DNA from: Nannocystis pusilla
GTDB lineage: Bacteria; Myxococcota_A; Polyangia; Nannocystales; Nannocystaceae
Reading direction: 5' to 3'
Assembly (NCBI RefSeq): GCF_026626665.1
Contig: NZ_JAPNKE010000002.1
Span: forward strand, 1,485,204-1,549,203
DNA: 64,000 bases
Position numbers and translations under genes: made by a program
Shown: positions 1-64,000 of the stretch, one piece after another
How positions within the stretch are numbered: position 1 is the stretch's first letter
Layout: each line of letters starts with the position of its first letter
Notes under the pieces: model-generated
Database searches by the model: none
Seen by the model: only the letters and a program-made list of their open reading frames with translations
Told to the model about the DNA's origin: nothing

Positions 1-252
1 CAGGTGGTCGACAACGTGGCCAAGGTCGACATCCGCGCCAAGGCCGAGGCCGGCTACGTCGTGAATCAGGCCGTCGGCACGGCGACCGACAACAGCCTGA
101 TCGTCAACTACGCCTTCGTCGACGCCACCGGCACCGCGGTGGTGTCGGGCAGCGTCCGCTTCGACACCGCGACGACGGTGTCCGCGGGGTACACGCTCGG
201 CGACGTCCGGGTGGTCGACACCGACTCCGGCGCGGGCCGCCGGCGCCGCTAG
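1..252 (+). CDS. 3' fragment of a hypothetical protein whose gene begins upstream of the window
   Basis: Open frame from base 1 (QVVDNVAKVD...) to TAG at 250-252. Gly/Thr/Val-rich composition, no recognisable domain. Confidence 0.3.
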   Translation, partial: QVVDNVAKVDIRAKAEAGYVVNQAVGTATDNSLIVNYAFVDATGTAVVSGSVRFDTATTVSAGYTLGDVRVVDTDSGAGRRRR

Positions 253-405
253 CGTCGGCGCGGGCGGACCTCGGCGGCTGCGCGATCGGACAGGCTCCGA
301 TGCGCGGCCGCGCGGCGCGTCCCCGCCGGGGCGGACGCGTGTCCTACCTCGGAGCTCGATCTGCGCCGTCGATCGCGTCGGCCGACGCGGTGTATCCTTG
401 ACGGC

Positions 406-2019
406 ATGATCGCGGGCCCGCCTTTGATTGAGCCGGCGTCGCCGCGGCTGGTGCCGGTGTGGCGCGAGCTGCTGTGCGACGGCATCACCCCCGTCGAGGT
501 CTACGCCCGCTTGCGGGCCTACGCGCGCGGCGGCGGCTCGGGGCCGCCCGACCTGCCCGGCGTCAGCTTCCTGCTCGAGAGCGCGGGCGGGGCCGGCGAG
601 CGGTGGGCCCGCTACAGCGTGGTCGGCGTCGGCGCGCGGGCCCACGTGCGCGGGGTGTGGAACGGCTACGACCTCGACGTGACGATCACCCCGGGGCCGG
701 GCTTCTCGTTGCCGCCCGGGGTCGAGAACAAGAGCCGCGGGCTGGCGGGGATCGCCGCGCTGCAGCGGGCCTACGAGAGCCCTCCGCGGCCCGATCTGCC
801 GCGCTTCTGGGGCGGCCTGGTCGGCGTGTGGGGCCACGACGCGGCGCGGGTGTTCGACCCGATCCCGGCCGTACCTGGCCTTTCGGTCATGTCGAGCGAT
901 CTGCCGGCGGTCGAGCTGGTGGCGAGCGACACGCTGGTGGTGTTCGACAACTTCTCGAACCGCGTGCGCGTGCTGGCGACCGCGTGCGCCGAGAGCGAGG
1001 GCGGGGCGGAGGCGGCGGAGGCGGCCGCGCGGGCCCGCGTCGACGCGGTGGCGCGGGCGCTGCACGGGCCCTCGGTGCTGGGGCCGCGGCGCGTGCCCGA
1101 CGTCGCGCCGCCGGCGACCGAGGTGGCGGCGCCGTGGTCGCGCGAGAAGTATCGGGCGTCGATCGCGGCCGCGCGCGAGCACATCATGGCCGGCGACATC
1201 TTCCAGGTCGTGCTGTCGCAGCGGTTCGTGAGCCGGCGCGACGGGGTCGACCTGCTCGACGTCTATCGCATGCTGCGGGTCGGCAACCCGGCGCCCTACA
1301 TGTACCTGTTCGACCTGCCGGCGGCGGCGCTGACGGGCGCGTCGCCCGAGGTGCTGGTCCGCTGCGACCGCGACGCGCTGGCGCCGGCGGTGACGGGGGC
1401 CTCGAGCAGCGAGGTGGCCCCGCAGTCCGGCCTGCGCGTGACGGTGCGGCCGATCGCGGGCACGCGGCGGCGCGGCGTCGATGCGGTCGAGGACGAGGCG
1501 CTGGCCAGCGAGCTGTTGGCGGATCCGAAGGAGCGCGCCGAGCACCTCATGTTGGTCGACCTCGGGCGCAACGACCTCGGCCGCGTCAGCGTGGCCGGCA
1601 GCGTGCGGGTGTCGGAGTCGTTCTCGATCGAGCGCTACAGCCGGGTGATGCACATCGTCAGCGAGGTGCAGGGCGAGCTGCGGCCGGAGCTGACGGCGCT
1701 CGACGCCCTGCGCGCGACGTTCCCGGCCGGGACGCTGAGCGGGGCGCCGAAGATCCGCGCGCTGCAGATCATCGACGCGCTCGAGCCGGCCCCGCGCGGC
1801 TGGTACGGCGGCGCGGTCGGCTACCTCGGCTACGACGGCGGGGCCGACTTCGCCATCTGCATCCGCTCGCTGGTCGCTGTGGGCGACGAGTTCCGGGTCC
1901 AGGCCGGCGCGGGGGTCGTGTACGACTCGTCGCCGGAGGGCGAGGACAACGAGTGCCACGTCAAGGCGAGCGCGGTGCTGCGCGCGATCGCGGCGGCGGC
2001 CGAAGGAGGTGCAGCGTGA
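406..2019 (+). CDS. trpE: anthranilate synthase component I
   Basis: 537-aa ORF with clear TrpE/chorismate-binding family similarity (…LMLVDLGRNDLGRV…, …GGAVGYLGYDG… C-terminal motifs). Stop TGA at 2017-2019 overlaps the trpG GTG start. Confidence 0.9.
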   Translation: MIAGPPLIEPASPRLVPVWRELLCDGITPVEVYARLRAYARGGGSGPPDLPGVSFLLESAGGAGERWARYSVVGVGARAHVRGVWNGYDLDVTITPGPGFSLPPGVENKSRGLAGIAALQRAYESPPRPDLPRFWGGLVGVWGHDAARVFDPIPAVPGLSVMSSDLPAVELVASDTLVVFDNFSNRVRVLATACAESEGGAEAAEAAARARVDAVARALHGPSVLGPRRVPDVAPPATEVAAPWSREKYRASIAAAREHIMAGDIFQVVLSQRFVSRRDGVDLLDVYRMLRVGNPAPYMYLFDLPAAALTGASPEVLVRCDRDALAPAVTGASSSEVAPQSGLRVTVRPIAGTRRRGVDAVEDEALASELLADPKERAEHLMLVDLGRNDLGRVSVAGSVRVSESFSIERYSRVMHIVSEVQGELRPELTALDALRATFPAGTLSGAPKIRALQIIDALEPAPRGWYGGAVGYLGYDGGADFAICIRSLVAVGDEFRVQAGAGVVYDSSPEGEDNECHVKASAVLRAIAAAAEGGAA

Positions 2020-2726
2020 GCGCGAACGACAACCCCGCGGTCACGGCCGTCGACGCGGCCGCCCCGCCGCTGCCGGGCGGCCAGCGCCTGCGGCCCGCCG
2101 GCGCGGCGCGGCCGGGCTGCCGCGTGCTGGTGATCGACAACTACGACTCGTTCACCTTCAACCTGGTGCAGTACCTGCTGCAGCTCGGCGCGGTGGTCGA
2201 CGTCCACCGCAACGACGCCGTCAAGCTCGAGCAGGTGCTGGCCGACGCGCCGAGCCACATCGTCCTGTCCCCGGGGCCAGGTACGCCGGCGGACAGCGGG
2301 GTGTGCCAGGACCTGTGCCGCCGGCTGGCCGAGGCCGACGCGCCGGCGATCCCGGTGCTCGGGGTGTGCCTCGGCCACCAGACGCTGTGCGAGGTGCTGG
2401 GCGCGCGGGTCGAGCGGGCCGGGCGCATCATGCACGGCAAGCTGTCGCCGATGCTGCACGACGCCACCGGGGTGTTCGCCGGGCTGCCGTCGCCGTTCAT
2501 GGCCACGCGCTACCACAGCCTGATCGCGGTCGAGAGCACGCTGCCGGCCTCGCTGATCCCCAACGCGCGCACCGACGCCGGCGAGCTGATGGGCGTGCGC
2601 CACGCGACGCGGCCGCTGCACGGGGTCCAGTTCCACCCGGAGTCGGTGCTCAGCGAGCACGGCCACGCGATGCTGCGCACCTTCCTCGAGATGCATGTCT
2701 CTTCGAACATGGCGGTGACGACATGA
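2016..2726 (+). CDS. trpG: anthranilate synthase component II (glutamine amidotransferase)
   Basis: GTG at 2016 overlaps the trpE stop (GTGA), preceded by RBS-like GAAGGAGG at 2002-2009. Carries VLVIDNYDSFTFNL, the GVCLGHQ catalytic Cys motif and HPES. Only the last part of the 459..2726 long ORF is real. Confidence 0.9.
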   Translation: MSANDNPAVTAVDAAAPPLPGGQRLRPAGAARPGCRVLVIDNYDSFTFNLVQYLLQLGAVVDVHRNDAVKLEQVLADAPSHIVLSPGPGTPADSGVCQDLCRRLAEADAPAIPVLGVCLGHQTLCEVLGARVERAGRIMHGKLSPMLHDATGVFAGLPSPFMATRYHSLIAVESTLPASLIPNARTDAGELMGVRHATRPLHGVQFHPESVLSEHGHAMLRTFLEMHVSSNMAVTT

Positions 2727-3790
2727 CCGAAGGGACAGCCGACGAGGCGCTGCGGCGCGGGCTGGGCCGGCTGGTCCGCGGCGAGGCGATCGAGGAGGGC
2801 GAGGCGCTGGCGATCTTCCGCGAGATCGTGGCCGGCGCGGCCGACCCGGCGCAGATCGGCGGGCTCCTGGTGGCGCTGGCGATCCGCGGCGAGACGGCGC
2901 CGGTTATCGCGGGCGCGGTGCGGGCGATGCGAGAGGCGGTGGTGCCGGTGCCGCTGCGCGAGAGCGGGGCGATCGACACCTGCGGGACCGGCGGCAGCGG
3001 GGTGGCCCGGCGCAACGTGTCGACGGCGGTGGCGATCGCGGCGGCGGCCTGCGGGGCGCGGGTGGCCAAGCACGGCAACCGCGGGATCTCGAGCCCGTGC
3101 GGCTCGGCCGACGTGCTGGCCGCGCTCGGGGTCGACATCACCGCGCCGCCCGAGCGCGTCGGCCAGTGCGTCGACGAGGTCGGCGTCGGCTTCATGTTCG
3201 CGCCCAGCCTGCACCCGGCGATGCGCCACGCGGCCGCCCCGCGCAAGGCGCTGGGGCTGCGCACCCTGTTCAACCTGGTCGGGCCGATGTGCAACCCGGC
3301 GGGGGTGCGCCGGCAGGTGATCGGCGTGTTCGACCCGGGCAAGGTCGAGGCGATGGCGGCGGCCCTGGGCGCCCTCGGCAGCGAGCGCGTGTTCGTGGTT
3401 CACGGCTTCTTCGCCGGCGCGGACCGGCCCGGGATCGACGACCTCAGCCCCGAGGGGCCGAGCACGGTGGCCGAGTGGCACCGCGGCGCGCTGCGCACGT
3501 ACACGCTGCGCCCGGGCGACGCCGAGCTGCCGGAGGTGCCGATCGCGGCGATCGCCGGCGACGACGCGGCCGGCAACGCGAGCGCGCTGCGGGCCCTCCT
3601 GGCCGGCGAGCCGGGGGCCTACCGTACAAGTGTACAGTACAGCGGGGCGCTGGCCCTGCTGGCGGCCGGCGACGACGGCATCGAGACGCTGCCGGCCAAG
3701 GCGCGGGCGATCGGCGCCGCGCTCGAAGACGGCCGGGCCGCGGCGGTGCTCGACCGGCTCGTCGCCGCCAGCCGCGCTGCGCTACCCTGA
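2723..3790 (+). CDS. trpD: anthranilate phosphoribosyltransferase
   Basis: ATG at 2723 overlaps the trpG stop (ATGA). GTGGSG…KHGNR motifs and the C-terminal glycosyl-transferase family 3 region are present. Confidence 0.9.
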   Translation: MTEGTADEALRRGLGRLVRGEAIEEGEALAIFREIVAGAADPAQIGGLLVALAIRGETAPVIAGAVRAMREAVVPVPLRESGAIDTCGTGGSGVARRNVSTAVAIAAAACGARVAKHGNRGISSPCGSADVLAALGVDITAPPERVGQCVDEVGVGFMFAPSLHPAMRHAAAPRKALGLRTLFNLVGPMCNPAGVRRQVIGVFDPGKVEAMAAALGALGSERVFVVHGFFAGADRPGIDDLSPEGPSTVAEWHRGALRTYTLRPGDAELPEVPIAAIAGDDAAGNASALRALLAGEPGAYRTSVQYSGALALLAAGDDGIETLPAKARAIGAALEDGRAAAVLDRLVAASRAALP

Positions 3791-3799
3791 GGGCAGGAC

Positions 3800-4606
3800 A
3801 TGAGCGACAAAGGCAGCACGTACCTCGACAAGATCCTGGCCGCCAAGCGGGCCGAGCTCGCCGCCCCCCGGGCGACCCGCTCGGGAGCGCTGACCGACCG
3901 CGAGCTGATCGAGCTCGGCGCCCGCCTGCCGCGCCCGCGCGACTTCATCGGCGCGCTGCGCGAGGGCCCGCGCCCGGGGATCATCGCCGAGTTCAAGCGC
4001 GCGTCGCCCAGCGCCGGCGTGCTGCGCGAAGGCGCCGATGCGCGCCAGATCGCGATGCTCTACGCGGCCGGCGGCGCGACCTGCATGAGCGTGCTGTGCG
4101 ACCGGCACTTCCAGGGCTCGCTCGAAGACCTCCGGACCGTGCGCCAGAGCGTGGCGCTGCCGCTCCTGGCCAAGGACTTCATCCTCGAGAAGACGCAGAT
4201 CGTCGAGGCCAAGCGGGTCGGGGCCGACTGCGTGCTGCTGATCGTCGCGGCCCTGCCGGCGCCGCAGCTGCGCAACCTGATCGAGTTCTCCCACACGCTC
4301 GAGATGCAGGTGCTGTGCGAGACCCGCGACGAGGCGGAGATCGATCGCGCCATGGCAGCCGGGGCGAAGCTCATCGGGGTCAACTCGCGCGACCTGCAGA
4401 CGTTCGAGCTCGACCCCGACCGCGCGGCCAAGCTGCGCAAGTACGTGCCCAAGAGCTTTACGTACGTGGCCGAGAGCGGGGTCCGGACGATCGACGACGC
4501 GCTCCGCCTGCGCGACTCGGGGGCCGACGCGCTGCTGATCGGCAGCTACTTCATGACGGCCGACCAACCGGGCGAGGCGCTGCGCGACCTGGTGATGGCG
4601 CTGTGA
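3800..4606 (+). CDS. trpC: indole-3-glycerol phosphate synthase
   Basis: 268-aa ORF with IGPS family similarity (IAEFKRASPS…GVNSRDL…ESGV motifs). Starts 10 nt after the trpD stop. Confidence 0.9.
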   Translation: MSDKGSTYLDKILAAKRAELAAPRATRSGALTDRELIELGARLPRPRDFIGALREGPRPGIIAEFKRASPSAGVLREGADARQIAMLYAAGGATCMSVLCDRHFQGSLEDLRTVRQSVALPLLAKDFILEKTQIVEAKRVGADCVLLIVAALPAPQLRNLIEFSHTLEMQVLCETRDEAEIDRAMAAGAKLIGVNSRDLQTFELDPDRAAKLRKYVPKSFTYVAESGVRTIDDALRLRDSGADALLIGSYFMTADQPGEALRDLVMAL

Positions 4607-4709
4607 GGCTGGCGTCCAGATCCGGTGCCCCGGCGACCGACGGCGGGGTCGCGTGGCGCCTGGCTTCGGGGGCATGTTCTTCCGGACAGGGTGAGAAGGA
4701 CAGGTCCGC

Positions 4710-5342
4710 ATGGCGGTGAAGCTCAAGGTGTGCGGGGTGACCCGCGCCGAGGACCTGGCGGCCTGCGTCGAGCTGGGGGTCGACGCAGTGGGGATCAACC
4801 TGTGGAGCGGGTCGCGACGCGGGCTGTCGCTGACCGAGGCGGGGGCGCTGCTGCGCGCGGTCGACCCGCCGCGCTCGCTCGAGCGCGTGGGGGTGTTCGT
4901 CGAGCCGTCGGCCGAGGAGGTCCGCCGCGCGGCCGAGACGCTGGCGCTCGACCTCGTGCAGATCGTCGGGGCCGAAGAGGTGACGGGCTACGGGCTGCCG
5001 TATCTGTGGGTGGTCCGCGGCACGCCTGCCCTGGCCGAGCTGCTGCCGCCGACGCCCCGGCCGGCCCGGGCGCTGCTCGACGCGGCGGTGCCCGGCTACG
5101 GCGGGGCGGGCCAGACGACCGACTGGGCGTGGGCGGCGACGGCGGTGCAGCAGCTCGCGGGGCTCGAGGTGTGGCTGGCCGGCGGGATCACGCCGGCCAA
5201 CGCGGCCGAGGCGATCGCGCAGGTTCGCCCGGCGGGGCTCGACGTCGCCAGCGGGACGGAGCTGCCCGGGGCGCGCCGCGGGGAGAAGGACCGCGCGGCG
5301 ATCGTGGCGCTGCTGGCGGCCTGTCGCGGCCTGCCTGATTGA
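4710..5342 (+). CDS. trpF: phosphoribosylanthranilate isomerase
   Basis: 210-aa ORF beginning MAVKLKVCGVT…, a typical PRAI N-terminus. Last gene of the trpEGDCF cluster. Confidence 0.85.
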   Translation: MAVKLKVCGVTRAEDLAACVELGVDAVGINLWSGSRRGLSLTEAGALLRAVDPPRSLERVGVFVEPSAEEVRRAAETLALDLVQIVGAEEVTGYGLPYLWVVRGTPALAELLPPTPRPARALLDAAVPGYGGAGQTTDWAWAATAVQQLAGLEVWLAGGITPANAAEAIAQVRPAGLDVASGTELPGARRGEKDRAAIVALLAACRGLPD

Positions 5343-5428
5343 GCATGTTCGGGTGGGCATGTCCGCCGGGACATGTGCGAAAGGACGTGCGCGAAAGGTC
5401 ATGTGTGAAGGGGCATGTCTTTTCGCCG
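5343..5428. repeat. 14-bp periodic repeat array, core GGRCATGTCY, about 6 units
   Basis: …catgttcgggtgggcatgtccgccgggacatgtgcgaaaggacgtgcgcgaaaggtcatgtgtgaaggggcatgtct… lies between trpF and the Mur-ligase-like gene. Confidence 0.7.
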
Positions 5429-5723
5429 CAGCGCGCCGGCGCGAGGCCGTGACGGCGCCGGCGCCGGTGCCCGCGGGCGGGCGCGGGCGTTCGAGGCGAG
5501 GACCTGCTCGCGGACGGGCTCGCGCGAGCCAGAAGAGCGTGGCGAGCGGAACGAGAGGCGCGGGCGGGAGCGGGGCGCGGTTGCGGCGAGCGTGGACCGC
5601 GGAGCCACCGCAGTGCGCGCTCGCAGCGTCGCGCGCGAGACGAGCGTCGGCGGGGCAGGTTATGCTCGCCGGGTGACGAGCGTCTCGCGGCCAGTGCCGG
5701 CGGCGGCTCCGTGGGCGGAGTCG

Positions 5724-6917
5724 ATGTTCTCGTTCGGCGTCACCGGCACCAACGGCAAGACGTCGACGACGTGGATGCTGGCGGCGGCGGTGCGAGCGGC
5801 CGGGCTGTCGGTGCTGCGGGTGTCGACGCTCGGGGTCGCGTTCGACGACGAGGCGTGGCCGCGCGGCAAGCGGTTCACCGACTTCGTGGCCACTCTGGCG
5901 CGGGCGCACGAGCGCGGGGCCAGGCACGCGGTGATCGAGACGACCAGCCACGCGCTGGCGCAGGGCTACGCGCGCAGCTGGCGGTTCGACCTCGGGGTGT
6001 TCACCAACCTGTCGGTCGATCACTTCGGCACGCACGGCAGCTGGGAGCACTACCTGGCGGCCAAGGCCCAGCTGTTCATGCACCTGGGACCCGGGCGCGT
6101 GGCGGTGCTCAACGCGGCCGACAAGCACGCGCTGTTCGTCGACCAGGCGATCCCCGCCGACGTGGAGCGGCGGTGGTTCGCGGCGCCGGGTCGCGGGCCG
6201 CGGCTGCGCGCGGCGGATCTCGAGGCCGAGGCGATCGAGGTCGAGGCGACGGGGACGCGGGTGGTGCTGCGCCCGTCACCGGCCGCGGAGGCGCTCGGCG
6301 GGGCGCTCTTCACCAGGATGGTGGGCGAGGTGTTCGCCGAGAACGCGCTGGCGGCCGCGCTCGCGGGGCTCGCGGCCGGGCTGTCGGGCGAGGCGGTGGC
6401 GCGCGGGATCGCCGGGTGCCCGATCGTGCCGGGGCGCTTCGAAGTGCTGGCCCACGGATCCGGCCGGCCGACGATCGCGGTCGACTATGCGCACTCGCCC
6501 GACGCGCTGACGCACACGTGCGCGACGGCGCGGCGGCTCGCGGGGCCGCGGGGCCGGGTGTTCGTGGTGTTCGGCGCGGGCGGCAACGCGACGCCGGAGA
6601 AGCGCGCGCCGATGGGCGCGGCCGTCGGCGCGCTGGCCGACGTGGCCCTGGTGACGAGCGACAACCCGCGCGACGAGGCGCCGGAGGCGATCGCGGCCGC
6701 AGTGGTGGAAGGGCTGCAGGGCGGCCGCGCGGGCTGGTCGATCGTGCTCGACCGCGGGCAGGCGATCGCGGAGGCGATCGCGGCGGCCAAGGCCGGCGAC
6801 GTGGTGGTGGTCGCGGGCAAGGGGCACGAGGAGGGGCAGACGGCGCGCGGGCAGACGCGGCCGTTCTCCGACGTCGCCGAGGTGCGGCGGCTCGTCGGCG
6901 CGCCGGACACGGAGTGA
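5724..6917 (+). CDS. Mur ligase family protein, MurE-like central and C-terminal domains, lacking the N-terminal domain
   Basis: P-loop GVTGTNGKTSTT at the ATG, a TSDNPRDE motif, and a C-terminal AGKGHEEGQ…RPFSD typical of MurE. The upstream 100 aa of the 5415..6917 ORF is Arg-rich wrong-frame-like text. A possible alternative GTG start lies at 5673. Confidence 0.6.
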   Translation: MFSFGVTGTNGKTSTTWMLAAAVRAAGLSVLRVSTLGVAFDDEAWPRGKRFTDFVATLARAHERGARHAVIETTSHALAQGYARSWRFDLGVFTNLSVDHFGTHGSWEHYLAAKAQLFMHLGPGRVAVLNAADKHALFVDQAIPADVERRWFAAPGRGPRLRAADLEAEAIEVEATGTRVVLRPSPAAEALGGALFTRMVGEVFAENALAAALAGLAAGLSGEAVARGIAGCPIVPGRFEVLAHGSGRPTIAVDYAHSPDALTHTCATARRLAGPRGRVFVVFGAGGNATPEKRAPMGAAVGALADVALVTSDNPRDEAPEAIAAAVVEGLQGGRAGWSIVLDRGQAIAEAIAAAKAGDVVVVAGKGHEEGQTARGQTRPFSDVAEVRRLVGAPDTE

Positions 6918-6920
6918 TCG

Positions 6921-7015
6921 ATAGGGCATGTCGAAAAGGGCATGTCTTTTGGGAAGTCTGGAAAGAACATGCCCTGGAGAGCATGTTCCATGGGACATAC
7001 ACATGTCTCACGGGC
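6921..7015. repeat. 14-bp periodic repeat array, about 6 units
   Basis: …gggcatgtcgaaaagggcatgtcttttggg…gaacatgccctggagagcatgttccatgggacatacacatgtctc… lies between the convergent Mur-ligase-like and TPR genes. Confidence 0.7.
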
Positions 7016-8432
7016 CCGCGCGCTGGCTCAGCCACGCGAGCACGGCGTCGCGGGTCTCGCCGGGGTCGAGCGCGGCGGCGGCGGCCTGGGCGGCGGCGAT
7101 CGCCTCGCCGAGGTCGTCGGGGTGAGCCAGCGCGAGCGCCCGCGCCAGTTCGAACTGGGCCGCGGCGATCGTGGCGGGCGCGGCCCCGGCGTCCCGCAGG
7201 AGCTCGAGCGCCGTCTGGAGCGCCTGTAGGGCGGCGTCGGGCTCGGCGAGCTCGACGTGCAGCCGACCCAGCGCCAGCTGGGCCTGGCCGACCAGCGGGT
7301 GGCGCGGGCCGTGCGCGGCCGACCAGGTGTCGATCGCCGCGCGCACGTGGGGGACGGCGGCGGCCGGGTCGCCGCGCGCGAGCAGGACCTCGGCGAGGTT
7401 GTTATGGGCGTGGCCGAGGGTCGGGCTGGTCGGCGACAGCGCGCCGTCGGCGAGGGCGAGCACCTCGCGGTAGCTGCGGGCGGCGCCCTCGAGGTCGCCC
7501 ATGACCTGCAGCAGCGCGCCGTGGTTGTTGACGAGGGTGGCGAAGCCCGGGTGGCTGGTGCCGAGGCGGGCGGCGAGCGTCTCGCGGACGCGGGCGTAGA
7601 GCGCGAGGGCTCCCGGGTAGTCGCCGCTGCGGCGCAGCACCGCGGCGAGGTTGGCGGCGGTGTTGGCGACGAGCACGTGATCGCGGCCGAGGCTCGACTC
7701 GGCGATGTCGAGGGCGGCCTCGAAGCGGGCGCGGGCCTCGTCGAGCGCGCCCTCGGCGACGGCGATGTTGCCGAGATTGGCGTAGAGCGAGGCTGCGGCC
7801 CGCGGGTCGCCGTCGATGCGGGGGAGCAGGGCTTCGGCGAGCGCGCCCCAGCGCCGGCCTTCGGCGCCGCGGTGGGCGAGGAAGCCGACCACGTGCGCGG
7901 CCGAGATGGCCGCCCACGCGGCGACCTCGGCTTGGTCGCCGGCGAGCCCGTCGAGGAAGGCCTGCTCGAGGGCGGCGGTCGCCTCGTCGACGCCGCCGCG
8001 CAGGCCGAGGAGCGAGCCGAGCAGCAGGCCGGTCTCGGCGCGCGCGGGCACATGGCCGAGGCGCACGGCCTCGTCGTGGGCGACGCGCGCGAGCGCCAGG
8101 GCGTCGTCGTAGTGGCCGGCCAGGCGCAGGGCGCGGGCGCGATCGAGGTCGGCGCGGAGGCGGGCGACCGGCTCGCGCAGGCGCGGCTCGTCGGGCTCGC
8201 CGTGCGCATCCCGGGCGGCGTCGAGGTCGACACAGGCGGCCGCCGGCGTCAGCGCTTCGCTCGCCTCGAGCGCGTGCAGCACGGTGCGCTCGTCGGCGTC
8301 GGCGAACACGGCGAGCAGTGCGGCGAGCTCGTCGCGCCGCCGCTCGAGGCAGCGCATGCGGTGATCGAGGGCCTCGCTCGACTGCTCACCGCGGACGTGA
8401 GTGGCGGCGCAGATCTCGGAGTAGGCGGCCAC
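7008..8432 (-). CDS. TPR-repeat protein; possibly the C-terminal domain of the upstream Ser/Thr kinase
   Basis: 474-aa frame full of TPR-like repeats (…LGNIAVAEGALDEARARFEAAL…). Overlaps the kinase ORF 8386-8432 in another frame. The first ATG is at 8357 (MRCLERRR…). Confidence 0.6.
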   Translation of the reverse strand: MAAYSEICAATHVRGEQSSEALDHRMRCLERRRDELAALLAVFADADERTVLHALEASEALTPAAACVDLDAARDAHGEPDEPRLREPVARLRADLDRARALRLAGHYDDALALARVAHDEAVRLGHVPARAETGLLLGSLLGLRGGVDEATAALEQAFLDGLAGDQAEVAAWAAISAAHVVGFLAHRGAEGRRWGALAEALLPRIDGDPRAAASLYANLGNIAVAEGALDEARARFEAALDIAESSLGRDHVLVANTAANLAAVLRRSGDYPGALALYARVRETLAARLGTSHPGFATLVNNHGALLQVMGDLEGAARSYREVLALADGALSPTSPTLGHAHNNLAEVLLARGDPAAAVPHVRAAIDTWSAAHGPRHPLVGQAQLALGRLHVELAEPDAALQALQTALELLRDAGAAPATIAAAQFELARALALAHPDDLGEAIAAAQAAAAALDPGETRDAVLAWLSQRAGP

Positions 8433-9684
8433 CCACGCGTCGACGTGGGCCGCGAGCCGGGCCTCGGCCTGGGCCCATGCGTGGGCGGCGTACGGGCGAT
8501 CGACCTGGGCGAAGGCGTCGCGGGCCGCGGCGCGCGTCGTCGTGCCAGACCTCCGCCATCACGTCGCCCCCGCGCGAGCACAGCGAGGGGCTGGCGGCCC
8601 AGGTGCCCGCGAACGCGCCGCCGATCCCCAGCGCCAGCGCGCCGAAGGTCAAGCCGACGCGACGGCGCCGCGACAGCCCGCGCTCGAGTTCCGCGAGCAG
8701 GGCCGGCATCGACGGGTAGCGGCGCGCCGGCGCGAGGGCCAGCGCACGGTCGAGGACGCGGAGGAGCCAGCGCGGGCCGCTGCGGGCGCCCGCGAGCGGC
8801 CGCCGACGCCCGGCCAGCACGGCCGCGCGCAGGTCGTCGAGGTCGTCGCCAGCGAACGCTCGCTGGCCGAACACCCCCTCGTACAGCGCGAGCGCGAAGC
8901 TGAATTGATCGCTGCGGGCGTCGGCGCGGCGCCCCGCCAGCTGCTCCGGGGCCATGTAGGCCGGCGTCCCCAGCAGCGTCCCGGTGGCCGTGAGGCGGTC
9001 GTTCGGCGCCTCGTCGAGGGTGGTGCCCTCCGTGGGTGGAGCGGCGTCGGTGACGTCGAGGTCGACGCCGTCCTCGTCGCCGGCGCGCGCGAGGCCGAAG
9101 TCGACGACGCGCGCCCGCGGCCGCCCGCGATCGTCGGCGCCCACGATCACGTTGGTCGGCTTGAAGTCGCGGTGGACGACGCCGGCCGCGTGGGCCGCCG
9201 CGAGGCCGCGGCCGGCCTGCAGATAGACCTCGACGACCTCCCGCCAGCCGCGGCCGCGCTGCCACTCGGCGAACGTGACGCCCTCGATCAGCTCCATGGC
9301 GAGGAACACGGCGCCGTCGTGATCGCCGACCTCGTGGACCGCGACGACGTGCGGATGATCGACGCGGGCCAGGGCTCGCGCCTCGCGGAGCAGCCGCGCT
9401 GCGCCGCGCCCGTCGCGATCGGGCCCGTGCAGGCGCAGCAGCTTGACCGCGACCTTGCGCTCGAGCTCGGCGTCGTGCGCGACGTAGACGATGCCCATGC
9501 CGCCGGCGCCGAGGCGACGCTCGATGACGAAGCGACCGAGGCGCGGCGGGGCGGCGGTGAGGCCGAACAGGCGCGCGCCGAGGTCGGCGAGCATGCGCTC
9601 GGCCTCGACGGGCGGCGGCCCCTCGCGGGCGGCGTCGAAGCGGGCCGCGAGCTGCGAGTGACTCGATGGATCGGGCGGCGACAT
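8386..9684 (-). CDS. eukaryotic-like Ser/Thr protein kinase with a C-terminal TM segment
   Basis: ATG at 9684-9682. Kinase motifs LGAGGMGIVY, VAVKLL, HRDFKPTNV, DFGLA and APEQ are present. A hydrophobic helix VGLTFGALALGIGGAFAGTWAA lies near 8590-8660. The rest of the 1028-aa ORF upstream is artefact. Confidence 0.8.
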   Translation of the reverse strand: MSPPDPSSHSQLAARFDAAREGPPPVEAERMLADLGARLFGLTAAPPRLGRFVIERRLGAGGMGIVYVAHDAELERKVAVKLLRLHGPDRDGRGAARLLREARALARVDHPHVVAVHEVGDHDGAVFLAMELIEGVTFAEWQRGRGWREVVEVYLQAGRGLAAAHAAGVVHRDFKPTNVIVGADDRGRPRARVVDFGLARAGDEDGVDLDVTDAAPPTEGTTLDEAPNDRLTATGTLLGTPAYMAPEQLAGRRADARSDQFSFALALYEGVFGQRAFAGDDLDDLRAAVLAGRRRPLAGARSGPRWLLRVLDRALALAPARRYPSMPALLAELERGLSRRRRVGLTFGALALGIGGAFAGTWAASPSLCSRGGDVMAEVWHDDARRGPRRLRPGRSPVRRPRMGPGRGPARGPRRRVGGRLLRDLRRHSRPR

Positions 9685-9894
9685 CGGCAGAAAACGACTC
9701 GACTGTGCCCGATGCCCGCGGGCCGCGTCGAGGCGGCGAGGCGCCGCGCATCCTCGCGCGGCGGGCCGAGCGGAGGTGCGCGTGCAGATTTCGTGATCCG
9801 AACTCGCGGGCGCCGACTCTCCTGGGACGACCGACGCCGTCGCTCCGCCGCGAGCGCCCGTCACCCTCCGAGACCTGAAAGAGAGAGCACCGTC

Positions 9895-10608
9895 ATGTTC
9901 CGCAAGATGTTCGTCGTCGTCGCCACCGCCTCCGTGTTCGCCGCCCTCCCGGCCACCTCGCACGCGGCCAGCAGCTGCCAGTCGACATGGGTCAAGGCGA
10001 CCGGCAAGCTGCAGACTTTCTTCGCGCCGGTGGCCAAGCTGGTGTGCAAGCAGCTCAACACCGACGACCTCGCCGCCGCCAATCAATGCATCGAGGACGT
10101 GCTCGCGTATGCCGACAGGGCCGAGCAGATCCATGGCGAGTGGAACGCCGGCGAGAGCAGCTGGACCATCGGCCCGCGCGCCTTGCCCAACGACCGCACG
10201 CAGACGGGCGCGGTCTCGACCGAGCGGCAGTTCGTCGGCGAGCCGGTGATCACGGGCAGCTACGAGATCGACCTCCGCCGCACCGACGGCAAGGCGAAGA
10301 ACGACCTGATCGTGAAGATCTGCTTCGTCGACGAGAACGGCGACGACGTCCACTATCAGCAGGTGCGGCTCAACAAGGACGGGCCCACGTCCTTCAAGAA
10401 GACCTTCACCGGGATGGAGGGGACGTACCCGCTGATCCACCTCAACAACGAGAAGTGGGGCACGAACGCGCACCAGTACACGCTGCGGGCGGAGGCGAGC
10501 GGCGAGCCGGCGAAGCTGGTGAAGGCGCGCCAGACCGCGAGCGCGTCGAAGACGAAGATCGGGGGCACGCTGACGCCCGCTCCCGGCAAAATCGCGCCGA
10601 ACCGCTGA
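9895..10608 (+). CDS. secreted hypothetical protein
   Basis: ATG at 9895. Signal peptide MFRKMFVVVATASVFAALPATSHA. The 237-aa protein has lower-GC codon usage than its surroundings. No known domain recognised. Confidence 0.6.
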   Translation: MFRKMFVVVATASVFAALPATSHAASSCQSTWVKATGKLQTFFAPVAKLVCKQLNTDDLAAANQCIEDVLAYADRAEQIHGEWNAGESSWTIGPRALPNDRTQTGAVSTERQFVGEPVITGSYEIDLRRTDGKAKNDLIVKICFVDENGDDVHYQQVRLNKDGPTSFKKTFTGMEGTYPLIHLNNEKWGTNAHQYTLRAEASGEPAKLVKARQTASASKTKIGGTLTPAPGKIAPNR

Positions 10609-10689
10609 GCGGTCGGACGGCGAGGGGGCGCGCTCGGAGGTCGGGCGCCCTGCCAGCGGCGGGGCGCGAGGCAGTGGTAGGTTCGTCGA

Positions 10690-11304
10690 GTGGAGGCCGA
10701 CATCGAGCTGTTGGAGGCGTGGCGCGCGGGCGACGTGCGGGCCGGCGACGCGCTGCTGCGCCGCTACTTCGAGGCGCTGCACCGCTTCTTCGCCCACAAG
10801 GTCGACGACGAGGTCGACGATCTGATCCAGCGCACCTTCCTCGCGCTGGTCCGCAGCAGGCAGGCGATCCGCGAGGCGGCCAGCTTCCGCGCTTACGTGT
10901 TCACGGTGGCGCGCAACGAGCTGTACCACTACCTCGGCGCCCGCCGGCGCACCCGCGAGGCGCTCGACTTCGGCAGCGTGTCGGTGGCCGATCTGGGCAC
11001 GTCGCCGAGCGGAGCGTTCGCGCGTCGCAAGGAGCAGGCGGCGCTGCTGCGGGGCCTGCGGGCGATCCCCGTCGAGCTGCAGGTCGCGCTCGAGCTGCAC
11101 TACTGGGAGGGCCTGACGACCGCAGAGCTGGCGAACGTGCTCGGGGTGCCGCAGGGGACCGCGAAGAGCATGCTCCGCCGCGCCCGCGAGCAGCTCGAGG
11201 CCCGCCTGCGGCGCGACGCCGGCGCGGGCGTCGAGGCCACGCTCGGCGAGCTCGAGGCGTGGGCGCGATCGATCCGCGACGTGGCGCGCCCCGGTCGATC
11301 GTGA
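10690..11304 (+). CDS. ECF-type RNA polymerase sigma factor (sigma-70 regions 2 and 4)
   Basis: GTG start. Region-2-like FEALHRFF…DDLIQRTFLAL and region-4 HTH LTTAELANVLGVPQGTAKSMLRRAR are present. Confidence 0.8.
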   Translation: MEADIELLEAWRAGDVRAGDALLRRYFEALHRFFAHKVDDEVDDLIQRTFLALVRSRQAIREAASFRAYVFTVARNELYHYLGARRRTREALDFGSVSVADLGTSPSGAFARRKEQAALLRGLRAIPVELQVALELHYWEGLTTAELANVLGVPQGTAKSMLRRAREQLEARLRRDAGAGVEATLGELEAWARSIRDVARPGRS

Positions 11305-11489
11305 TCGGCGCGGCGACGTCGGCGCGATCGGCCGGCGAGGCCGGCGGGCCGATCTCGCGGCCGCGGCCGAGCGGCGGGCGCGGCCGCGGCCCCGTGGCTC
11401 GCGCTCGCCGCTCGTCGACGCACCGGTGACCTGTACCGTCGAACATGTACCGCAGAACATGCGCGATGGCACATGTCCCTGCGGTCATC

Positions 11490-12083
11490 TCAGCAGTCGG
11501 CCTCGTCGGCGCCGTCGGGGCAGTCCTCGGCCATGTCGCACTTCCAGGTCGCCGGGATCTCGGTGCCGTTGGTGCAGACGAAGGCCTCGAGGCCGCAGCC
11601 GGTGACCTCGTCCGAGTTGTCGAGGCAGTCGGGGACCTCGTCGCAGGCCCAGGTCGCGGGGATCTCCTTCTTGTCGGTGCAGGTGAAGGCCTCGAGGCCG
11701 CAGCCGCTGACCTCGTCGGAGCCGTCGGGACAGTCGGGGTTCTCGTCGCAGACCCACGCGGGGTTCTCGAGCGCGGTGCCGTCGCTGCAGACGAAGCCGT
11801 CGCCGGTGGTGCTCGCGGTGGCCTCGGTGGTGCCCGCGGTGGCCTCGGTCGTGCTGGTGGGGGCCTCGGTGGTCGTCGGCGCGCTGGTGCCGGTGTCGGT
11901 GCCGGTGCCGGTGGCGTCGGTGGTCTCGCCTGCCGTGCCGGTGCTGGTCGTGTCGTCCGTGGTGCCGGCGGTGCTCTCGGTCGTGGTCGTCTCGGGGCCG
12001 ATGTTGGTGTCGGAGAGACCGCCGAGGTTGATCGTGCAGCCGGCTGTGGCGACGCCCTGACTCATGAGCGCGGCGACGGACAA
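11490..12083 (-). CDS. LDL-receptor class A repeat protein (possible lipoprotein) with a Thr-rich linker
   Basis: Three C-x-EIPATW-x-CD-x-PDC-x-D-x-SDE repeats form an LDLa-type Cys and acidic cluster, preceded by a Thr/Glu-rich low-complexity linker. The start is ambiguous: TTG at 12083 or ATG at 12065. Confidence 0.6.
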   Translation of the reverse strand: MSVAALMSQGVATAGCTINLGGLSDTNIGPETTTTESTAGTTDDTTSTGTAGETTDATGTGTDTGTSAPTTTEAPTSTTEATAGTTEATASTTGDGFVCSDGTALENPAWVCDENPDCPDGSDEVSGCGLEAFTCTDKKEIPATWACDEVPDCLDNSDEVTGCGLEAFVCTNGTEIPATWKCDMAEDCPDGADEADC

Positions 12084-12173
12084 GATTGGCGAGGTCGATG
12101 TTCATCGTGCCGGCGAATGTGCCACGGGCCGGCGCGCAGGGGCGCGCACGGCCGCTTTCCCGGCGCGCGCGAT

Positions 12174-12674
12174 TCAGGTCGGCGCGAGGCGGACGGTGAC
12201 CTCTGCGCTCGGATCGAAGGGCGAGCCCTTGACGTCGGCGATGCATTTGACGACGAGCCGCACCCGCGGATCACGGGTGGCGGCGTTCGGGTCGGGGAAG
12301 CCGTTGCGCGCGAGGATGCCGGCGAGGTCGACCTCGCTCACCATCCACGGCTGGGTGATGACCTGCCCGGGCTTGAGGTCGCAAGGCATCTTGAGGCAGC
12401 TGTCCGAGTAGCTGACGTTCGGATCGGGATCCTTCTCGGCGCGGGCCAGGTTCGGCGAGTCGATGTCGTCCTTCTTGATGTACAGCCACACCTCGTACTT
12501 GGTCGCCAGCAAGGTGCACTCCTGCTGCGCGGTGATCACCATGGTGCCCTTGAGGACGGAGTCGGTGACCGGGAAGGTGGCGGTCTCCGCCGGTTGACGC
12601 TCGATGACCGTGATGGCGACGCTCGCCATGTTCTTGCCGCCGAGGAACTGCTTGGCCTTGTCGAAGAATCCCAT
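12174..12674 (-). CDS. hypothetical protein, tentatively Spo0M-like (sporulation-control family)
   Basis: ATG at 12674 (MGFFDKAKQFLGGK…). The N-terminal pattern resembles the Spo0M/PF07070 family, from recollection only. The upstream part of the 224-aa ORF is low complexity. Confidence 0.4.
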   Translation of the reverse strand: MGFFDKAKQFLGGKNMASVAITVIERQPAETATFPVTDSVLKGTMVITAQQECTLLATKYEVWLYIKKDDIDSPNLARAEKDPDPNVSYSDSCLKMPCDLKPGQVITQPWMVSEVDLAGILARNGFPDPNAATRDPRVRLVVKCIADVKGSPFDPSAEVTVRLAPT

Positions 12675-12851
12675 GGCGACGAGAGGTACCACGTCGCCGC
12701 GGGGCGCGACGAATCCGCGCGTCGATTGGAAGCGCCGCGAGGCGGTGCGATTGGTGGTGGTCGGGCGACTCGCACGGGTCGCTGACGAGGGCCGTGCGCC
12801 GCGGAAATCGACTTCCGCGGCGATCCGCCCACTTCGTCCGACATGCATGAT

Positions 12852-13940
12852 TCAGCCGAGGCTGACGCGGACGAGCGGGGCGAAGGCGGGCGGGCGATCG
12901 CTGACTGCGGCGCCGTGCACTGCGGCCTGGTAGCGGTCGCCGAACATGGCGTACGGGGTGGTGACGGGCGGCGCGCTGGCCTCGTCGAGACGGCGCAGGA
13001 GCTCGGGCGGGATCTGGAGGTCGAGCGCGCCGAGGTTGTCCTCGAGCTGCTCCGGCCGCGTGGCGCCGAGGATCACGGAAGTGACGCCCGGACGCGTGAG
13101 CACCCACTGCAGCGCGACCTGGGCCATGCTGCGCCCGAGCTCGCCGGCGACGGCCTCGAGCGCGCCGACGATCTGCCAGTTGCGCTCGGTGAACAGGCTG
13201 AGCGACTTGCCGGTGCCGGTGTCGAGCCGGCCGCCGCCGCCGCCGTCGCTGTTGGGGCGGTACTTGCCCGACAGGAGGCCGCTGGCGAGCGGACTCCAGG
13301 CGGTGATGCCCATGCCGAGGTTGGTGGCGAGCGAGGTGAACTCGGCCTCGATGCCGCGCTCGACCAGCGAGTACTGCAGCTGCAAGTTGACGATCGGCGC
13401 GAGGGCGTGGGCCTCGGCGTAGGTCTGGGCTCGCGCGGCGTACCAGGCCGGGACGTCGGACAGGCCGGCGTAGCGGATCTTGCCGGCGCGCACGAGGTCG
13501 TCGAAGGCGCGCACGACCTCCTCGGCGGGGGTGATCCGGTCCCAGGTGTGAAGCAAGTAGAGATCGAGGTAGTCGGTCCGCAGGCGCTTGAGCGAGGCCT
13601 CGAGGGCGCGGATCATGTTCTTGCGCCCGTTGCCGCCGGCGTTGGGGTCGCGCTCGGCGAGGTTGTAGCTGTACTTGCTGGTGAGCACGAGGCGATCGCG
13701 GTGGCCGTCGGCGATGAACTCGCCGAGCAGCGACTCGCTGGTGCCGCGGGTGTAGAGGTCGGCGGTGTCGATGAAGTTGCCGCCGGCGGCGACGTAGCGA
13801 TCGAACACGGCGCGCGCGGCCTGCTTGCTCGAGCCCCAGGCGCCGTACGGGCCGTCGGTGCCGAAGGTCAAGGTGCCGAGGGCGAACGGGCTGACGCGCA
13901 GGCCGGAGCGGCCGAGCAGGTAGTACTGATCGAGAGACAT
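12852..13940 (-). CDS. aldo/keto reductase family oxidoreductase
   Basis: 362-aa ORF with AKR family similarity (FIDTADLY, LDLYLLH, ITAWSPLASGLLSGKY). Confidence 0.85.
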   Translation of the reverse strand: MSLDQYYLLGRSGLRVSPFALGTLTFGTDGPYGAWGSSKQAARAVFDRYVAAGGNFIDTADLYTRGTSESLLGEFIADGHRDRLVLTSKYSYNLAERDPNAGGNGRKNMIRALEASLKRLRTDYLDLYLLHTWDRITPAEEVVRAFDDLVRAGKIRYAGLSDVPAWYAARAQTYAEAHALAPIVNLQLQYSLVERGIEAEFTSLATNLGMGITAWSPLASGLLSGKYRPNSDGGGGGRLDTGTGKSLSLFTERNWQIVGALEAVAGELGRSMAQVALQWVLTRPGVTSVILGATRPEQLEDNLGALDLQIPPELLRRLDEASAPPVTTPYAMFGDRYQAAVHGAAVSDRPPAFAPLVRVSLG

Positions 13941-13974
13941 GACGAATCACTCCTGTCGACGAGGGCCGCCCCGG

Positions 13975-14135
13975 GCGGTGCGTCGCCGACTGTCACGAAC
14001 GGTTGTGGACGATGCAGTCGACGGCGGCCGCTGATGCGGTGCGTCGCGAGCCGTCACGAGCAGGTGGGTTGTGGGCGATGCAGTCGACGACGGCCGCTGA
14101 TGCGGTGCGTCGCGGGCTGTCACGAGCGAGATGTT
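13975..14135. repeat. about 66-bp direct tandem repeat, roughly 2.5 copies
   Basis: gtgcgtcgcgRgcYgtcacgagc…gatgcagtcgacgRcggccgctgatgcg is repeated between the tetR 3' end and the AKR gene start. Confidence 0.7.
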
Positions 14136-14148
14136 ATGGACTATGGAG

Positions 14149-14750
14149 TCAAGAACTGATGGAGGGCGGTGCGGTCCGGAGAGCGGCGATGGCGAAGCCG
14201 GCGACGGCCCGCAGAGCCTCGGGGCGGCGCCGGTGCGGGCGCTGACCCGCAGGCCCTGCAGGGTGGAGAGGAGGAAGCGGCCGGCGCTGCGCTCGTCGAC
14301 GTGCGCGCCGACCTCGCCGCGGCGCTTGGCCTCGGCGACCATGCGCTCGAAGGCGGCCTCGCACAGGGCAGTGGCGCTGCGCGCCAGGGTCACGACCTCG
14401 GGGTCGCGCCGGGCCATCTCGATGATCGACTGGATGCCGAAGCAGCCGCGCGCGCGGCCCTCGGCGGTGTCTCCGGCCACGCCGAGCAGGATGTCCTCGA
14501 TGGCGCCCAGCGGCGAGGCGACGGCCCGCAGCCGCTCCAGCAGGTCGGCGCCCTGACGCGCCTGGTAGCGCTCCAGCGCGGCGAGGTAGAGGCCGTGCTT
14601 GTCGCCGAAGGCGGCGTACATGCTCTGACGCCCGATCCCCATGGCCTGCAGGAGCTGCTCGGTCGAGGTGCCGTCGTAGCCGTGCTCCCAGAACACGGAC
14701 ATGGCCCGCTCGATGGCCTCGTCTCGGTCGAACTCGCGTGGCCGGGGCAT
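14149..14750 (-). CDS. TetR family transcriptional regulator with an apparent frameshift
   Basis: ATG at 14750 (MPRPREFDRDEAIERAMSVFWEHGYDGTSTEQL… is the TetR HTH). The C-terminal segment (…EALRAVAGFAIAALRTAPPSISS) sits in a second frame ending at 14149, so a frame change near 14200-14260 is required. Confidence 0.55.
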
Positions 14751-14892
14751 GCATGGAAAGCTAAGCGTTCTTGACTGTGCTGTCAAAATTAAATGTGAAA
14801 CGGCGCGAATGGCGCAGGGCTCTGGAGGGCCGCCATACGCAGGCGTCCCACGCGAGGCCCGCGGTGAGGCTCGAACGAGAGACGGTGACGCT

Positions 14893-16461
14893 TCATCGCA
14901 TGGCTCGACCGTGGCAGCGCCGCGACGGCGAGCATGTGCTATCGAACATGGTCTCATGGACATGCTCCATCGGGCATGTCTTCCAGGAAGATCCGCGAAG
15001 GAGCGGGCGGGATCGTTCAGCGACCGCTGGCAGGGCCGGGGCGGAACGAGTCGACGAAGCGGCGCGGCTCTTCGGCGCGCTCGCGGGGCGGCCGGTCAGC
15101 GGCCGCTGGCGGGACCGGGGCGGAACGAGTCGACGAAGCGGCGCAGCTCTTCGGCGCGCTCGCGGGCCTGCGCGCGGGACCTCGCCGACGATCACGCAGG
15201 TGGCGTCGGCGACGGTGACCGCGCGGACGAGGCCGTGGGCCTTGTCGGTGGTGAGCGTGCCCTCGAGGCCGGCGGTGCCCTCGACCTCGATCGCACGCAC
15301 GTCCTGGAGGCGCATGGTGTCGGCGATGCCGCGCAGCTCGTCGGCGGGCGTGCGGCCGGCGACAGGCCTGGCCCTCGCGCTGCACGTGACGAGCCGCGAG
15401 ACGTCGCCGGGCTGCTTGAGCGCGAGCATGCGGGTGGTCATGGCGACGCCGTCGACAGTGATGAAGCTCTGGCGCTGCGCGTTGGGCCGCCGGGGGAAGA
15501 CGGCGGAGAAGCCCACGTCGGGGAAGGCCCAGCGGACCTGCGAGCCCTCGCGCCCGACCTCGACCGGCTGGAGAGCCCCGGCCGCGACCGCGGCGAGCAC
15601 GGCCTCCTGCTGCTCGAGGTGCTCGCGGAGCTCCTCGGCGAGGGCGTCGACGCGCGGGTGCGGCTCGCGATCGGGGGCGAAGGCGGTGCGCAACGCGGCG
15701 AGCTCGGTGGCGGGGACGTCGACGGCTGCGAGGCGATCGGCGAGGTCGAGGATCCGGTCGCGCTCCTCGGGGAGGAACCACGGAGCGACGAGGTCGCCGA
15801 GCGGAGCGAAGGTGGCGACCGCGGCGGCAGGAGCGATGGTATCCGGGAGGGAGAGGGCGCTGGCGAGGACGTCGTGGACGCCCCGCGCGAGGTGAAAGCG
15901 GGCCTCGACGAAGCTGCGGCGAGAGGCGTCGTCGCTCGCGAGTCGGTCGACGCGAAGGGCGGACTCTTCAAAAAAGGCCGCGACGACGGCGAGGTACTCG
16001 GGTCCGAATTCGCCGCGCGTGAGCGCCCGGGCGGCGTAGAGCTGCAGGATGTCGGCGAGGGCCAGGTGCAGCGCGGTGAGCTCGTCGGGGCTGGCGGTAT
16101 TGCGGACGGCGGCGTCGATGGCGTCGAGGGCGACGAGCTTTCGGAGCCATCCGGCGTCGGGCCCGTCGAGGCGCGGAAGCAGATCGGGGCGCTCGCGCTC
16201 GAGGCGGACGAGGCCGTCGCGGGCTCTTTGATAGTCCTGCGCGGTCCAGGGGGCGTCGGCGGCCGGGAGGTCGTAGGTCCGCCGTAGCTCGCTCGTCGGC
16301 TTGTCCTGGGGGGCGTCGACGCTGGCGGGAGCCGCGGTCTCGGCGCTGCGCCGGCAGGCCGCGAGCAGGACGAGGAGGAGCACCAGGCTTCGACCCGCGC
16401 CTTGCGAGCGACGGCGCGGCGTGACCGGGATCGAAGCGAACATCTGCGCTGGACGATACAA
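14893..16461 (-). CDS. hypothetical lipoprotein; 3' end uncertain
   Basis: Signal and lipobox …SLVLLLVLLAAC. A long non-repetitive body follows. The C-terminal third degrades into Arg/Pro-rich text across a 72-bp tandem duplication, so the true stop may lie upstream of 14893. Confidence 0.45.
   Translation of the reverse strand: MYRPAQMFASIPVTPRRRSQGAGRSLVLLLVLLAACRRSAETAAPASVDAPQDKPTSELRRTYDLPAADAPWTAQDYQRARDGLVRLERERPDLLPRLDGPDAGWLRKLVALDAIDAAVRNTASPDELTALHLALADILQLYAARALTRGEFGPEYLAVVAAFFEESALRVDRLASDDASRRSFVEARFHLARGVHDVLASALSLPDTIAPAAAVATFAPLGDLVAPWFLPEERDRILDLADRLAAVDVPATELAALRTAFAPDREPHPRVDALAEELREHLEQQEAVLAAVAAGALQPVEVGREGSQVRWAFPDVGFSAVFPRRPNAQRQSFITVDGVAMTTRMLALKQPGDVSRLVTCSARARPVAGRTPADELRGIADTMRLQDVRAIEVEGTAGLEGTLTTDKAHGLVRAVTVADATCVIVGEVPRAGPRARRRAAPLRRLVPPRSRQRPLTGRPASAPKSRAASSTRSAPALPAVAERSRPLLRGSSWKTCPMEHVHETMFDSTCSPSRRCHGRAMR
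14933..14990. repeat. 14-bp periodic repeat array, 3-4 units
   Basis: gaacatggtctcatggacatgctccatcgggcatgtcttcc. Confidence 0.55.
15016..15150. repeat. about 70-bp tandem duplication, 2 copies
   Basis: cagcgRccgctggcRggRccggggcggaacgagtcgacgaagcggcgcRgctcttcggcgcgctcgcggg appears twice in tandem. On the minus strand it encodes …ERAEELRRFVDSFRPGPASGR twice. Confidence 0.65.
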
Positions 16462-16637
16462 CGGCCGGGCCGGCGTTGCGGGCGTCGCTCGCAGTCCGGG
16501 AAAAAGCGGCCTTCCGAAGGAAGGACTCTGTCATGCGCTGCGCTGCGGTGACTTCGTCGCTCGCGGGGCGAAGAAAAAGCGCGACCCTCTGTGGGAAGAG
16601 GGTCGCGCTTCGTCGCGTGCGCGGGGTCGAGGTCGGC

Positions 16638-18503
<1,866 letters not shown>

Positions 18504-19300
18504 AGACGCCGTTTTGGGCGGCGGCGGGAAGTAAACCCGGCGGCGCTGCGCTGGCAAGTCGGCCCGATGTGAGCGGCACGGGCTTATTCTCCGGCGACAG
18601 GACGGTCACAGGAGTGAATCGGGGGCGAACAGGGGTCGGCTCGGTCGGCGCGCAGCCGCGAAAGCGGCCGTCCTCCGGCGATCGGCGTCGATCTGGGCCC
18701 GCATGACGGCCCACAGGTGCGGCTCGGCCAGGGAAGAACCCAGGCAGTCGCGGGGATCGCGCGGAGGCACCGGGGCGGGCAGATCCGGCCCGTTCGGCTC
18801 GGGCGGCGCGCGCTCCGGCTCGGGCTCGGGCCGCGGCGCGACGTCCGGCAGACCTGGGTCGTCCGGAGACGGTGATCCACGGACCGGCGTGGGGGTGATC
18901 CGCAGTCGGCGTCGGCGTTGCATGGGATCGGATCTGTACTGAACACCCAATCAGTGTCCAGCGATCACCGAGGCTGCCCTGAACTCTTGATCAGAGGCAG
19001 ACAAACCACTCGCGCCGCGCAAAACTGCGCGGACGAGCAGATAAGCCCCTGTAGCGGCCCGCGGGCCGTTTCAGGGTCGGGGCGGAGACGCGCCTGGAAC
19101 GGCGCGAAGGGCGGGGAGCGGCAGCGCGCCGAGCTGGTCTTCGGGACAGGGAGATCGCCTCGGCAGGCGTCGCGGACGCCGAAACAAGAGCGCGCGGTTA
19201 CCCGACATGGAAGCGCAGATCGCCGGACCCCGCCGGGCGCGACCGTGGTGGTCGGCGAAACGAAGAGCGCCGCGAGCGCAGGGCCCGGTAGCATGGCTCG

Positions 19301-20803
19301 ATGGCGATGCGCAGGGTTCGGACAGGGGTGGCGACGGCGGCGGCCTGGGCGGTGCTGGGCTGCGGCGACGACGGGCGGGGGGACTCCGCGGCGAGTGGAT
19401 CGGCGAGCAGCCCGATCACGACGGCGACCGAGGCGAGCACCGCGACGGAGCCGACGACGACGACGGCGGGGACGACCGCGCCGACGACCGCGGGCGGGGA
19501 CAGCGAGTCGACCGGCGAGGCGACGACGGCGGGGACGACTGCGCCGACGACCACGAGCGCGGTGGGCTGCCAGGACTGCACGCAGCCGCATCAGCAGTGC
19601 ATCGCGGGCGAGTGCGTGAGCGGCTGCCAGGGGCAGGCGGACGCGTGCGGGCCGGGGCAGGTGTGCGACGTGATCAGCGGCGAGTGCAAGGACGGCGGCG
19701 ACGGTTGCACTCTGGCCGGGCCGAGCGCGGCGTGTGACTCGGCCGAGTGCGGGCCCGGGAGCGCATGCGACGGCCAGGGCGGGTGCATCGCGGTGGCGCC
19801 GTGCCTCGACGTGGCGTGCACGGACGACGGGCGCTGCTGGGGCACCCAGTGCAGCTGCGAGCGCACGCCGAGCTGCGGCGATCCGCCGGCCGACCTGCTC
19901 AACGGGCCGTTCTCGGCCGACATCTCGGCGCTCGACTTCGCCGACGACTGCACCGCGTGGGCGGTGACGGTCAGCGGCGGGCAGGAGTTCGTGCGCCGGA
20001 TGTCGTCGGCGGGCGAGATGGAGGCGTTCGGGGCGATCGGGGACTACGACCTCGGCGAGGTGCGGGTGCTGCGAAACCTGGTGATCCCGCGGGCGGCGGG
20101 CTCACCGGCGCTGACGGCCGCGGCGACGCCGCCCAGCCCGGTCGAGGGCAACGGCGAGGTGGCGCTGACGTACATCTGCTGCCCGTCGTGCGGCTCGTGC
20201 GCCAACAACCCGAGCGCGCGCGGGGTGGCCCGCCTGGTCGAGGACGATCCGGTGATGCCGCTGCCGATCGTGATCTACGCCGAGCCGACCCAAGGGACAG
20301 GTCCGTTCGGACAGATGCACCTCGACGGCGGGCCGCAGGGGCTGACCTGGGGCGAGAACCGGGTGCTGTATGTCGGCAACGCCGTCGGCGACGGCGACTA
20401 CAGCAGCGCCGACCTGGAGGCCGGCACGGTCGACTCGCTCTACACCTTCGACGCCCGGGTCAGCGCGAGCGCGCCGGTCAGCCCGGTGCACAACCTCGTG
20501 GCGCTGCTCGAGGGCGAGCTGTACCGCTTCAACGTGGTCACGCACGAGGCCGAGTTCGTGGTCGACGTGATGGCGGACGTCACGGGCCTCAGCCACGACG
20601 CGTTCGACGGCCACGTGTACGCCAGCCTGTCGACGCTCGAGGTGGTGCGCGTCCACCCGTTCACCGGCGCGGCCCTGCCGTTCGCGACCATGCCGGCGAA
20701 GGGCCGGGTGGCGGTCAGCCCGAGCGGGGCGCTGTGGTTCACGCCGGTGAAGTATTTGAACGCCGGGGCGCTGCAGTCGTGGCCGCTGCCGACCGGGCTG
20801 TGA
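19301..20803 (+). CDS. hypothetical lipoprotein with a Thr/Pro-rich linker and a Cys-rich region
   Basis: ATG at 19301. Lipobox AVLGC, a TTTA(G)TTAPTT linker, and many Cys in pairs (…CQDCTQPHQQCIAGECVSGCQG…). Confidence 0.6.
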   Translation: MAMRRVRTGVATAAAWAVLGCGDDGRGDSAASGSASSPITTATEASTATEPTTTTAGTTAPTTAGGDSESTGEATTAGTTAPTTTSAVGCQDCTQPHQQCIAGECVSGCQGQADACGPGQVCDVISGECKDGGDGCTLAGPSAACDSAECGPGSACDGQGGCIAVAPCLDVACTDDGRCWGTQCSCERTPSCGDPPADLLNGPFSADISALDFADDCTAWAVTVSGGQEFVRRMSSAGEMEAFGAIGDYDLGEVRVLRNLVIPRAAGSPALTAAATPPSPVEGNGEVALTYICCPSCGSCANNPSARGVARLVEDDPVMPLPIVIYAEPTQGTGPFGQMHLDGGPQGLTWGENRVLYVGNAVGDGDYSSADLEAGTVDSLYTFDARVSASAPVSPVHNLVALLEGELYRFNVVTHEAEFVVDVMADVTGLSHDAFDGHVYASLSTLEVVRVHPFTGAALPFATMPAKGRVAVSPSGALWFTPVKYLNAGALQSWPLPTGL

Positions 20804-20814
20804 CGGGCGGGCGC

Positions 20815-20893
20815 TCGGGGCATGTCGCGGAGGACATGTCCCGGCGGCGCGGTGCGTCGGGACATGTCTCGAAGGACATGTCCTGTGCGCCCG
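20815..20893. repeat. 14-bp periodic repeat array, about 5 units
   Basis: ggggcatgtcgcggaggacatgtcccgg…cgtcgggacatgtctcgaaggacatgtcctgtg lies between convergent genes. Confidence 0.7.
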
Positions 20894-21514
20894 TCAGGGC
20901 CGGCGGACGGTGGCGTTGGCCTTGAGGCCGCGGCCGACCAGGTACTGCTCGGTGCTGGTGGTGCGCGAGTTCTTGGCGTGGTAGGGGCGCGCCTCCTGGA
21001 AGGTGGCGCGGAAGCGCTTGAGCAGCTCGCCGAAGCCGCCGCCCTGGAACACCTTGGCGACGCAGTGGCCGCCGGGCCGCAGGACCATGCAGGCGATGTC
21101 GAGGGCGCGCTCGGCCAGGCCCTCGCTGCGGACGACGTCGGTGTGGCGGTCGCCGGTGGTGTGCGGAGCCATGTCGCTGAGGACGACGTCGAACGGCTGC
21201 AGATCGGGGCCGGGGGTCCACTCGAACACGTCGGCGACGCGGTGCTCGACGTGGGCCGGGAAGCTGAGCACCACCGGCTTGAGGTCGATGCCGAGGACGT
21301 AGCCGGTCTCGGTCACGCGGTCGCCGGCGTACTGGATCCACGAGCCGGGCCAGCAGCCGAGGTCGAGCACCCGCGCGCCCTGGCGCAGGATGTGGAACCG
21401 CTTGTCGATCTCCTCGAGCTTGTAGACCGCGCGCGCGGCGTAGTTCTCTTGCTTGGCGCGCAGGTAGGCGGCGTCGTTGCGGTGGGCCTTGTCGCTGAGG
21501 CGGTGGCGGGTCAT
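20894..21514 (-). CDS. rlmE: 23S rRNA (uridine-2'-O)-methyltransferase RlmE/FtsJ
   Basis: 206-aa ORF with RlmE family similarity (AYKLEEIDKRFHILRQGARVLDLGCWPGSW…DVVLSDMAP). Confidence 0.85.
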   Translation of the reverse strand: MTRHRLSDKAHRNDAAYLRAKQENYAARAVYKLEEIDKRFHILRQGARVLDLGCWPGSWIQYAGDRVTETGYVLGIDLKPVVLSFPAHVEHRVADVFEWTPGPDLQPFDVVLSDMAPHTTGDRHTDVVRSEGLAERALDIACMVLRPGGHCVAKVFQGGGFGELLKRFRATFQEARPYHAKNSRTTSTEQYLVGRGLKANATVRRP

Positions 21515-21555
21515 GGCGTGCGGCTAAGCAGCCGAGCCGGCGCGTGGCCGGCTCG

Positions 21556-21600
21556 AGGGAGGTGGCTCCAAGGACATGTCTCGAAGGACAGGGCCTTCGG
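21556..21600. repeat. 14-bp periodic repeat array, 2-3 units
   Basis: ccaaggacatgtctcgaaggacagggccttcgg. Confidence 0.5.
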
Positions 21601-21610
21601 AGCAGGGGTC

Positions 21611-22282
21611 TCAGCCCTTGTTGTTGCCGGCCTTGATGGCGGGCTTGACGGCGGCGCGGATGGTCACGAAGCCGTTGTTGGGGCCGGGGATCGGGCCGCG
21701 CACGAGGACCAGGCCGCGCTCGGCGTCGATCTTGACGACCTCGAGGTTCTGCAGGGTGACGCGCTCGTGGCCCATGTGGCCGGTCATGCGCTTGCCGCGG
21801 TGGACGCGGCCGGGGGTCTTGCGGCAGCCGATCGAGCCGCCGTGGCGGAAGAACTCGTGCTGGCCGTGGCTGTTCTTCTCGCCCTCCATGTTGTGGCGCT
21901 TGATGACGCCCTGGTAGCCCTTGCCCTTGGAGGTGCCGGTGATGTCGACGCGGGCGCCCTCCTTGAACAGGTCGGCGCCGAGCTGGCTGCCGACCGGGTG
22001 GGCGGCGAGCGCCGCGGCGGGGACGCGGAACTCCTTGTGGACGTAGAAGGTGCCGACCTTGGCGGCCTCGGCGGCGCCCTTCTCGGGCTTGCTGGCGCGG
22101 TTGGCCTTCTTCTCGGCGAAGCCGACCTGCAGGGCCGTGTACGTGTCGCGCTCGGCGGTGCGGTGGGCGGTGACGGTGTTGCCGGTGACGTGCAGGACGG
22201 TGACGGGGACGCGGTCGCCCTCGTCCTTGAACACCTGCGTCATTCCAAGCTTTTTGGCGATGAGACCGATCTGGAAGTTCAT
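21611..22282 (-). CDS. rplC: 50S ribosomal protein L3
   Basis: Strong similarity to L3 along the full length (GLIAKKLGMTQVF…TGTSKGKGYQGVIKRHN…GKRMTGHMGHERVT). It is stand-alone and not embedded in an S10 operon. Confidence 0.8.
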   Translation of the reverse strand: MNFQIGLIAKKLGMTQVFKDEGDRVPVTVLHVTGNTVTAHRTAERDTYTALQVGFAEKKANRASKPEKGAAEAAKVGTFYVHKEFRVPAAALAAHPVGSQLGADLFKEGARVDITGTSKGKGYQGVIKRHNMEGEKNSHGQHEFFRHGGSIGCRKTPGRVHRGKRMTGHMGHERVTLQNLEVVKIDAERGLVLVRGPIPGPNNGFVTIRAAVKPAIKAGNNKG

Positions 22283-22451
22283 TTGGCTCCGGAACTCAGG
22301 CCCGAAGGGCCGTACGAGGAACTGCGCGCGCGGCTTCCTTCACGTTGGAATCAGCGAAGAGCGAGGCGCCGCAGGGACGGGGAAGGTGCCCGCGATCGCG
22401 CCGGGCGTCAACCTGCGGGCGCGCCGGGACCGGGGCGGCGGCGGATTTGCC

Positions 22452-23270
22452 TCACGCGCTGGCGGGGGCCGGCAAGCGGAAGAAGGCGCGGGCGTTGGCC
22501 CCGGCCTGCACCGCCAGGGCGGCCGGATCCTCGCGGCGGACGCCGGCGAGGTGCGCGCAGGTGAAGGCGACGTTGGCCGGCTCGTTCTTGCGGCCGCGCA
22601 CGGGCACAGGGGCCAGGTACGGGGCGTCGGTCTCGAGCAGCAGGCGATCGGCGGGGCACAGGCGGGCCGCGTCGCGCAGGCCCTCGGCCTGCGGGAAGGT
22701 GGCGATGCCGGAGAAGGACAGGAGGTAGCCGCGGGCCAGCCACTGCTCGGCCTCGGCGGGGGTGCCGGTGAAGCAGTGGACGACGCCGCCGCGCGGGAGG
22801 GCCGGGGCGTCGTCGAGGATGGCGAGGGCGTCGGCGTGGGCGTCGCGGATGTGCAGGACGAGCGGCTTGTCGAGCTCGCGGGCGATCTCGCGGTGGGCGG
22901 CCAGGGCGCGTTTTTGCGCGTCGGGCGTGCTGTTGTCGTAGTGGTAGTCGAGGCCGGTCTCGCCGACGGCGACGACCTTGGCGTCGCGGGCGAGGGCGGC
23001 GATCTCGGCCAGGGCGGCCTCGTCGGCCTCCTTGGCGTCGTGCGGGTGGATGCCGACGGCGGCGAAGAGGTGGGCGTGCGGGGCGACCAGGGCGACGGCC
23101 CGCGGGGCGCTGGCGCGCGAGCAGCCGACGTGGATCATCTGCACGACGCCGGCGTCGGCGGCCCGCTGCAAGGTGGCGGCGAGGTCGTCGATCATCGGCG
23201 GGTAGTCGAGGTGGCAGTGGGTGTCGACGAGGCCAGGGAAACGGGGCGGACGCTGCGCGGGCATGATCAA
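22452..23270 (-). CDS. tatD: TatD family hydrolase (metal-dependent DNase)
   Basis: LVDTHCHLD, GETGLDYHY and HCFTG motifs. Confidence 0.8.
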   Translation of the reverse strand: MIMPAQRPPRFPGLVDTHCHLDYPPMIDDLAATLQRAADAGVVQMIHVGCSRASAPRAVALVAPHAHLFAAVGIHPHDAKEADEAALAEIAALARDAKVVAVGETGLDYHYDNSTPDAQKRALAAHREIARELDKPLVLHIRDAHADALAILDDAPALPRGGVVHCFTGTPAEAEQWLARGYLLSFSGIATFPQAEGLRDAARLCPADRLLLETDAPYLAPVPVRGRKNEPANVAFTCAHLAGVRREDPAALAVQAGANARAFFRLPAPASA

Positions 23271-23929
23271 GGGTTCATGGCGAAGATGAGGAAGTACTGG
23301 TGCGGGAGGAAGTCCTCTTCGCGCTCGAGGGCGAAGCCGGCCTGGGCGAGCTCGGCGACGATGGCGTCGCGCGAGAGCCTGTACTTCGGGTCAGGTGCGA
23401 ACTTCTCCGGCGGCTGCGCGTCGGGCCGAAAGTCGACGATCGCCAGGTGACCGCCGGGCTTGAGCGCCTGGTGGACCTTCTTGAAGTAACGCACGCGGTC
23501 GCGCAGATAGGCGTAGGTGTTGGCGACGAAGACCAGGTCGATGGCCTTCTCGGGCAGCGCCGGGTCGTCGTAGAAGGCGAGGTGCGGCTGGATGTTGGGG
23601 GTGCCCCAGCTCTCGCGCTGCGACTCGATGTGGGAGCGGAACTCGTCGTCGATGTCGACGGCGTAGACGGTGCCGGTCGGGACCTGCTGGGCCAGGCGGC
23701 GCGAGAAGTAGCCGGAGCCGGCGCCGATGTCGGCGATCACCGCGCCCTTGTCGGGGATCGGGAGGGCGCGGACGATCCGGTCGGGCATCTCCCACGACTC
23801 GCGCCCCTCGCTCTCCATGGTGGCGATCGCCGCCTTGGGGTCGTCGTAGTCCATGTCGGCGACGACCTCGCGCTTGCGACACCCGACGGCAGCGACCACG
23901 AGCACGGCGGCGAGGAGGGGGCGGTACAT
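23267..23929 (-). CDS. class I SAM-dependent methyltransferase (lipoprotein)
   Basis: Lipobox VAAVGC. SAM-binding VIADIGAGSGYFS…VYAVDID motifs. Overlaps the tatD start by 4 nt. Confidence 0.7.
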   Translation of the reverse strand: MYRPLLAAVLVVAAVGCRKREVVADMDYDDPKAAIATMESEGRESWEMPDRIVRALPIPDKGAVIADIGAGSGYFSRRLAQQVPTGTVYAVDIDDEFRSHIESQRESWGTPNIQPHLAFYDDPALPEKAIDLVFVANTYAYLRDRVRYFKKVHQALKPGGHLAIVDFRPDAQPPEKFAPDPKYRLSRDAIVAELAQAGFALEREEDFLPHQYFLIFAMNP

Positions 23930-24017
23930 GTCCGTCAGCTTACGCGCGAGCCCGGCCCCGCGGGAAGTGCCCGAGTCCAGTTCGAGGACGGCCCGAGTCG
24001 GCTACACTCCGCGGCCG

Positions 24018-24821
24018 ATGGCTGAGCCCGGAACAGCGAGCGCGGCGCGCGTCCGCCAGGAAGCGAAGGGTCGCGAGCTGCTGGCCGACTCGGGCGTGCT
24101 CTGGAGCGCGCTGCCGGTGGAGTGGCCGCGCGAGGCCGAAGGCGGGTCGGCCGCGGCGCTGCCGGGCTGGGGCTGGCGGGTGCGTCGCTCGCTGGCGGCG
24201 CTGCTGCTGCGGCCGCGCCGGAGCTTTCAACACGTCCATGAACCAGTCGACCACGGAGCGGCGCTGCGGCTGCTGCTGACGGTGAGATTGCCGCTGTGGG
24301 CGGCGCTGCTGGTGACGCTGGGCATTGCAGGCCCGACAGCCGCGGTCCACGAGGGGATCCCGCTGTTCGACGCGCACCTGGTCGAGGCGCTGTCGCTCTG
24401 GTTGCTGCTGATGGCGCCGGTCGGGGTGCCGCTCCTGTACGCGAGCCTGGGGATCGCCACCCACGTGGCCCTGGCGCTGACCGGCGGGGCGCCGCGCTCG
24501 ATCGCGGCGACCCTGCGGGCCACCGGCTACGCCCTGGCGCCCGCGCTGCTGGGGGTCGCGCTGCTCGACCTGCCGCTGTACCTGGGGCAGCTGACGCTGC
24601 CGGTCTACCTCGGCGGGCTGGGGGCGCTGACCCTGATGACGTTCGTGGTCGCCGGCAACGCGCTCACGGGGACGCACCAGATCCCGGCGATCCGCGGGTT
24701 CGTGGTCGCGCTGGTGCCGGCTGCCATGTTCGCGGCGACGCAGGCGCTCCGCGCCGTGCTCACGCTCGGCGAGCTGCCCGGCTACGCGCCGCCGCCGGGG
24801 CTGCCGTACCTGGTGCCCTGA
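24018..24821 (+). CDS. integral membrane protein, hypothetical
   Basis: Starts at MAEPGTASAAR. Several predicted TM helices (LWAALLVTLGIAG, LWLLLMAPVGVPLLY, …). Upstream ORF text is low complexity. Confidence 0.5.
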   Translation: MAEPGTASAARVRQEAKGRELLADSGVLWSALPVEWPREAEGGSAAALPGWGWRVRRSLAALLLRPRRSFQHVHEPVDHGAALRLLLTVRLPLWAALLVTLGIAGPTAAVHEGIPLFDAHLVEALSLWLLLMAPVGVPLLYASLGIATHVALALTGGAPRSIAATLRATGYALAPALLGVALLDLPLYLGQLTLPVYLGGLGALTLMTFVVAGNALTGTHQIPAIRGFVVALVPAAMFAATQALRAVLTLGELPGYAPPPGLPYLVP

Positions 24822-24825
24822 GGCT

Positions 24826-24915
24826 GGCGGGAGGGACATGTCGGGACAGACATGTCGGGAGGGGCATGGCCAGAGGGGCATGTTCTGAGGGACATGTTCT
24901 GAGGGACATGGGGTC
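24826..24915. repeat. 14-bp periodic repeat array, about 6 units
   Basis: gggagggacatgtcgggacagacatgtcgggaggggcatggccagaggggcatgttctgagggacatgttctgagggacatgggg. Confidence 0.75.
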
Positions 24916-24925
24916 GGGCGACGCG

Positions 24926-25150
24926 AGAGAGCGCGGGCGACGGACCGACTGGGGCGGGGCGAGCGAGCGCGGGCGACGGACCGACTGGGGGCGAGCGAGC
25001 GCGGGCGAAGAAACCGACGCGGGGCGGGGCGTGCGAGCGCGGGCGACGGACCGCCTGGGGCGAGCGAGCGCGGGCGACGAAACCGACATGGGGCGGGGCG
25101 TGCGAGCGCGGGCGACGAAGCGACGTGGGCGGCGCGAGGCGACGCGAACG
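24926..25150. repeat. 32-38-bp minisatellite, about 6 copies
   Basis: Unit gagcgcgggcgacggaccgactggggcggggcgagc and variants (…gaagaaaccgacgcggggcggggcgtgc…). Intergenic, flanked on both sides by 14-bp arrays. Confidence 0.75.
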
Positions 25151-25221
25151 GGTGAAGGCGAAGAACCGATGGGGCACGGCCCAATCGGGGCCGTGCGTGT
25201 TGGAGTCCCGGGCGCACGAAA

Positions 25222-25268
25222 AGAGACATGTCGCCGGGGGCATGGCCCGGGCGACATGTCTTTCAGGG
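25222..25268. repeat. 14-bp periodic repeat array, about 3 units
   Basis: agagacatgtcgccgggggcatggcccgggcgacatgtctttc. Confidence 0.6.
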
Positions 25269-25284
25269 CAACAGGTGCGGGCGC

Positions 25285-25986
25285 TCAGCCGGCCTTGGGG
25301 GGCTCGGCGGCGTCGGCGGGGACGCCGAGGACCTCCTGGATGGCGGTGTTGAGGCCGGAGAGGTCGGCCGGGGCGACGCCGGAGTACTTCACGGCGTTGC
25401 GGCCGTCGGCGAACATGACGGTGCGGCTCTTGGTGATGTTGTACCAGCCGTCGAAGGCGTCGTTCTTGCCGCCCTCGTCGGCCGGGACGACCACCGGGAT
25501 GGTGACGCCGAGCTCGGTGCGCAGGGCCTTGACCTTGGCCTCGAGCGCCGCGCGGTCGCCGGTGGGCGTGGTGGCCTTGCCGTCCTTGATGTCGGTGATG
25601 ACGGCGAACGCCTTGATCTTGTCCTCGCCGTACTTCTGGACGAGGGCGTCGAGGTTCTTGATGTCGTTGCGGAAGGCCTCGTCCTCGAGGGTGCCGACGG
25701 CCATGATCTTCGGGCTGCCGCCGAACTTGCAGACCTGGCAGTACTTCTCGCCGCTGTCGCAGTTGACGATCTCGAACGGCTTGAACTTGCCGCCGACCCC
25801 GAGGCCGCTGTCGGCGAGGACGGGCGCCTCGGCGGGCTTGGCCGGGGCGGCCTCGACGGGCTTGTCGGCGGGCGCGGGCGCGGCCGGCTTGGCGGCCTCG
25901 ACGGGGGCAGGCTTGGTGGCCGCCTCGCCGCCGCAAGCAGCAGCGAGGATCACGGCGAGGGCGAGGCTCGAACGAGTGGTGAGCAT
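25285..25986 (-). CDS. hypothetical lipoprotein with a CxxC pair and an Ala/Pro/Lys-rich linker
   Basis: Starts at MLTTRSSLALAVILAAC (lipobox). Carries NCDSGEKYCQVC. No clear thioredoxin WCxxC motif. Confidence 0.5.
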   Translation of the reverse strand: MLTTRSSLALAVILAAACGGEAATKPAPVEAAKPAAPAPADKPVEAAPAKPAEAPVLADSGLGVGGKFKPFEIVNCDSGEKYCQVCKFGGSPKIMAVGTLEDEAFRNDIKNLDALVQKYGEDKIKAFAVITDIKDGKATTPTGDRAALEAKVKALRTELGVTIPVVVPADEGGKNDAFDGWYNITKSRTVMFADGRNAVKYSGVAPADLSGLNTAIQEVLGVPADAAEPPKAG

Positions 25987-26203
25987 GGGTTCTTCCTCCG
26001 AGTGGCGGCCATTTTGGCCGGGCGGGCCGCGCGGCGCCAGCCGATCTACGGCAATTCGTCGCCTGGCGCTGGGCACGCGCGGGGTCTGGGGGCCTCGCTG
26101 ACGAGGCGCCGGCGCACGGCGCTTCGTGGTTCGACCGGGGCGAGCGAGGGCCTCGCTGTCCGTACCCGGTGAGTTCCCCTGGCGATCGCGGCGCTGCCCG
26201 GGT

Positions 26204-27299
26204 TCACGGGCACAGCGGGCTCGACGGCTCGAGGCAGGCGAGGCCGGCGACGATCTCGACGCGATGGTTGGCGCGCCGACCCTCCTCGCTGTCGTTGTCG
26301 GCGATCGGCTGGTCGGCGCCGCTGCTGCGCACCTCGAGGGTGTGATGGACGAAGCCGCGATCGATCAAGGCGGCGCGCGCCTTGTCGGCCATGTCGAGGC
26401 CGAGCTGGCGCGCCTCGGCGGGCGGCATGCCGGCGGCGGTGTGGCCCTCGAGGACGAACACGCCGCGGGTGGAGAGGCGCTGGCCGAGCTGCTTGCGCCG
26501 GGCGTCGAGCTCGAGGAAGCCCTCGGGGTCGAGCTCGCGGGTGACCGGGTCGTAGGCGATCCGGACGACGAGACGCCCGCAATCGGCGACGAAGGCCTCG
26601 GGGCAGCCGTCGTCGTCCTGCTCGCCGTTGATGGTCTCGGGCTGGTCGCGGCAGTCGCGGCGGTGGCTGCCGCGCTCCAACTTGCCGTCGCAGTTGACCC
26701 ACTCGCTGCCGGTCCAGCGCGCGGCGTCGAGGACGCCGTCGCCGTCGTTGTCGCGGTCGGGACAACCATCGTCGTCGGCGAAGCGGTCGTGATCCTCGGG
26801 ATCGTCGCGGCAGCGATCGACGGCATCGGCGACGCCGTCGGCGTCGCGGTCGGGGGCGAAGGGCGGACAGACGCGCCGCAGCTGGACCCAGCTGCCGGCC
26901 CACAGATCGTCGGCGGGACCGCCCGGGACGCCGTGGACGACCAGGCCGACGCGCGCGGCGGGCCGGACCTCGGCGCGCGCGCGCGAGCAGGTCGGCGCCG
27001 AGGGCCCGCATCTGCGCGGAGACCTGCGCCGGATCGGCGCCGGCGCGCGCGGCCGCGGCCATGTGGACGCCGAGCTCGACGCGCACCTGCGGGTCGGCGC
27101 GCACGCGGGCGATCCACTCGTCGAGCTCGGCGGCGCCGTCGCGGTCGAGCTGCAGGGGCATCGCGGTGGCGGCGTAGGGGATGGTGGCCAGGATCGCGGC
27201 GCACTCCGAGATCGGGGGCGGCTGCGGCCGCTCGGGCACTTGCGGGCCGCTGCAGGCGAGCAGCGCGGCCAGCGAGGCGATGGCGGAGGATCGTCGCAC
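26204..27299 (-). CDS. OmpA-family lipoprotein with thrombospondin type-3 (DxDxDG) repeats; apparent frameshift
   Basis: The N-terminal frame begins MRRSSAIASLAALLAC (lipobox) at 27299. The C-terminal frame ends at 26204 with TSP3 repeats (DRDADGVADAVD…DRDNDGDGVLD) and an OmpA C-domain (…NRRVEIV). The frame change sits at a (GC)5-6 tract near 26979-26990. Confidence 0.65.
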
Positions 27300-27404
27300 G
27301 CTCGGCGATCAGGATAGCGCGAGGACGACGGACGAACCCGAGTTCTCGTCGCGCTCGCGTCCGCGCGGGTGGTCGGGAGGCCGGGCGACGGATAGGGTGG
27401 ACGC

Positions 27405-28085
27405 ATGCGCCGGTGGCAGGTCGTGGGGTTCGTGGTGGTGGTGGGATGTTCGGGCGGGCCGGGGGCGAGCGAGGCGACCTCCGAGGCGACGGCCGGCACC
27501 GGCGAGACGGCGGGGACCGGGTCGAGTTCGACGACGAGCGGGGACTCCACGACGGAGGCGCCGACGACGTCGAGCGGGGTGACGTCGACGGAGGCGTCGT
27601 CGACGACGTCGGAGCCGGTGGCGTACTGCCAGGGGTTCGAGCGCGACGCGCCGGCGCCGTTCTTCGAGCTGGCGGTGATGGGCGGGGCGCCGCTGGTCGA
27701 CGGGGCGGTGCTGCCGCTCGAGTGCGGCGGGCAGGGGCTGTGGATGTTCGGCCTGTACCCGTCGCTCGGCGGCTTCGACCCGGGCGGGTACTACCCGCAC
27801 GTGTCGGTGGTGGTCGACGTCGAGGGCTACGACATCGGGCCGACCGGACACTTCTACCAGCGCGACGGCGAGTCGTATTACATCGGCTGCGAGCAGCTCG
27901 ACGGCGGGGTGTCCGGGGTGGTGCCGGTGTTCCCGCCCGACGAGCTGGCCGAGCTGTCGGAGGTCGACGGGCTGGCGGCGCAGGTGCACGTCGAGGTCGA
28001 GACGCCGGACGGCCCGCTGGCGGTCGACGCCCTGGTGACGCTGTCGGCGCCGCCCGAGCTGGTGCAGCTCGGGTGCGTGCTGTGA
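27405..28085 (+). CDS. hypothetical lipoprotein
   Basis: ATG at 27405. Lipobox VVVGC followed by a Thr/Ser-rich linker. No known domain. Confidence 0.5.
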   Translation: MRRWQVVGFVVVVGCSGGPGASEATSEATAGTGETAGTGSSSTTSGDSTTEAPTTSSGVTSTEASSTTSEPVAYCQGFERDAPAPFFELAVMGGAPLVDGAVLPLECGGQGLWMFGLYPSLGGFDPGGYYPHVSVVVDVEGYDIGPTGHFYQRDGESYYIGCEQLDGGVSGVVPVFPPDELAELSEVDGLAAQVHVEVETPDGPLAVDALVTLSAPPELVQLGCVL

Positions 28086-28093
28086 GGTGGTTC

Positions 28094-28162
28094 TCGGGAC
28101 ATGTCCTCGGGGGCATGTCCGTGAGGGCATGCGCTGACGGGCATGTCCACGAGGACATGTCG
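28094..28162. repeat. 14-bp periodic repeat array, about 5 units
   Basis: tcgggacatgtcctcgggggcatgtccgtgagggcatgcgctgacgggcatgtccacgaggacatgtcgg lies between convergent genes. Confidence 0.75.
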
Positions 28163-28164
28163 GA

Positions 28165-28779
28165 TCAGCGGTAGAGCGCGCGCTGCTGGAGGCGGGCTTC
28201 GAGGGCCGGCCAGAAGTCGCGGCGCCAGCGGTCGGTCCAGGCCCGCTGGGCGAGCGCGCGCCGGTGCTCGGGGATCACGACCAGGAGCAGCAGGACGCCG
28301 ACGAAGAAGGCGCTGGTCATGAGGCCGATGAAGGCGAGCACCCACAGGTCGCCGGTGACGACGAACATGGCGAGCAGCATGGCGGCGCCGAACACGATCT
28401 CGCCCCAGAGGTAGGAGTCGTGGTGCCACCACGGGCTGTCGGCGAAGGAGCCGGCCGCCGGGCGGATCCGCAGGCCCACGGTGGTGCCGCTGTCGCTCGC
28501 CTCGGCGGTGATGTCGACCCAGAGGCCGATGTCGCTGGCGTCGAGGTGCCAGTGCAGGCCGGCGGCCGACGAACGGTCGTGCAGCTCGAGGCTCCTGGCC
28601 AGCGATTCGAGGGCGTCCATCACCACGGGGAGCTCGGCGTCGCAGGGCCGCCACTCGCAGTCGGAGTCGCCGGGCGCGGGCGCGGCGGGACGGACGGGTT
28701 CGGCCGTAGCGAGCACGGTCGCTGCAGGCTTGACGAGGGCGCTGCCCGGGCTCGGCAGCAGGGGGACGGTCTTCCTCAT
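28165..28779 (-). CDS. hypothetical membrane protein
   Basis: 204-aa ORF with C-terminal TM helices (IVFGAAMLLAMFVVTGDLWVLAFIGLMTSAFFVGVLLLLVVI). Confidence 0.45.
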   Translation of the reverse strand: MRKTVPLLPSPGSALVKPAATVLATAEPVRPAAPAPGDSDCEWRPCDAELPVVMDALESLARSLELHDRSSAAGLHWHLDASDIGLWVDITAEASDSGTTVGLRIRPAAGSFADSPWWHHDSYLWGEIVFGAAMLLAMFVVTGDLWVLAFIGLMTSAFFVGVLLLLVVIPEHRRALAQRAWTDRWRRDFWPALEARLQQRALYR

Positions 28780-28846
28780 TGCGGACGGTCGTGGCGCTGG
28801 CTCCGAGGATAGGCGGTCCGGGCCGGCGACACGAGCGCGAGGCGGT

Positions 28847-31800
28847 TCATCGGGCCTGCTCGGTGGCCTGGACGGGGGCGAGGTCGTCGGCCGCGGCCGC
28901 GTCGGGCGGGAGCAGGGGCAGCCAGAGGCGCACGGCGGTGCCGCGACCGAGCTCGCTGTCGATGCGGATGGTGCCGCCGTGGGCGCGGACGAACTTCTGC
29001 GCCATCGACAGGCCGAGGCCGGTGCCCTTGCCGGGCGGCTTGGTGGTGTAAAACGGCTCGAACACGTGCGGCAGGTCGTGGGCGGCGATGCCGACGCCGC
29101 TGTCGCGGATGACGATCTCGGCGCCGTCGCGGCCGTCGCCGCCGGGCGCGCCGCGGGCCTCGATCTCGATCGCGCCGCCGGGGCCGGTGGCGTCGGCGGC
29201 GTTGCCGAAGATGTTGAGGAGGGCGGACTCGAGCGAGGGGCGGTGGACCACCAGCGCGGGCAGCGAGGCGCCGGTGAACCCGGCGATCAGGCGGACGCCG
29301 CGCTCGTCGGCCTCGGGGCGGACGAGCTCCACCAACCAGTGGAGCACCTGGGCGAGCTCGCAGCGCTCGGCGCCGGGCGGGCGCCGGCGGGTGTAGGCGA
29401 GGAGGGCGTCGACGAGGGCGGCGCAGCGCTGCGAGTGACGCTCGATCCGCTCGAGGGCGCGGCGCACGAACGGATCGCGGGGGCTGCGGCGCAGCAGCAT
29501 CTGCGCGCTCATGCGGATGACCGCGACCGGGTTGTTGAGCTCGTGCGAGAGGCCGGCCACGAGGGCGCCGACGGCCGCCATCTTGCTCGACTGCACGAGC
29601 TGCTCCTGGGCGTCCTGGAGGGCGCCCAGGGCCTGCTCGAGCGCCTGCTTCTGGCGCACGACCTCGAGGTGGGTGCGGTGCAGGCGGAGCGCGGCGCGGA
29701 CGCGCGAGCGCAGCTCGACGGCGGCGAACGGCTTGGGCAAGTAGTCGTCGGCGCCGACGTCGAGGCCGCGCGCGGTCTCCTCGCGGCTGGCCTTGGCGCT
29801 GAGCAGGACGACGGGGACGTGGCGCAGGTCGTCGTCGCGCTTGAGCCGGGTGACGAGCTCGTAGCCGTCCATCTCCGGCATCATGACGTCGGCGAGGATG
29901 ACGTCGGGCGGGCGAGCGCGGGCGGCCTGCAGGGCGTCGAGGCCGTTGGCGGTCAGCTCGACGGCGTAGTCGGGGCCGAGGACCGCGGCGATGTAGGCGC
30001 GCATGTCGGGGTTGTCGTCGGCGACGAGGAGGCGCGGGAGGTCGGGCGCGGGCTCGGGGCGGACGTCGTCGACGACGACGTCGAAGCGGCCGCGCGGGGC
30101 GACGGCGGGCGCGGGCGCGGCGGCGAGGTCGACGAGGCGATCGGCGTCGATCGGCAGGTCGACGACGAAGCAGGCGCCCTGGCCGAGGGCGCTGTGGAGC
30201 TCGACGGCGCCGCCGAGCTCCGCGGCGAACTCGCGCACGATCGCCAGCCCGAGGCCGGTGCCCTCGTGCTTGCGGCTGATCGAGCTGTCGAGCTGCTCGA
30301 AGCGCTGGAACACCCGCTCGTGCTCGTCGGGGGCGATGCCGGGGCCGGTGTCGCGGACGGTGAGGTGCAGCCGCCCGCGATCGCCGGCGAGCGCGACGGT
30401 GACGGCGCCGCCGGCGGGGGTGAACTTGAGGGCGTTGCCGAGGAGGTTGAGCAGGATCTTCTCGAACATGCGCCGGTCGAGCGGGACGACCCCGAGGTCG
30501 TCCGCCAGCGCGTGCCGCAGGTCGATGCCCGCGGCCTGGGCGGCCGGCTCGGCGTCGAGGACGATGTCGAGCACGAGGCCGCGGACGTCGACCGGCTCCC
30601 AGGTCGGCCGCAGCTTGCCGGCCTCGAGCTTTTGATAGTCGAGGATGTCGTCGACGAGCCGGCCGAGCCGCGAGGCGTTGCGCCACATGCGAGTCAAGGC
30701 GGACCGCGCCTGCTCGCCGCGCAGATCGTCGGCGCCGGCGAGCAGCGACTCGAGCGGGCCGAGGATCAGCGCGAGCGGGGTCCGCAGCTCGTGGCTGATG
30801 GTGGTGAGGAACTCGCTCTTGGCCCGCAGCGCGGCGTCGGCGGCCTCCTTGGCCCGCTGCAGCTCGAGCTCCATGCGCTTGCGCTCGGTGATGTCGACGT
30901 GGATGCCGAGGAGGCCGGTGACCTCGCCGCTGTCGTCGCGGATCGGGACCTTGCTGGTCAAGAGGTACGAGTCGGTGCCGTCGGACAAGCGCAGCGGCTC
31001 CTCGATGTTGAGGATCGGGACGCCGCTGCGCATGACCTTGTCGTCCATCATGCGGAAGAAATCGGCCTCCTCGCGCGAGGCGACGACTTCGTAGTCGGTC
31101 TTGCCGATCACCTCCTCGAGGCTGGTGAAGCGGGTGCTCTGGAGGAAGTGCTGGTTGCAGCCGAGGTAGCGCGAGTCGCGGTCCTTCCAGAAGATCGCCT
31201 GCGGGACGTTGGCCAGCACGTACTTGAAGACCGCCTGCTGGCTGGCGTAGCGCGCGATCGTCTGCTCGCGCTCGGTGACGTCGAGGGCGACGCCGATGAA
31301 GCCCTGCACCACGCCGTCGACGCGGATCGGGCTGTAGTGAGCCTCGTAGAGCACGCCGCGCAGGGCGCCGACCGCCGTCAACGATTCGCCGGCGAGCGCC
31401 CGGTGGGCGGCGTCGACCACCCATGGGATGTCGCCGTAGGTCTCGAAGATCGAGCGGCCGACGTCGTCGCCGGGGTGCGGGCGCAGCGGGCTGAGGCCGT
31501 GGGGCTCGTTCAAGGTGAGGACGCCGCGGGCGTCGCAGGCGAACAGCACGACCGGGGCGTGGCTGAGGAGCGCGCGGAGGTGCTGGTCGGACTTCAGGTC
31601 GGGGGCGACGAGCGGCGCGGGCTCGGGGCGGAGGACGATCCAGGCGCCCTCGGGACGCGGGACGACGCGCACGGAGAGCCGGGTGCCGCGGCCGTCGTCG
31701 GTGCATAAGCGGACCTCGTCGATGCCTCGACAGGCCTGGTCGAGCGCGGAGTGCGGCAGCAGGCTGGCGAGGTCGCGGCCGATCAGGGCGGCGCGCTCGG

Positions 31801-32047
31801 CCCCGAGCAAGCGCTCGGCGGCGGCGTTGGCGGCCTCGACGGCGCCGGCCGGCGAGACGACGAGGAGCGCGTCGTCCATCAACTCGGTGAACTCGGCCCC
31901 AGGCAGCACGCCCGCCAAGAATACGTGATGCGGGCAGGTTGTTCGAGCGGACGACGAGGGAGGAGGTCGGCCGCGCCCGGGTCCTCGCGGCCGCGACGCC
32001 GACCGGCGGGCGGGCCCGCCGCCCCCGCCCGGCGCGCACGGAACCAC
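28847..32047 (-). CDS. hybrid sensor histidine kinase/response regulator: PAS, PAS, HisKA-HATPase, REC, HisKA-HATPase
   Basis: The first H-box is SHELRTPL and the second H-box is LSHELNNP, separated by a REC domain (LLVADDNPDMR…DVILADVMMP…). Each H-box is followed by an HATPase domain containing a GTGLGL motif. The nominal start is GTG at 32047; a more likely ATG (MDDALLVV…) lies at 31870. Confidence 0.85.
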   Translation of the reverse strand: MVPCAPGGGGGPARRSASRPRGPGRGRPPPSSSARTTCPHHVFLAGVLPGAEFTELMDDALLVVSPAGAVEAANAAAERLLGAERAALIGRDLASLLPHSALDQACRGIDEVRLCTDDGRGTRLSVRVVPRPEGAWIVLRPEPAPLVAPDLKSDQHLRALLSHAPVVLFACDARGVLTLNEPHGLSPLRPHPGDDVGRSIFETYGDIPWVVDAAHRALAGESLTAVGALRGVLYEAHYSPIRVDGVVQGFIGVALDVTEREQTIARYASQQAVFKYVLANVPQAIFWKDRDSRYLGCNQHFLQSTRFTSLEEVIGKTDYEVVASREEADFFRMMDDKVMRSGVPILNIEEPLRLSDGTDSYLLTSKVPIRDDSGEVTGLLGIHVDITERKRMELELQRAKEAADAALRAKSEFLTTISHELRTPLALILGPLESLLAGADDLRGEQARSALTRMWRNASRLGRLVDDILDYQKLEAGKLRPTWEPVDVRGLVLDIVLDAEPAAQAAGIDLRHALADDLGVVPLDRRMFEKILLNLLGNALKFTPAGGAVTVALAGDRGRLHLTVRDTGPGIAPDEHERVFQRFEQLDSSISRKHEGTGLGLAIVREFAAELGGAVELHSALGQGACFVVDLPIDADRLVDLAAAPAPAVAPRGRFDVVVDDVRPEPAPDLPRLLVADDNPDMRAYIAAVLGPDYAVELTANGLDALQAARARPPDVILADVMMPEMDGYELVTRLKRDDDLRHVPVVLLSAKASREETARGLDVGADDYLPKPFAAVELRSRVRAALRLHRTHLEVVRQKQALEQALGALQDAQEQLVQSSKMAAVGALVAGLSHELNNPVAVIRMSAQMLLRRSPRDPFVRRALERIERHSQRCAALVDALLAYTRRRPPGAERCELAQVLHWLVELVRPEADERGVRLIAGFTGASLPALVVHRPSLESALLNIFGNAADATGPGGAIEIEARGAPGGDGRDGAEIVIRDSGVGIAAHDLPHVFEPFYTTKPPGKGTGLGLSMAQKFVRAHGGTIRIDSELGRGTAVRLWLPLLPPDAAAADDLAPVQATEQAR

Positions 32048-32162
32048 GCTCGGCGAGGTCGAACGAGGCCGTCGCGGCCGCTCTTGGCTGCGGTCGGCGA
32101 GCTCGATCGCGTGGGGGCGGCGAGGCCGGCGGCCGCGGGGCGGAAGACGGTTGTATGGTTTT

Positions 32163-32215
32163 TAAGACATGCTTGAATGGACATGTTGACTGGGACATGT
32201 CCTGGAGGTCATGCG
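32163..32215. repeat. 14-bp periodic repeat array, about 4 units
   Basis: aagacatgcttgaatggacatgttgactgggacatgtcctggaggtcatgcgg. Confidence 0.65.
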
Positions 32216-32490
32216 GCGAGGCGGCGGGCGCGGGGTCGCTCGATGTCGGAGCGGCGCGGGCTGCTCAGGGCGGCGTGGGCGTGAGCGCCGGGGCGAGGCG
32301 GGCTCGCGCGGGCGCGCGAGGCGGGGAGAAGTGGGTCGATGTCGGGGCCGAGGCGCCGGCGGGCCGTCCGCCGACCGCGAGGCGGCGGGGGCGGACTGGC
32401 AGGTGCGGGGTGCCTCGATAGCCTTCGCCGAGGCGCTGGCGACGTCGCGGGGCGAGGCGCGAGCGCGGGGCGGCCGGGGAGAGGACACGC

Positions 32491-32866
32491 CATGGAGATT
32501 CGTCGCTGTCGTCGCGGGTTCGCGTTCGTGGGACTGCTGCCATTGATGGTCTCGCCGGGCTGCGAGGAGGTGCAGACATTCGGCGACGACGCGGACGAAT
32601 GGGACGGGACCGCGACGAGCGAGGCGGAGCCGGCGGCCGCGCGCGGCGGGAGCTCGATGCAATCGCAGCACGGCCTGACGTGCAGCAACCGCTGGGCCGA
32701 GGATTGGGGGGCCACGAATTGCGCCGGCACGCCCGGGGTGAAGTGGCGCCTGAAGGTGCGCTGCTGGTGGCACGGCGAGCGTCTGGGGCCGTGGCGGTCC
32801 GGTCCGGGCTCGGACCGCATCACGTGCAGCCTCGGCGCGCAGCGCTCGATGGTGGTGTGGGGCTGA
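32491..32866 (+). CDS. small Cys/Trp-rich putative lipoprotein
   Basis: ATG at 32491 (MEIRRCRRGFAFVGLLPLMVSPGC…). 125 aa. Confidence 0.4.
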
Positions 32867-32936
32867 TCCGCGCGGAGGCGTCCGCGCAGGGGCGGGTGGC
32901 CTGGTTGCGCGCGACGCCGGCGGGTACCATGCGCCG

Positions 32937-34623
<1,687 letters not shown>

Positions 34624-34859
34624 CGCGCGGGCGAGGATAGCAAGGTTCGACGTTGGGGAGCCTTTCGGGTGGCTCATGACGGCGATAAACGGTGTTCCGG
34701 GTGGTGAACTGGGCATGATTTTGGCGGTAAGAGCTTCGACGATAAGAACCATAATTGTAGAACCGCTGAGCGGTGTTCAGTCGGGCCGGTGTCTATACCC
34801 CGTCTAGCTCGCACGCTGATGTCTGAAGCGGGAGCCTTCGGGATCAAAGCGGCACGCAG

Positions 34860-34888
34860 GTGACAAACAGAGGGGCAATCTGTACGCT
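34860..34888 (+). promoter_or_regulatory. candidate sigma70-like promoter for the island operon
   Basis: TTGACA (34860-34865), a 17-nt spacer, then TACGCT (34883-34888), 9 nt before the ATG at 34898. This implies a near-leaderless transcript. Weak evidence. Confidence 0.2.
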
Positions 34889-34897
34889 CGGGCGAGC

Positions 34898-35452
34898 ATG
34901 TCCGAGTCCCAGGAGTGCCTTAAACATCTTCACCAACTGTTCGTCTCCTTGTTCTCCGAAGACGAGCTGAGAAGATTCGTGGCTTACGGTCCCAGCGGGA
35001 CGCAACTCTCAATTGCTGCCGGGACCTGAAACTACCCTCGACAATTGGCTTATTCGGCGATAGACGTTCTTTTCCGACACAATCTGATAGATTTGCATCT
35101 CTTCGATCGACTTTTGGCTGATTTTTCGAGGCGAGGTAATGACATCTCCAATGTGGCGCAAGAATGGGGGATCGTGCTCAAGCGCGCTGAACAACAAATA
35201 ACGCCTTCGCCGCCCGAGGCCGAAGCGCTCAAGACGGTCACCAAACTACCTGCTGACGAGGTCGAAACGAACCGACGACATCTTTCTCAGCGACATGCCG
35301 CATTGCTGGTCGAGCGGGCCCGAGAGTTGGAAGACGGTGGCGACGAAACGAGTCTGCAAGACGTCCTCGGCGAATCGAAGAAGCGAATCGCGCGATGCGT
35401 GCCGGTCCTCAGGTCCAAGTGGGTACCGTTCTCGGTCACCGCTACAAACTGA
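34898..35452 (+). pseudogene. island ORF A: Death-like / effector-associated-domain (EAD)-like N-terminal module interrupted by an in-frame TGA, plus a helical linker
   Basis: The ATG at 34898 encodes MSESQECLKHLHQLFVSLFSEDELRRFVAYGPSGTQLSIAAGT, followed by TGA at 35027-35029. The same frame continues as …QLAYSAIDVLFRHNLIDLHLFDRLLADF…, so the helical-domain signature (L-x2-LF-x3-FS-x-DELRRF … L-x3-L) spans the stop. The frame ends at 35452, overlapping the kinase start. Confidence 0.4.
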
Positions 35453-36177
35453 AAAAGATCCTTGGGAGTGGCGGTGGGGCCGTTGTATTCGAAGCCTTCG
35501 ATTGGCATGAAAAGAAGACGGTTGCGGTCAAAGTCTTGCGCCCAGCTCTCGGAGATAACGGGGAGATCCGGGATCGGTTTTTCCGAGGTGCGCGAAGTAT
35601 GGATGAACTAGCGGGCCATGGGGTTGTCCGCGTGACGGATCGAGGCGGATCGGACCGAGGGTATCACTATTTTGCGATGGAACTGCTCCACGGACGCTTT
35701 CGCACCGTGATCGAAAATGAGGTCCTGAGCTTGCGAAACCGCCTAGACTTGGTCAGGCAAGTCGGAAAAACGCTCGAGGCAGCCCATGCCCGGGGCATCA
35801 TCCACCGGGACATCCGACCGGACAATATCTTGATGGGCGGCGACAGAAAGCCGTACTTGACGGACTTTGATATCGCGCTCTCTCTGCATGAGACTCGATA
35901 TACGCAAATCGGCTTGATGGGAAATATAGTGTATTCTGCTCCTGAGCAGCTGAAGGATCCGCGCGACGCCACCGAGCGCTCCGACATCTACTCGCTGGCT
36001 ATGTTGGCCGTTTACGCGATCCTTCGCGAGGACCCAGATCTTGCCGCCTTTCAGCGTGATCGTTACCTCTTTATTGAACATCTCAACTGTCCCCTAGAAG
36101 TCAAGCAACTGTTGGCTCGAGCTCTCTCTGCGCCCGCGCGACCGGTTCTACGCGTCGGTCTCGGACTTCTGCAGTGA
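35395..36177 (+). CDS. island ORF B: Hanks-type Ser/Thr protein kinase
   Basis: ILGSGGGAVVFEA (Gly loop), VAVKVL, HRDIRPDNILM, a DFD in place of DFG, YSAPEQL, and DIYSLAMLAV. AT-richer codon usage than the host. Confidence 0.8.
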   Translation: MRAGPQVQVGTVLGHRYKLKKILGSGGGAVVFEAFDWHEKKTVAVKVLRPALGDNGEIRDRFFRGARSMDELAGHGVVRVTDRGGSDRGYHYFAMELLHGRFRTVIENEVLSLRNRLDLVRQVGKTLEAAHARGIIHRDIRPDNILMGGDRKPYLTDFDIALSLHETRYTQIGLMGNIVYSAPEQLKDPRDATERSDIYSLAMLAVYAILREDPDLAAFQRDRYLFIEHLNCPLEVKQLLARALSAPARPVLRVGLGLLQ

Positions 36178-36249
36178 CTTGGACCTGGCGCTCCCGGCTA
36201 TCGAGGTCGAGTTGGAGGGGGTCACAGTTTTGTCTCGTTGGACCGCTTG

Positions 36250-37197
36250 ATGCGGCTCTCAGACAAGGAATTTGACGCCCAGGTTGCGCGGGTGGAGGCA
36301 GACATCAATGGTTCTCCGGCCGGACGGCAGTGGCAGGCGCGGCGTGGCCCTCGTAGCCTTCGTGTCGTGGACTTGCTCTCGGCTGCCCGTACTTATGGTA
36401 CAAACGTAGAATTCGAAGGCCGCGAAACTGACCCTGTTTTTTCGGCTACGAGGAGATTAGAGAAATCGAGCGATTTGGATTGGGAGCGCATGTTTGAGAT
36501 TCTATGCGAATTAGCGCCTGGAGACTTTCAGGCTTTCCTGTTTGTTTTCCCTCGCGGAAACGAAGTGAGTGATCCTGGTGCAGCGAGGATTCACCGAGTA
36601 AAGCAAATCTTACAACTGGCGAGGTCTTCCGGCCCAAGCGTGCTCTATGGACTCGTACGGGAGTTCAGGCAACGATTTGAGCTCTTTCCGGACCGGATCG
36701 TAGCCCAACATCCGATGGCTCAGGAATTCTGGGCGCGAGCGCGTTTGCGCAGTGCCGTCGACGAACTGGATGCTGCCATTCCAGATGCTAGTGAGGCCTG
36801 TTGGCAGATGAGACATGCGATCTCGTCCAGAGAGTACGGAGATCTTGAACAATTATTGCGAAATCTGCAGAGGTGGCGAACTTACCCGTTGCAGGCTGCG
36901 CAATGGATCGGCCGCGTTCACAGCCTGCTCATGGAAGTGCCAAAGGCTCTTCGGCGAGGTCTTCGCCGGGAGTGCCGCCACTCTCTTTTCCGGCACGCCG
37001 AGATGTACCGCACTCTCTGCCGTCTCGAGGCGGACGAATGGGAGAGGGTGCGTTCCGAATTCGTTATAGTAAGCGCGAGTCCGGACTTCGCCTGTAGGGC
37101 CGTGGAAGTACAGGTTTTTATGTCGCAAGTTGTTTCTGTAAGTTGCGATGCTCTGTATGGGCGCCTTAAAAGAACTCTGCTTACGAGTTGCCCCTGA
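36250..37197 (+). CDS. island ORF C: hypothetical protein with a central EAD/Death-like module
   Basis: …WERMFEILCELAPGDFQAFLFVFPRGNEVSDPGAARIHRVKQILQLARSSGPSVLYGLVREF… matches the 'F-x2-LvF-x-L … ip … a-x3-ra-x2-Ll-x-wa-x3-g … L-x3-L' EAD-type pattern. The C-terminal half is alpha-helical and unknown. The frame is the same as the kinase, after the kinase TGA. Confidence 0.45.
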   Translation: MRLSDKEFDAQVARVEADINGSPAGRQWQARRGPRSLRVVDLLSAARTYGTNVEFEGRETDPVFSATRRLEKSSDLDWERMFEILCELAPGDFQAFLFVFPRGNEVSDPGAARIHRVKQILQLARSSGPSVLYGLVREFRQRFELFPDRIVAQHPMAQEFWARARLRSAVDELDAAIPDASEACWQMRHAISSREYGDLEQLLRNLQRWRTYPLQAAQWIGRVHSLLMEVPKALRRGLRRECRHSLFRHAEMYRTLCRLEADEWERVRSEFVIVSASPDFACRAVEVQVFMSQVVSVSCDALYGRLKRTLLTSCP

Positions 37198-37267
37198 TTA
37201 GATCTGAACTGCATCCGTCTGAGATTGACGCACTTATTGACGAGCTTGAGGGAATATTCCAACGAGA

Positions 37268-37588
37268 TTGATTATGTATTGCGATCGGCAGTGGGATGAG
37301 AGTAAATCTTGGAAGGAAATACTAAAGGACATCCGGGCTTTCGACGTGGACCGGCCGCAAAGGAGTTATATTATGCTGCGCCAGGAATTCGTAGGATCTT
37401 GTGGCTTGGGAGATCCGCTCCGAGCTCTCACGGGCGAGACAGCGAAGGAGAAAAGTCGAGGAATTTTCGACGTTCTACGGAAAAGGTACACGATCGAGGA
37501 CATGTACCGGGTCATTGCGGCACTACAAATCCCCTCATGGTACCGGCAGCCGGGGAAATCTCGTTCCTCGACTTGCTCGACAGCCTGA
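37268..37588 (+). CDS. island ORF D: small Death-domain-like protein
   Basis: 106 aa. …SWKEILKDIRAFDVD…SYIMLRQEFVGSCGLGDPLRAL…KSRGIFDVLRKRYTIEDMYRVIAALQ resembles a six-helix Death-domain pattern. An alternative frame continues to 37698. Confidence 0.35.
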   Translation: MIMYCDRQWDESKSWKEILKDIRAFDVDRPQRSYIMLRQEFVGSCGLGDPLRALTGETAKEKSRGIFDVLRKRYTIEDMYRVIAALQIPSWYRQPGKSRSSTCSTA

Positions 37589-37670
37589 CTTCCTTTTTGA
37601 TGTTTCTCAACATACCCGGCGCATGCGAAGCTCACGCCGCGATGGAGCCTGATGGATTCGTCGGCTGGAT

Positions 37671-39194
37671 TCACCTCCAGCGAGTTGTTCCATCGTAGCC
37701 GACGGGCGGAAGGGAAGTGGCTCTCGTCGATGCGGCGCGAGCGATCAGCCCGGCGGGGGTGACGCTCTTGAGCTGGCCGCCGGTCATGTCGGAGTAGACG
37801 TAGTGGTCGCCGGCGACGGGGATGTTCTGCATCGCCGGGACGTTGAGCGGGTCGATCTTCCAGGCCCAGCCCTGCTGGTCGACCAGCCACACGAAGCCGT
37901 CGACGTCGACGCTGACGCCGATCGGGGTCGAGCACTGGGCGAGGGTGTGCTGGGCGACGAGGGTGCGGGTGGGGACGTCGATCTCGACGAGGCCGCACGG
38001 GCTGTTGGAGGCGACCCAGGCGTGGTCGTCGTGGTCGATGGCCATGCCGCGGTGACAGGCGTTGGTGCCGGCGACCGAGATCCACTGGCTGGTGGCGACG
38101 TCGTAGGTCGAGACGGGACCGGAGCAGCCGGCGAGCCACGGGTTGCCGTTGCGATCGACGGTCATGCCGTAGGTCTGGATGTTGGAGGGCTGGGGGATCC
38201 GCGTGAGCGTGATCGGGTTCTCGTTGGCGTTGACGCGCGCGAGCTTGCCGCGCAAACCGGTGAACCAGGCGTTGCCCAGCGGATCGAGGGCGCCGCCGTA
38301 AGGGGCGTAGCCGCTGCCGTTCCACGCGACGGCCTCGAGCGACTGCTCCATCACGCCGGTGGCGCCGTCGAGCCGGACCATGTTGGCAGAGCCGGCCTGG
38401 AGGGCGCCGAAGCCGAGCCAGACCTTCTGGTTCTTGTAGGTGCAGGTGGCCTTGTCGTAGTCGCCGATGGTCCAGGTGATGCCGCGCGGACCCTCGATGT
38501 ACTGGCCCGACCAGTTGGCGTGGACGAGGGTCCACACGACGCACTCGTCGGTGCCCCACGGCTTGATGTCGGCGACGCTGGTGGAGGTGGTGATCTGGCC
38601 GTCGCCGTTGAAGTCGATGCAATCGGCGATGTTGGCGGCGACGGCGGTGGAACGCCCGGTGCCGCGCGCGTTGACGACGACGAACCGTCCGTCGCCCGAG
38701 ACGGCGGTGCGCGAGACGCTCTCGGCGCCGCCGCTCGGACCGGTGAGGTAGCGCGCCTCCTCGACGAGGGTGCGCGTGTTGATCTTGGAGACGAGGCCGT
38801 CGCTGGTGGCGGGGATCCAGATGAAGCTCTCGTCGATGTCCATGTCGCCCGCGCAGCCCATGCCGCCGTCAGGCGTGACGCCGAGGTCGAACTTGGGGCC
38901 GCCGTTGGTGGTCATGGTCATGCCCGACATCGAACCGTTGCTGGTGGTCGGCGGGTCGCCGCTGGCGCTCTCGGTCTGACCGACGGTGCCGTCGGTGCCC
39001 TCGCTGGCGCTCATCGAACCCCCCTGCGTGGGGTCCGTCATGGTGGTCTCGGGCGGCAGGGTGAGGCTGCCGATGCTGGTCGCCACCGTGGTCGGAGCCG
39101 TGGCGCTGGCCGAGTCGGCGCGCCCGCTGTCACCGCAGGCGACGAGGAGACCGGCGACGGCCATGGATGCGACCGAAAAACGAGGGGAGACCAT
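37671..39194 (-). CDS. hypothetical lipoprotein, possibly beta-propeller-like
   Basis: Lipobox VAGLLVAC, then a Thr/Ser-rich linker and Trp/Gly-rich repeated segments. High GC again. Its 3' end abuts the right edge of the island. Confidence 0.5.
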   Translation of the reverse strand: MVSPRFSVASMAVAGLLVACGDSGRADSASATAPTTVATSIGSLTLPPETTMTDPTQGGSMSASEGTDGTVGQTESASGDPPTTSNGSMSGMTMTTNGGPKFDLGVTPDGGMGCAGDMDIDESFIWIPATSDGLVSKINTRTLVEEARYLTGPSGGAESVSRTAVSGDGRFVVVNARGTGRSTAVAANIADCIDFNGDGQITTSTSVADIKPWGTDECVVWTLVHANWSGQYIEGPRGITWTIGDYDKATCTYKNQKVWLGFGALQAGSANMVRLDGATGVMEQSLEAVAWNGSGYAPYGGALDPLGNAWFTGLRGKLARVNANENPITLTRIPQPSNIQTYGMTVDRNGNPWLAGCSGPVSTYDVATSQWISVAGTNACHRGMAIDHDDHAWVASNSPCGLVEIDVPTRTLVAQHTLAQCSTPIGVSVDVDGFVWLVDQQGWAWKIDPLNVPAMQNIPVAGDHYVYSDMTGGQLKSVTPAGLIARAASTRATSLPPVGYDGTTRWR

Positions 39195-39784
39195 GGGGCG
39201 ATGAACGCACGATCACCCTCATGAGGGCAAGTACCCGACCGAGCCGATCGAGACGGGGAGGTTCGGATCCATCGTCGGGGGAGCGCCGAGGGGCCTCGCA
39301 TGCGGGGGTCCCGGGGTCGCGTCGGCGACGCGCTAGCGACGAACAAGTGTCCGGCGAGCGATACGAGACGAGAGGCGGGGTCGCGCGGCGACGGGCGCCA
39401 TGCGAATGCGCAGAGAGGCGAGGGCCGGGCGAATGCGGGGAGGCGGCGAAAGAGGCCGTGAGAGGGGTTCAGGAGGGCGTCTGGCGAGGTTCGAGGAGAG
39501 GGTGGCGCGGTCCCGGCGGCAGAGTGATTGCAGCGAGGGCGCACGGTCGACGCATTGCGGGCCGGGACGGTGGGTCGGCGTCGGGAGCGCGGTCGGGCGC
39601 GGGGATCTCCGCAGGGGCTGCCCGCCGGCGTGGGTCGCGCCCAGGGCGAAAATCCCGGGGTCGATCGCGGGGCCGTCGGGGCCGGACGACCCGGGAGCCG
39701 CCGCGGGGCAGGGGATCGTCCGCGCGGCCCGGGTCCGCGGGCGGCTGCAGGGGCGTGCATTTCGGGCGCGGCGCCGCGGGCGGG

Positions 39785-41433
39785 ATGGGTATCATCGCGC
39801 CGATGTCGAGCTCTCGCCGCTCCTTCCTCGCGCTCACGGGGCTCTGTGGGGCCGAGGCGCTGCTCCACGGCCCGCGCGCGGCATCGGCCGGACAGCAGCC
39901 GAGCCGGATCCCGGCGCCGAAGTCGGCGCCCGCGAGCGCAGACGCGGGCATGGCCCTGCTGGCGGCGAGCCGCTTGCTGGCCGACGAGTCGCTGCTGCGC
40001 ACGGCGCTCGCGGCGGCGACGAAGGCCGGGGCGAGCTACGCCGACGCGCGCCTGGTGCTGATGCGCCGCGAGCGGGTCGGGGTGCGCGACGACCACGTGA
40101 GCGGGATCGGTCGCAGCGAGGACTACGGGGTCGGTCTGCGGGTGATCGCGGACGGCGGCTGGGGCTTCGCGGCGACGGCCGAGCGCAGCGCGAAGGCGGT
40201 CGAGGGGATCGCCAGGGCGGCGGTGGCGATGGCCCGCCAGAGCGCGCTGCTGATGCCGCAGCCGGTGACCCTGGCGCCGGCGCCGGTGCTGCAGGGCGGC
40301 TGGGTGTCGCCGTTCCAGGTCGACCCGTTCTCGATCGCGCCGGCCGAGAAGGCGGAGCTGCTGCTGGCGGCGGCCCGCGCGGCGCTGGCGGTGCCCGGGG
40401 TGGCGCACGTGGACGCGAGCGTGGCGTGCGTGCGCGAGGAGAAGCTGGTGATGACGAGCGAGGGCTCGCGGGTCCACCAGATCTTCTTCCGCGTGATTCC
40501 GGGGCTGACCACGACGGCGATCGATCGCCGGCGCGGTCGCTTCGCGGGGCGCGACCACGAGGTGGCGCCGATGCTGGCGGGCTGGGAGCACGTGACCGCG
40601 GCCGACCTGGTCGGCAGCGCGCCGAAGATCGCCGAGGAGGCGCTGCAGAAGCTGCACGCGGCGCCGGCGGTGCCGGGCAAGAAGCACGCGATCCTGGCGC
40701 CGTCGAACCTGTGGCTGACGATCCACGAGAGCATCGGCCACTCGACGGAGCTCGACCGGGCGCTCGGCTACGAGGCGAACTACGCCGGGACGAGCTTCCT
40801 CGGGCCCGACAAGGCGGGCAAGGTCAAGATCGGCAGCGAGATCGTGAACCTGGCGGCCGACCGCACGCAGCCGGGCGGTCTGGCGACGACCGCGTGGGAC
40901 GACGAGGCGGTGGCGTCGCAGCGCTGGGACCTGGTGAAGAAGGGGACGTTCGTCGGCTGGCAGACGACGCGCGACCTGGCGGCGGCGGCCGGCGAGCCGG
41001 CGAGCCGCGGCTGCAGCTACGCCGACAGCTACGCGAGCGTGCCGTTCCAGCGCATGCCCAACGTGAGCCTGCAGCCGGGCACCGAGGGCTACACGACGGA
41101 GGATCTGATCGCGGCGACCGACGACGGGGTGCTGATCACGGGCCGCGGCAGCTGGTCGATCGATCAGCAGCGCTACAACTTCCAGTTCTCGGGCCAGTTC
41201 TTCTGGGAGATCAAGCACGGGCGGTTGACGCGGCCGCTGCGAGACGTGGCGTATCAGGCCAACACGGTCGAATCTGGAGCTCGTGTGACATGCTCGGAGG
41301 GACAGACACGTACCGCCTCGGCGGCAGCATGAGCGACGGCAAGGGCGAGCCGTCGCAGAGCAACGCGGTGAGCCACGGGTGCCCGCCGGCGCGCTTCGTC
41401 GTCAACATCCTCAACACCGGGGGTGACAAGTGA
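39785..41433 (+). CDS. tldD: TldD family metallopeptidase with a Tat signal; apparent frameshift near 41265
   Basis: Tat motif SRRSFLALTG. TldD family similarity through …FQFSGQFFWEIKHGRLTRPLRDV. The conserved C-terminus (…SSCDMLGGTD…GSMSDGKGEPSQSN…PARFVVNILNTGG) lies in a second frame ending at 41433. Confidence 0.7.
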
Positions 41434-42779
41434 GCGCGCAGTCGCCGTTGAGCCCGACCGAGGCGCGGGCGTTGGTCAAGTCGGCGCTGGCCGCCGCGAG
41501 CTTCGAGGACGTGAGCCTGCGAGTGACGGCGCGGCGCACGGCGTACCTGCGGTTCGCCGCGGGGGCGCCGACGACGTCGGGCGAGGCGGCCCGCTTCGAG
41601 GTGTCGGTGACGGCGGCGAAGGACGGGCGGGTGGCGACGGTGTCCGGCACCGGGCGCGACGCGGCGTCGCTGCAGGCGCTGGTGCGCGAGGCGGAGGCGC
41701 TGGCCAAGCTGGCGCCGAAGGACCCGGAGCACGAGCCGCCGCTGGGGCCGCAGCAGTACGCGAAGGTGGCGGCCCGCGACGCGAAGACGGCGGAGGTCGG
41801 GCCCGAGGGGCGCACCGAGGTGGTGGCGCGGGTGCTGAAGGTGGCGCGCGAGGCCAAGCTGGTGGCGTCGGGGATCGTCGAGCACGAGGACGGGGTGACG
41901 GTCCTGGCCAATCGGACAGGTCTGTTCGCGCTCCACGCGGCGACCGAGGCGTCGCTGACGACGACGATGCGCACGCCCGACGGCAAGGGCAGCGGCTGGG
42001 CCGGCGGGGCGTCGCACCGCCTGGCCGAGCTCGACGCGCAGGCGCTGGCGCGGCGGGCGGCCGACAAGGCGACGATGTCGAGCCAGGGCGCGGACGCGCT
42101 GGCGCCGGGGGCGTACACCGTGGTGCTCGAGGCGCAGGCGGTGGCCGACCTGCTCGGCTTCCTGGTGTCGGCGCTGCAGGCCCGCGCGGCCGACGAGGGC
42201 CGCAGCTTCTTCAGCCGCCCGGGCGGCAACGCGATCGGCGAGGCGCTGTTCGACCCGCGGGTGACGCTGCGCTCCGACCCGGCCGACCCGCGCTGGCCGT
42301 CGATCCCGTTCGCGGGCGACGGGCTGCCGCTGCCGGCGACGACGTGGATCGAGCGCGGGACGCTGAAGGCGCTGGCGTACAGCCGGTTCTGGGCCCACAA
42401 GCAGAGCAAGCCGCCGCTGCCGGGGCCGCGCTCGATCTTCCTCGCGCCCGCGGACCCGGCCGAGGGCAAGGACCTGCTCGAGCTGGTCCGCGGGGTCGAG
42501 CGCGGGGTGCTGGTGACGCGCTTCTTCTACAACCGCATGCTCGACCCGCGGCAGATCCTGGCGACCGGGCTGACCCGCGACGGCACGTTCCTCATCGAGC
42601 AGGGGAAGATCGCGCGGCCGGTCAAGAACATGCGCTACAACGAGAGCCCGGCGGCGCTGCTGAAGAACCTGGTGGCGATCGGCAAGCCGGAGCGCACGGC
42701 CGGCGACGGGATGGTCGCAGTGGTGCCGCCGCTGGTGGCGAAGGACTTCCACTTCGCCAGCGTCAGCGACGCCGTGTGA
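41430..42779 (+). CDS. pmbA: PmbA/TldE family metallopeptidase
   Basis: GTG start overlaps the tldD stop (GTGA). 449-aa ORF of the PmbA/TldD superfamily, the typical partner gene. Confidence 0.75.
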   Translation: MSAQSPLSPTEARALVKSALAAASFEDVSLRVTARRTAYLRFAAGAPTTSGEAARFEVSVTAAKDGRVATVSGTGRDAASLQALVREAEALAKLAPKDPEHEPPLGPQQYAKVAARDAKTAEVGPEGRTEVVARVLKVAREAKLVASGIVEHEDGVTVLANRTGLFALHAATEASLTTTMRTPDGKGSGWAGGASHRLAELDAQALARRAADKATMSSQGADALAPGAYTVVLEAQAVADLLGFLVSALQARAADEGRSFFSRPGGNAIGEALFDPRVTLRSDPADPRWPSIPFAGDGLPLPATTWIERGTLKALAYSRFWAHKQSKPPLPGPRSIFLAPADPAEGKDLLELVRGVERGVLVTRFFYNRMLDPRQILATGLTRDGTFLIEQGKIARPVKNMRYNESPAALLKNLVAIGKPERTAGDGMVAVVPPLVAKDFHFASVSDAV

Positions 42780-42781
42780 TA

Positions 42782-42860
42782 TTGGATGTCCCCGGCGACA
42801 TGTCGTCGGGGACATGTCTTCTGGGGCATGGCCGAGCGGGCATGTTCCCAGGGACCGGTG
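42782..42860. repeat. 14-bp periodic repeat array, 5-6 units
   Basis: ttggatgtccccggcgacatgtcgtcggggacatgtcttctggggcatggccgagcgggcatgttcccagggacc. Confidence 0.75.
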
Positions 42861-42893
42861 ACGGGCGGGCGCCGGTGAGGTACTCTGGGCGGG

Positions 42894-43088
42894 ATGGTCG
42901 TCGCCGCGCTGGTCTCGGTCGCCCTGCTGCTGCAGCCGCCGGCGGGCCTGGACCGGCAGGGCCTCGGGGTGATCGTGTCGCTGCTGCTGGTCTCGAGCGC
43001 GCTGTTCCTCACGGCGTCGATCGCGGCGATGCGGCTCAAGCGGAAGCGGGTGCAGTGCGATCCGGGCGGCTGCGCGCTGCGGTTCTGA
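42894..43088 (+). CDS. small hypothetical membrane protein (64 aa)
   Basis: Two hydrophobic helices. Could be spurious. Confidence 0.2.
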   Translation: MVVAALVSVALLLQPPAGLDRQGLGVIVSLLLVSSALFLTASIAAMRLKRKRVQCDPGGCALRF

Positions 43089-43147
43089 GGGTTGGTCGCG
43101 TCGGGCTCGCGGGGGCGCTCGCGGCTCCGTGGTAGCGTCGAAGGACC

Positions 43148-43636
43148 ATGATCGCGTTCTCGATGCGCAGCCTGGTGGTCGAAGGTCAGCTCGGCGGCGT
43201 GCGACCGGGCGACGACCGGGGCACCGTCCTCGAGCGGCTCGGCCCGCCCAGCGAGCGCATGGCCAGCGGCGGCGGCACCGAGGTCTGGCGCTACGGCAAC
43301 TTCGAGCTGTTTTTCGACCAGGACCTCGTCTACACGCTCTATCACGACTATCTGATCCAGCTCGAGGCCGACGGGGAGCGCGAGGTCGAGGCGTGGATCC
43401 TCGGCGGCGCGGAGGCGCCCGATTACGACCAGGTCGTCGCGCGACTCACCGCCGAGCAGGTGGCCTTCGTCGCCGGACGGGACCGCGAGGGGCGTCGCAT
43501 GCTGGCGATCCCGGGCGGCGCCCGCCTGCTGTTCGAGGTCGACGAGGACACCGGGGTGGAGGCGTGGACCATGATCGCGGTGGACCACCCGGATTATTCG
43601 TGGGGGAAGTTCACGCCCGACGGGCCCGGCGCGTGA
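43148..43636 (+). CDS. hypothetical protein
   Basis: 162-aa non-repetitive ORF with balanced composition. No domain recognised. Confidence 0.45.
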   Translation: MIAFSMRSLVVEGQLGGVRPGDDRGTVLERLGPPSERMASGGGTEVWRYGNFELFFDQDLVYTLYHDYLIQLEADGEREVEAWILGGAEAPDYDQVVARLTAEQVAFVAGRDREGRRMLAIPGGARLLFEVDEDTGVEAWTMIAVDHPDYSWGKFTPDGPGA

Positions 43637-43647
43637 AAGCGGGCGCG

Positions 43648-43690
43648 GGGATGTCCCCGGGGACAGGTCAGACGCGGTGGGGCATGACGA
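43648..43690. repeat. 14-bp periodic repeat array, 2-3 units
   Basis: gggatgtccccggggacaggtcagacgcggtggggcatgac. Confidence 0.5.
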
Positions 43691-44072
43691 CGCGGATCCG
43701 CAGGGCCCCGGAGTCGTCGCGGCGGAGGGCGTAGGTCGAGCGCTCGAGGCCGACCTCGCGGCCGTCGCGGTCGATGTAGGGCCAGGCCACGCGGACGAGG
43801 ACCACGCGGTCGCCGACCCACTCGCGCGACTCGACCTCGGGGCGCGTCATCGTCACGCCGCGCTCGAGGTACTGCGCCCGCGCGCCGGCGAAGAAGCGCT
43901 CGATCTCCTCGCGCCGGGCGACGGCCTGCGCCCCGGAGTCCGCCAGCACGAAGGCCGGGGTCTCGTACAGCGTCGCCACCGTGAGGGCGTCGCCTTCCAC
44001 CAGCGCGCGCCCGAGGAGGTGCAAGAACGCGTCGACCTCGCGGTCACGCTCGGGGTTCGTCGGTGCCGTCAT
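43668..44072 (-). CDS. NTF2-like / SnoaL-like (DUF4440-type) protein
   Basis: Starts at MTAPTNPERDREVDAFLHLLGRALVEGD…, typical of the NTF2-like fold. The upstream 104 aa of the ORF are low complexity. Confidence 0.45.
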   Translation of the reverse strand: MTAPTNPERDREVDAFLHLLGRALVEGDALTVATLYETPAFVLADSGAQAVARREEIERFFAGARAQYLERGVTMTRPEVESREWVGDRVVLVRVAWPYIDRDGREVGLERSTYALRRDDSGALRIRVVMPHRV

Positions 44073-44373
44073 GCTCGAGGCATTGAGTGGGCCGCCGGAC
44101 CGGGCAAGCGGCCGCTGGCTCGCACGCCGGCGAGAGCGGCGGTCGGGGCCCGAGGAGCGGGTTTCGCGGCGCTGAGCGCAAGAGGCGCGACCGGCCCGGC
44201 GAGCGCGGCGCAGGGGCTTGGGGGCGGCATCGGGCGCTGCGGACAGTTGACCGCCAGCGGCCGCGGCCGCCGGGGCGATCCGCGAGATTTCAACGATGTC
44301 CTGAAGGACAGGTGAGTTCGGCTGCGCTCGAGGTGCGGCTGCGAGGGCACGGACAGCAGACTCGTACGCGCTC

Positions 44374-45738
44374 TCATGGGTCACGCACGGCGATGGTGCG
44401 CGCGAGGTGTTCCGACGCTTCGCGTCGCTTCATGGAAGTCACCGATGGGCCGCTTGAGTGGAGCGGTCCCGCGAGGGGCTCGGCAGCCGGAGCGCGGCGC
44501 GTAGAGCCAGCGGGCGCGCGCGGCGGTCTGCGGCGATCTTGCGGCCCGGATCGCGCGCGTTCGGAGCTCAGCGCGGCGCGTCGTCGGGGCAGACGAAGCG
44601 CTCGAAGCGGCGGGCGAGCACCGAGTCGGGCAGGCGCGCGGCCAGGCGCTGGGCGGCGGCCGCGGCGTCGGCGAGGCGGCCTTGCAGGCACAGGAGCTCG
44701 ACCCCGGCGGCCTCGCGGGCGTCGAGGAGGGCGCCGCGCGGGAACTGGCGCGCGTGGGCGTCGAGGACGGGCGGCGCCCGCCGGGTCGCGGGCGTCGAGG
44801 CGGGCGCGGGCGCGGTCGAGGAGGCCGACCTCGCGTGCGAGGTCGTCGCGGGCGGGCGGGAGCGCGGCTGTCTCGCGAGACATGTCGGAAAGCGGAGGCG
44901 AGGCCGTCTCCCGCGAGATGTCGGCGGGCGGGAGCGTGGCTGTCTCTCGGGACAGGCCTCCGGCCGCGCGGGCGCTGGCTGTCCTCGCGGACAGGTCCTC
45001 GACCTGCGCGGCGGCCCGGCCCGGGGCCTGGCGGGGGGCGACCGCGACGACGGTGGTCGCGCCGGCGACGACGAGGGTGGTCATGACGCCGGCGCGCGCG
45101 GTGGTCCAGGCGGCGGCCACCGTGGCGAGCTTGCCGTGGCCGAACAGCGGGACCATCACGGCCCAGGTGCGCGAGGCGGCGTCGGCCGGGGGTGCCTCGC
45201 GGCGGCGAGTTTCGGCGACCTCGGCGGCCAGCAGCTCGGGGCTGGCGGCCAGCTCGAGCAGGCGGGCGCGCGCGAGGCGGAGCCGCGAGTAGACGGTGTT
45301 GAGCGGCAGCTCGAGCTCGGCGGCGATCTCGGGGCCGCTCATGCCGAGCAGCTCGGTCAGCTCCCACACCTCGCGGGTGCCGCGAGGCAGGCCGGCGAGC
45401 AGGCGCTCGAGCAGGCGGGCGGCGTCGTGGCGCTCCTGCGGGGCCTCGCCGACGTGGCCGGTGAGGTCGCCGAGGGCGGCGATCCGGCGGGTCCGGCGGG
45501 CGACGCCGCGGTGCCAGTGCGAGGCGACGCGGCGGGTGACGCCGTACAGCCAGGCGCGCGCCGAGACCTGGTAGTGGACCTGGTCGAAGCGGCGGTAGGC
45601 GGTGAGGAAGACGTCCTGGACCACGTCGTCGCGGGCGGCCGCGGGGACGCCGAAGTGCTTCGCGGCCGACCACACGAATTGGAACTCTCGGTCGTAGATG
45701 GCGCGAAAGCGCGCTTCGCGGTCGGAGGCGAGCAGCAT
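44374..45738 (-). CDS. ECF sigma factor with a C-terminal TM and anti-sigma-like extension (extent uncertain)
   Basis: ATG at 45738 (MLLASDREARFRAIYDREFQFVWSAAKHFGV…). Region 2 VVQDVFLTAYRRF and region 4 LTELLGMSGPEIAAELELPLNTVYSRLRLAR are present. A TM helix VMTTLVVAGATTVVAVA follows. A 14-bp repeat array is translated in-frame (…SRETATLPP…) and the tail is Arg/Pro-rich, so the true C-terminus is unclear. Confidence 0.55.
   Translation of the reverse strand: MLLASDREARFRAIYDREFQFVWSAAKHFGVPAAARDDVVQDVFLTAYRRFDQVHYQVSARAWLYGVTRRVASHWHRGVARRTRRIAALGDLTGHVGEAPQERHDAARLLERLLAGLPRGTREVWELTELLGMSGPEIAAELELPLNTVYSRLRLARARLLELAASPELLAAEVAETRRREAPPADAASRTWAVMVPLFGHGKLATVAAAWTTARAGVMTTLVVAGATTVVAVAPRQAPGRAAAQVEDLSARTASARAAGGLSRETATLPPADISRETASPPLSDMSRETAALPPARDDLAREVGLLDRARARLDARDPAGAARPRRPRAPVPARRPPRRPRGRRGRAPVPARPPRRRRGRRPAPGRAPARLGARPPLRALRLPRRRAALSSERARSGPQDRRRPPRAPAGSTRRAPAAEPLAGPLHSSGPSVTSMKRREASEHLARTIAVRDP
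44865..45010. repeat. 14-bp periodic repeat array, about 10 degenerate units, inside the sigma/anti-sigma ORF
   Basis: ggctgtctcgcgagacatgtcggaaagcggaggcgaggccgtctcccgcgagatgtcggcgggcgggagcgtggctgtctctcgggacaggcctcc…gtcctcgcggacaggtcctcg. Confidence 0.55.
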
Positions 45739-45776
45739 GGGGCCGTGGGGGCTGTCCCCGACCGAGACGGTTTCCG

Positions 45777-46851
45777 TCACCGCGGGTCTCCGAGGCGCAA
45801 TTCGAGGCCGAGGAGCAGGCGCAGGCTCGCAGGCGCGCTGGTGAACAGGTTGACCGGCTCCGGGGTGTCCGCGAGGTCGAAGCTCGGGGCGGCCAGGCGG
45901 ACGAGGCCCTGGGCGGCCAGGCTGAGGCCGAGGAGCCGGTGAAACCGCCAGGTGGCGCCGGCCGAGACGAGCACCGCCGCCCACAGCCCGGTGGCCGCCC
46001 GCGCGCCCGGACCGCGACCCTGGCCGCGCAGGCCGCCGAGCTCGGCGCCGCCGCACAGCGGGAACTCGAAGCGGCCGCGGGCCAGGCGAGCGCAGCCGCG
46101 AGCGCCGCCGCCGAGCAGGTAGACGCGGACCTGGTTGGGCAGGCGCGCCTCGGTCTGCGGGACGAGGTGGACGCCGTGGAACTCGAGGCGAGCGCGGCGC
46201 CAGAGGACGCCGGCGACGAGCTCGAGCGCGGCGGTCGGCGCGGGGACGGTGCCGACCTCGAAGCCGGCCGAGACGCAGCAGCGCGCCAGGGCCTCGCTTG
46301 CGCGGGGGCGGGGCCGGGGCGAGCGGCTCGTCGGCGGTGAGAACGGCGGGCTCGGGCGCGGGCGCGGGCGACTGGACCGGGGCGACGGGGTCGTCGACGA
46401 CGGACTCGGGGGCGAGCGCGAGGGGCGGGGCGGGTTCGGGGCCGGGGCTCGGCTCGGTCGGCGGCTCCGGGTCGGTCGGCAGGGGCTCGAGCTCCGGCTC
46501 GACCTGATCGGTCGACCGCTCGGCGGCGGTGGGATCGAGCGCGAGGGCGGTCAGGAGCGCGGCAGCGTCGACCAGGGCGGCGCAGCGGCGAGCGCTGAGG
46601 CGCCGGGTCTGGGCGTGGCCGCCGACGGCGAGGCGCAGGTCGAGGTGGTACTGCGCAGCGCCGTCCCGCTCGACCCGCCCGACCAGAGAGAGCTCGTCGG
46701 CTGCGGGCTCACGGCCGAGGCGGCCGGCGATCGCCACGGCCAGCGCGCGGCGATCGGGGCAGCCCGCCGGCGCCTGCCACTCGATCGCGCCGGCAGACGG
46801 GGGCTGGGGCACCTGGAACGCGAGCACTGCGGCGAGGAGCGCGGACGGCAT
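45777..46851 (-). CDS. hypothetical secreted or outer-membrane protein (probable frameshift)
   Basis: The N-terminal frame (from 46851) has a signal-like start MPSALLAAVLAF… and a Pro/Glu-rich linker. The C-terminal frame ending at 45777 shows alternating hydrophobic beta-strand-like segments (…FEFPLCGG…TWRFHRLLGLSLAA…LGLELRLG). Confidence 0.3.
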
Positions 46852-46946
46852 CGTCGGACCGATCCATCCTAGCGCAGACCGGCGCGGGTCGGAGCCGTCC
46901 GCGCACGGTGCGCTCGGGCCCGCCGCCGCGCGCGGTCGCCCGGCGC

Positions 46947-47010
46947 CGGGACATCATATGACTGCGAGGACATGTCGTGAGAGACATGTCCTCGCAGCCA
47001 TGCATGAGCC
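46947..47010. repeat. 14-bp periodic repeat array, 4-5 units
   Basis: gactgcgaggacatgtcgtgagagacatgtcctcgcagccatgcatgagcc. Confidence 0.65.
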
Positions 47011-47020
47011 GGGTCGCGGG

Positions 47021-49620
47021 TCAGGGCGGGGGCAGGTCGTTGCCCTCGAGGTTGAGGAAGGTGCGGATCGGCTTCGGGCTGCCGGCGGCGCCGACGGCGG
47101 GGATCTCGAGGCCGTCTCCCGCGAGCAGATCCTCGTCGCTGCGGCCGTCGTCGGGCTTGTCGTCGTCGACGTAGTCGAGGCCGTTGGGGACGAACAGCTG
47201 CGGGTGGTCGAACGGGGCCCGCTGATAGACGACGTTCGGGTCGGTGAGCGACTGCAGGAACAGCACGAGGTCCTTGCGCTGCTGCTCGTCGAGGTCGAGG
47301 AAGGTGATGTCGGGGTCGAGCTCGCGGTTGCGGTGGAAGTCGCCGCCGCGGTTGTAGAACTCGACGACCTGCTCGAGGGTCGACATGCCGCCGTTGTGCA
47401 TGTACGGGGCCGTGAGCTGGACGTTGCGCAGGGTCGGGGTCTTGAAGGCGCCGTTCACGGCGGTGCGCAGGTTCTGGATGAAGCGCTTGTTGGCGGCGTT
47501 GTTCTTCGGCTCGCCGGTCGGGGTCTTGAGCTTGTCCTTGCAGTCGGTCTTGTCCCTGAAGCCGCCGGGGAACAGCGGGCCGTCGACGACGATGTTCCAC
47601 GGGACGTCGAAGCTGCACGGGTCGACCTTGAACGGGTCGGGCGCGTCCTTGCCGAGCAGCATCTGCACGTACTGCTCGGTGAACGACAGCGGGAAGCCGA
47701 ACGGGTCCTCGCCGCCGACGCCGATGTCCTCGGCGGTCGGCCGCACGCCGATGTTGTAGAAGCCGTTGTCGTAGAGGGCCGGCTGGCGCAGCTCGACGAG
47801 GGTGCTGGGGCCCTGGCCGACGAAGGCGAGGGTGCCCTCGTCGTCGTAGACGAGGACGAAGTCGAGCCAGGCGTTGGCGACCTTGACGTCGTCGAGCACG
47901 GAGATCCGCAGCGCCGAGGGGCAACCCTTGCCGTCGATCCGCTTGACGTCGATGCGGGCGTCGCGGGTGGCGGAGTCGTCGGCGCCGAAGGTCATGGTCT
48001 CGGGCTTGTAGGTGCAGCTGGCGTCGTCGTCGACCTTGCTGAGGACGATCTGGCCGACGGCCTTGCCGGGGACGATGTCGTCCTTCTTGGCGGTGGGGGT
48101 GGCCTCGACGTCGATCGAGAGGCTGCGCTGGCCCTTGCCGGGCTTCCACTGCGAGAACGGCAGGACCTTGAAGGGCGGGCCTGTGCGCACGCCGTAGTGG
48201 TAGTGCTCCTCGGTCATCAGCATGCGCTCGACCAGGCCGTCCTCCTCCTCCTCGTCGATGAGGTGCAGGGTCGAGGCGCCGGTGAACATGGCGGTCTTGT
48301 GGCAGTTGACGCACTTGCCCTGGTTGAGGAAGACGTCGAAGCCGGCGAGCTCGCGCTTGCCGAGCGCCTTGGGGTCGCGGCCGTCGCGGTACTTGTCGAA
48401 CGGGCTGTCGTCGGAGACGAGGGTGCGCTCGTAGGCCTGGATGGCGAGGCCCCAGAACAGGCTGAAGTTGATCTCCATGAGGCTGAAGCGCTGGTCGGCC
48501 GGGACGGAGTTCGGGTTCTTGAGCAGGTTCTTGCCGGCGTCGAACCATAGGTCCGACTGCCACAGCTTGGCGGCGAAGGCGGTCTCGATCAGCTGCTTGT
48601 AAGTGGTCTCCAGGCCCTTGTTCGGCGCCGCCAGCGGGCCGAGCACGGAATCGTCGGGGTGGACCTTCTGGAACGCGAGCGGGACCGTGGGCGCGCGCAC
48701 CAGCTTGCGGCCGACGTCGGGCAGCGTCCGCCCCTGGCACGATGCCTCGAACGGGCTGAGCACCGGACCGACCGCCTGCGAGGCGAGGGAGCCGTTGACG
48801 ATCTCGAGCTTGCGCTCGACCGGCTTGCCGCCCTTGACCTCGAGGATGAAGGCGTCCTTGTTGCGGCGGCCGAACGGGTCGACGCCGTTGAACCAGCGGT
48901 TGGCCCGGCCGTCCCAGAAGTTGCGGAAGTTGAAGGCGGCGTTGATCACGGTCGGGGCGTTGCGCGGCTCGACCCGGCGCACGTTGATGCCGTCGACCTG
49001 AAACGGCGGGTCGGGGACGGTCTCACACTTGTCGTCGAGCGCGCCCGGCTTGACCGCCTCGAAGTCGGCGCGCCGGACGCCCTGGGAGGAGGTGACGTCG
49101 TCGGTGTCGAAGAGGACCTTCGAATCGCGGTCCTTGGGGTCCTTCAAGACGTGGAATGGATAGTCGCCGGCGACGAGCTGCAATTGGGCCCCTGGCCGCC
49201 GGTCCGGGTCGGATCGAACTCGCCGTTGCCGCCGAGCAGGCCCGGCGACAGCTGATTGCGCGAGCGGTTGTCGGCGCCGGCGGCGAAGTGACAGCTGGCA
49301 CAAGCCTGGCCGTCGCTGCCGCTCTGCATGTCCCAAAACAGGGCCTTGCCGAGCGCGATCGCGGCGTCGTTGTCGACGATAAGGTCGGGCTCGACGGGCT
49401 TGCCGGTGATCCTGTCGAACAGCGGCGGGAGCTTCTCCTTGGCCAGAGAGCCGGGTATGCCGTCGTCCGGGGTGTCCGGCTCGTCCGGCGGCGAGCCCGG
49501 GCCGGGGGCCCCGTCGCCGTTCCAGGTGAAGACGAAATCGCATGCCGTCGTCGCCAGAGCGCCGAACCCTATGCCCATGCATGCGAGCGTGGAGAACCAT
49601 CCACACAGACGATTACGCAT
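47021..49620 (-). CDS. large di-heme cytochrome c peroxidase-family lipoprotein; apparent frameshift near 49190
   Basis: The start frame MRNRLCGWFSTLAC… (lipobox) with the first heme motif CASCH ends at 49144. The main frame to 47021 carries the second CxxCH (CVNCHKTAMF). The frame change falls at a GGGGCCC run. Confidence 0.65.
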
Positions 49621-50076
49621 GCTCCGTTCATTCGCGGCGACCGCGGCGAAAGCTGTGATCGCGGCGATGTCGGCTCGGGTCGCCGCGGGTGCCGCCGCAA
49701 GAACGACGTATCGAGTGCCCTCGCGCCCGCCTGACAGAGGGTCAATTGAGACTGCGGCTCCGGCGCCGGAAGGGAACGGTGAATTCGCGGGAAATCAGGC
49801 GATCCGGGCCGATCCGGGCGCAAGGGAGAGGGCAGTGCCCGGGCGCGTCTTTGGGCGTGGATTCGGGGGAAACCCTATCGTATGAGAACGTGGCTCGCTG
49901 CACACGCCGCACGGTCGCGGGTGCGAGCAATCGTCCCAGCGCCGTTCGGGGGCCATCGGCAATGGTGGTACGCCCGTCGGCGCAGACAATTCGCGGCGTG
50001 CTCGCGCGAATGTTACGTCTCGACGGGCGGGTTTTTCGGGACAGGTCCAGGCCGGCCAGCCGATGGCGTTGCGAGG

Positions 50077-50397
50077 TCAGCGGCGCCGGGCGGCGCGCGG
50101 ACGCCATTGATAGGCGCCGAGGTCGATGCGGCCGTCGTCGCCGAACTCGACGCCCTCGGCGACGAGCAGGGCGCGCTGGCGGTCGCCGGAGGGGCCGGAC
50201 AGGCTGATCTCGCCGCGGGCGTTGAGGACCCGCTGCCACGGCACGGGGCTGCCGCCGGGCAAGGCGTGGAGGGCGTAGCCGATCTGGCGGGCGCGCCCGG
50301 GCAGGCCGGCGAGCTCGGCGATCTGCCCGTAGGTGGCGACGCGGCCGCGAGGGATCCGCTGGATGGTGGCGTAGATCCGGGCGTAGTCGGGGTGCAT
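50077..50397 (-). CDS. alkyltransferase-like protein (ATL; MGMT DNA-binding domain without the catalytic Cys)
   Basis: 106 aa. …ATYGQIAEL…VPWQRVLNARGEIS has a PWQRV motif in place of PCHRV, the hallmark of ATL proteins. Confidence 0.6.
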   Translation of the reverse strand: MHPDYARIYATIQRIPRGRVATYGQIAELAGLPGRARQIGYALHALPGGSPVPWQRVLNARGEISLSGPSGDRQRALLVAEGVEFGDDGRIDLGAYQWRPRAARRR

Positions 50398-50398
50398 G

Positions 50399-51568
50399 TC
50401 AGCGGCGGCCGGCGAGGGCGACCACGCGGTCCATCAGGCGCTCGACCTCGGCCTCGGTGTTGTAGAAGTGCGGGCCGAGCCGGAGGCCGCAGTTGGGCCG
50501 CCAGTCGAGCTTGTAGCGCTCCTCGATGAGCCGCTTGCTGGCGTCCTCGCTGCCCTCGAAGTCGACGGCGACGAAGCCGGTGCGGCGCTCGTGGTCGAGC
50601 GGAGAGTGGACGACGAGGCCGGCGCCCTGCGCCCGGTCGATGATGCGCTGGCACAGGGCGAGGTTGTGGGCCCGGATCCGCTCGACGCCGATCTCGTGCA
50701 GGTTCTTGTAGGCGGCGAGGGCGACGTAATAGGCGGGGATCGAGGGGGTGCCGGCGAGGAAGTGGCGGTGGTCGCTGGCGAAGCGGATCGGCGGCGGCTC
50801 GAAGGCGAACGGGTCCTGGTGGCCCATCCAGCCGGTGAGGCGCGGCCGCAGGCGCTCGCGCAGCTCGGGCTTCATCCACATGAAGGCGGTGCCCGGGCCG
50901 CCGCACAGCCACTTGTGGCTGCCGCCGACGACGATGTCGGCGTCCCACTCGGCGACGTCGATCGGGACGGCGCCGGCGGTCTGATAGACGTCGACCATGA
51001 CGAGCGCGCCGACCTCGTGGGCCCGGCGCGTGATCGCGGTGATGTCCTGCAGCGCGCCCGAGACGTAGATGCCGTGCGACAGCGGGACGATCGCGGTCCG
51101 CTCGTCGATCGCCTCGAGCATGCGCTCGGTCGGGATCGTCATGCCGTCGTCCGAGGGCACCTGCACGAGCTCGGCCCCGAGGTCGCCGAAGCGCTCCCAC
51201 ACGTAGAGGACGTTGGGGAACTGCAGCGACTCGACGACGACGCGGTTCTTGCCGCGCGCATAGTCCAAACAGGAGGCGACGGCGGCCTGGAAGTAGGCGA
51301 CGTTCTGGTTGAGGATCGTCTGCCCCGGCGGCGCCTTCAGGAAGCGCGCCGCGCTGTCGGCGGTGTCGCGCATGACGTCGAGCCAGTGCGGCCACACCTC
51401 GACGCCCTCGCTGGCCCAGTCGTCGGCGTACTTCTGCAGCATCTCGGCGGCCTGCCGCGGCATGGCGCCCATGCTGTTGCTGTTCATGTAGGTCGAGTGG
51501 GCGAGGATCGGGTAGTCGTCGCGGTAGCGGGCCAGCTGCGGCTGGAGTTCGGGAAGGATCGGGGTCAC
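50399..51568 (-). CDS. kynU: kynureninase (PLP-dependent, aminotransferase class V fold)
   Basis: GTG start at 51568. …YMNSNSMGAMP…, a DVYQTAGAVPID block, and the SHKWLCGGPG PLP-Lys motif. Confidence 0.75.
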   Translation of the reverse strand: MTPILPELQPQLARYRDDYPILAHSTYMNSNSMGAMPRQAAEMLQKYADDWASEGVEVWPHWLDVMRDTADSAARFLKAPPGQTILNQNVAYFQAAVASCLDYARGKNRVVVESLQFPNVLYVWERFGDLGAELVQVPSDDGMTIPTERMLEAIDERTAIVPLSHGIYVSGALQDITAITRRAHEVGALVMVDVYQTAGAVPIDVAEWDADIVVGGSHKWLCGGPGTAFMWMKPELRERLRPRLTGWMGHQDPFAFEPPPIRFASDHRHFLAGTPSIPAYYVALAAYKNLHEIGVERIRAHNLALCQRIIDRAQGAGLVVHSPLDHERRTGFVAVDFEGSEDASKRLIEERYKLDWRPNCGLRLGPHFYNTEAEVERLMDRVVALAGRR

Positions 51569-52554
51569 TGGGCGGTCCTCTGGGTCGCGTGGATGTCGTA
51601 GGGGCGGAACTCTTGCCGGCTGGTGCGGCGGCCGTTCATGTCGGCGAGCTCGCGCTTGCTGAAGCCGTTGGGGCCGGACCGCGGCAGCTGGCGGCGCACG
51701 AACGTCTCGATGATCCGGCGCGCCTGCTCGGCGACGTCGGCGCGGGTGCGATCGATCTCCGACATCGCCTCTTCGGGGACCTCGCCGGCGAACTCGACGC
51801 GGTAGGTCTCGTCGCACTCGTCCCAGCGCTGAAACAGCAGCTCGCGCTTCTTCGCCGGGTCGCCGGCGGCGTTCCACAGCTCGAACAGCTCGCGCTCGAG
51901 CGTGCCGAGGCGGTAGGTCAGGGTCCGCAGGGTGAACTCGATCGCCATCTGCGTCCGGAGCTCGCGCGTGCGGTCGAGGAACTCGCGCTTGGCGGCCGCG
52001 TCGGTCTCGGGGCCGCCGAGCAGGTCCTGCAGCTTGACCAGCCACTCCGACGGGCCCGTGACGCCGAGGCCGGCCATGTTGATCTGGCGCAGCGCGGCCC
52101 GGGAGCCCTTGACCTTGTCGCCGTGCTGGTCGCGGTTCCAGCGGTCGCCGAAGCGCACGCTGCCGTCGGCGTTGAACACGGCGGTGAACCGCTTGCCGGC
52201 GTCGACGTACATCATCGTGCCGTCGCGCTGGCGCTTGAGGCCGAGCGATCCGAGGCTGTCCTCCGAGACAGGTTTGAAAGCACCTGTCCCGTAGGTCCGC
52301 AGGGACCGCGGCGAGGGGATCTTCGGCACCCCGCCGGGCGGCTCGGCGCGCGCGTTGCCCTCGGCCTCGACGGTCTCGGGCGCGGGCGCGGCGGGGATGG
52401 CCGGGCTCGCGGGCGCCGGCCTCGGACCTCCGGCTGGCCGCTCGTCGCGGCCGGCGCAGCCGACGGGCTCGCGGGCGCCGGGCCCTGCGGGGCCGGCGTC
52501 GAGGTCGCGGGCGGCGCGAGGCCGAGCACAGCGACGAGCGCGAGCCAGGCGGCC
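51565..52554 (-). CDS. hypothetical secreted protein (probable frameshift in the Ala/Pro-rich linker)
   Basis: A signal-peptide frame (V)AAWLALVAVLGLAPPA… begins at a GTG near 52554. The well-formed body (…MMYVDAGKRFTAVFNADGSVRF…) lies in the 51565..52329 frame. Its stop overlaps the kynU start (GTGA). Confidence 0.4.
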   Translation of the reverse strand, partial: GRLARARRCARPRAARDLDAGPAGPGAREPVGCAGRDERPAGGPRPAPASPAIPAAPAPETVEAEGNARAEPPGGVPKIPSPRSLRTYGTGAFKPVSEDSLGSLGLKRQRDGTMMYVDAGKRFTAVFNADGSVRFGDRWNRDQHGDKVKGSRAALRQINMAGLGVTGPSEWLVKLQDLLGGPETDAAAKREFLDRTRELRTQMAIEFTLRTLTYRLGTLERELFELWNAAGDPAKKRELLFQRWDECDETYRVEFAGEVPEEAMSEIDRTRADVAEQARRIIETFVRRQLPRSGPNGFSKRELADMNGRRTSRQEFRPYDIHATQRTAQ

Positions 52555-52561
52555 ACGGCGG

Positions 52562-52954
52562 CTAGTCTTCCTTGAGGAAAGCCTCGTACTGCGCGGCGGT
52601 CAGCAGCCGCTCGAACGAGGCCGCGTCGGAGGGGCGGATCCGGAGCATCCAGCCGTCGCCGTAGCAGTCGGTGTTGACGTCCTCGGGCGAAGCGTCGAGC
52701 TCGCCGTTGACCTCGACCACCTCGCCGTCGACCGGGGCGTACAGGTCGCTCACGGCCTTGACCGAGTCGACCGTGCCGAACAGGGCGCCGGCGGTCACCT
52801 GGGCGCCGGAGGCGACGCGCACGTCGACGAAGGTGATGTCGCCGAGGGTGTTGGCCGCGTGGTCGGTGATGCCGACGACGACGGTGCCGTCGCTCTCGAG
52901 GCGGGCCCACTCGTGGTCTTTGGTGTAGCGGAGGTTGCTCGGGATGTTGGACAT
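52562..52954 (-). CDS. gcvH: glycine cleavage system H protein
   Basis: 130 aa, MSNIPSNLRYTKDHEWAR…, with the lipoyl-Lys region …VDSVKAVSDLYAPV. Confidence 0.9.
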   Translation of the reverse strand: MSNIPSNLRYTKDHEWARLESDGTVVVGITDHAANTLGDITFVDVRVASGAQVTAGALFGTVDSVKAVSDLYAPVDGEVVEVNGELDASPEDVNTDCYGDGWMLRIRPSDAASFERLLTAAQYEAFLKED

Positions 52955-53025
52955 GGTGGAACTTCGGGGCAGGTTGTCGGGGACAGGTGCTCGGGGACAG
53001 GTACGCGAGGACAGGTGCGAAGCGA
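52948..53025. repeat. 14-bp periodic repeat array, 5-6 units
   Basis: tggacatggtggaacttcggggcaggttgtcggggacaggtgctcggggacaggtacgcgaggacaggtgcg lies between gcvT and gcvH. Confidence 0.7.
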
Positions 53026-53033
53026 CGGCGGGC

Positions 53034-54155
<1,122 letters not shown>

Positions 54156-54286
54156 GGTGCTGCCCCGTTCCCATAGCCAACTTCGGCCGCCGCGGGAAGG
54201 GCCGCGGCGTGCTACACCCCGGGGCGATGCGCTCCGAGAGGGAACCCGGAAGCAAACCGCGAGGGCGTGCGGCGCATTTCGCGCCG

Positions 54287-55369
54287 ATGGCCGCGCTGGC
54301 GTCGTGCCTCGCCCTTTTGGCCCCCGCGTGCGCGGCCCGCAAGAGCGCGCCGCCGACCGGCCTCAACTCGTTCGGCCAGGGCACGCGCTACATCCAAAAG
54401 GCGGTGCGCAGCAGCAGCGAGGGCGTGATCATCCTGCCGTCGAAGCGCGCCGAGAACCTGTTCGACCTGCAGCGCCTGAACGAGATCGCCCAGGCCCTGC
54501 GGCCGCCCGCCGCGGCGTGCTTCGTCAACCGGGCGATCGAGACGATGAAGCGAGGCAAGCGCGACGGCGAAGAGGCGTACGTCGACGTGCCCGAGGGTCA
54601 GGTCAAGATCCGCACCCGCCTGTCGCCCGACGGCGAGGTGCTGCGCACGGAGGTGCTCGACACGGGCTTCAAGGACCCGGAGATCGAGCCGTGCATCATG
54701 GAGGCGATCCAGGGCCGCAAGTGGATCAAGAACCGCAGCGGGGTGGTGCAGTACCTCGACGTGATCTACTGGGTCAGCCTCGGCGACGGCTCGGAGGACA
54801 AGTCGCCGCAAGCCAAGGCGGAGCTGCGCCGGCAACAGGCGATCGCGGCGATCCGCGGCAAGGGCTGCCTCGAGCGCCGCGTCGGCGCCGGGACGTACCC
54901 GGTCGAGGGCCTCAACCTGGTCGACCGCGACGGCAACACCCTGGTCAGCCGCGTCGAGCCCAACTCGCTGCCGCAGAAGGTCCAGGAGTGCCTGTCGGTG
55001 GTGCTCCGCGACATTCAGATGCCGCGCGCGCCGAACTCGTTCGTCCGCCCGATCTCGCCGCAGGTCGAGTACACGGTGGCGACCGACGGCACGGTGTCGT
55101 TCGCCGACGAGCGCTGGATCAGCCTGATCCTGATGGAAGAGAAGGCGGCCCGCGAAGACCGCCTGGCAGAGGTCGACCGCGGGCTCGGGATCGCCGAGCC
55201 GCGCGCGAGCGAAGAACCCGCGGCGACGCCGAGCGAGACCGTCGAGGCTTCGGCGAGCGCGGGCGAGGAGGCGACGCCGCCGCCCGCGAGCGAGCCGGCG
55301 CAGGACCCGGGGCAGGCGGGGATGAAGCTCAAGCTCGGCGGGCACCGGCGCTCCGAAGCGCCGAAGTGA
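54287..55369 (+). CDS. hypothetical lipoprotein
   Basis: Starts at [15 protein letters not shown] (lipobox) and has a C-terminal acidic low-complexity tail. An alternative ATG lies at 54227. Confidence 0.5.
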
Positions 55370-55602
55370 GCGCCGGGGCGCCGGCTGCGAGCTCGCGGGC
55401 GAGGGTTGGCGTGCCTCGGTGACGGCACGCCCGCGGCTTCACCGTCGGGGCCGTCTTTGAAAGGATGCGGGCATTCGGGGTTGCGATTCGCCGAATCGTC
55501 GCGGGCGTCGCGCGATACGGGCGGGTCGCGCGATGCGCGGAGTCGTCACCTGGTCTTGACATGCAACCAAAAGTTGCATGATGGGACCGTCCCATCCGCA
55601 CC

Positions 55603-55938
55603 ATGGACGAGGTGTTCAAGGCGCTGGCCGACGCGACGCGGCGGCAACTGCTCGACCGGCTGTTCTGCGCGAACGGGCAGACGTTGCACGCGCTGTGCGA
55701 GCAGCTGGACATGACGCGCCAGGCGGTGGCCAAGCACCTCGCGGTGCTCGAGGCGGCCAACCTCGTGGTCGTGGTCCGCAGCGGGCGGGAGAAGCTGCAT
55801 TACCTCAACCCGGTGCCGATCCACGAGATCTACCAGCGGTGGATCGGCAAGTACCAACAGCATCACCTGGCGGCCCTGTCCGCCCTCAAGACGAGCCTCG
55901 AGGAGAGACGCGATCATGACGACGACGACGACCGATAG
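55603..55938 (+). CDS. ArsR/SmtB family transcriptional regulator
   Basis: HTH LADATRRQLLDRL…LCEQLDMTRQAVAKHLAVLEAANLV, with a poly-Asp tail. Confidence 0.75.
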   Translation: MDEVFKALADATRRQLLDRLFCANGQTLHALCEQLDMTRQAVAKHLAVLEAANLVVVVRSGREKLHYLNPVPIHEIYQRWIGKYQQHHLAALSALKTSLEERRDHDDDDDR

Positions 55939-56515
55939 ACCGAGCTTTGTGTATGTCACGTACATCACCACCACGGCGGAGAAGCTGTGGGAGGCGCTGA
56001 CGCAGGGCGAATTCACCGAGAAGTACTGGGGCGGGCGCCGGGTCGAATCGACGTGGAGCCGGGGGCGCCGATCGTGTACCGCTACGACGAGGGCCGCAAG
56101 ACCGACATCACCGGCGAGGTGCTGCGCTGCGAGCCGCCGACGGTGCTCTTATACGTTCGGGGTCGACCACGGCGCGGCGACCGAGCCGGCCTCGCGCGTG
56201 ACGTTCGAGCTCAAGCCGCTCGGGCCGATGGTGCGCCTGACGCTGACGCACGACCAGTTCATCCCCGACAGCAAGGTGCTGGCGGGCGTGTCGCGCGGAT
56301 GGCCGGGCATCCTCTCGAACCTCAAGACGTTCCTCGAGACCGGCAAGCCGATGCCGTTCGGGATTGGGACAAGGCGACCGCGACCTGAGCCCGCCAGGCG
56401 AATCGCGCACGCCCGGCGCGGCGGCGTGCGCTGTTCGAATGCGGGCCGTCAGAGGCCGTTGGGGATCACGGTGAGGGTCGCGGAGCCCTTGTTGGTCAGG
56501 ATGAGGTCGTCGTAA
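55916..56515 (+). CDS. SRPBCC / Aha1-like (activator of Hsp90 ATPase homologue) protein, with two compensating frameshifts
   Basis: The conserved blocks FVYVTYITTTAEKLWEALTQGEFTEKYWGG, PIVYRYDEGRKTDITGEVLRCEPP and SYTFGVDHG…RVTFELKP…LTLTHDQF sit in alternating frames across about 56045-56160. The ArsR plus SRPBCC pair is a common arrangement. The end is uncertain. Confidence 0.5.
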   Translation: MTTTTTDRPSFVYVTYITTTAEKLWEALTQGEFTEKYWGGRRVESTWSRGRRSCTATTRAARPTSPARCCAASRRRCSYTFGVDHGAATEPASRVTFELKPLGPMVRLTLTHDQFIPDSKVLAGVSRGWPGILSNLKTFLETGKPMPFGIGTRRPRPEPARRIAHARRGGVRCSNAGRQRPLGITVRVAEPLLVRMRSS

Positions 56516-58392
56516 CCGTCGACGTCGAGGTCGGCGACGGCGATGGCGTTGAGGCCGGGCGAGACGCCGGTGGCGACGAGGGGCGCCGCGGTGAAGGTGC
56601 CGGTGCCGGTGCCGGTCATGGGGAACACGCCGCCGGCGGCGGTGGTGTACAGGATGTAGGCGTCGAGCTCGCCGTCGCCGTTGAAGTCGCTGGCCACGAC
56701 CCCCAGCGCCGAGTTGGCGACCTGACCGGCGCCGGTGGCCGATTGCACGCCGTTGGCGAAGGTGCCGTCGCCGTTGCCCTTGAAGAAGAACAGGTAGGCG
56801 CCGGCGGCCCCGTTGGCGAGGATGTCGAGCTTGCCGTCGCCGTTGGCGTCGCCGAAGGCGAGGCCCGCGGTCTGGCCGTTGAGGGCGTTGGCGTAGGCGA
56901 TCGGGGCCGCAAACGTGCCATCGCCTTGATTGACGAGGATCGACAGGCGCGCCGAGCTGGGGCTGGTCACCACGAGGTCGATGTCGGCGTCGCCGTCGAG
57001 GTCGCGGCAGGCGATCGTCGACTGCACGCCGCCGGTCGCGAGGATGGCGACGAGCACGGGCGGGTCGAAGGCGCCGGTGCCGGTGCCTGCGATCACGCTC
57101 ACCTGATTCGAGGTCACGCTGGTGGTGGCGACGTCGATCGCGCCGTCCTTGTCGAAGTCGCCGGCGCAGAGGTGGACGGAGCCCGGGGCGCCGGTGGAAA
57201 ACGGCGCCGGCGCCCCGAAGGTGCCGGGCGCGTCCGGGCCGAGGTTGCGGTAGACGCTGAGGTTGCCGTGGTTGGCGGGCAGGTTGGTCTGGCCGTCGAC
57301 GGTGACGGCGTCGAGCCAGCCGTCGCCGTCCACGTCCGCCGCGACGACCGCGTTGCTCGACAGCGGCGCGCCGGGGTAGTTGACCTCCGCTTGCACGGTG
57401 GCGTCGCCGTTGCCGAGAAAGACGGAGAGCGAGCCGGAGGGGGTCATCGCGGAGCCGGACTCGGCGTTGGCGACCAGGATGTCGAGCTTGCCGTCCTTGT
57501 CGACGTCGGCGATCGTGGGAGCCAGCGGGGTGTGCGTCGCGGGCACGTCGATCGGCTCGCCGGGGACCTGGCCGGCGGGCGGCGGCTGGCAGTCGCCGTT
57601 GCTGCAGATGTCGTTGTCCGTGCACGCGTTGCCGCAGGCGTTGCAGTGGTCGGCGCTGCTCTGGAGGTTGATCTCGCAGCCGTCGACCGGGTCCGCGTTG
57701 CAGTCCGCGAGGGTGCCGGTGCAGGCGTCGCAGTTTTCGCCCGTGTAGGTGGGGGCGCACGCGCAGGTGTAGCCATTGACGGCGTCGGTGCAGGTGCCGC
57801 CGTTCTGGCACGGGTTCGGGGCGCAATCGTCGATGTCGGTCTCGCAGGTCGGTCCGGTGAATCCAGGGGCGCACTCGCAGGTGTAGCCATTGACGGCGTC
57901 GGTGCAGGTGCCGCCGTTCTGGCACGGGTTCGGGGCGCAATCGTCGATGTCGGTCTCGCAGGTCGGTCCGGTGAATCCAGGGGCGCACTCGCAGGTGTAA
58001 CCGTCGCCGTCCGCGACGCAGGCGCCGTCGTTGAGGCAGGGGTTCGGCGTGCAGACGTCGGTGCCGGTCGTGCTGGTGTCGCTCGAGTCGGTGACCAGGG
58101 TCGTCCCGGTCGTCGGGTCCGCGGGCATGGTCGTGCCGGTGCCTTCACTCGAAGATGTGTCGTCGCTGCTGGACGTCGTCGGGCCGCCGCAGTCGGCGGT
58201 GCCACAGGTGCTCGGCGCCGTGGACGAACCATCGGTGGTCGGCGCGTCACCCGAGGTGGTGGTCGTGGCCCCCGTTTCGGTATCGGTCAGCGAGGTGGCT
58301 GGGGTGTCGGCTCCGCAGGCTGCACACCACAGGCCGAGCAGGAGGTGCAGGTTTTTGTCGAAGACATGGCTCTTAGCTTCGATGCGACGCAT
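56449..58392 (-). CDS. secreted lipoprotein with EGF-like domains and FG-GAP (integrin-alpha-like) repeats
   Basis: Starts at MRRIEAKSHVFDKNLHLLLGLWCAAC (lipobox) at 58392. A Thr/Ser linker is followed by EGF-like repeats, two of them identical (CTPNPC…CAPNPCQNGGTCTD…YTCECAPGFTGPTCETDIDDC occurs twice), then DxDGDG FG-GAP repeats. The ORF N-terminus above 58392 is artefact overlapping pcm. Confidence 0.7.
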   Translation of the reverse strand: MRRIEAKSHVFDKNLHLLLGLWCAACGADTPATSLTDTETGATTTTSGDAPTTDGSSTAPSTCGTADCGGPTTSSSDDTSSSEGTGTTMPADPTTGTTLVTDSSDTSTTGTDVCTPNPCLNDGACVADGDGYTCECAPGFTGPTCETDIDDCAPNPCQNGGTCTDAVNGYTCECAPGFTGPTCETDIDDCAPNPCQNGGTCTDAVNGYTCACAPTYTGENCDACTGTLADCNADPVDGCEINLQSSADHCNACGNACTDNDICSNGDCQPPPAGQVPGEPIDVPATHTPLAPTIADVDKDGKLDILVANAESGSAMTPSGSLSVFLGNGDATVQAEVNYPGAPLSSNAVVAADVDGDGWLDAVTVDGQTNLPANHGNLSVYRNLGPDAPGTFGAPAPFSTGAPGSVHLCAGDFDKDGAIDVATTSVTSNQVSVIAGTGTGAFDPPVLVAILATGGVQSTIACRDLDGDADIDLVVTSPSSARLSILVNQGDGTFAAPIAYANALNGQTAGLAFGDANGDGKLDILANGAAGAYLFFFKGNGDGTFANGVQSATGAGQVANSALGVVASDFNGDGELDAYILYTTAAGGVFPMTGTGTGTFTAAPLVATGVSPGLNAIAVADLDVDGYDDLILTNKGSATLTVIPNGL

Positions 58393-58874
58393 GAGCTCGG
58401 CAGGGTCACACCCGAGGACTGCGGAGGATACGGGCAATCCCGCGCGACCGACGGAGTGACGTCCCGACGCGCGGGCCGGTCCGTCCCGGCTCGGGTCCCT
58501 GGCATGGACGACGCACGCGAGAAGGTGCTCCGCGGTGCTGCTGCACGCTGGGAAAAACACGTGACCTTGATCATCGCCCGGTCGTGCGGCCGCTTCGAGA
58601 TCTGCGGCCGCAGGGGCATTTCCCGCGAGCTGTCGAGGACTCGCGCGAGGGACTCGAACGCGGTGAACATCGCGCGGCTCGAGCTCGCTCCCGACTTCTG
58701 GAGGCCAGCACGAGGGCGCTCCGCAGAGTGCCCGCCGGACGACCCGCAGTGCGCGCTGCCGTGCTGGGCCGGCTGCATGGAGCAGCACCCGGCGGCCAAG
58801 GATCAGTTCCTCGCGCTGTCGCAGTGCGAGATGCGGCTGCGGCTGAGCGCGGCGGGGGTGTTCGCCGACTGCCG

Positions 58875-59576
58875 TCAGTGGCGCGGCTGCGATTCGACCT
58901 CGCCGACCATCGGCACGAAGCGGACCGGCAGGACGGTCTCGACGTGCAGGTCGCCGCGCGGGCGTTTTTCGAGGACCTGCAGGTCCTGCACGAATTCGCC
59001 GACGGGGATCACCAGGCGGCCGCCGACGGCCAGCTGTTCGGTGAGCGGGCGCGGGAGGGTCGGCGCGGCGGCGGCGACGATGATGGCGGAGAACGGCGCG
59101 GCCTCGGGCCAGCCGCGGTAGCCGTCGCCGGCGCGCACGTGGACCTTGTCGTAGCCGAGCTCTTCGAGCAGCGCCGCGGCTCGCTCCGCGAGGTCGGTGA
59201 CCACCTCGATGCTGTAGACCTCGGCGCCCATCTCGGCGAGGACGGCGGCCTGATAGCCGGAGCCGGTGCCGACGTCGAGGACGCGGTCGCCCCGCTTGAC
59301 GTGCGCCAGCTGGGTCATGAGCGCGACGACGTACGGCTGACTGATCGTGGCCCCGTGGCCGATCGGCAGCGGGTGATCGCCGAAGGCGTAGCGCTGCTCG
59401 TCCGGCGGGACGAACCGCTCGCGCGGGACCCGGCGCATGGCGGCCAGGACGGCCTCGTCGGTGATGTCGCGCGCGACGAGCTGCTGCGCGACCATCCGGC
59501 TGCGGGCTTGTGACGGTTCGTCCATGGCGGCGGCGCACGCGACGAGCAGGCACAGCGAGAGGCTCGAGCGGCGCAT
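58875..59576 (-). CDS. pcm: protein-L-isoaspartate O-methyltransferase with an N-terminal lipoprotein-like signal
   Basis: …ISQPYVVALM…VLDVGTGSGYQAAVLA… are PCMT motifs. Signal and lipobox MRRSSLSLCLLVAC. Confidence 0.85.
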   Translation of the reverse strand: MRRSSLSLCLLVACAAAMDEPSQARSRMVAQQLVARDITDEAVLAAMRRVPRERFVPPDEQRYAFGDHPLPIGHGATISQPYVVALMTQLAHVKRGDRVLDVGTGSGYQAAVLAEMGAEVYSIEVVTDLAERAAALLEELGYDKVHVRAGDGYRGWPEAAPFSAIIVAAAAPTLPRPLTEQLAVGGRLVIPVGEFVQDLQVLEKRPRGDLHVETVLPVRFVPMVGEVESQPRH

Positions 59577-59674
59577 ACGGGCAGGCTAGCGCGCGATCGG
59601 CTGCACGCCCGCGCAGGTGCTGCGCGGCGGCGGCCTCAGGCGCGAGAGCCAGGGGTTTCTCCCGGCGGCGAGAC

Positions 59675-59780
59675 GGCTGTCTCTCCGGACATGTCGCAAA
59701 CGCCAGGCGGACTCAGCCGTGGCCGCGGGGGGCGCGCGGGTCGGGGATGTCCCTGAGAACATGCCCCGAGAGCCAGGCTC
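59675..59780. repeat. 14-bp periodic repeat array, 6-7 units
   Basis: ggctgtctctccggacatgtcgcaaacgccaggcggactcagccgtggcc…gggtcggggatgtccctgagaacatgccccgagagcc. Confidence 0.65.
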
Positions 59781-61757
59781 AGCCGCCCTGCGCCACGGCG
59801 TGGTCGAGCTCGGCGAGCTCGTGGGCGAAGCCGCCCGAGAGGATCGGGAAGCGGCACCACGTCTTCGGGTCGAGGTTCTCGTCGTCGAGGTGGAAGCTCG
59901 GGGCGTAGCGCTCGCGCTTCCACTGGTTCTGGCTCCACAGGCGGAAGAACCGCTTGATCCACAGCAGCAGCTGGTCGCGGCCGTGCTCGGGGAAGCGGCT
60001 GGCGAGGACCCGGTAGACCTCTTTGGGGGCGAGCTTGTCGCGGATGGCGGCGCGCTCGATGACGTCGAGGATCGGGTACGGCATCAGGTCGTCCTCGTCG
60101 GTCTGTTTGGCGCCGGCGGGCCGCAGCTCGGCGGTCGGGGCCTGGACGTTGACGGCGCGCACGGCCGGCGTGGGGCCGACGCCGGCGGGGCCCTCGAGCT
60201 CGACCCACCGCAGCCACTGGCGCAGGAAGGCCTTGTCGATGCCGGCGATCGGCGACAGACCGCCGCAGGTGTCGCCGTCCATGGTGGCGTAGCCGACGGC
60301 GGCCTCGCTGCGGTTGCTGGTGGCCAGCAGGAGGGCGCCGCGCAGGTTGGCCAGCAGCCACACGCCGGGGGCGCGGGCGCGGGCCTGGATGTTCTGCAGG
60401 GCGATGTCGTCGCTCTTCCAGCCGAGCTCGCGGCCGATCGCGCCCTCGACGGTGCGCACGTAGGCGCGAACGAGCGGGTCGACGTCGAACTCGAGGAACT
60501 CGGCGCCGACGGCCTCGGCGACCGCGCGGGCGGCGTTGCGGGTGGTGTCGGAGCTGTTGGCGGTGGACTGGTAGACGCAGGTGAGCAGCGCCCGCACGAT
60601 CGCCCGCGGGGTGGTGCACGAGTCCTCGGGCAGGCCGAGGCGGGCGCAGGTGGCCGCGACGCCGAGCTCCTGCGTGGCCAGCGTGACCATGAGGTGGACG
60701 AGGTAGGCGACCGCGGCCGAGTCGGCGCCGCCGCTGAGCGAGACGACGAAGCCGCGCGACCGGCTCTTGCGCAGGTAGTCGAACAGGCCGAGCGCGACGG
60801 CGCGCGAGAACTCCTCGCGCTTGTCGTCGGGCCACGCGGGGGCCGGCAGCGGCTCTTGCGGCGGCAGATCGGCGACGGGCAGCTGCGTGTCGAAGCGGGT
60901 GATCCGGCGCAGGTTGTCGTCGACGGCCGGGCCGGCGGTCCTGCGGGCGTGGATCATGCGCGCGAGGTCGACGTCGATCACGGCGCTGGTCAGGTACACG
61001 TCGTCGTAGCCGAGCCGCGGGCCCTCGGCGATCAGGTGGCCGGAGGCGGCGATCATGCACTCGCCGTCGTAGATGACGCGGCCAGCCTCGTTGCCGATGA
61101 AGCTGGAGTAGACGTAGGCGGCGCCGAAGCTGCGCGAGGCGCCGATGACGATCTGCTTGCGCACCTCGTGCTTGCCGAACGCGAAGTGGCTGGCGCTGGG
61201 GTTGCAGATCACGTCGACGCCCTGGCTGGCGAGCTCGACGCCGGGGCGGTTCGGGACCCACGCGTCCTCGCAGATCTCGAAGCCGATCCGCAGGCCGCCG
61301 ACCTCGAAGATCTGGTCGCCCAGCGGGTAGCTGTGGCCGTCGTGCTCCCACTGCACGAACTTGCCGGCCGGCCAGCCCTTGAACCACCGCGGCTCGTAGT
61401 GGATGCCGTCGCCGGCGAGGAAGCGCTTGCCGACCAGGCCGACGATGTGGCCGTCGGCGACCAGGCACACCGCGTTGTAGTTGGCCGCGCGGTGCATGAT
61501 CGGCAGGCCGAGCGCGACCACCATGCCCTTCGTCTCGGGCAGAAGCTCTGCAAGATCCGCCACGACTCGAGGATCGTGCCGCGGCTGAAGAACGCGTCCT
61601 CGCAGCCGTAGCCGGGGATGCACAGCTCGGGCAGGCACAGGACGGCGACGCCCTGCTCGCGGGCCATGCGGATCGCCTCGACGATCCGGGCCTGGTTGCC
61701 GTCCCAGTCGAGCGGCGTCTGGTTGAGGGCGGCGGCGGCGACGCGGACGAGGTGCAT
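59779..61757 (-). CDS. nadE: glutamine-dependent NAD+ synthetase (CN-hydrolase plus NAD-synthase domains); apparent frameshift near 61550
   Basis: The N-terminal frame from 61757 is MHLVRVAAAALNQTPLDWDGNQ…CLPELCIPGYGCEDAFF. The main frame (59779..) continues with …FEICEDAW… in the nitrilase domain and …SLSGGADSAAVA… in the NAD synthetase domain. Confidence 0.8.
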
Positions 61758-61779
61758 TCAATGTCTCCTGGGACAGGGT

Positions 61780-62719
<940 letters not shown>

Positions 62720-62723
<4 letters not shown>

Positions 62724-64000
62724 GCGGCGGGGGAAGAGTACCCCTCGGCGAGCGCGTTGGCGACCTCGGTATAGGCGTAATCGCTGACGCGTTCGTCGAT
62801 GCGCATGCGCAGCAGCGCCTTGCTGCGGCAGGTGGCCGCGAAGAAGAACGCGCGATCGTCGGCGCACGCGCGCGCGAGCGCCGGATCGATCGCCCAGCGA
62901 TCCCACTCACGCTGGCAGATCCGCCGCACCGCGGGCCACAGGACGGCGGGATCGGGGCCGCCGGCGTCGTCGACCCAACCGATCACAGCCGCGAGGTGGG
63001 CGTGTACGAGGGTGTGCAGCAGCTTGCCCTGCGCCTCGGCGAGGTCGGAGGTCAGGGTGAAGGAGTCGGGCGCGAGCGCGGGGGCGTGGCCGGCCGCGGC
63101 CAGCCGCCCGCGGTGGAGCCGCACGCCGCCGAGGTCGCGGACGACGAAGCCGCAGGGGCGCCCGGCGTGGACGAGGAGGGTGTTTTGCAGGTGCGCCTCG
63201 AGGGCGACGCCGTGGGCGGTGAGCAGGCGCAGGGCCGCGGGGACGAGGAGGTCGAGGTAGTCGTGGAAGAAGGCCGCGAGGCGCGCGCGCAGATCGCCGG
63301 GGTAGTCGGCGGCGAGCTCGCGCAGCAAGAGATCGCCGCCGGGCCGATGCTCGCCGAGCGCGGCGCAGACGACGAGCTGCGGGGTGCGCGATCGTACATG
63401 CTTAAAGAAATGTCGTGCGGGACAGGTCCTCGGGGGCATGTTCCTGGGGGAATGTCGCGAAGGACAGGTCGGAAGGGGCAGGTGCGCGGGGGGCGAGTTC
63501 GGCGTCGCGCGGGACGGGTCGGTGGTTGCGCCGAGGATGGCGGGCAGGGCGGCGTGGAGCTCCTGGGCGAGGGTGGCGGGGTCGGGGCGGAGGACGGCGC
63601 CGAGCTGGCCGGCGGCGGCGCCGTGGCGCGGGTGCAGGCCGGCGGCGGCGAGGTCGGGCTGGATCTGCAGGCCGCGGCGGGTCTGCGGGTCGGCGGCCTG
63701 GATCGCGGCCAGGAGGGCGGCGATCGCCGGGCCGTTGTGCACCGAGGCGGGCGAGACCTGGCGCCGCGCGCTGGTGGTGTGGATGTCGACGGCGAGCTTG
63801 AGGTGCAGCGCGGGCGCGGCGAGGGCGACGGTGCGCAGGCTGAGCAGGGCGCGGGCGGGGAGCGGGGGCAGGCCGGCGGGGCGGACCTCGCGGCCCCACA
63901 GCGGGCCGAGCAGGCGCGGGAGGCGGCGCAGCTGGAGGGCGTGGACGGGCAGCCGGACCAGGCCGGGCGACGGGGCGGGGAAGAGGGCGCGCGCGAGGTC
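62720..64000 (-). CDS. IucA/IucC-family (NIS) siderophore synthetase, 3' portion; gene continues beyond the window end
   Basis: The frame is open to the window edge. It contains …[10 protein letters not shown]… (compare the LPVHPWQ motif) near 63930 and …[14 protein letters not shown]…RDLGGVRLH… (the H-x-QN motif) near 63200. Its stop overlaps the prs start (ATGA). A 14-bp repeat array at 63396-63482 is translated in-frame. Confidence 0.6.
63396..63482. repeat. 14-bp periodic repeat array, about 6 units, in-frame inside the NIS synthetase ORF
   Basis: atgtcgtgcgggacaggtcctcgggggcatgttcctgggggaatgtcgcgaaggacaggtcggaaggggcagg. Confidence 0.65.

Follow-up and report, generated by a model that had tools for sequence, protein, structure and literature searches.

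A low-GC islet in the genome of the myxobacterium Nannocystis pusilla probably represents the recent acquisition, free of mobility genes, of one adaptor–kinase gene of a conflict system; the gene replaced two native genes, and the four open reading frames (ORFs) read at the site are best explained as its error fragments. Conflict systems are predicted counter-invader systems of multicellular bacteria in which components are coupled via effector-associated domains (EADs) (PMC7159879, PMC8195603).

The islet departs in composition from the rest of the window, that is, the whole 64-kb stretch of DNA analyzed. Positions 34631-37745 are 55% GC against 73% elsewhere, and form the sole such stretch. 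The preliminary description had noted, by eye, a sharp fall in GC from about 34.63 to 37.70 kb, and sliding-window computation bears this out for GC, GC3, and tetranucleotides alike. GC is 0.553 at 34630-37700 and 0.728 in the remaining window; all 500-bp windows with GC below 0.64 fall within 34501-37750; GC3 is 0.60 in the island gene and 0.93-0.94 in both flanking genes; and tetranucleotide distance in 3-kb windows reaches its maximum at 34501-37500 (z = 13.4 vs the remaining window). The host's 14-bp repeat arrays are indeed absent from the block, as first observed: GGGACATGTCC-type repeats have 28 matches in the window vs 1.08 expected, and the island interior holds a single match with 1 mismatch and no array. 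We compared the locus with the five other Nannocystis genomes recovered, including N. punicea and RBIL2, which is a subspecies of N. pusilla according to PMC10435759. The islet and its surroundings are as follows.

33928..34623, minus strand: host membrane-protein gene, conserved in RBIL2 and N. punicea
34631..37745, no strand: low-GC strain-specific islet, defined by composition, homology limits, and junctions repeated in the short-read contig L008
34631..34897, no strand: non-coding leader of 267 bp, read from the sequence, which is also the upstream region of the divergent membrane-protein gene
37746..39194, minus strand: host lipoprotein gene with its native stop at 37746-37748, conserved in five Nannocystis species and Enhygromyxa

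The islet has the membrane-protein start codon (34623, as originally given) on one side and the native lipoprotein stop codon on the other. Homology to L001 and L005 ends at 34630/34631 and 37737-37747, and the islet junctions are less than 10 nt from the adjoining coding sequences. The membrane-protein gene has lost its native upstream DNA and now has the islet leader in its place; neither an ORF nor a consensus promoter was found in this leader (34631-34897).

When related genomes are compared, as the preliminary description had proposed, the islet is missing at the orthologous site in all five. The RBIL2 flanks are 91.5-95.7% identical to the window, and 27.2-34.63 kb and 37.74-48.5 kb are entirely syntenic with RBIL2, leaving no room for more foreign genes. 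The corresponding interval of RBIL2 and N. punicea is filled by about 2.6-2.8 kb of host DNA (72-73% GC) encoding a TPR membrane protein and a TPR-AAA ATPase; the copies of these two genes in RBIL2 and N. punicea are 90% identical, and both genes are absent from the entire window. Since RBIL2 and N. punicea hold two native genes there, the islet replaced host genes; the original proposal of a simple insertion between two host genes does not hold. The proposal of recently acquired foreign DNA does, given the deviant composition and the absence at this site in the five other Nannocystis genomes. An ancestral block with losses in the relatives is very improbable, and so is a low GC intrinsic to the gene and not a mark of transfer. 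A related gene in L009/L011 is also 6-7 GC points under its surroundings, and the locus is unstable, with four configurations among six genomes. Yet the related gene in L010 has host-like GC (0.70 vs 0.70), a GC3 of 0.60 in a 0.93 genome is unameliorated, and the two-native-gene arrangement is the older state, as it is common to RBIL2, the closest genome, and the more distant N. punicea.

The route of this acquisition left no mobility signature. Flanking repeats, direct or inverted, do not exceed chance at the islet; tRNA and Rfam searches of the 64 kb gave no match; and no integrase, transposase, or other mobility gene was found at the islet. The attachment-site repeats that the preliminary description had suggested looking for are not seen. 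Plasmid, phage, and viral collections hold no match to the islet, and the best relative of the encoded 936-aa protein is 34% identical overall and 42% in the kinase domain, with no close one found.

Four plus-strand ORFs are present in the window, at 35045-35452, 35395-36177, 36238-37197, and 37268-37588 (135 aa; 260 aa, the kinase; 319 aa; and 106 aa), and NCBI lists two of these fragments as proteins. The preliminary description read them as four co-directional, tightly packed ORFs, which is correct for the strand and for the letters of the window; as genes they do not stand, being most likely sequencing-error fragments of one gene of 936 codons. An independent short-read contig, L008 (Logan ERR2215891), is 99.8% identical to the window over 8071 bp. 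Against this contig, the window shows nine indels, all of them deletions of 1-2 bases in the window in homopolymers or short repeats, and only about three substitution events in 8 kb. Eight of the nine fall inside the islet and one in 5 kb of flanks. The gene and the deletions, the latter given vs L008, are listed here.

34898..37698, plus strand: gene of the 936-aa protein, four ORFs in the window and intact in L008 (2566-5373)
35010, plus strand: deletion of 2 bases (TA)
35044, plus strand: deletion of 1 base (T in a T-run)
35365, plus strand: deletion of 1 base (T in TCTCTC), which splits the 135-aa ORF from the kinase ORF
36121, plus strand: deletion of 2 bases (CT in a (CT)n run)
36216, plus strand: deletion of 1 base (G in a G6 run)
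37167, plus strand: deletion of 1 base (A in an A5 run), which terminates the 319-aa ORF
37266, plus strand: deletion of 1 base (A)
37551, plus strand: deletion of 1 base (G in a G5 run), which terminates the 106-aa ORF
37754, minus strand: deletion of 2 bases in a G7 run of the lipoprotein gene

L008 spans both islet junctions, with 2.3-2.7 kb of host DNA on each side. Sharp composition edges in a long-read-only assembly could point to a chimeric join or to contaminant DNA in the Nannocystis contig; this reading is refuted, and its probability is negligible, because an independent assembly shows the same block with both junctions. None of the eight frame disruptions is present in L008. The deletions at 35010 and 35044 jointly create an apparent in-frame TGA at 35027-35029, and the 260-aa kinase ORF ends at 36175-36177 in a stop that those at 36121 and 36216 jointly create. 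With the nine deletions restored, the four ORFs fuse into the 936-aa ORF; the open frame then has 962 codons, and the restored protein aligns end to end, to the last residue, with P0123, P0125, and P0124 (1035-1089 aa). The deletion at 37754 exchanges the native C-terminus of the lipoprotein (...SVTPPPG, then stop) for a 31-residue read-through tail, and restoring the G-run returns a C-terminus like that in five other species. The lipoprotein end first reported at 37671 is thus faithful to the window sequence and a product of this deletion; L008 and five other species have the native stop, at 37746-37748.

The N. pusilla Na p29 assembly was built on Nanopore R9.4.1 Flongle reads, corrected by Racon and Medaka alone (PMC10435759). 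As the published genome is Nanopore-only, the fragmentation is most likely assembly error. Alternatively, the gene may be a real pseudogene, decaying in the sequenced strain, with ERR2215891 derived from a sister stock or strain that has an intact copy. The crowding of eight of nine indels into a 3.1-kb islet (p ~0.003 under uniform spread) speaks for decay, since homopolymer density differs only 1.7-fold between islet and flanks and accounts for the clustering only partly; a new, possibly toxic immune gene would also be a plausible target for inactivation. We nevertheless consider decay unlikely. Nine 1-2-base deletions in homopolymers or CT/TA runs against about three substitutions per 8 kb is a ratio that consensus errors of Nanopore R9.4.1 typically give and natural decay does not. 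The assembly had no short-read polishing. A deletion of the same type ruins a host-gene C-terminus common to five species. Furthermore, one frameshift is enough to inactivate a gene, and eight in an otherwise 99.9% identical gene are implausible.

Taken as the product of one gene, the 936-aa protein begins with an adaptor, followed by a helical linker, a Ser/Thr kinase, and, at the C-terminus, a helical domain.

34898..35179, plus strand: N-terminal adaptor domain of about 95 aa with EAD-like behavior, from phmmer/jackhmmer
35180..35442, plus strand: helical linker, from alignments
35443..36145, plus strand: Hanks-type Ser/Thr protein kinase domain of the RFFRGAR clade, from PF00069 and motifs
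36146..37695, plus strand: all-helical C-terminal domain of about 520 aa, from AF2 and profile searches

Single-pass phmmer finds the adaptor on PNP_UDP, CHAT (two kinds), and dynamin-like GTPase proteins and on six other kinases, with first-pass E values of 1.7e-20 to 7e-06; a NACHT protein bearing it was found after iteration of the search. One carrier is a stand-alone PNP_UDP protein (E 1.7e-20) whose gene lies just upstream of P0123/P0131, and in the relatives' loci L009-L011 an adjacent gene encodes an adaptor copy. No second adaptor copy or effector gene is present in the 64-kb window. The 11 adaptor members have no Pfam-A or NCBIfam match at E <= 10, none of the curated EAD or Death-like models among them, and no PDB sequence match; the same tool does detect Pfam EAD1, EAD2, and EAD7 in sister kinases. 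The linker is a putative coiled coil. All relatives have its conserved part, D-x-[ST]...[RK]xxL[RY]xG[PG]x[LVF], ahead of the kinase domain.

The kinase is the sole curated domain in the protein (Pfam PF00069, 94-97 bits; gathering cut-off 31.7). It carries the signature RFFRGAR plus D-x-G-x-HYF and, of the catalytic residues, keeps the VAxK Lys, the HRD Asp, the Asn, and the DF(D) Asp, together with APE. Substitutions affect the alphaC Glu, which is Gly (in RFFRGAR), DFG, which is DFD, and HRDxK, which is HRDxR; with the alphaC glutamate missing and DFD for DFG, catalytic competence is uncertain. The PADLOC models of defense kinases PD-T4-6, Stk2, mad6, and MkoA match with E values of 3e-48 to 1e-20. 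Their match is confined to the kinase domain, and PADLOC returns nothing for the N- or C-terminal domains; as only the generic kinase domain is covered, these matches are no evidence of membership.

The RFFRGAR signature recurs in 62 metagenomic kinases, a clade for which the searched literature holds no experimental tests. Domains found among the 62 are FGE-sulfatase (FGS) in 33, TIR_2 in 31, SEFIR in 6, EAD1 in 4, PNP in 2, and EAD2 and SIR2 in 1 each; in sister kinases the N-terminal domain is TIR, SEFIR, EAD1/2, or PNP, and the C-terminal one FGS. These partners place the clade in the predicted apoptosis-like immunity of multicellular bacteria. Close relatives have a PNP-like or CHAT domain where the adaptor would be, and are part of a cluster, itself conserved, that also comprises a TPR-kinase, a Peptidase_C14 caspase, and an adaptor-CHAT protein.

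The C-terminal domain of the islet protein stands where the sister kinases have FGS, and has no PF03781 (FGE-sulfatase) match. Searches of Pfam, PDB, and a word index gave no match either; its only relatives are 5 distant ones among 1.84 billion representatives, plus L012. The AF2 model is all helices (pLDDT 54-66), with no fold match. From its position, the domain is a putative sensor.

Myxobacteria have hundreds of signaling Ser/Thr kinases. The cargo could be an ordinary signaling kinase, horizontally gained and serving development or physiology rather than immunity. Such a role would be compatible with Pkinase as the only curated domain, with PADLOC matches to generic kinase models, and with a window that holds neither effector nor partner. 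We consider this role improbable. The kinase clade consists mostly of fusions with TIR, SEFIR, EAD1/2, PNP, SIR2, and FGS. The closest relatives bear CHAT or PNP and adjoin caspase, CHAT, NACHT, and dynamin-like genes carrying the same adaptor, and among kinases of Nannocystis and other myxobacteria none is close, with 42% identity for the best non-self match.

On its architecture and relatives, the best reading of the 936-aa protein is as a solitary component of an effector-associated-domain conflict system, its function being predicted from sequence. The C-terminal domain would sense a cue, the kinase would act as switch or transducer, and the adaptor would recruit proteins with the same adaptor by homotypic contact. 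Going by the relatives, the recruits would be CHAT proteases of caspase-like type, PNP nucleosidases, and NTPases of the dynamin-like or NACHT kind.

A more specific version can be offered tentatively, and we doubt it more than we favor it: the protein may be the sensor-transducer of a kinase-centered, NTPase-free immune pathway. Here, a new helical sensor of about 520 aa would activate an atypical Ser/Thr kinase without the alphaC glutamate, and an undescribed adaptor would then recruit effectors, namely caspase-like CHAT proteins and PNP nucleosidases. The N. pusilla protein would be a captured solitary module, plugging into effectors elsewhere in the genome. If true, the pathway would be a bacterial counterpart of animal death-fold-kinase logic (IRAK/RIPK).

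Seen as a genomic feature the islet is ordinary: a variable locus has recently gained a small piece of DNA by horizontal transfer. Its value lies in part in annotation: a Nanopore-only assembly most likely split a 936-codon gene into four "genes" and altered a host neighbor, and anyone searching the N. pusilla genome for kinases or orphan genes would be led astray. The cargo also defines two domain families without a curated model. The first, the adaptor, connects kinases with CHAT, PNP, dynamin-like, and NACHT proteins; the second, a rare helical domain, stands in for the FGS sensor. A solitary copy, transferred recently into a myxobacterium that can be cultivated, provides a tractable entry point.

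The islet resembles classical genomic islands in its deviant composition, strain specificity, and placement in a variable locus. It differs in having one gene only and no integrase, transposase, tRNA, or direct or inverted repeats, and in having taken the place of native genes, its junctions under 10 nt from the neighboring coding sequences. At the protein level, the islet protein as predicted resembles the animal death-fold kinases IRAK/Pelle and RIPK1, which join a homotypic-interaction adaptor to a Ser/Thr kinase in pathways that end in caspase-type effectors. This likeness is one of layout, with no sequence relationship past the kinase domain and no PDB sequence match for the adaptor.

Closer comparisons are bacterial. 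EAD/effector–NTPase–FGS proteins, in which FGS is a lectin-fold sensor, have been described (PMC8195603). These and the TIR/EAD–kinase–FGS proteins (L075, L031, L034, and 30 others) share with the islet protein the tripartite order of N-terminal effector or adaptor, central switch, and C-terminal variable domain. The TIR/EAD–kinase–FGS proteins share the kinase signature RFFRGAR, GxHYF, and DFD with the islet protein, which has the helical domain of about 520 aa, known from about seven proteins among billions, instead of FGS. Relative to the EAD systems, the core here is a kinase and not a STAND, MoxR, or GTPase NTPase, the adaptor has no match among the curated EAD or Death-like models, and the N. 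pusilla gene is solitary, with no partner within 64 kb. The pattern by which relatives share domains nonetheless fits the "EAD principle" defined for these systems (PMC7159879, PMC8195603). In both, a small terminal domain, non-enzymatic in the EAD systems and predicted to be so here, is common to a signaling protein, CHAT/PNP effectors, and NACHT/dynamin-like NTPases, and in the relatives of the islet protein the sharing partners are encoded side by side. Sister proteins fill the adaptor position with a directly fused effector (TIR, SEFIR, PNP, CHAT, or SIR2) or with Pfam EAD1/EAD2, and a further point of likeness is the myxobacterial host.

Base composition sets one block of the window apart from everything around it. 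Its GC content (34630-37700) is 55.3% against 72.8% in the rest of the window, and in a sliding GC analysis of the 64 kb every 500-bp window with less than 64% GC falls within 34501-37750. Tetranucleotide distance from the window background, taken in 3-kb windows, peaks at 34501-37500 (z = 13.4), and GC3 is 0.60 in the encoded gene against 0.93-0.94 in both flanking genes. The sharp drop that the preliminary description had seen by eye is borne out by GC, tetranucleotide profile, and codon usage, and its main reading, recent foreign DNA, is supported: the block is foreign, strain-specific, and single-gene. Elsewhere, window 47001-50000 is a mild tetranucleotide outlier (z = 3.2) of normal GC.

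The block and its neighbors are as follows:

33928-34623, minus strand: membrane-protein gene
34631-37745: low-GC block
34898-37698, plus strand: island gene, 936-aa product
37746-39194, minus strand: lipoprotein gene, native stop at 37746-37748

We scanned species-representative genomes with the flanking lipoprotein, which identified five other Nannocystis and two Enhygromyxa genomes. In all five Nannocystis, homology to the window ends at 37734-37747, a few bases from the lipoprotein stop codon, and no low-GC stretch follows that gene; the block is absent from every one of them. In N. punicea and in RBIL2, the latter ranked as an N. pusilla subspecies (PMC10435759) with flanks 91.5-95.7% identical to the window, homology restarts at window 34630/34631, immediately ahead of the start codon of the membrane-protein gene. 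The interval between these points measures 2.6-2.8 kb at 72-73% GC, is 90% identical between the two genomes, and carries genes for a TPR membrane protein and for a TPR-AAA+ ATPase, both oriented like the flanking genes; neither gene has a match elsewhere in the 64-kb window. The event is therefore not the insertion between two host genes that had been proposed: in the lineage of the N. pusilla type strain, the low-GC block replaced two native genes. The replacement broke the ancestral co-directional row of lipoprotein, TPR, AAA, and membrane-protein genes, and cost the membrane-protein gene its native upstream DNA. Fewer than 10 nt separate each junction from the adjoining coding sequence, a spacing that could reflect selection for intact neighbors, or homologous exchange with some Nannocystis strain, as yet unsampled, in which the gene was already present.

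Deletions at the block site are larger in N. exedens, N. bainbridge, and N. radixulma. Across six Nannocystis genomes, the region downstream of the lipoprotein gene (window ~28100-37750, compared with the five other Nannocystis loci, L001-L005) takes four configurations: it carries the native TPR and AAA genes, or the foreign kinase gene, or has lost DNA as far as window 32874, 32023, or 28120. The locus is thus variable, its native state being the one with the TPR and AAA genes present. The host's palindromic GGGACATGTCC-type repeats (28 hits in the window against 1.08 expected) form intergenic arrays:

window 20831-20884: intergenic array
window 24833-24899: intergenic array
window 28096-28120: intergenic array
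window 32192-32203: intergenic array
L003 (another Nannocystis locus), ~11480-11520: intergenic array
L004 (likewise), ~11460-11540: intergenic array

Arrays coincide with synteny breakpoints at 28120 (N. bainbridge) and ~32030-32250 (four Nannocystis genomes), and the repeats stand directly 3' of the lipoprotein stop codon in two species; they may be markers of rearrangement-prone spacers. That the block is free of such arrays holds, except that it does contain a single isolated hit with one mismatch.

The preliminary description also counted four plus-strand genes in the block. The open reading frames are present, but they are fragments of one gene:

35045-35452, plus strand: first fragment
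35395-36177, plus strand: second fragment
36238-37197, plus strand: third fragment
37268-37588, plus strand: fourth fragment

Two of the window's reading frames match N. pusilla proteins at NCBI, exactly or at 99% identity. Exact-sequence look-ups of three frames, and a word-index protein search with the 319/339-aa frame, gave no match, because the true full-length protein is missing from the protein collections; a search with the read-through N-terminus retrieved nothing but the fragment from the window itself. Exhaustive searching of 1.84 billion representatives with HMMER recovered P0122, a 701-aa protein 99% identical to the window's product that spans from the middle of the kinase frame through the 319-aa and 106-aa frames to position 37695. 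Its source is L008, an 8071-bp Logan assembly contig of run ERR2215891 (a run that no paper mentions), covering window 32333-40391, both junctions included, at 99.8% identity. The stored gene call there (L008 2488-5373) begins at the internal methionine of P0122 despite a 962-codon open frame, and a spurious minus-strand gene of 87 aa is annotated across the 5' part of the island gene.

L008 differs from the window by four substituted bases and nine indels. All nine are 1-2-base deletions in the window, each in a homopolymer or a CT/TA run:

35010, 35044, 35365, 36121, 36216, 37167, 37266, 37551: deletions within the block
37754, minus strand: G7 reduced to G5, within the lipoprotein gene

With the L008 bases restored, the island becomes a single open frame of 962 codons, in which the ATG at window 34898 starts a 936-aa protein that aligns with distant relatives (1035-1089 aa) from the linker through the very last residues. 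A reading of the in-frame TGA (35027) and of the stop codon at 36175 as nonsense mutations or as recoded codons was rejected, since both fall where two deletions that compensate each other leave a short segment out of frame. At 37754, L008 and five other species agree on the longer run, and the deletion turns the lipoprotein C-terminus ...SVTPPPG*, conserved in five species, into an unrelated 31-residue read-through tail; it is likely a Nanopore homopolymer error in a host gene. The sole published N. pusilla genome (Na p29 / DSM 14622, ASM2662666v1) was assembled with Flye from Nanopore R9.4.1 Flongle reads and corrected with Racon and Medaka only (PMC10435759). Given this polishing, the deletions in homopolymers and short runs, and the lipoprotein C-terminus, we hold the fragmentation to be, with high confidence, an assembly error. 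The main rival is real decay of the gene in the sequenced stock: eight of the nine indels fall inside the block (p ~0.003 under uniform errors) while homopolymer density differs only 1.7-fold between block and flanks, although several of the errors sit in A/T-rich or CT-rich contexts that are nearly missing from the flanks. The indel count against RBIL2 is uninformative as a gauge of assembly error rate at 5-8% divergence. Similar errors probably affect other genes of this assembly.

No signature of mobility was found. Neither direct repeats, which had been suggested as a check, nor inverted repeats flank the block beyond chance, expression signals at the block do not exceed chance, and the 64-kb window contains no tRNA or Rfam features. 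No foreign genes adjoin the block within the stretch syntenic with RBIL2, since window 27.2-34.63 kb and 37.74-48.5 kb are both collinear with that genome. A mobile-element origin was rejected: the plasmid collection and viral contigs gave no match, and phage matches covered only the generic kinase domain. The 936-aa protein has no close homologue, the best being 34% identical overall and 42% in the kinase domain. Its relatives reside in genomes of 68-70% GC, in one of which the gene itself is also GC-poor; the donor genome was presumably of mid GC.

The restored frame establishes the architecture of the product: an N-terminal adaptor of ~95 residues, a helical linker, a Ser/Thr kinase, and a C-terminal helical domain of ~520 residues. 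Pfam recognizes only the protein kinase domain, at residues 184-383 and extending to ~418. The glycine loop, VAVK lysine, HRD, catalytic Asn, DF(D) aspartate, and APE are all kept, with three deviations: the alphaC glutamate is Gly in the motif RFFRGAR, DFG reads DFD, and HRDxK reads HRDxR.

35560-35580, plus strand: RFFRGAR motif, kinase domain

All 62 metagenome relatives in alignment A8 show RFFRGAR, with its Gly for the alphaC glutamate, without variation, and the clade has DFD throughout while keeping the remaining catalytic residues. Kinase activity is plausible but would be atypical.

The adaptor has no Pfam, NCBIfam, or PDB sequence match; a reading as a Pfam EAD or Death domain was not supported by Pfam or NCBIfam, whether with the fragment, with the whole protein, or with 11 homologues. 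Single-pass phmmer across all fetched loci identified the adaptor as the N-terminal domain of six other kinases, a dynamin-like GTPase, CHAT proteases of two kinds, and a PNP_UDP protein that stands alone (E 1.7e-20); iterated search added a NACHT protein and another large protein. Several adaptor-bearing proteins are encoded directly beside the island gene's closest relatives, and the adaptor is thus common to effector and NTPase proteins in the relatives. The C-terminal domain has relatives only in P0123/P0130/P0131, P0125, P0124, P0126, and metagenome locus L012, and has no Pfam or PDB sequence match. Two AlphaFold models are all-helical at low confidence (pLDDT 54 and 66, pTM 0.35-0.38), and Foldseek of this low-confidence model against the PDB returned nothing below E = 2.7. 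Profile comparison found no relation between adaptor and C-terminal domain, and internal repeats in the latter are weakly hinted at (hhalign probability ~20%).

The closest full-length relatives carry a PNP-like domain (P0123, P0125) or a CHAT domain (P0124) in the adaptor's place, and the best kinase-only relative, P0003, carries TIR. Around these relatives, a conserved cluster occurs in two independent contexts:

L009 2399-12865 and L011 2804-13270: first context
L010 2-10394: second context
TPR-kinase, 850-950 aa: 33% identical between loci
146-158-aa protein
Peptidase_C14 caspase: 30% identical
adaptor-CHAT protein: 37% identical
effector-kinase-C-terminal-domain protein: 35% identical
variable extras: adaptor-PNP, Metallophos, NACHT, adaptor-dynamin, Eco57I-like enzyme

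This cluster resembles a composite system that has yet to be described. Searching metagenomes with the kinase-signature alignment of the clade gave 80 loci, reduced to 62 non-redundant proteins, with FGE-sulfatase (FGS) in 33, TIR_2 in 31, SEFIR in 6, EAD1 in 4, EAD2 in 1, PNP_UDP in 2, and SIR2 in 1; three metagenome kinases bearing the new adaptor are organized as adaptor-kinase-FGS. One in-frame stop, at codon 307, interrupts a related kinase gene from a metagenome (L023 1814-4207).

FGS is a predicted invader-sensing lectin-fold domain located C-terminal to a switch domain (PMC8195603). The island protein's C-terminal domain would sense a cue, a role assigned because it sits in the FGS position; the kinase would serve as switch or transducer, and the adaptor would recruit adaptor-bearing effectors through homotypic contact, so that invasion would end in growth arrest or cell death. 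No second adaptor-bearing protein is encoded in the 64-kb window, so the model predicts partners elsewhere in the genome; if there are none, the island gene may act alone or be inert.

In EAD systems, a small adaptor copy sits on a core or signaling protein, more copies sit on effectors nearby or elsewhere, and adaptor and direct effector fusion can stand in for one another (PMC7159879). The island kinase family shows the same effector-associated-domain pattern (Kaur et al., PMC7159879). The event is of an ordinary kind, and its cargo is a variant of the EAD-coupled conflict-system proteins known from computational prediction, differing from these in its uncurated adaptor and its uncurated C-terminal domain.

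What the first reader, a model, noticed from the sequence alone, without database searches (positions are those of the whole stretch)
34898..37588. Island encodes a Hanks kinase surrounded by three Death-like / EAD-like helical modules but no NTPase
ORF A (34898-35452) begins with a pattern characteristic of effector-associated domains of the Death-like superfamily, L-x2-LF-x3-FS-x-DELRRF … L-x3-L. ORF C (36250-37197) contains F-QAFLFVF-PRGNEVSDPGAARIHRVKQILQLARSSGPSVLYGLVREF, which fits the EAD1-type pattern F-x2-LvF-x-L … ip … A-x3-RA-x2-LL-x-WA-x3-G … L-x3-L. ORF D (37268-37588) resembles a canonical Death domain. Between A and C sits an apparently active Ser/Thr kinase with intact GxGxxG, VAVK, HRD, APE and DxWSxG-like motifs. 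In published descriptions of bacterial conflict systems these adaptor domains couple effectors to STAND NTPases (NACHT or NB-ARC). Here the NTPase is missing and a kinase is the only enzymatic component. That makes this either a minimal kinase-centred signalling or immune module not yet described, or the eroded remnant of a larger system.
Basis: partly seen in the sequence, partly recalled or inferred. Interest (0 to 1): 0.8.

Follow-up and report, generated by a model that had tools for sequence, protein, structure and literature searches.

The report
Decayed foreign Death-like kinase operon
A 3.1-kb piece of foreign, low-GC DNA in a Nannocystis chromosome carries the frameshift-riddled remains of one gene that once joined a small Death-fold-like adaptor to a conflict-system type Ser/Thr kinase, followed by two orphan reading frames, so it is most likely a dead relic and not a new NTPase-free immune module.

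Summary
"ORF A" is not an open frame: it has an in-frame TGA at 35027-35029. Homologues show that ORF A and the kinase were one gene: an ~85-aa helical domain (here "X"), a coiled-coil linker and a Hanks kinase. That gene is now broken by at least four frameshifts. The kinase also departs from 22 of 83 clade-conserved residues, against a median of 3 in relatives.

The kinase belongs to a large clade fused to TIR, PNPase, CHAT or X at the N-terminus and to FGS/C-lectin, WD40 or EAL at the C-terminus. These architectures are already described for conflict systems of multicellular bacteria.

The island (34631-37740, 56% vs 73% GC) replaces host genes that two Nannocystis relatives carry at this site.

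Verdict: an eroded member of a known kind, of low to moderate interest.

The parts
34631..37740 (.). Foreign low-GC island (3.1 kb, GC about 0.56, GC3 about 0.6) that replaces host genes.
   Evidence: Nucleotide homology with Nannocystis sp. RBIL2 and N. punicea stops at 34630 and resumes at 37737-37741. Those relatives carry 2.6-2.8 kb of host-GC DNA there, encoding a TPR/membrane protein and an AAA+ ATPase. GC profile. GC3.
34898..35008 (+). Gene 1, piece a (frame 2): start codon and helices 1-2 of Death-like domain X (..LHQLFVSLFSEDELRRFVAYGPSGTQ..).
   Evidence: Translation. It aligns to the domain just upstream of the kinase in P0239, P0217, P0228 and P0240.
35010..35042 (+). Gene 1, piece b (frame 3): QLLPGPETTLD, the conserved LPG loop of domain X. 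Two frameshifts bracket it (about 35003-35010 and about 35042-35045), and they create the apparent in-frame TGA at 35027.
   Evidence: Three-frame translation. The frame-3 peptide aligns with LPGAPVAFDEL, LPGSSVALDEL and LPEGSTNLSQL in the homologues.
35045..35392 (+). Gene 1, piece c (frame 2): helices 3-5 of domain X and the coiled-coil linker. It is annotated separately as hypothetical protein OV079_06760.
   Evidence: P0001 is identical to it. tblastn places the X and linker region of P0239 at 34886-35368 in frame 2 and its kinase in frame 1. The linker matches the clade consensus.
35395..36133 (+). Gene 1, piece d (frame 1): Hanks-type kinase domain. The annotated ORF runs to 36177. A 1-nt deletion near 35392 separates it from piece c.
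   Evidence: Pfam Pkinase 96.7 bits. PADLOC PD-T4-6 163 bits. All homologue HSPs end at 36126-36129. It deviates at 22 of 83 conserved columns.
36134..36250 (+). Gene 1, piece e (frame 2): the true kinase C-terminus (..PRDRFYASVSDFCSDLDLAL..), reached after a 1-nt insertion in a CCC run. Its stop is TGA 36248-36250.
   Evidence: The repaired tail aligns to the end of P0003 (FCDALRSAM). The stop overlaps the ORF C start as TGATG.
36250..37197 (+). ORF C: an intact 315-codon ORF, predicted all-alpha, an orphan, with its start coupled to the gene 1 stop.
37188..37698 (+). 3' region with short overlapping ORFs in three frames: a 27-aa frame-3 ORF (37188-37271), ORF D (37268-37588, frame 2) and a 129-aa frame-1 ORF (37309-37698). 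Possibly a further decayed gene.
   Evidence: ORF lists. No family, PDB or homologue hits. Coding signal is weak.
37671..37740 (-). Chimeric 3' end of the host 507-aa gene, read out of island DNA.
   Evidence: Orthologues are 481-482 aa and end ..SVTPPPG. The window copy continues for about 23 more codons into the island.
34631..34752 (-). Chimeric 5' extension of the host 274-aa membrane-protein ORF, read out of island DNA.
   Evidence: The N. punicea orthologue is 235 aa, and nucleotide homology ends at 34630.

Best explanation
The island is a horizontally acquired, now largely dead remnant of a small conflict-system operon.

Gene 1 originally encoded one protein of about 450 aa. It had three parts: an N-terminal five-helix, Death-fold-like adaptor (domain X, not covered by Pfam); a conserved coiled-coil linker; and a Hanks-type Ser/Thr kinase. 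The kinase belongs to a clade whose other members carry TIR, PNPase, CHAT or X at the N-terminus and FGS/C-lectin, WD40, EAL or a second kinase at the C-terminus.

Inferred mode of action in intact relatives: the kinase is the central switch. It couples a sensing part (a C-terminal domain or a partner protein) to an N-terminal effector, or, in X-bearing members, to an adaptor that recruits effectors through domain-domain contacts.

In this genome gene 1 carries at least four frameshifts and many substitutions at conserved kinase positions, so it is a pseudogene.

ORF C (intact, start coupled) and the ORF D region are lineage-specific partners of unknown fold. ORF C may still be translated. Neither can be called Death-like.

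Shown: foreign origin, the single-gene ancestry of A and the kinase, the frameshifts, clade membership and partner domains, and the orphan status of C and D. Inferred: Death-like fold of X (moderate support), adaptor role, immune function, loss of function.
For: - Foreign origin: GC 0.56 vs 0.73 and GC3 about 0.6 vs above 0.88. The island replaces host genes present in RBIL2 and N. punicea.
- One gene: P0239, P0217, P0228, P0240 and a second L004 protein align across ORF A residues 9-158, including the frame-3 LPG segment, directly upstream of their kinases. tblastn splits a single homologue between frame 2 (34886-35368) and frame 1 (35386-36129).
- C-terminal frameshift: the repaired tail aligns to the end of P0003, and its stop overlaps the ORF C ATG.
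- Decay: 22 of 83 conserved columns deviate, against a median of 3 in 149 relatives, including Gly-loop F->G and HRDxK->R. Frameshift density is about 3 per kb, against about 0.12 per kb in compared host genes.
- Clade context: of the 58 closest members, 19 carry TIR_2, 10 FGE-sulfatase, 6 PNP_UDP_1 and 5 CHAT. A TIR-kinase-kinase gene lies next to SIR2/AAA_22 and TIR genes. PADLOC PD-T4-6 and mad6 models match the kinase.
- Literature: EAD/Death-like adaptors fused to S/T kinases and scattered in genomes (PMC7159879, PMC8195603); STK-CLec proteins and kinase-regulated conflict systems (PMC7517822, PMC10907252).
Against:
- No Pfam EAD or Death hit. A profile of X finds no Death-domain chain in PDB.
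- Two host genes in the window also carry indels relative to three relatives, so some island indels could be assembly errors.
- ORF C is intact despite the decay next to it (P about 0.06 under equal indel rates), which hints at retained function.
- No experimental evidence ties this kinase clade to immunity.
Confidence: 0.75

Rival explanations
1. The indels are assembly errors. In the real genome gene 1 is an intact X-coiled-coil-kinase gene, and the island is a live three-gene module (X-kinase, ORF C, ORF D region) acquired recently.
For: - Host genes in the same window show a 1-nt and a 2-nt deletion relative to three relatives, so the assembly or the strain is indel-prone.
- Two of the island shifts lie in short repeats (GCGCG, CCC).
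- ORF C is intact, and its start is coupled to the repaired stop.
- GC has not drifted towards the host value, which suggests recent arrival.
Against: - At least four shifts in 1.35 kb, against about 0.12 per kb in host genes. Poisson P is about 2e-5.
- Two of the shifts are not in homopolymers.
- The 22 of 83 deviations at conserved sites are substitutions, which indel errors cannot explain.
Confidence: 0.1
2. One reading: a functional, minimal, NTPase-free immune module in which an active kinase is flanked by three Death-like or EAD adaptors that assemble by homotypic contacts.
For: - By eye, the motif shapes in ORF C and ORF D resemble EAD patterns.
- The kinase motifs are present.
Against: - Gene 1 is frameshifted.
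- No Pfam EAD or Death hit for A, C or D, even at E<=10.
- A, C and D are not similar to each other.
- hhalign of the X profile against C and D gives probabilities of 0.1% and 0.2%.
- The X profile finds no second copy in the 64-kb window.
- The ORF C model shows no Death-fold enrichment.
Confidence: 0.04
3. An ordinary signalling kinase locus unrelated to conflict or immunity. The kinase clade serves regulatory signalling, as proposed for cyanobacterial STK-CLec proteins, and X is a generic helical linker.
For: - Vallota-Eastman et al. interpret STK-CLec proteins as regulatory tuning (PMC7517822).
- One X-kinase is fused to EAL, a c-di-GMP phosphodiesterase.
- None of these proteins has been tested in defence.
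Against: - 30 of the 58 nearest members carry TIR, PNPase or CHAT domains.
- Their contexts include SIR2/AAA_22 and TIR genes, and a plasmid-like mobile element.
- Patchy distribution, foreign GC and a variable genomic slot.
Confidence: 0.1

Closest known systems
EAD / bacterial Death-like adaptor-effector proteins of conflict systems (Kaur, Burroughs, Iyer, Aravind 2020/2021; PMC7159879, PMC8195603)
   Same: - A small non-catalytic helical N-terminal domain fused to an S/T kinase.
- The same domain appears in other architectures: X-TM, N-domain-X-kinase-FGS and X-kinase-EAL.
- It occurs in a multicellular bacterium (a myxobacterium).
- Such genes are often located away from any core NTPase.
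   Different: - X matches none of the Pfam EAD models, nor Death, DED or CARD models.
- X lacks the bDLD3 signature: Trp in helices 2 and 4, and RxD before helix 6. This is read directly from the sequence.
- No cognate second copy exists in the window.
- The gene is decayed.
[TIR/PNPase/CHAT]-kinase-[FGS(C-lectin)/WD40] proteins, including STK-CLec targets of diversity-generating retroelements (PMC7517822, PMC10907252, PMC8195603)
   Same: - The same kinase clade: bit scores of about 380-740 to the clade profile built from the island kinase, P0003 and P0005.
- The shared pre-kinase coiled-coil linker and a clade-wide DFD motif.
- The N-terminal slot is occupied by interchangeable effector or adaptor domains.
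   Different: - Gene 1 of the island ends right after the kinase, with no FGS, WD40 or other sensor domain.
- An unrelated orphan ORF C follows instead.
- No DGR parts are nearby.
PD-T4-6 (single-gene Ser/Thr kinase anti-phage system) and the MADS kinase MAD6, as modelled in PADLOC and NCBIfam
   Same: The kinase domain scores 163 bits against PD-T4-6 models and 139 bits against mad6, above the generic Pfam Pkinase score of 97 bits.
   Different: - The match covers the kinase domain only.
- The NCBIfam MADS6 score for relative P0239 (134.6) is far below the 460-bit cut-off.
- No MADS partner genes are present.
- The gene is broken.
STAND/NLR-like tripartite immune proteins (Avs, bNACHT)
   Same: The same logic of N-terminal effector or adaptor, central switch and C-terminal sensor, seen across the kinase clade.
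   Different: The central module is a kinase, not a P-loop NTPase. There is no NTPase in the island or in its immediate host flanks.

Membership tests
Death-like superfamily (DD/DED/CARD/PYD) - ORF A N-terminal domain X | A compact bundle of about 80-100 aa with Death-fold topology (classically six helices). | tested here: inconclusive
Death-like superfamily - ORF A N-terminal domain X | Sequence-profile match to Death, DED, CARD, PYD or bDLD models. | tested here: not met
   No Pfam hits at E<=10 for X or for six homologues. A profile of X against PDB sequences finds no Death-fold chain.
Death-like superfamily / EAD1 - ORF C | Profile or structural match of residues about 78-150 to EAD1 or Death-like models. 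| tested here: not met
Death domain - ORF D | Profile match to Death (PF00531), or a six-helix fold. | tested here: not met
   No Pfam hit at E<=10. No PDB sequence hit. hhalign against X gives probability 0.2%.
Effector-associated domains (EAD principle) | A small non-catalytic domain fused terminally to varied effector or signalling domains. | tested here: met
   X lies upstream of kinases that carry FGS, EAL or nothing at the C-terminus. It also occurs at the N-terminus of X-TM proteins.
Effector-associated domains (EAD principle) | A second, cognate copy of the same domain on a core component (NTPase, VMAP, GAP1), in the operon or elsewhere in the genome. | tested here: not met
   The X profile finds only the ORF A pieces in six-frame translations of the 64-kb window. 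No partner copy was seen in the called genes of loci L003-L008 and L020. The rest of the N. pusilla genome could not be searched.
Hanks-type Ser/Thr protein kinase | Pkinase profile match above the curated cut-off, with catalytic motifs. | tested here: met
   PF00069 scores 96.7 bits against a 31.7 cut-off. GxGxxG, VAVK, HRD..N, DFD and APE are present.
Hanks-type Ser/Thr protein kinase (functional gene) | An uninterrupted reading frame and conservation of clade-invariant residues. | tested here: not met
   Frameshifts near 35392 and near 36133 flank the domain. 22 of 83 conserved columns deviate, against a median of 3 in relatives.
STAND/NLR-type conflict system | A P-loop STAND NTPase (NACHT or NB-ARC) in the protein or the operon. 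| tested here: not met
   There is no NTPase domain in island ORFs or in the flanking host genes.
PD-T4-6 defence kinase | Match to PADLOC PD-T4-6 models as a stand-alone intact kinase gene. | tested here: inconclusive
   The best model scores 162.8 bits over the kinase domain only. The gene is not intact, and these models are broad kinase models.

The most novel reading that the evidence does not exclude
Domain X may be a previously unclassified Death-fold adaptor family. Together with the TIR-, PNPase- and CHAT-bearing relatives, it would define an NLR-like architecture in which a DFD-type Hanks kinase with a conserved coiled-coil neck replaces the STAND NTPase as the central switch. If the island's indels turn out to be assembly errors, the locus would be a live split version of this architecture, with ORF C and ORF D as new partner proteins.
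Probability: 0.15. Interest if true: 0.55.

Novelty: new member of a known kind. Interest (0 to 1): 0.25.

Why it matters
As it stands the locus is a genomic fossil. It matters mainly as a caution, and as a pointer.

The caution: a kinase annotated as intact and a neighbouring "hypothetical protein" are really fragments of one dead gene.

The pointer: a helical adaptor domain that is not in Pfam, sitting on a large and little-studied clade of TIR-, PNPase-, CHAT- and adaptor-linked kinases. Intact members of that clade are better subjects than this island for testing whether a kinase can stand in for the NTPase switch in bacterial NLR-like immunity.

Tried and rejected
**Searches for ORF C and ORF D that found nothing**
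- ORF C against 5.8 G proteins, plasmids and phages by tblastn, and PDB sequences. PDB gave only a weak TPR-like hit with no qualifying stretch.
- ORF C and ORF D against Pfam, NCBIfam and PADLOC.
- ORF C and ORF D against all fetched relatives and loci.
- ORF C and ORF D against profiles of every N- and C-terminal domain cluster of the kinase clade.

**Other negative tests**
- The idea that A, C and D are paralogous modules: BLASTP and hhalign are negative.
- X against the EAD7 domain of P0052: probability 1.7%.
- Island DNA against plasmids: no match.
- Flanking repeats, att-like sites and tRNAs: none convincing.
- Promoter and terminator scan: at chance level.
- The 330-aa gene downstream of X-kinase-FGS in L020 is unrelated to ORF C.

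**Collection scans and look-ups**
- Genome scan for X: the 7-sequence alignment was too divergent to use. The 3-sequence alignment gave no confirmed hits.
- Exact look-ups of window proteins found no contigs.
- The AFDB Foldseek library was unavailable.

**Readings rejected**
- A simple nonsense mutation at 35027. A double frameshift explains it better, because the frame-3 LPG peptide aligns to the homologues.
- The weak ORF C match to the kinase C-lobe of P0125 (pairwise E 0.001). It is not significant after multiple testing.
Full report
**Source and setting.** The window is from Nannocystis pusilla. ORF A's second half and the kinase ORF are identical to NCBI proteins from an 11.9-Mb contig, OV079_06760 "hypothetical" and a "serine/threonine-protein kinase". 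The host is about 73% GC, with GC3 of 0.88-0.98 in its genes. The region 35-38 kb drops to about 56% GC, with GC3 of about 0.6. The immediate neighbours are ordinary host genes: a hybrid histidine kinase, membrane proteins, a secreted 507-aa protein, and TldD and PmbA. No NTPase lies adjacent.

**Island limits.** A scan with the flanking 507-aa protein recovered the syntenic locus in five other Nannocystis species. Nucleotide homology to RBIL2 and N. punicea ends at window 34630 and resumes at 37737-37741. The foreign segment is therefore 34631-37740. In those two relatives the slot holds 2.6-2.8 kb of host-GC DNA that encodes a TPR/membrane protein and an AAA+ ATPase. In N. exedens and N. radixulma the slot is nearly empty. 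The island thus replaced host genes in a variable region. The ends of both flanking host ORFs are chimeric, read out of island DNA. I found no att-like repeats or tRNA genes.

**Check of the observation.** All quoted peptide strings exist. However, ORF A (34898-35452) contains an in-frame TGA at 35027-35029. Pfam recognises only the kinase (Pkinase, 96.7 bits). ORFs A, C and D give no EAD, Death or other meaningful hit, even at E<=10.

**ORF A and the kinase were one gene.** The closest kinase relative, P0003 (42% identity), is a TIR_2-coiled coil-kinase protein. A profile built from the island kinase, P0003 and P0005 was searched against 1.84 G representatives and returned a large clade scoring 380-740 bits.

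- Several clade members align to ORF A directly upstream of their kinase domains, over residues 9-158: P0239, P0217, P0228, P0240/P0271, P0233 and a second gene in L004.
- The alignment holds only if a frame-3 peptide, QLLPGPETTLD (35010-35042), is spliced in. It matches the conserved LPG loop of the homologues (LPGAPVAFDEL and similar). The TGA is therefore the by-product of two frameshifts, not a point nonsense mutation.
- tblastn places the X and linker region of one homologue in frame 2 (34886-35368) and its kinase in frame 1 (35386-36129). That locates a third shift near 35392, where the sequence is GCGCG.
- All homologue HSPs stop at 36126-36129. A fourth shift lies in a CCC run near 36133. 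Beyond it, frame 2 reads PRDRFYASVSDFCSDLDLAL, which aligns with the C-termini of P0003 and P0005.
- That repaired frame ends in TGA at 36248-36250, overlapping the ATG of ORF C as TGATG. This is a classic arrangement for translational coupling and independently supports the repaired frame.

**Evidence of decay.**

- The island kinase deviates at 22 of 83 columns that are at least 85% conserved in 149 relatives, whose median is 3 deviations. Examples are Gly-loop GGF->GGG, HRDxK->HRDxR and activation-segment TGGT->TRYT. One of the 22, R418F, is a one-residue alignment offset and not a real change.
- DFD in place of DFG is clade-wide (97%), so it is not a lesion.
- As a control for assembly quality I compared host genes with their orthologues. 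Two host genes in the window also carry indels relative to three relatives: a 1-nt deletion at about 41273 in the TldD-like gene, and a 2-nt deletion at about 46276. Some indels could therefore be assembly artefacts, or this strain may accumulate them.
- The density in gene 1 (at least 4 in 1.35 kb) is still about 25-fold higher than in the compared host genes (Poisson P about 2e-5). Indel errors also cannot explain the substitutions.

**Domain X.**

- A single-sequence AF2 model of the repaired 101-aa N-terminus is moderately confident: pLDDT 76.8, pTM 0.68, five helices.
- Foldseek against PDB finds nothing significant.
- No Pfam EAD or Death model matches X or six homologues. Only one member touches EAD2, at E=0.25.
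- A profile of X finds no Death-domain chain in PDB. hhalign against an EAD7 domain gives 1.7% probability.
- X also occurs at the N-terminus of predicted membrane proteins (L016, L018).
- In P0239 and P0217, X sits between an unclassified N-terminal domain of about 200 aa and the kinase.
- X behaves like an EAD-type adaptor, but it is not a member of any curated family. No second copy exists in the window.

**ORF C and ORF D.**

- ORF C (36250-37197) is a real-looking 315-codon ORF: it has coding-like GC1>GC2, and an open frame of this length is unlikely by chance at 56% GC.
- ORF C has no detectable relatives. Searches of 5.8 G proteins, plasmids, phages, PDB, Pfam, NCBIfam and PADLOC, and of all domain clusters of the kinase clade, were all negative. 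The 5.8 G search did not even return ORF C itself, so the source annotation does not call it.
- The 3' region holds three short overlapping ORFs in three frames, with weak coding signal. This resembles the frame-hopping pattern of gene 1 and may be another decayed gene.
- ORF D has no profile or PDB hit.
- A, C and D are not similar to one another, and C and D do not match the X profile. The claim of three Death-like modules is therefore unsupported for two of the three.

**The kinase clade.**

- N-terminal regions of the 149 best hits cluster into a TIR group (62 members), PNP_UDP_1 (15), CHAT/AAA_35 (11), an unknown domain (10), X (5) and singletons.
- Among the 58 closest members, Pfam finds TIR_2 in 19, FGE-sulfatase (FGS/C-lectin) in 10, PNP_UDP_1 in 6, CHAT in 5 and WD40 in 3. 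Many members carry tandem kinase domains.
- All share a conserved pre-kinase coiled-coil linker.
- Genomic contexts vary. The two X-kinase(-FGS) loci L003 and L004 both carry an AAA-ATPase_like/PDDEXK_9 gene downstream, and L004 also has a DDE transposase. X-kinase-EAL sits on a plasmid-like element. TIR-kinase-kinase lies next to SIR2_2/AAA_22, AAA_22 and TIR_2 genes.
- PADLOC's PD-T4-6 and mad6 kinase models match better than the generic Pkinase model.
- These architectures are already in the literature. [quoted passage not shown]
- The lack of an adjacent NTPase is therefore not unusual.

**Conclusion.** The best-supported reading (about 0.75) is a recently acquired but decayed operon. Its first gene was an X(Death-like)-coiled coil-kinase of a conflict-system clade. 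ORF C and ORF D are orphan partners of unknown fold.

Rival readings:

- Assembly errors hide a live module (about 0.1).
- An ordinary signalling kinase locus unrelated to conflict (about 0.1).

Novelty is limited to one more, broken member of a known kind, plus an adaptor domain that curated libraries do not yet cover.

Noticed in passing
window ~41273 (TldD-like gene, 39707-41430) and ~46276 (364-aa gene on the - strand, 45780-46851): Two host genes carry indels relative to three other Nannocystis genomes. One is a 1-nt deletion (GAAT-CTGG vs GAATTCTGG). The other is a 2-nt deletion (GC--AG vs GCGGAG). Each shifts the frame. They are either real pseudogenisation in this strain or assembly errors.
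   Followed up: partly
window 32100-37740 compared with L009-L013: The slot between the 507-aa secreted-protein gene and the hybrid histidine kinase varies among Nannocystis species. RBIL2 and N. punicea have a TPR/membrane protein and an AAA+ ATPase. N. exedens and N. radixulma lack these and the two membrane-protein genes. N. bainbridge has unrelated genes.
   Followed up: partly
window 36250-37197: The intact 315-codon ORF C was not recovered even as a self-hit in the 5.8 G protein collection. The two neighbouring fragments (P0001, P0002) were. The source annotation apparently does not call ORF C.
   Followed up: no
P0122-P0270; alignment A4: The whole kinase clade has DFD instead of DFG (97%) and a conserved pre-kinase coiled-coil neck (..VD.EIL.LRRQLREGGQLRAGD.LG.GRY..). 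Many members are tandem kinases with up to eight kinase-like stretches.
   Followed up: partly
P0239 1-200, P0217 1-210, L004 3510-4100: A conserved N-terminal domain of about 200 aa (motif VWLPLMGTGGGxLS) precedes domain X in three X-kinase proteins. It has no Pfam match. The motif looks macro-like or TIR-like by eye only.
   Followed up: no
L004 3510-9284: Two tandem paralogous X-kinase-FGS genes lie near a DDE transposase. The first copy is called as 679 aa plus a separate overlapping 267-aa FGE-sulfatase ORF, which suggests a frameshift there too. A conserved 230-aa gene of unknown function lies upstream in both L003 and L004.
   Followed up: no
L008 10001-18845: TIR-kinase-kinase (P0123) is followed on the same strand by a SIR2_2/AAA_22 protein (657 aa) and an AAA_22 protein (753 aa). 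A TIR_2 protein lies nearby on the opposite strand. This looks like a defence-island arrangement.
   Followed up: no
L005-L007: X-kinase-EAL (P0271) sits on a plasmid-like or integrative element with ParA, a primase (Zn_ribbon_DnaG), DUF3987, DnaB_C and ParB genes. The same contig was recovered from several samples.
   Followed up: no
L016 1466-2383; L018 462-1007: Domain X also occurs at the N-terminus of short proteins, followed by a predicted transmembrane helix and no kinase.
   Followed up: partly

Follow-up and report, generated by a model that had tools for sequence, protein, structure and literature searches.

Tandem 14-nt repeats of Nannocystis carried in frame within a synthetase gene and a sigma factor gene of Nannocystis pusilla

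The stretch of DNA analyzed here (hereafter the window) comprises 64,000 nt of Nannocystis pusilla (NZ_JAPNKE010000002.1:1485204-1549203), with a GC content of 72.0%. Its last part (62720..64000, minus strand) holds the C-terminal 426 codons and the stop codon of a gene for an IucA/IucC-family (NIS) synthetase of 635/636 aa, as determined by protein match, Pfam domains, and an AF2 model. The N-terminus of the protein lies beyond the end of the window. The fragment is 100% identical to OV079_06895 of N. pusilla (P0001, 635 aa, with PF04183 and PF06276), and the respective domains were recovered from the fragment itself, that is, IucA_IucC (PF04183) at residues 15-147 (79.2 bits against a cut-off of 25) and FhuF-like (PF06276) at residues 243-404 (94.5 bits against 25.2).

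The AF2 model of the synthetase, based on an alignment of 116 sequences, reached a pLDDT of 92.1 and a pTM of 0.91, whereas an alignment of 17 sequences gave a pLDDT of 51. In Foldseek comparisons the model matched AsbB (3to3) with an E value of 3e-24 and TM scores of 0.69-0.76, and AcsD, IucA, IucC, DesD, and AlcC were also matched over the full length of the fold. The motifs GHPWHP, EAHLQN, and RDLGG are conserved in the alignment of this predicted NIS synthetase. The order of the genes (59779-64000 in the window; L084-L087 among the fetched loci) is also conserved. The synthetase is followed by a Prs-like phosphoribosyltransferase gene, the start of which is overlapped by the synthetase stop codon, and by a glutamine-dependent NAD synthetase-like (NadE-like) gene. 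Judged from gene order, this partnership is unusual for a NIS synthetase, and its product may not be a classical siderophore.

Within the synthetase gene, an array of seven units with a period of 14 nt is located at 63395..63484 (minus strand), as defined by core positions, by the spacing in orthologues, and by GC3. Core-like 8-mers start at 63395, 63407, 63421, 63435, 63449, 63463, and 63477. The interval is 14 nt throughout, except for the first one, which is 12 nt. On the plus strand the units read, in order, TACATGCT, GAAATGTC, GACAGGTC, GGCATGTT, GGAATGTC, GACAGGTC, and GGCAGGTG, and positions 63407-63484 contain five consecutive overlapping matches to the two-unit pattern of the family described below. 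No stop interrupts the minus-strand frame 62720..64000 across the array. GC3 drops to 0.61-0.65 in the array, against 0.93 in the whole gene and 1.0 in the flanks. A preliminary description of the window had placed this array within a single open coding frame, and this is confirmed by the Pfam domains on both sides, by the full-length fold, and by the conserved flanks of the orthologues.

The residues encoded by the array are approximately 172-202 of the 426-residue fragment, between the IucA_IucC and FhuF domains. As a period of 14 nt is not divisible by 3, the reading frame rotates from unit to unit through three phases, in which GAC ATG TC. gives D-M-S,.ACA TGT C gives T-C, and ..CAT GTC gives H-V. 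The consensus of the unit (nnnGACATGTCCCn) is identical in all three codon phases, and the peptide has a period of 14 residues because three units of 14 nt equal 42 nt or 14 codons. In the AF2 model, the sole internal segment with a pLDDT below 50 is found at residues 376-403, between the helix 350-366 and the strand 417-420, and this low-confidence segment is the array insertion, modeled as a disordered loop. Upstream of the array in the coding sense, orthologue alignments show a variable low-complexity stretch (63485..63560, minus strand). This stretch and the array together contain every indel between close relatives. In comparison with Nannocystis sp. RBIL2, for instance, all indels in 1.27 kb fall within 63402-63545.

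The peptide that had been read from this array needs correction. A Logan contig of run ERR2215891 (L087) differs from the window by one mismatch in 4276 aligned nt and thus derives from the same strain. It carries one or two extra bases at six sites (63493, 63403, 62182, 61883, 61819, and 61548), all of them homopolymer or dinucleotide runs from which bases are absent in the window. In detail, the contig has C7 where the window has C6 at 63493 (1 nt), and T4A3 where the window has T3A2 at 63403 (2 nt). The six gaps are probably deletion errors of the window's assembly, as judged from the sequence comparison. The array therefore lies between two probable assembly deletions (63403..63493) and is displayed in the wrong frame, as the contig and the corrected translation indicate. 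Once the bases are restored, as in the product of the contig (P0242, 636 aa), the array is read in the ancestral frame, that of every orthologue, and the frame quoted in the preliminary description ends in TAA. The peptide of about 29 residues given there is consequently in the wrong frame for about 28 residues, since the two sites of missing bases bracket the array.

A natural compensated frameshift, indicative of an unconstrained loop, was considered and rejected, as the contig presents the three missing bases as homopolymer deletions, with four more elsewhere in 4.3 kb. Translational bypass or an intervening sequence removed at the RNA level was also set aside; the array of every orthologue is a multiple of 3 and the host frame is free of stops.

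The deletion at 62182 splits the Prs-like gene into two frames. Similar frame breaks were noted at 44768 and possibly at 46273, 49183, and 49933, and other parts of the window are likely to contain such spurious frameshifts as well. For Na p29T, the type strain of N. pusilla, Nanopore R9.4.1 reads were assembled with Flye (PMC10435759). The window would be this Nanopore assembly, judging from a locus-tag series shared with RBIL2.

All 16 of the aligned orthologues, down to about 64% identity, have E-D-M/L-S-x-x-T-x-P-x-x-H-A/V once or twice at the site of the array. The exact 14-nt spacing of the cores, with 4 to 6 units, was found in Nannocystis sp. RBIL2, N. exedens, N. punicea, N. bainbridge, and N. 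radixulma, and three more distant metagenomic orthologues have 3 units. Between species the synthetase thus has 3, 4, 6, or 7 units, the length of the loop is a multiple of 3 at every locus tested, and the protein ranges from 584 to 644 aa. Rare codons ending in A or T (ACA, CAT, CTT, TTA, and GGA) are retained in orthologues whose gene GC3 is 0.95. This retention and the drop of GC3 are an indication that the sequence of the array is dictated at the DNA level.

In Enhygromyxa, Plesiocystis, and other Nannocystaceae, the corresponding loop is free of repeats and only 11-22 residues long, against 40-70 residues in Nannocystis. One MAG has a two-unit RDISGT at the same site. As these outgroups have a short repeat-free loop and the Nannocystis orthologues all have the array, the comparison identifies the synthetase array as a DNA repeat inserted into a short variable loop, at a time preceding the diversification of the Nannocystis clade, with the number of units altered since then. 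The proposal that such elements invade ORFs is therefore supported in part. The array is an insertion relative to the outgroups and in that sense lineage-specific, but it is common to the whole Nannocystis clade and is neither recent nor strain-specific. The orthologues carry the array at the same position.

When four species were compared, 39 of the 60 core positions were invariant, as were 5 of the 24 spacer positions and 140 of the 200 flanking third codon positions. Only the spacers stand out, as they change fast; the cores are no better conserved than the flanking third positions.

Beyond the end of the window, the 5′ portion of the synthetase gene contains a second, two-unit site (CAGGACATGTCCCTTCGCACATGTTCC), which encodes DMSLRTCS (residues 63-70). 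It was located at about 3168-3195 in L001-L005 and also in L084-L086, and it is common to all Nannocystis orthologues. This site keeps rare codons and is placed in a confidently modeled beta-hairpin rather than in a loop.

The second gene with an in-frame array is located at 44568..45780 (minus strand). Based on Pfam, orthologue alignment, and frame analysis, it encodes an ECF sigma factor joined to a transmembrane segment, a repeat linker, and a C-terminal helical domain, with its start at a GTG at 45780 or an ATG at 45738. The sigma-70 region 2 and region 4 domains score above the gathering threshold (Sigma70_r2, PF04542, 32 bits; Sigma70_r4_2, PF08281, 45 bits; Sigma70_ECF, PF07638, 25 bits). 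Behind these domains come a hydrophobic segment, then the repeats, and finally a C-terminal domain that is conserved. The linker contains four copies of a 36-39-nt repeat (44865..45010, minus strand), detected through Tandem Repeats Finder (TRF) periods of 36 and 39, through cores at 44997, 44958, 44922, and 44886, and through translation. Each repeat consists of GACATGTC-N6-GACAGCC, that is, two units of the 14-nt family, and 8-11 further nt, and encodes D-M-S-R-E-T-A-x-x-P-x-x, 12 residues per 36 nt. The translation of the array reads EDLSARTA / GLSRETA / DISRETA / DMSRETA, and hence the SRETA-type repeats are in frame, as originally described.

On the contrary, the ORF 44374..45738, in which these repeats had been placed, is not one frame. 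At 44768, all three of the relatives compared have 2 more nt (CAGCTC against CGTC in the window), and the orthologous frame continues past this point as QLLDAHARQFPRG up to a stop at 44568-44570. Two sequences (P0124 and P0246) depart from all orthologues after RDPAGAA, whereas P0247, P0122, P0123, and P0121 continue with QLLDAHARQFPRG. Given this divergence, positions 44374..44767 (minus strand) represent an out-of-frame tail and not real protein sequence; the ORF corresponds to the 454-aa call of NCBI, and both NCBI calls (454 and 468 aa) run through the tail. Given the error pattern of the six gap sites above, the frameshift is probably a fault of the assembly as well. The array lies upstream of it and is in frame in all relatives.

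The copy number of the sigma repeat varies widely. The window has 4 copies, Nannocystis sp. RBIL2 about 7, N. exedens 1-2 degenerate ones, and another N. pusilla genome (GCA_049337375.1) about 9-10 in a protein of 541 aa, while at most one copy is found in relatives at about 54% identity. Accordingly, the protein has about 1-10 repeats and a length of 404 to 541 aa, and this variation is also found among N. pusilla-like strains. The suggestion of the preliminary description that the arrays alter protein length is borne out for both genes (584-644 aa in the synthetase and 404-541 aa in the sigma protein among relatives). Variation between strains is seen in the sigma protein (4 against about 9-10 copies in N. 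pusilla-like genomes), and for the synthetase it was found between species (3-7 units). The window does not have an additional linker segment of about 60 residues (SPFSFAHLRAQVAGVWTRATAPLSPGPAA...RPAYDQLLSRETS), possibly a second insertion, which some strains carry (P0121, P0123, and P0126; L082, about 2280-2600; L089, about 2000-2250).

Both in-gene arrays have to be seen against a family of repeats which is spread over the window. Numerous short arrays with a 14-nt period were detected by Tandem Repeats Finder, GGACATGTCC being an example of their cores. In each unit of the family, about 4 variable bases come after a core G(A/G)CATGTCC(C); the palindromic part is G(A/G)CATGTC and the period is exactly 14 nt. 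The window contains 40 matches to the two-unit pattern GRCAKGTY-N6-GRCAKGTY, compared with an expectation of 0.04 derived from shuffles. Pairs of core-like 8-mers (at most one mismatch to GACATGTC, GACAGGTC, or GACCTGTC) at exactly 14 nt occur 15 times, and at 8-13, 15-18, and 20-21 nt there are none. Chains of at least 3 units number 11 in the window and 0 in 20 shuffles. The 8-nt core has no stop in any frame, as had been stated, but this does not extend to whole arrays, the spacers of which carry stops.

Arrays of this kind are present in every Nannocystis locus fetched and absent from the fetched loci of Enhygromyxa, Plesiocystis, and most other Nannocystaceae. In the literature on Nannocystis and myxobacterial repeats and on the core motif, no relevant description of 14-nt arrays was found. 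The family thus appears to be genus-wide in Nannocystis and undescribed so far. As the in-gene arrays have the same core, the exact 14-nt spacing, and a consensus which is alike in three codon phases, they belong to this intergenic family.

Outside the two host genes, 13 out of 17 arrays or two-unit sites are found within 31 nt of a stop codon, the stop codons counted being those of high-GC3 frames. The array at 32166-32201 is an exception to this 3′-end preference, as it is situated in a divergent 5′ region and not after a stop codon. Among the window arrays with at least 3 units, 1 of the 11 is located inside a gene, and carriage within an ORF is therefore the exception for the 14-nt arrays of the window. 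Intergenic arrays with palindromic CATG cores form long hairpins, with fold z-scores of -5.5 to -7.4. The GC-rich hairpin followed by a T tract that defines an intrinsic terminator was not seen in the arrays; in 20000-33000, a scan for canonical promoters and terminators gave 2 terminator sites against 2.3 expected and flagged no array. An Rfam scan of the whole window at gathering thresholds returned no family. A synthetic array peptide of 74 aa, short and biased as a query for a database of 5.8 billion proteins, retrieved 34 candidates that share words with it and none with E <= 10.

The non-palindromic variants of the core, GACAGGTC and GGCATGTT, are confined to the plus strand (GACAGGTC has 8 occurrences in the window against 0 for GACCTGTC), for instance at 4699, 20296, 41915, 43662, 44990, 50040, 63421, and 63463, irrespective of the orientation of the neighboring genes. 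This bias suggests chromosome-arm polarity or a strand-specific mutation bias. Other tandem repeats of the window include one of 36/69 nt between two 14-nt arrays (24916-25146, about 6.6 or 3 copies), one of 105 nt (11544-11756, 2 copies), one of 66 nt (13975-14127, 2.4 copies), and one of 79 nt (15017-15166, 1.9 copies).

These results are probably best explained by a genus-wide family of 14-nt repeats which normally resides 3′ of stop codons and is carried in frame at two tolerant sites, where length changes with copy number. The arrays would usually reside in the short gaps that follow stop codons on the 3′ side, and neighboring palindromic units could pair into long hairpins there. The sites in the host genes would be segments that tolerate any sequence, namely the disordered loop of the synthetase and the linker of the sigma protein between the membrane helix and the C-terminal domain. 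There, the units would be read as D-M/L-S, T-C/F-P, and H-V/A, together forming a super-unit of 42 nt (14 residues). Within coding sequence, length changes other than multiples of three bases would be lost, and the outcome could be the 3 and then 6-7 units of the synthetase and the derivative 36-nt repeat of the sigma gene. Replication slippage or unequal recombination would change the copy number and thereby the length of the protein, between species as well as between strains. The array segments would be translated passively and would be functionally neutral. As candidate routes of arrival, transposition, recombination, and growth from a chance seed may be considered.

Some of the evidence also fits a role at the nucleotide level, in which the arrays would be cis-elements (protein-binding sites, or RNA hairpins for transcript ends or stability) under nucleotide selection, with translation as a side effect. 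The core is conserved across three codon phases, the rare codons ending in A or T are retained within cores in species with a GC3 of 0.95, no orthologue down to about 64% identity lacks the array, the two-unit site towards the 5′ end of the synthetase gene is conserved together with its rare codons, and the strand bias of the non-palindromic variants is strict (GACAGGTC, 8 against 0). A constraint on nucleotides, as opposed to pure neutrality, is indeed hinted at, since an A/T-rich core persists throughout the clade against a GC3 of 0.95-1.0 and a second conserved site exists. Nevertheless, the invariance of the core (65%) does not exceed that of the flanking synonymous sites (70%), the RNA fold of the sense strand in the gene is not conserved (z = -1.8, -0.4, +0.1, -1.8, -4.8, -3.3, and -3.3), the arrays have neither T-tract terminators nor an Rfam family, and no binding protein is known. 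A cis-element role is thus considered rather unlikely as the explanation; it is compatible with the carriage of a repeat family at tolerant sites and differs from it only in the reason for which the arrays persist. A bolder form, to which a low probability is assigned, takes the 14-nt core as a working signal (a platform for a chromosome-associated or regulatory protein, or a mark for RNA processing) selected as nucleotides even in coding sequence. If this were true, the protein would have no choice but to read D-M-S / T-C-P / H-V as the frame rotates, the gene of the NIS synthetase would have carried two sites since before the genus diversified, and the plus-strand bias of the asymmetric variants would reflect the polarity of the chromosome arm.

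Selection could instead act at the peptide level, the candidates being a Cys/His-containing motif of the synthetase or, for the sigma linker, a Ser/Thr/Pro-rich spacer or modification motif; the likeness to intergenic DNA repeats would then be secondary. Distant orthologues keep the frame as well as the motifs EDMS / T-x-P / GHA, and the sigma period of 36 nt is a multiple of 3 that yields a clean unit of 12 residues. An exact DNA period of 14 nt is, however, meaningless for a protein, one unit consensus is read in three different frames, and most orthologues have Phe, Tyr, or Leu in place of Cys. In addition, the segment is predicted to be disordered and is absent from the outgroup enzymes, while the copy number in the sigma protein is free (1 to about 10), and selection for the peptides is accordingly regarded as highly improbable. 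An artefact, that is, an intergenic array or the mark of a broken gene whose open frame is due to high GC or misassembly, could draw on the six indel errors in 4.3 kb of the window assembly, on the frameshift of the sigma ORF at 44768, and on the estimate that a stretch of 87 nt at 58% GC is open by chance in about 40% of frames. It is largely refuted and has almost no probability left. Both flanks of the synthetase array belong to one continuous NIS-synthetase fold, and one open frame passes through the array in the same-strain short-read contig and in 16 orthologues, with no stop or frameshift that would make it intergenic between two genes; the sigma array precedes the frameshift, and all relatives read it in frame.

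Among the known systems, the Rickettsia palindromic elements (RPEs) are a genus-specific palindromic family found both in intergenic regions and in frame within unrelated metabolic genes, where the encoded peptide was judged to be compatible with the fold (PMC10969869). Similarly, the 14-nt family of the window occurs both between genes and inside ORFs, the frame of the host is kept at all loci, and the synthetase site is predicted to be a fold-compatible disordered loop. On the other hand, an RPE is a single element of about 150 bp, with several families and one conserved peptide each, whereas tandem units of 14 nt are found here, 3-7 per site, in three rotating frames and with a variable copy number. 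The arrays thus do not have the build of one element of about 100-150 bp that has long-range palindromic ends and encodes one conserved peptide. Moreover, nearly half of the RPEs are located in ORFs, against 1 of the 11 arrays of the window. By analogy, the RPEs are the closest precedent, and the Nannocystis arrays would work alike without being members.

In enterobacteria and pseudomonads, the REP/BIME sequences are short palindromic extragenic repeats clustered downstream of genes, which can form hairpins in the transcript. The arrays resemble them in their proximity to the 3′ ends of genes and in their hairpin potential, with the exception of the two in-gene arrays. However, REP units are 20-40 nt long, alternate in orientation within BIMEs, are linked to RAYT transposases, and are extragenic by definition, while the units here are of 14 nt and placed head to tail, so that both size and orientation differ. 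The sigma protein resembles the coding VNTRs of mycobacteria, in that its 36-nt repeat would change the length of a linker by slippage without a frameshift; it has a repeat within the coding sequence, copies that vary between strains, and a frame that is kept. MIRUs are found at gene junctions and can be read in frame. In contrast to VNTRs and MIRUs, the repeat here comes from a palindromic intergenic family of 14 nt, and as the unit of the synthetase is not a multiple of 3, its frame is kept only by steps of 42 nt. Finally, in-frame MITEs (ERIC, BOX, Correia, and those of Anabaena) are non-autonomous, free of stops in some frames, and can become joined with the ORFs of their hosts (PMC10969869). 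Their insertions are single units with terminal inverted repeats and target-site duplications, whereas no such ends were identified here.

Conclusively, the in-gene arrays are real but unsurprising, as they represent a known phenomenon in a new form, and the caveat on assembly quality is important. The public assembly used here contains frame-breaking indels, which can give repeat regions, and also other genes, a stranger appearance than they really have. For annotators, EDMS..T.P..H and SRETA provide the signature of a repeat-derived peptide in Nannocystis. With respect to evolution, a short intergenic repeat family can thus persist for long inside essential protein folds and supply raw length variation for loops and linkers. 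The idea developed for RPEs would thereby be extended to a free-living bacterium with a large genome and high GC, and to a tandem element with a period that is not a multiple of three. The 14-nt array family of Nannocystis may itself be a more interesting object than its in-gene copies.
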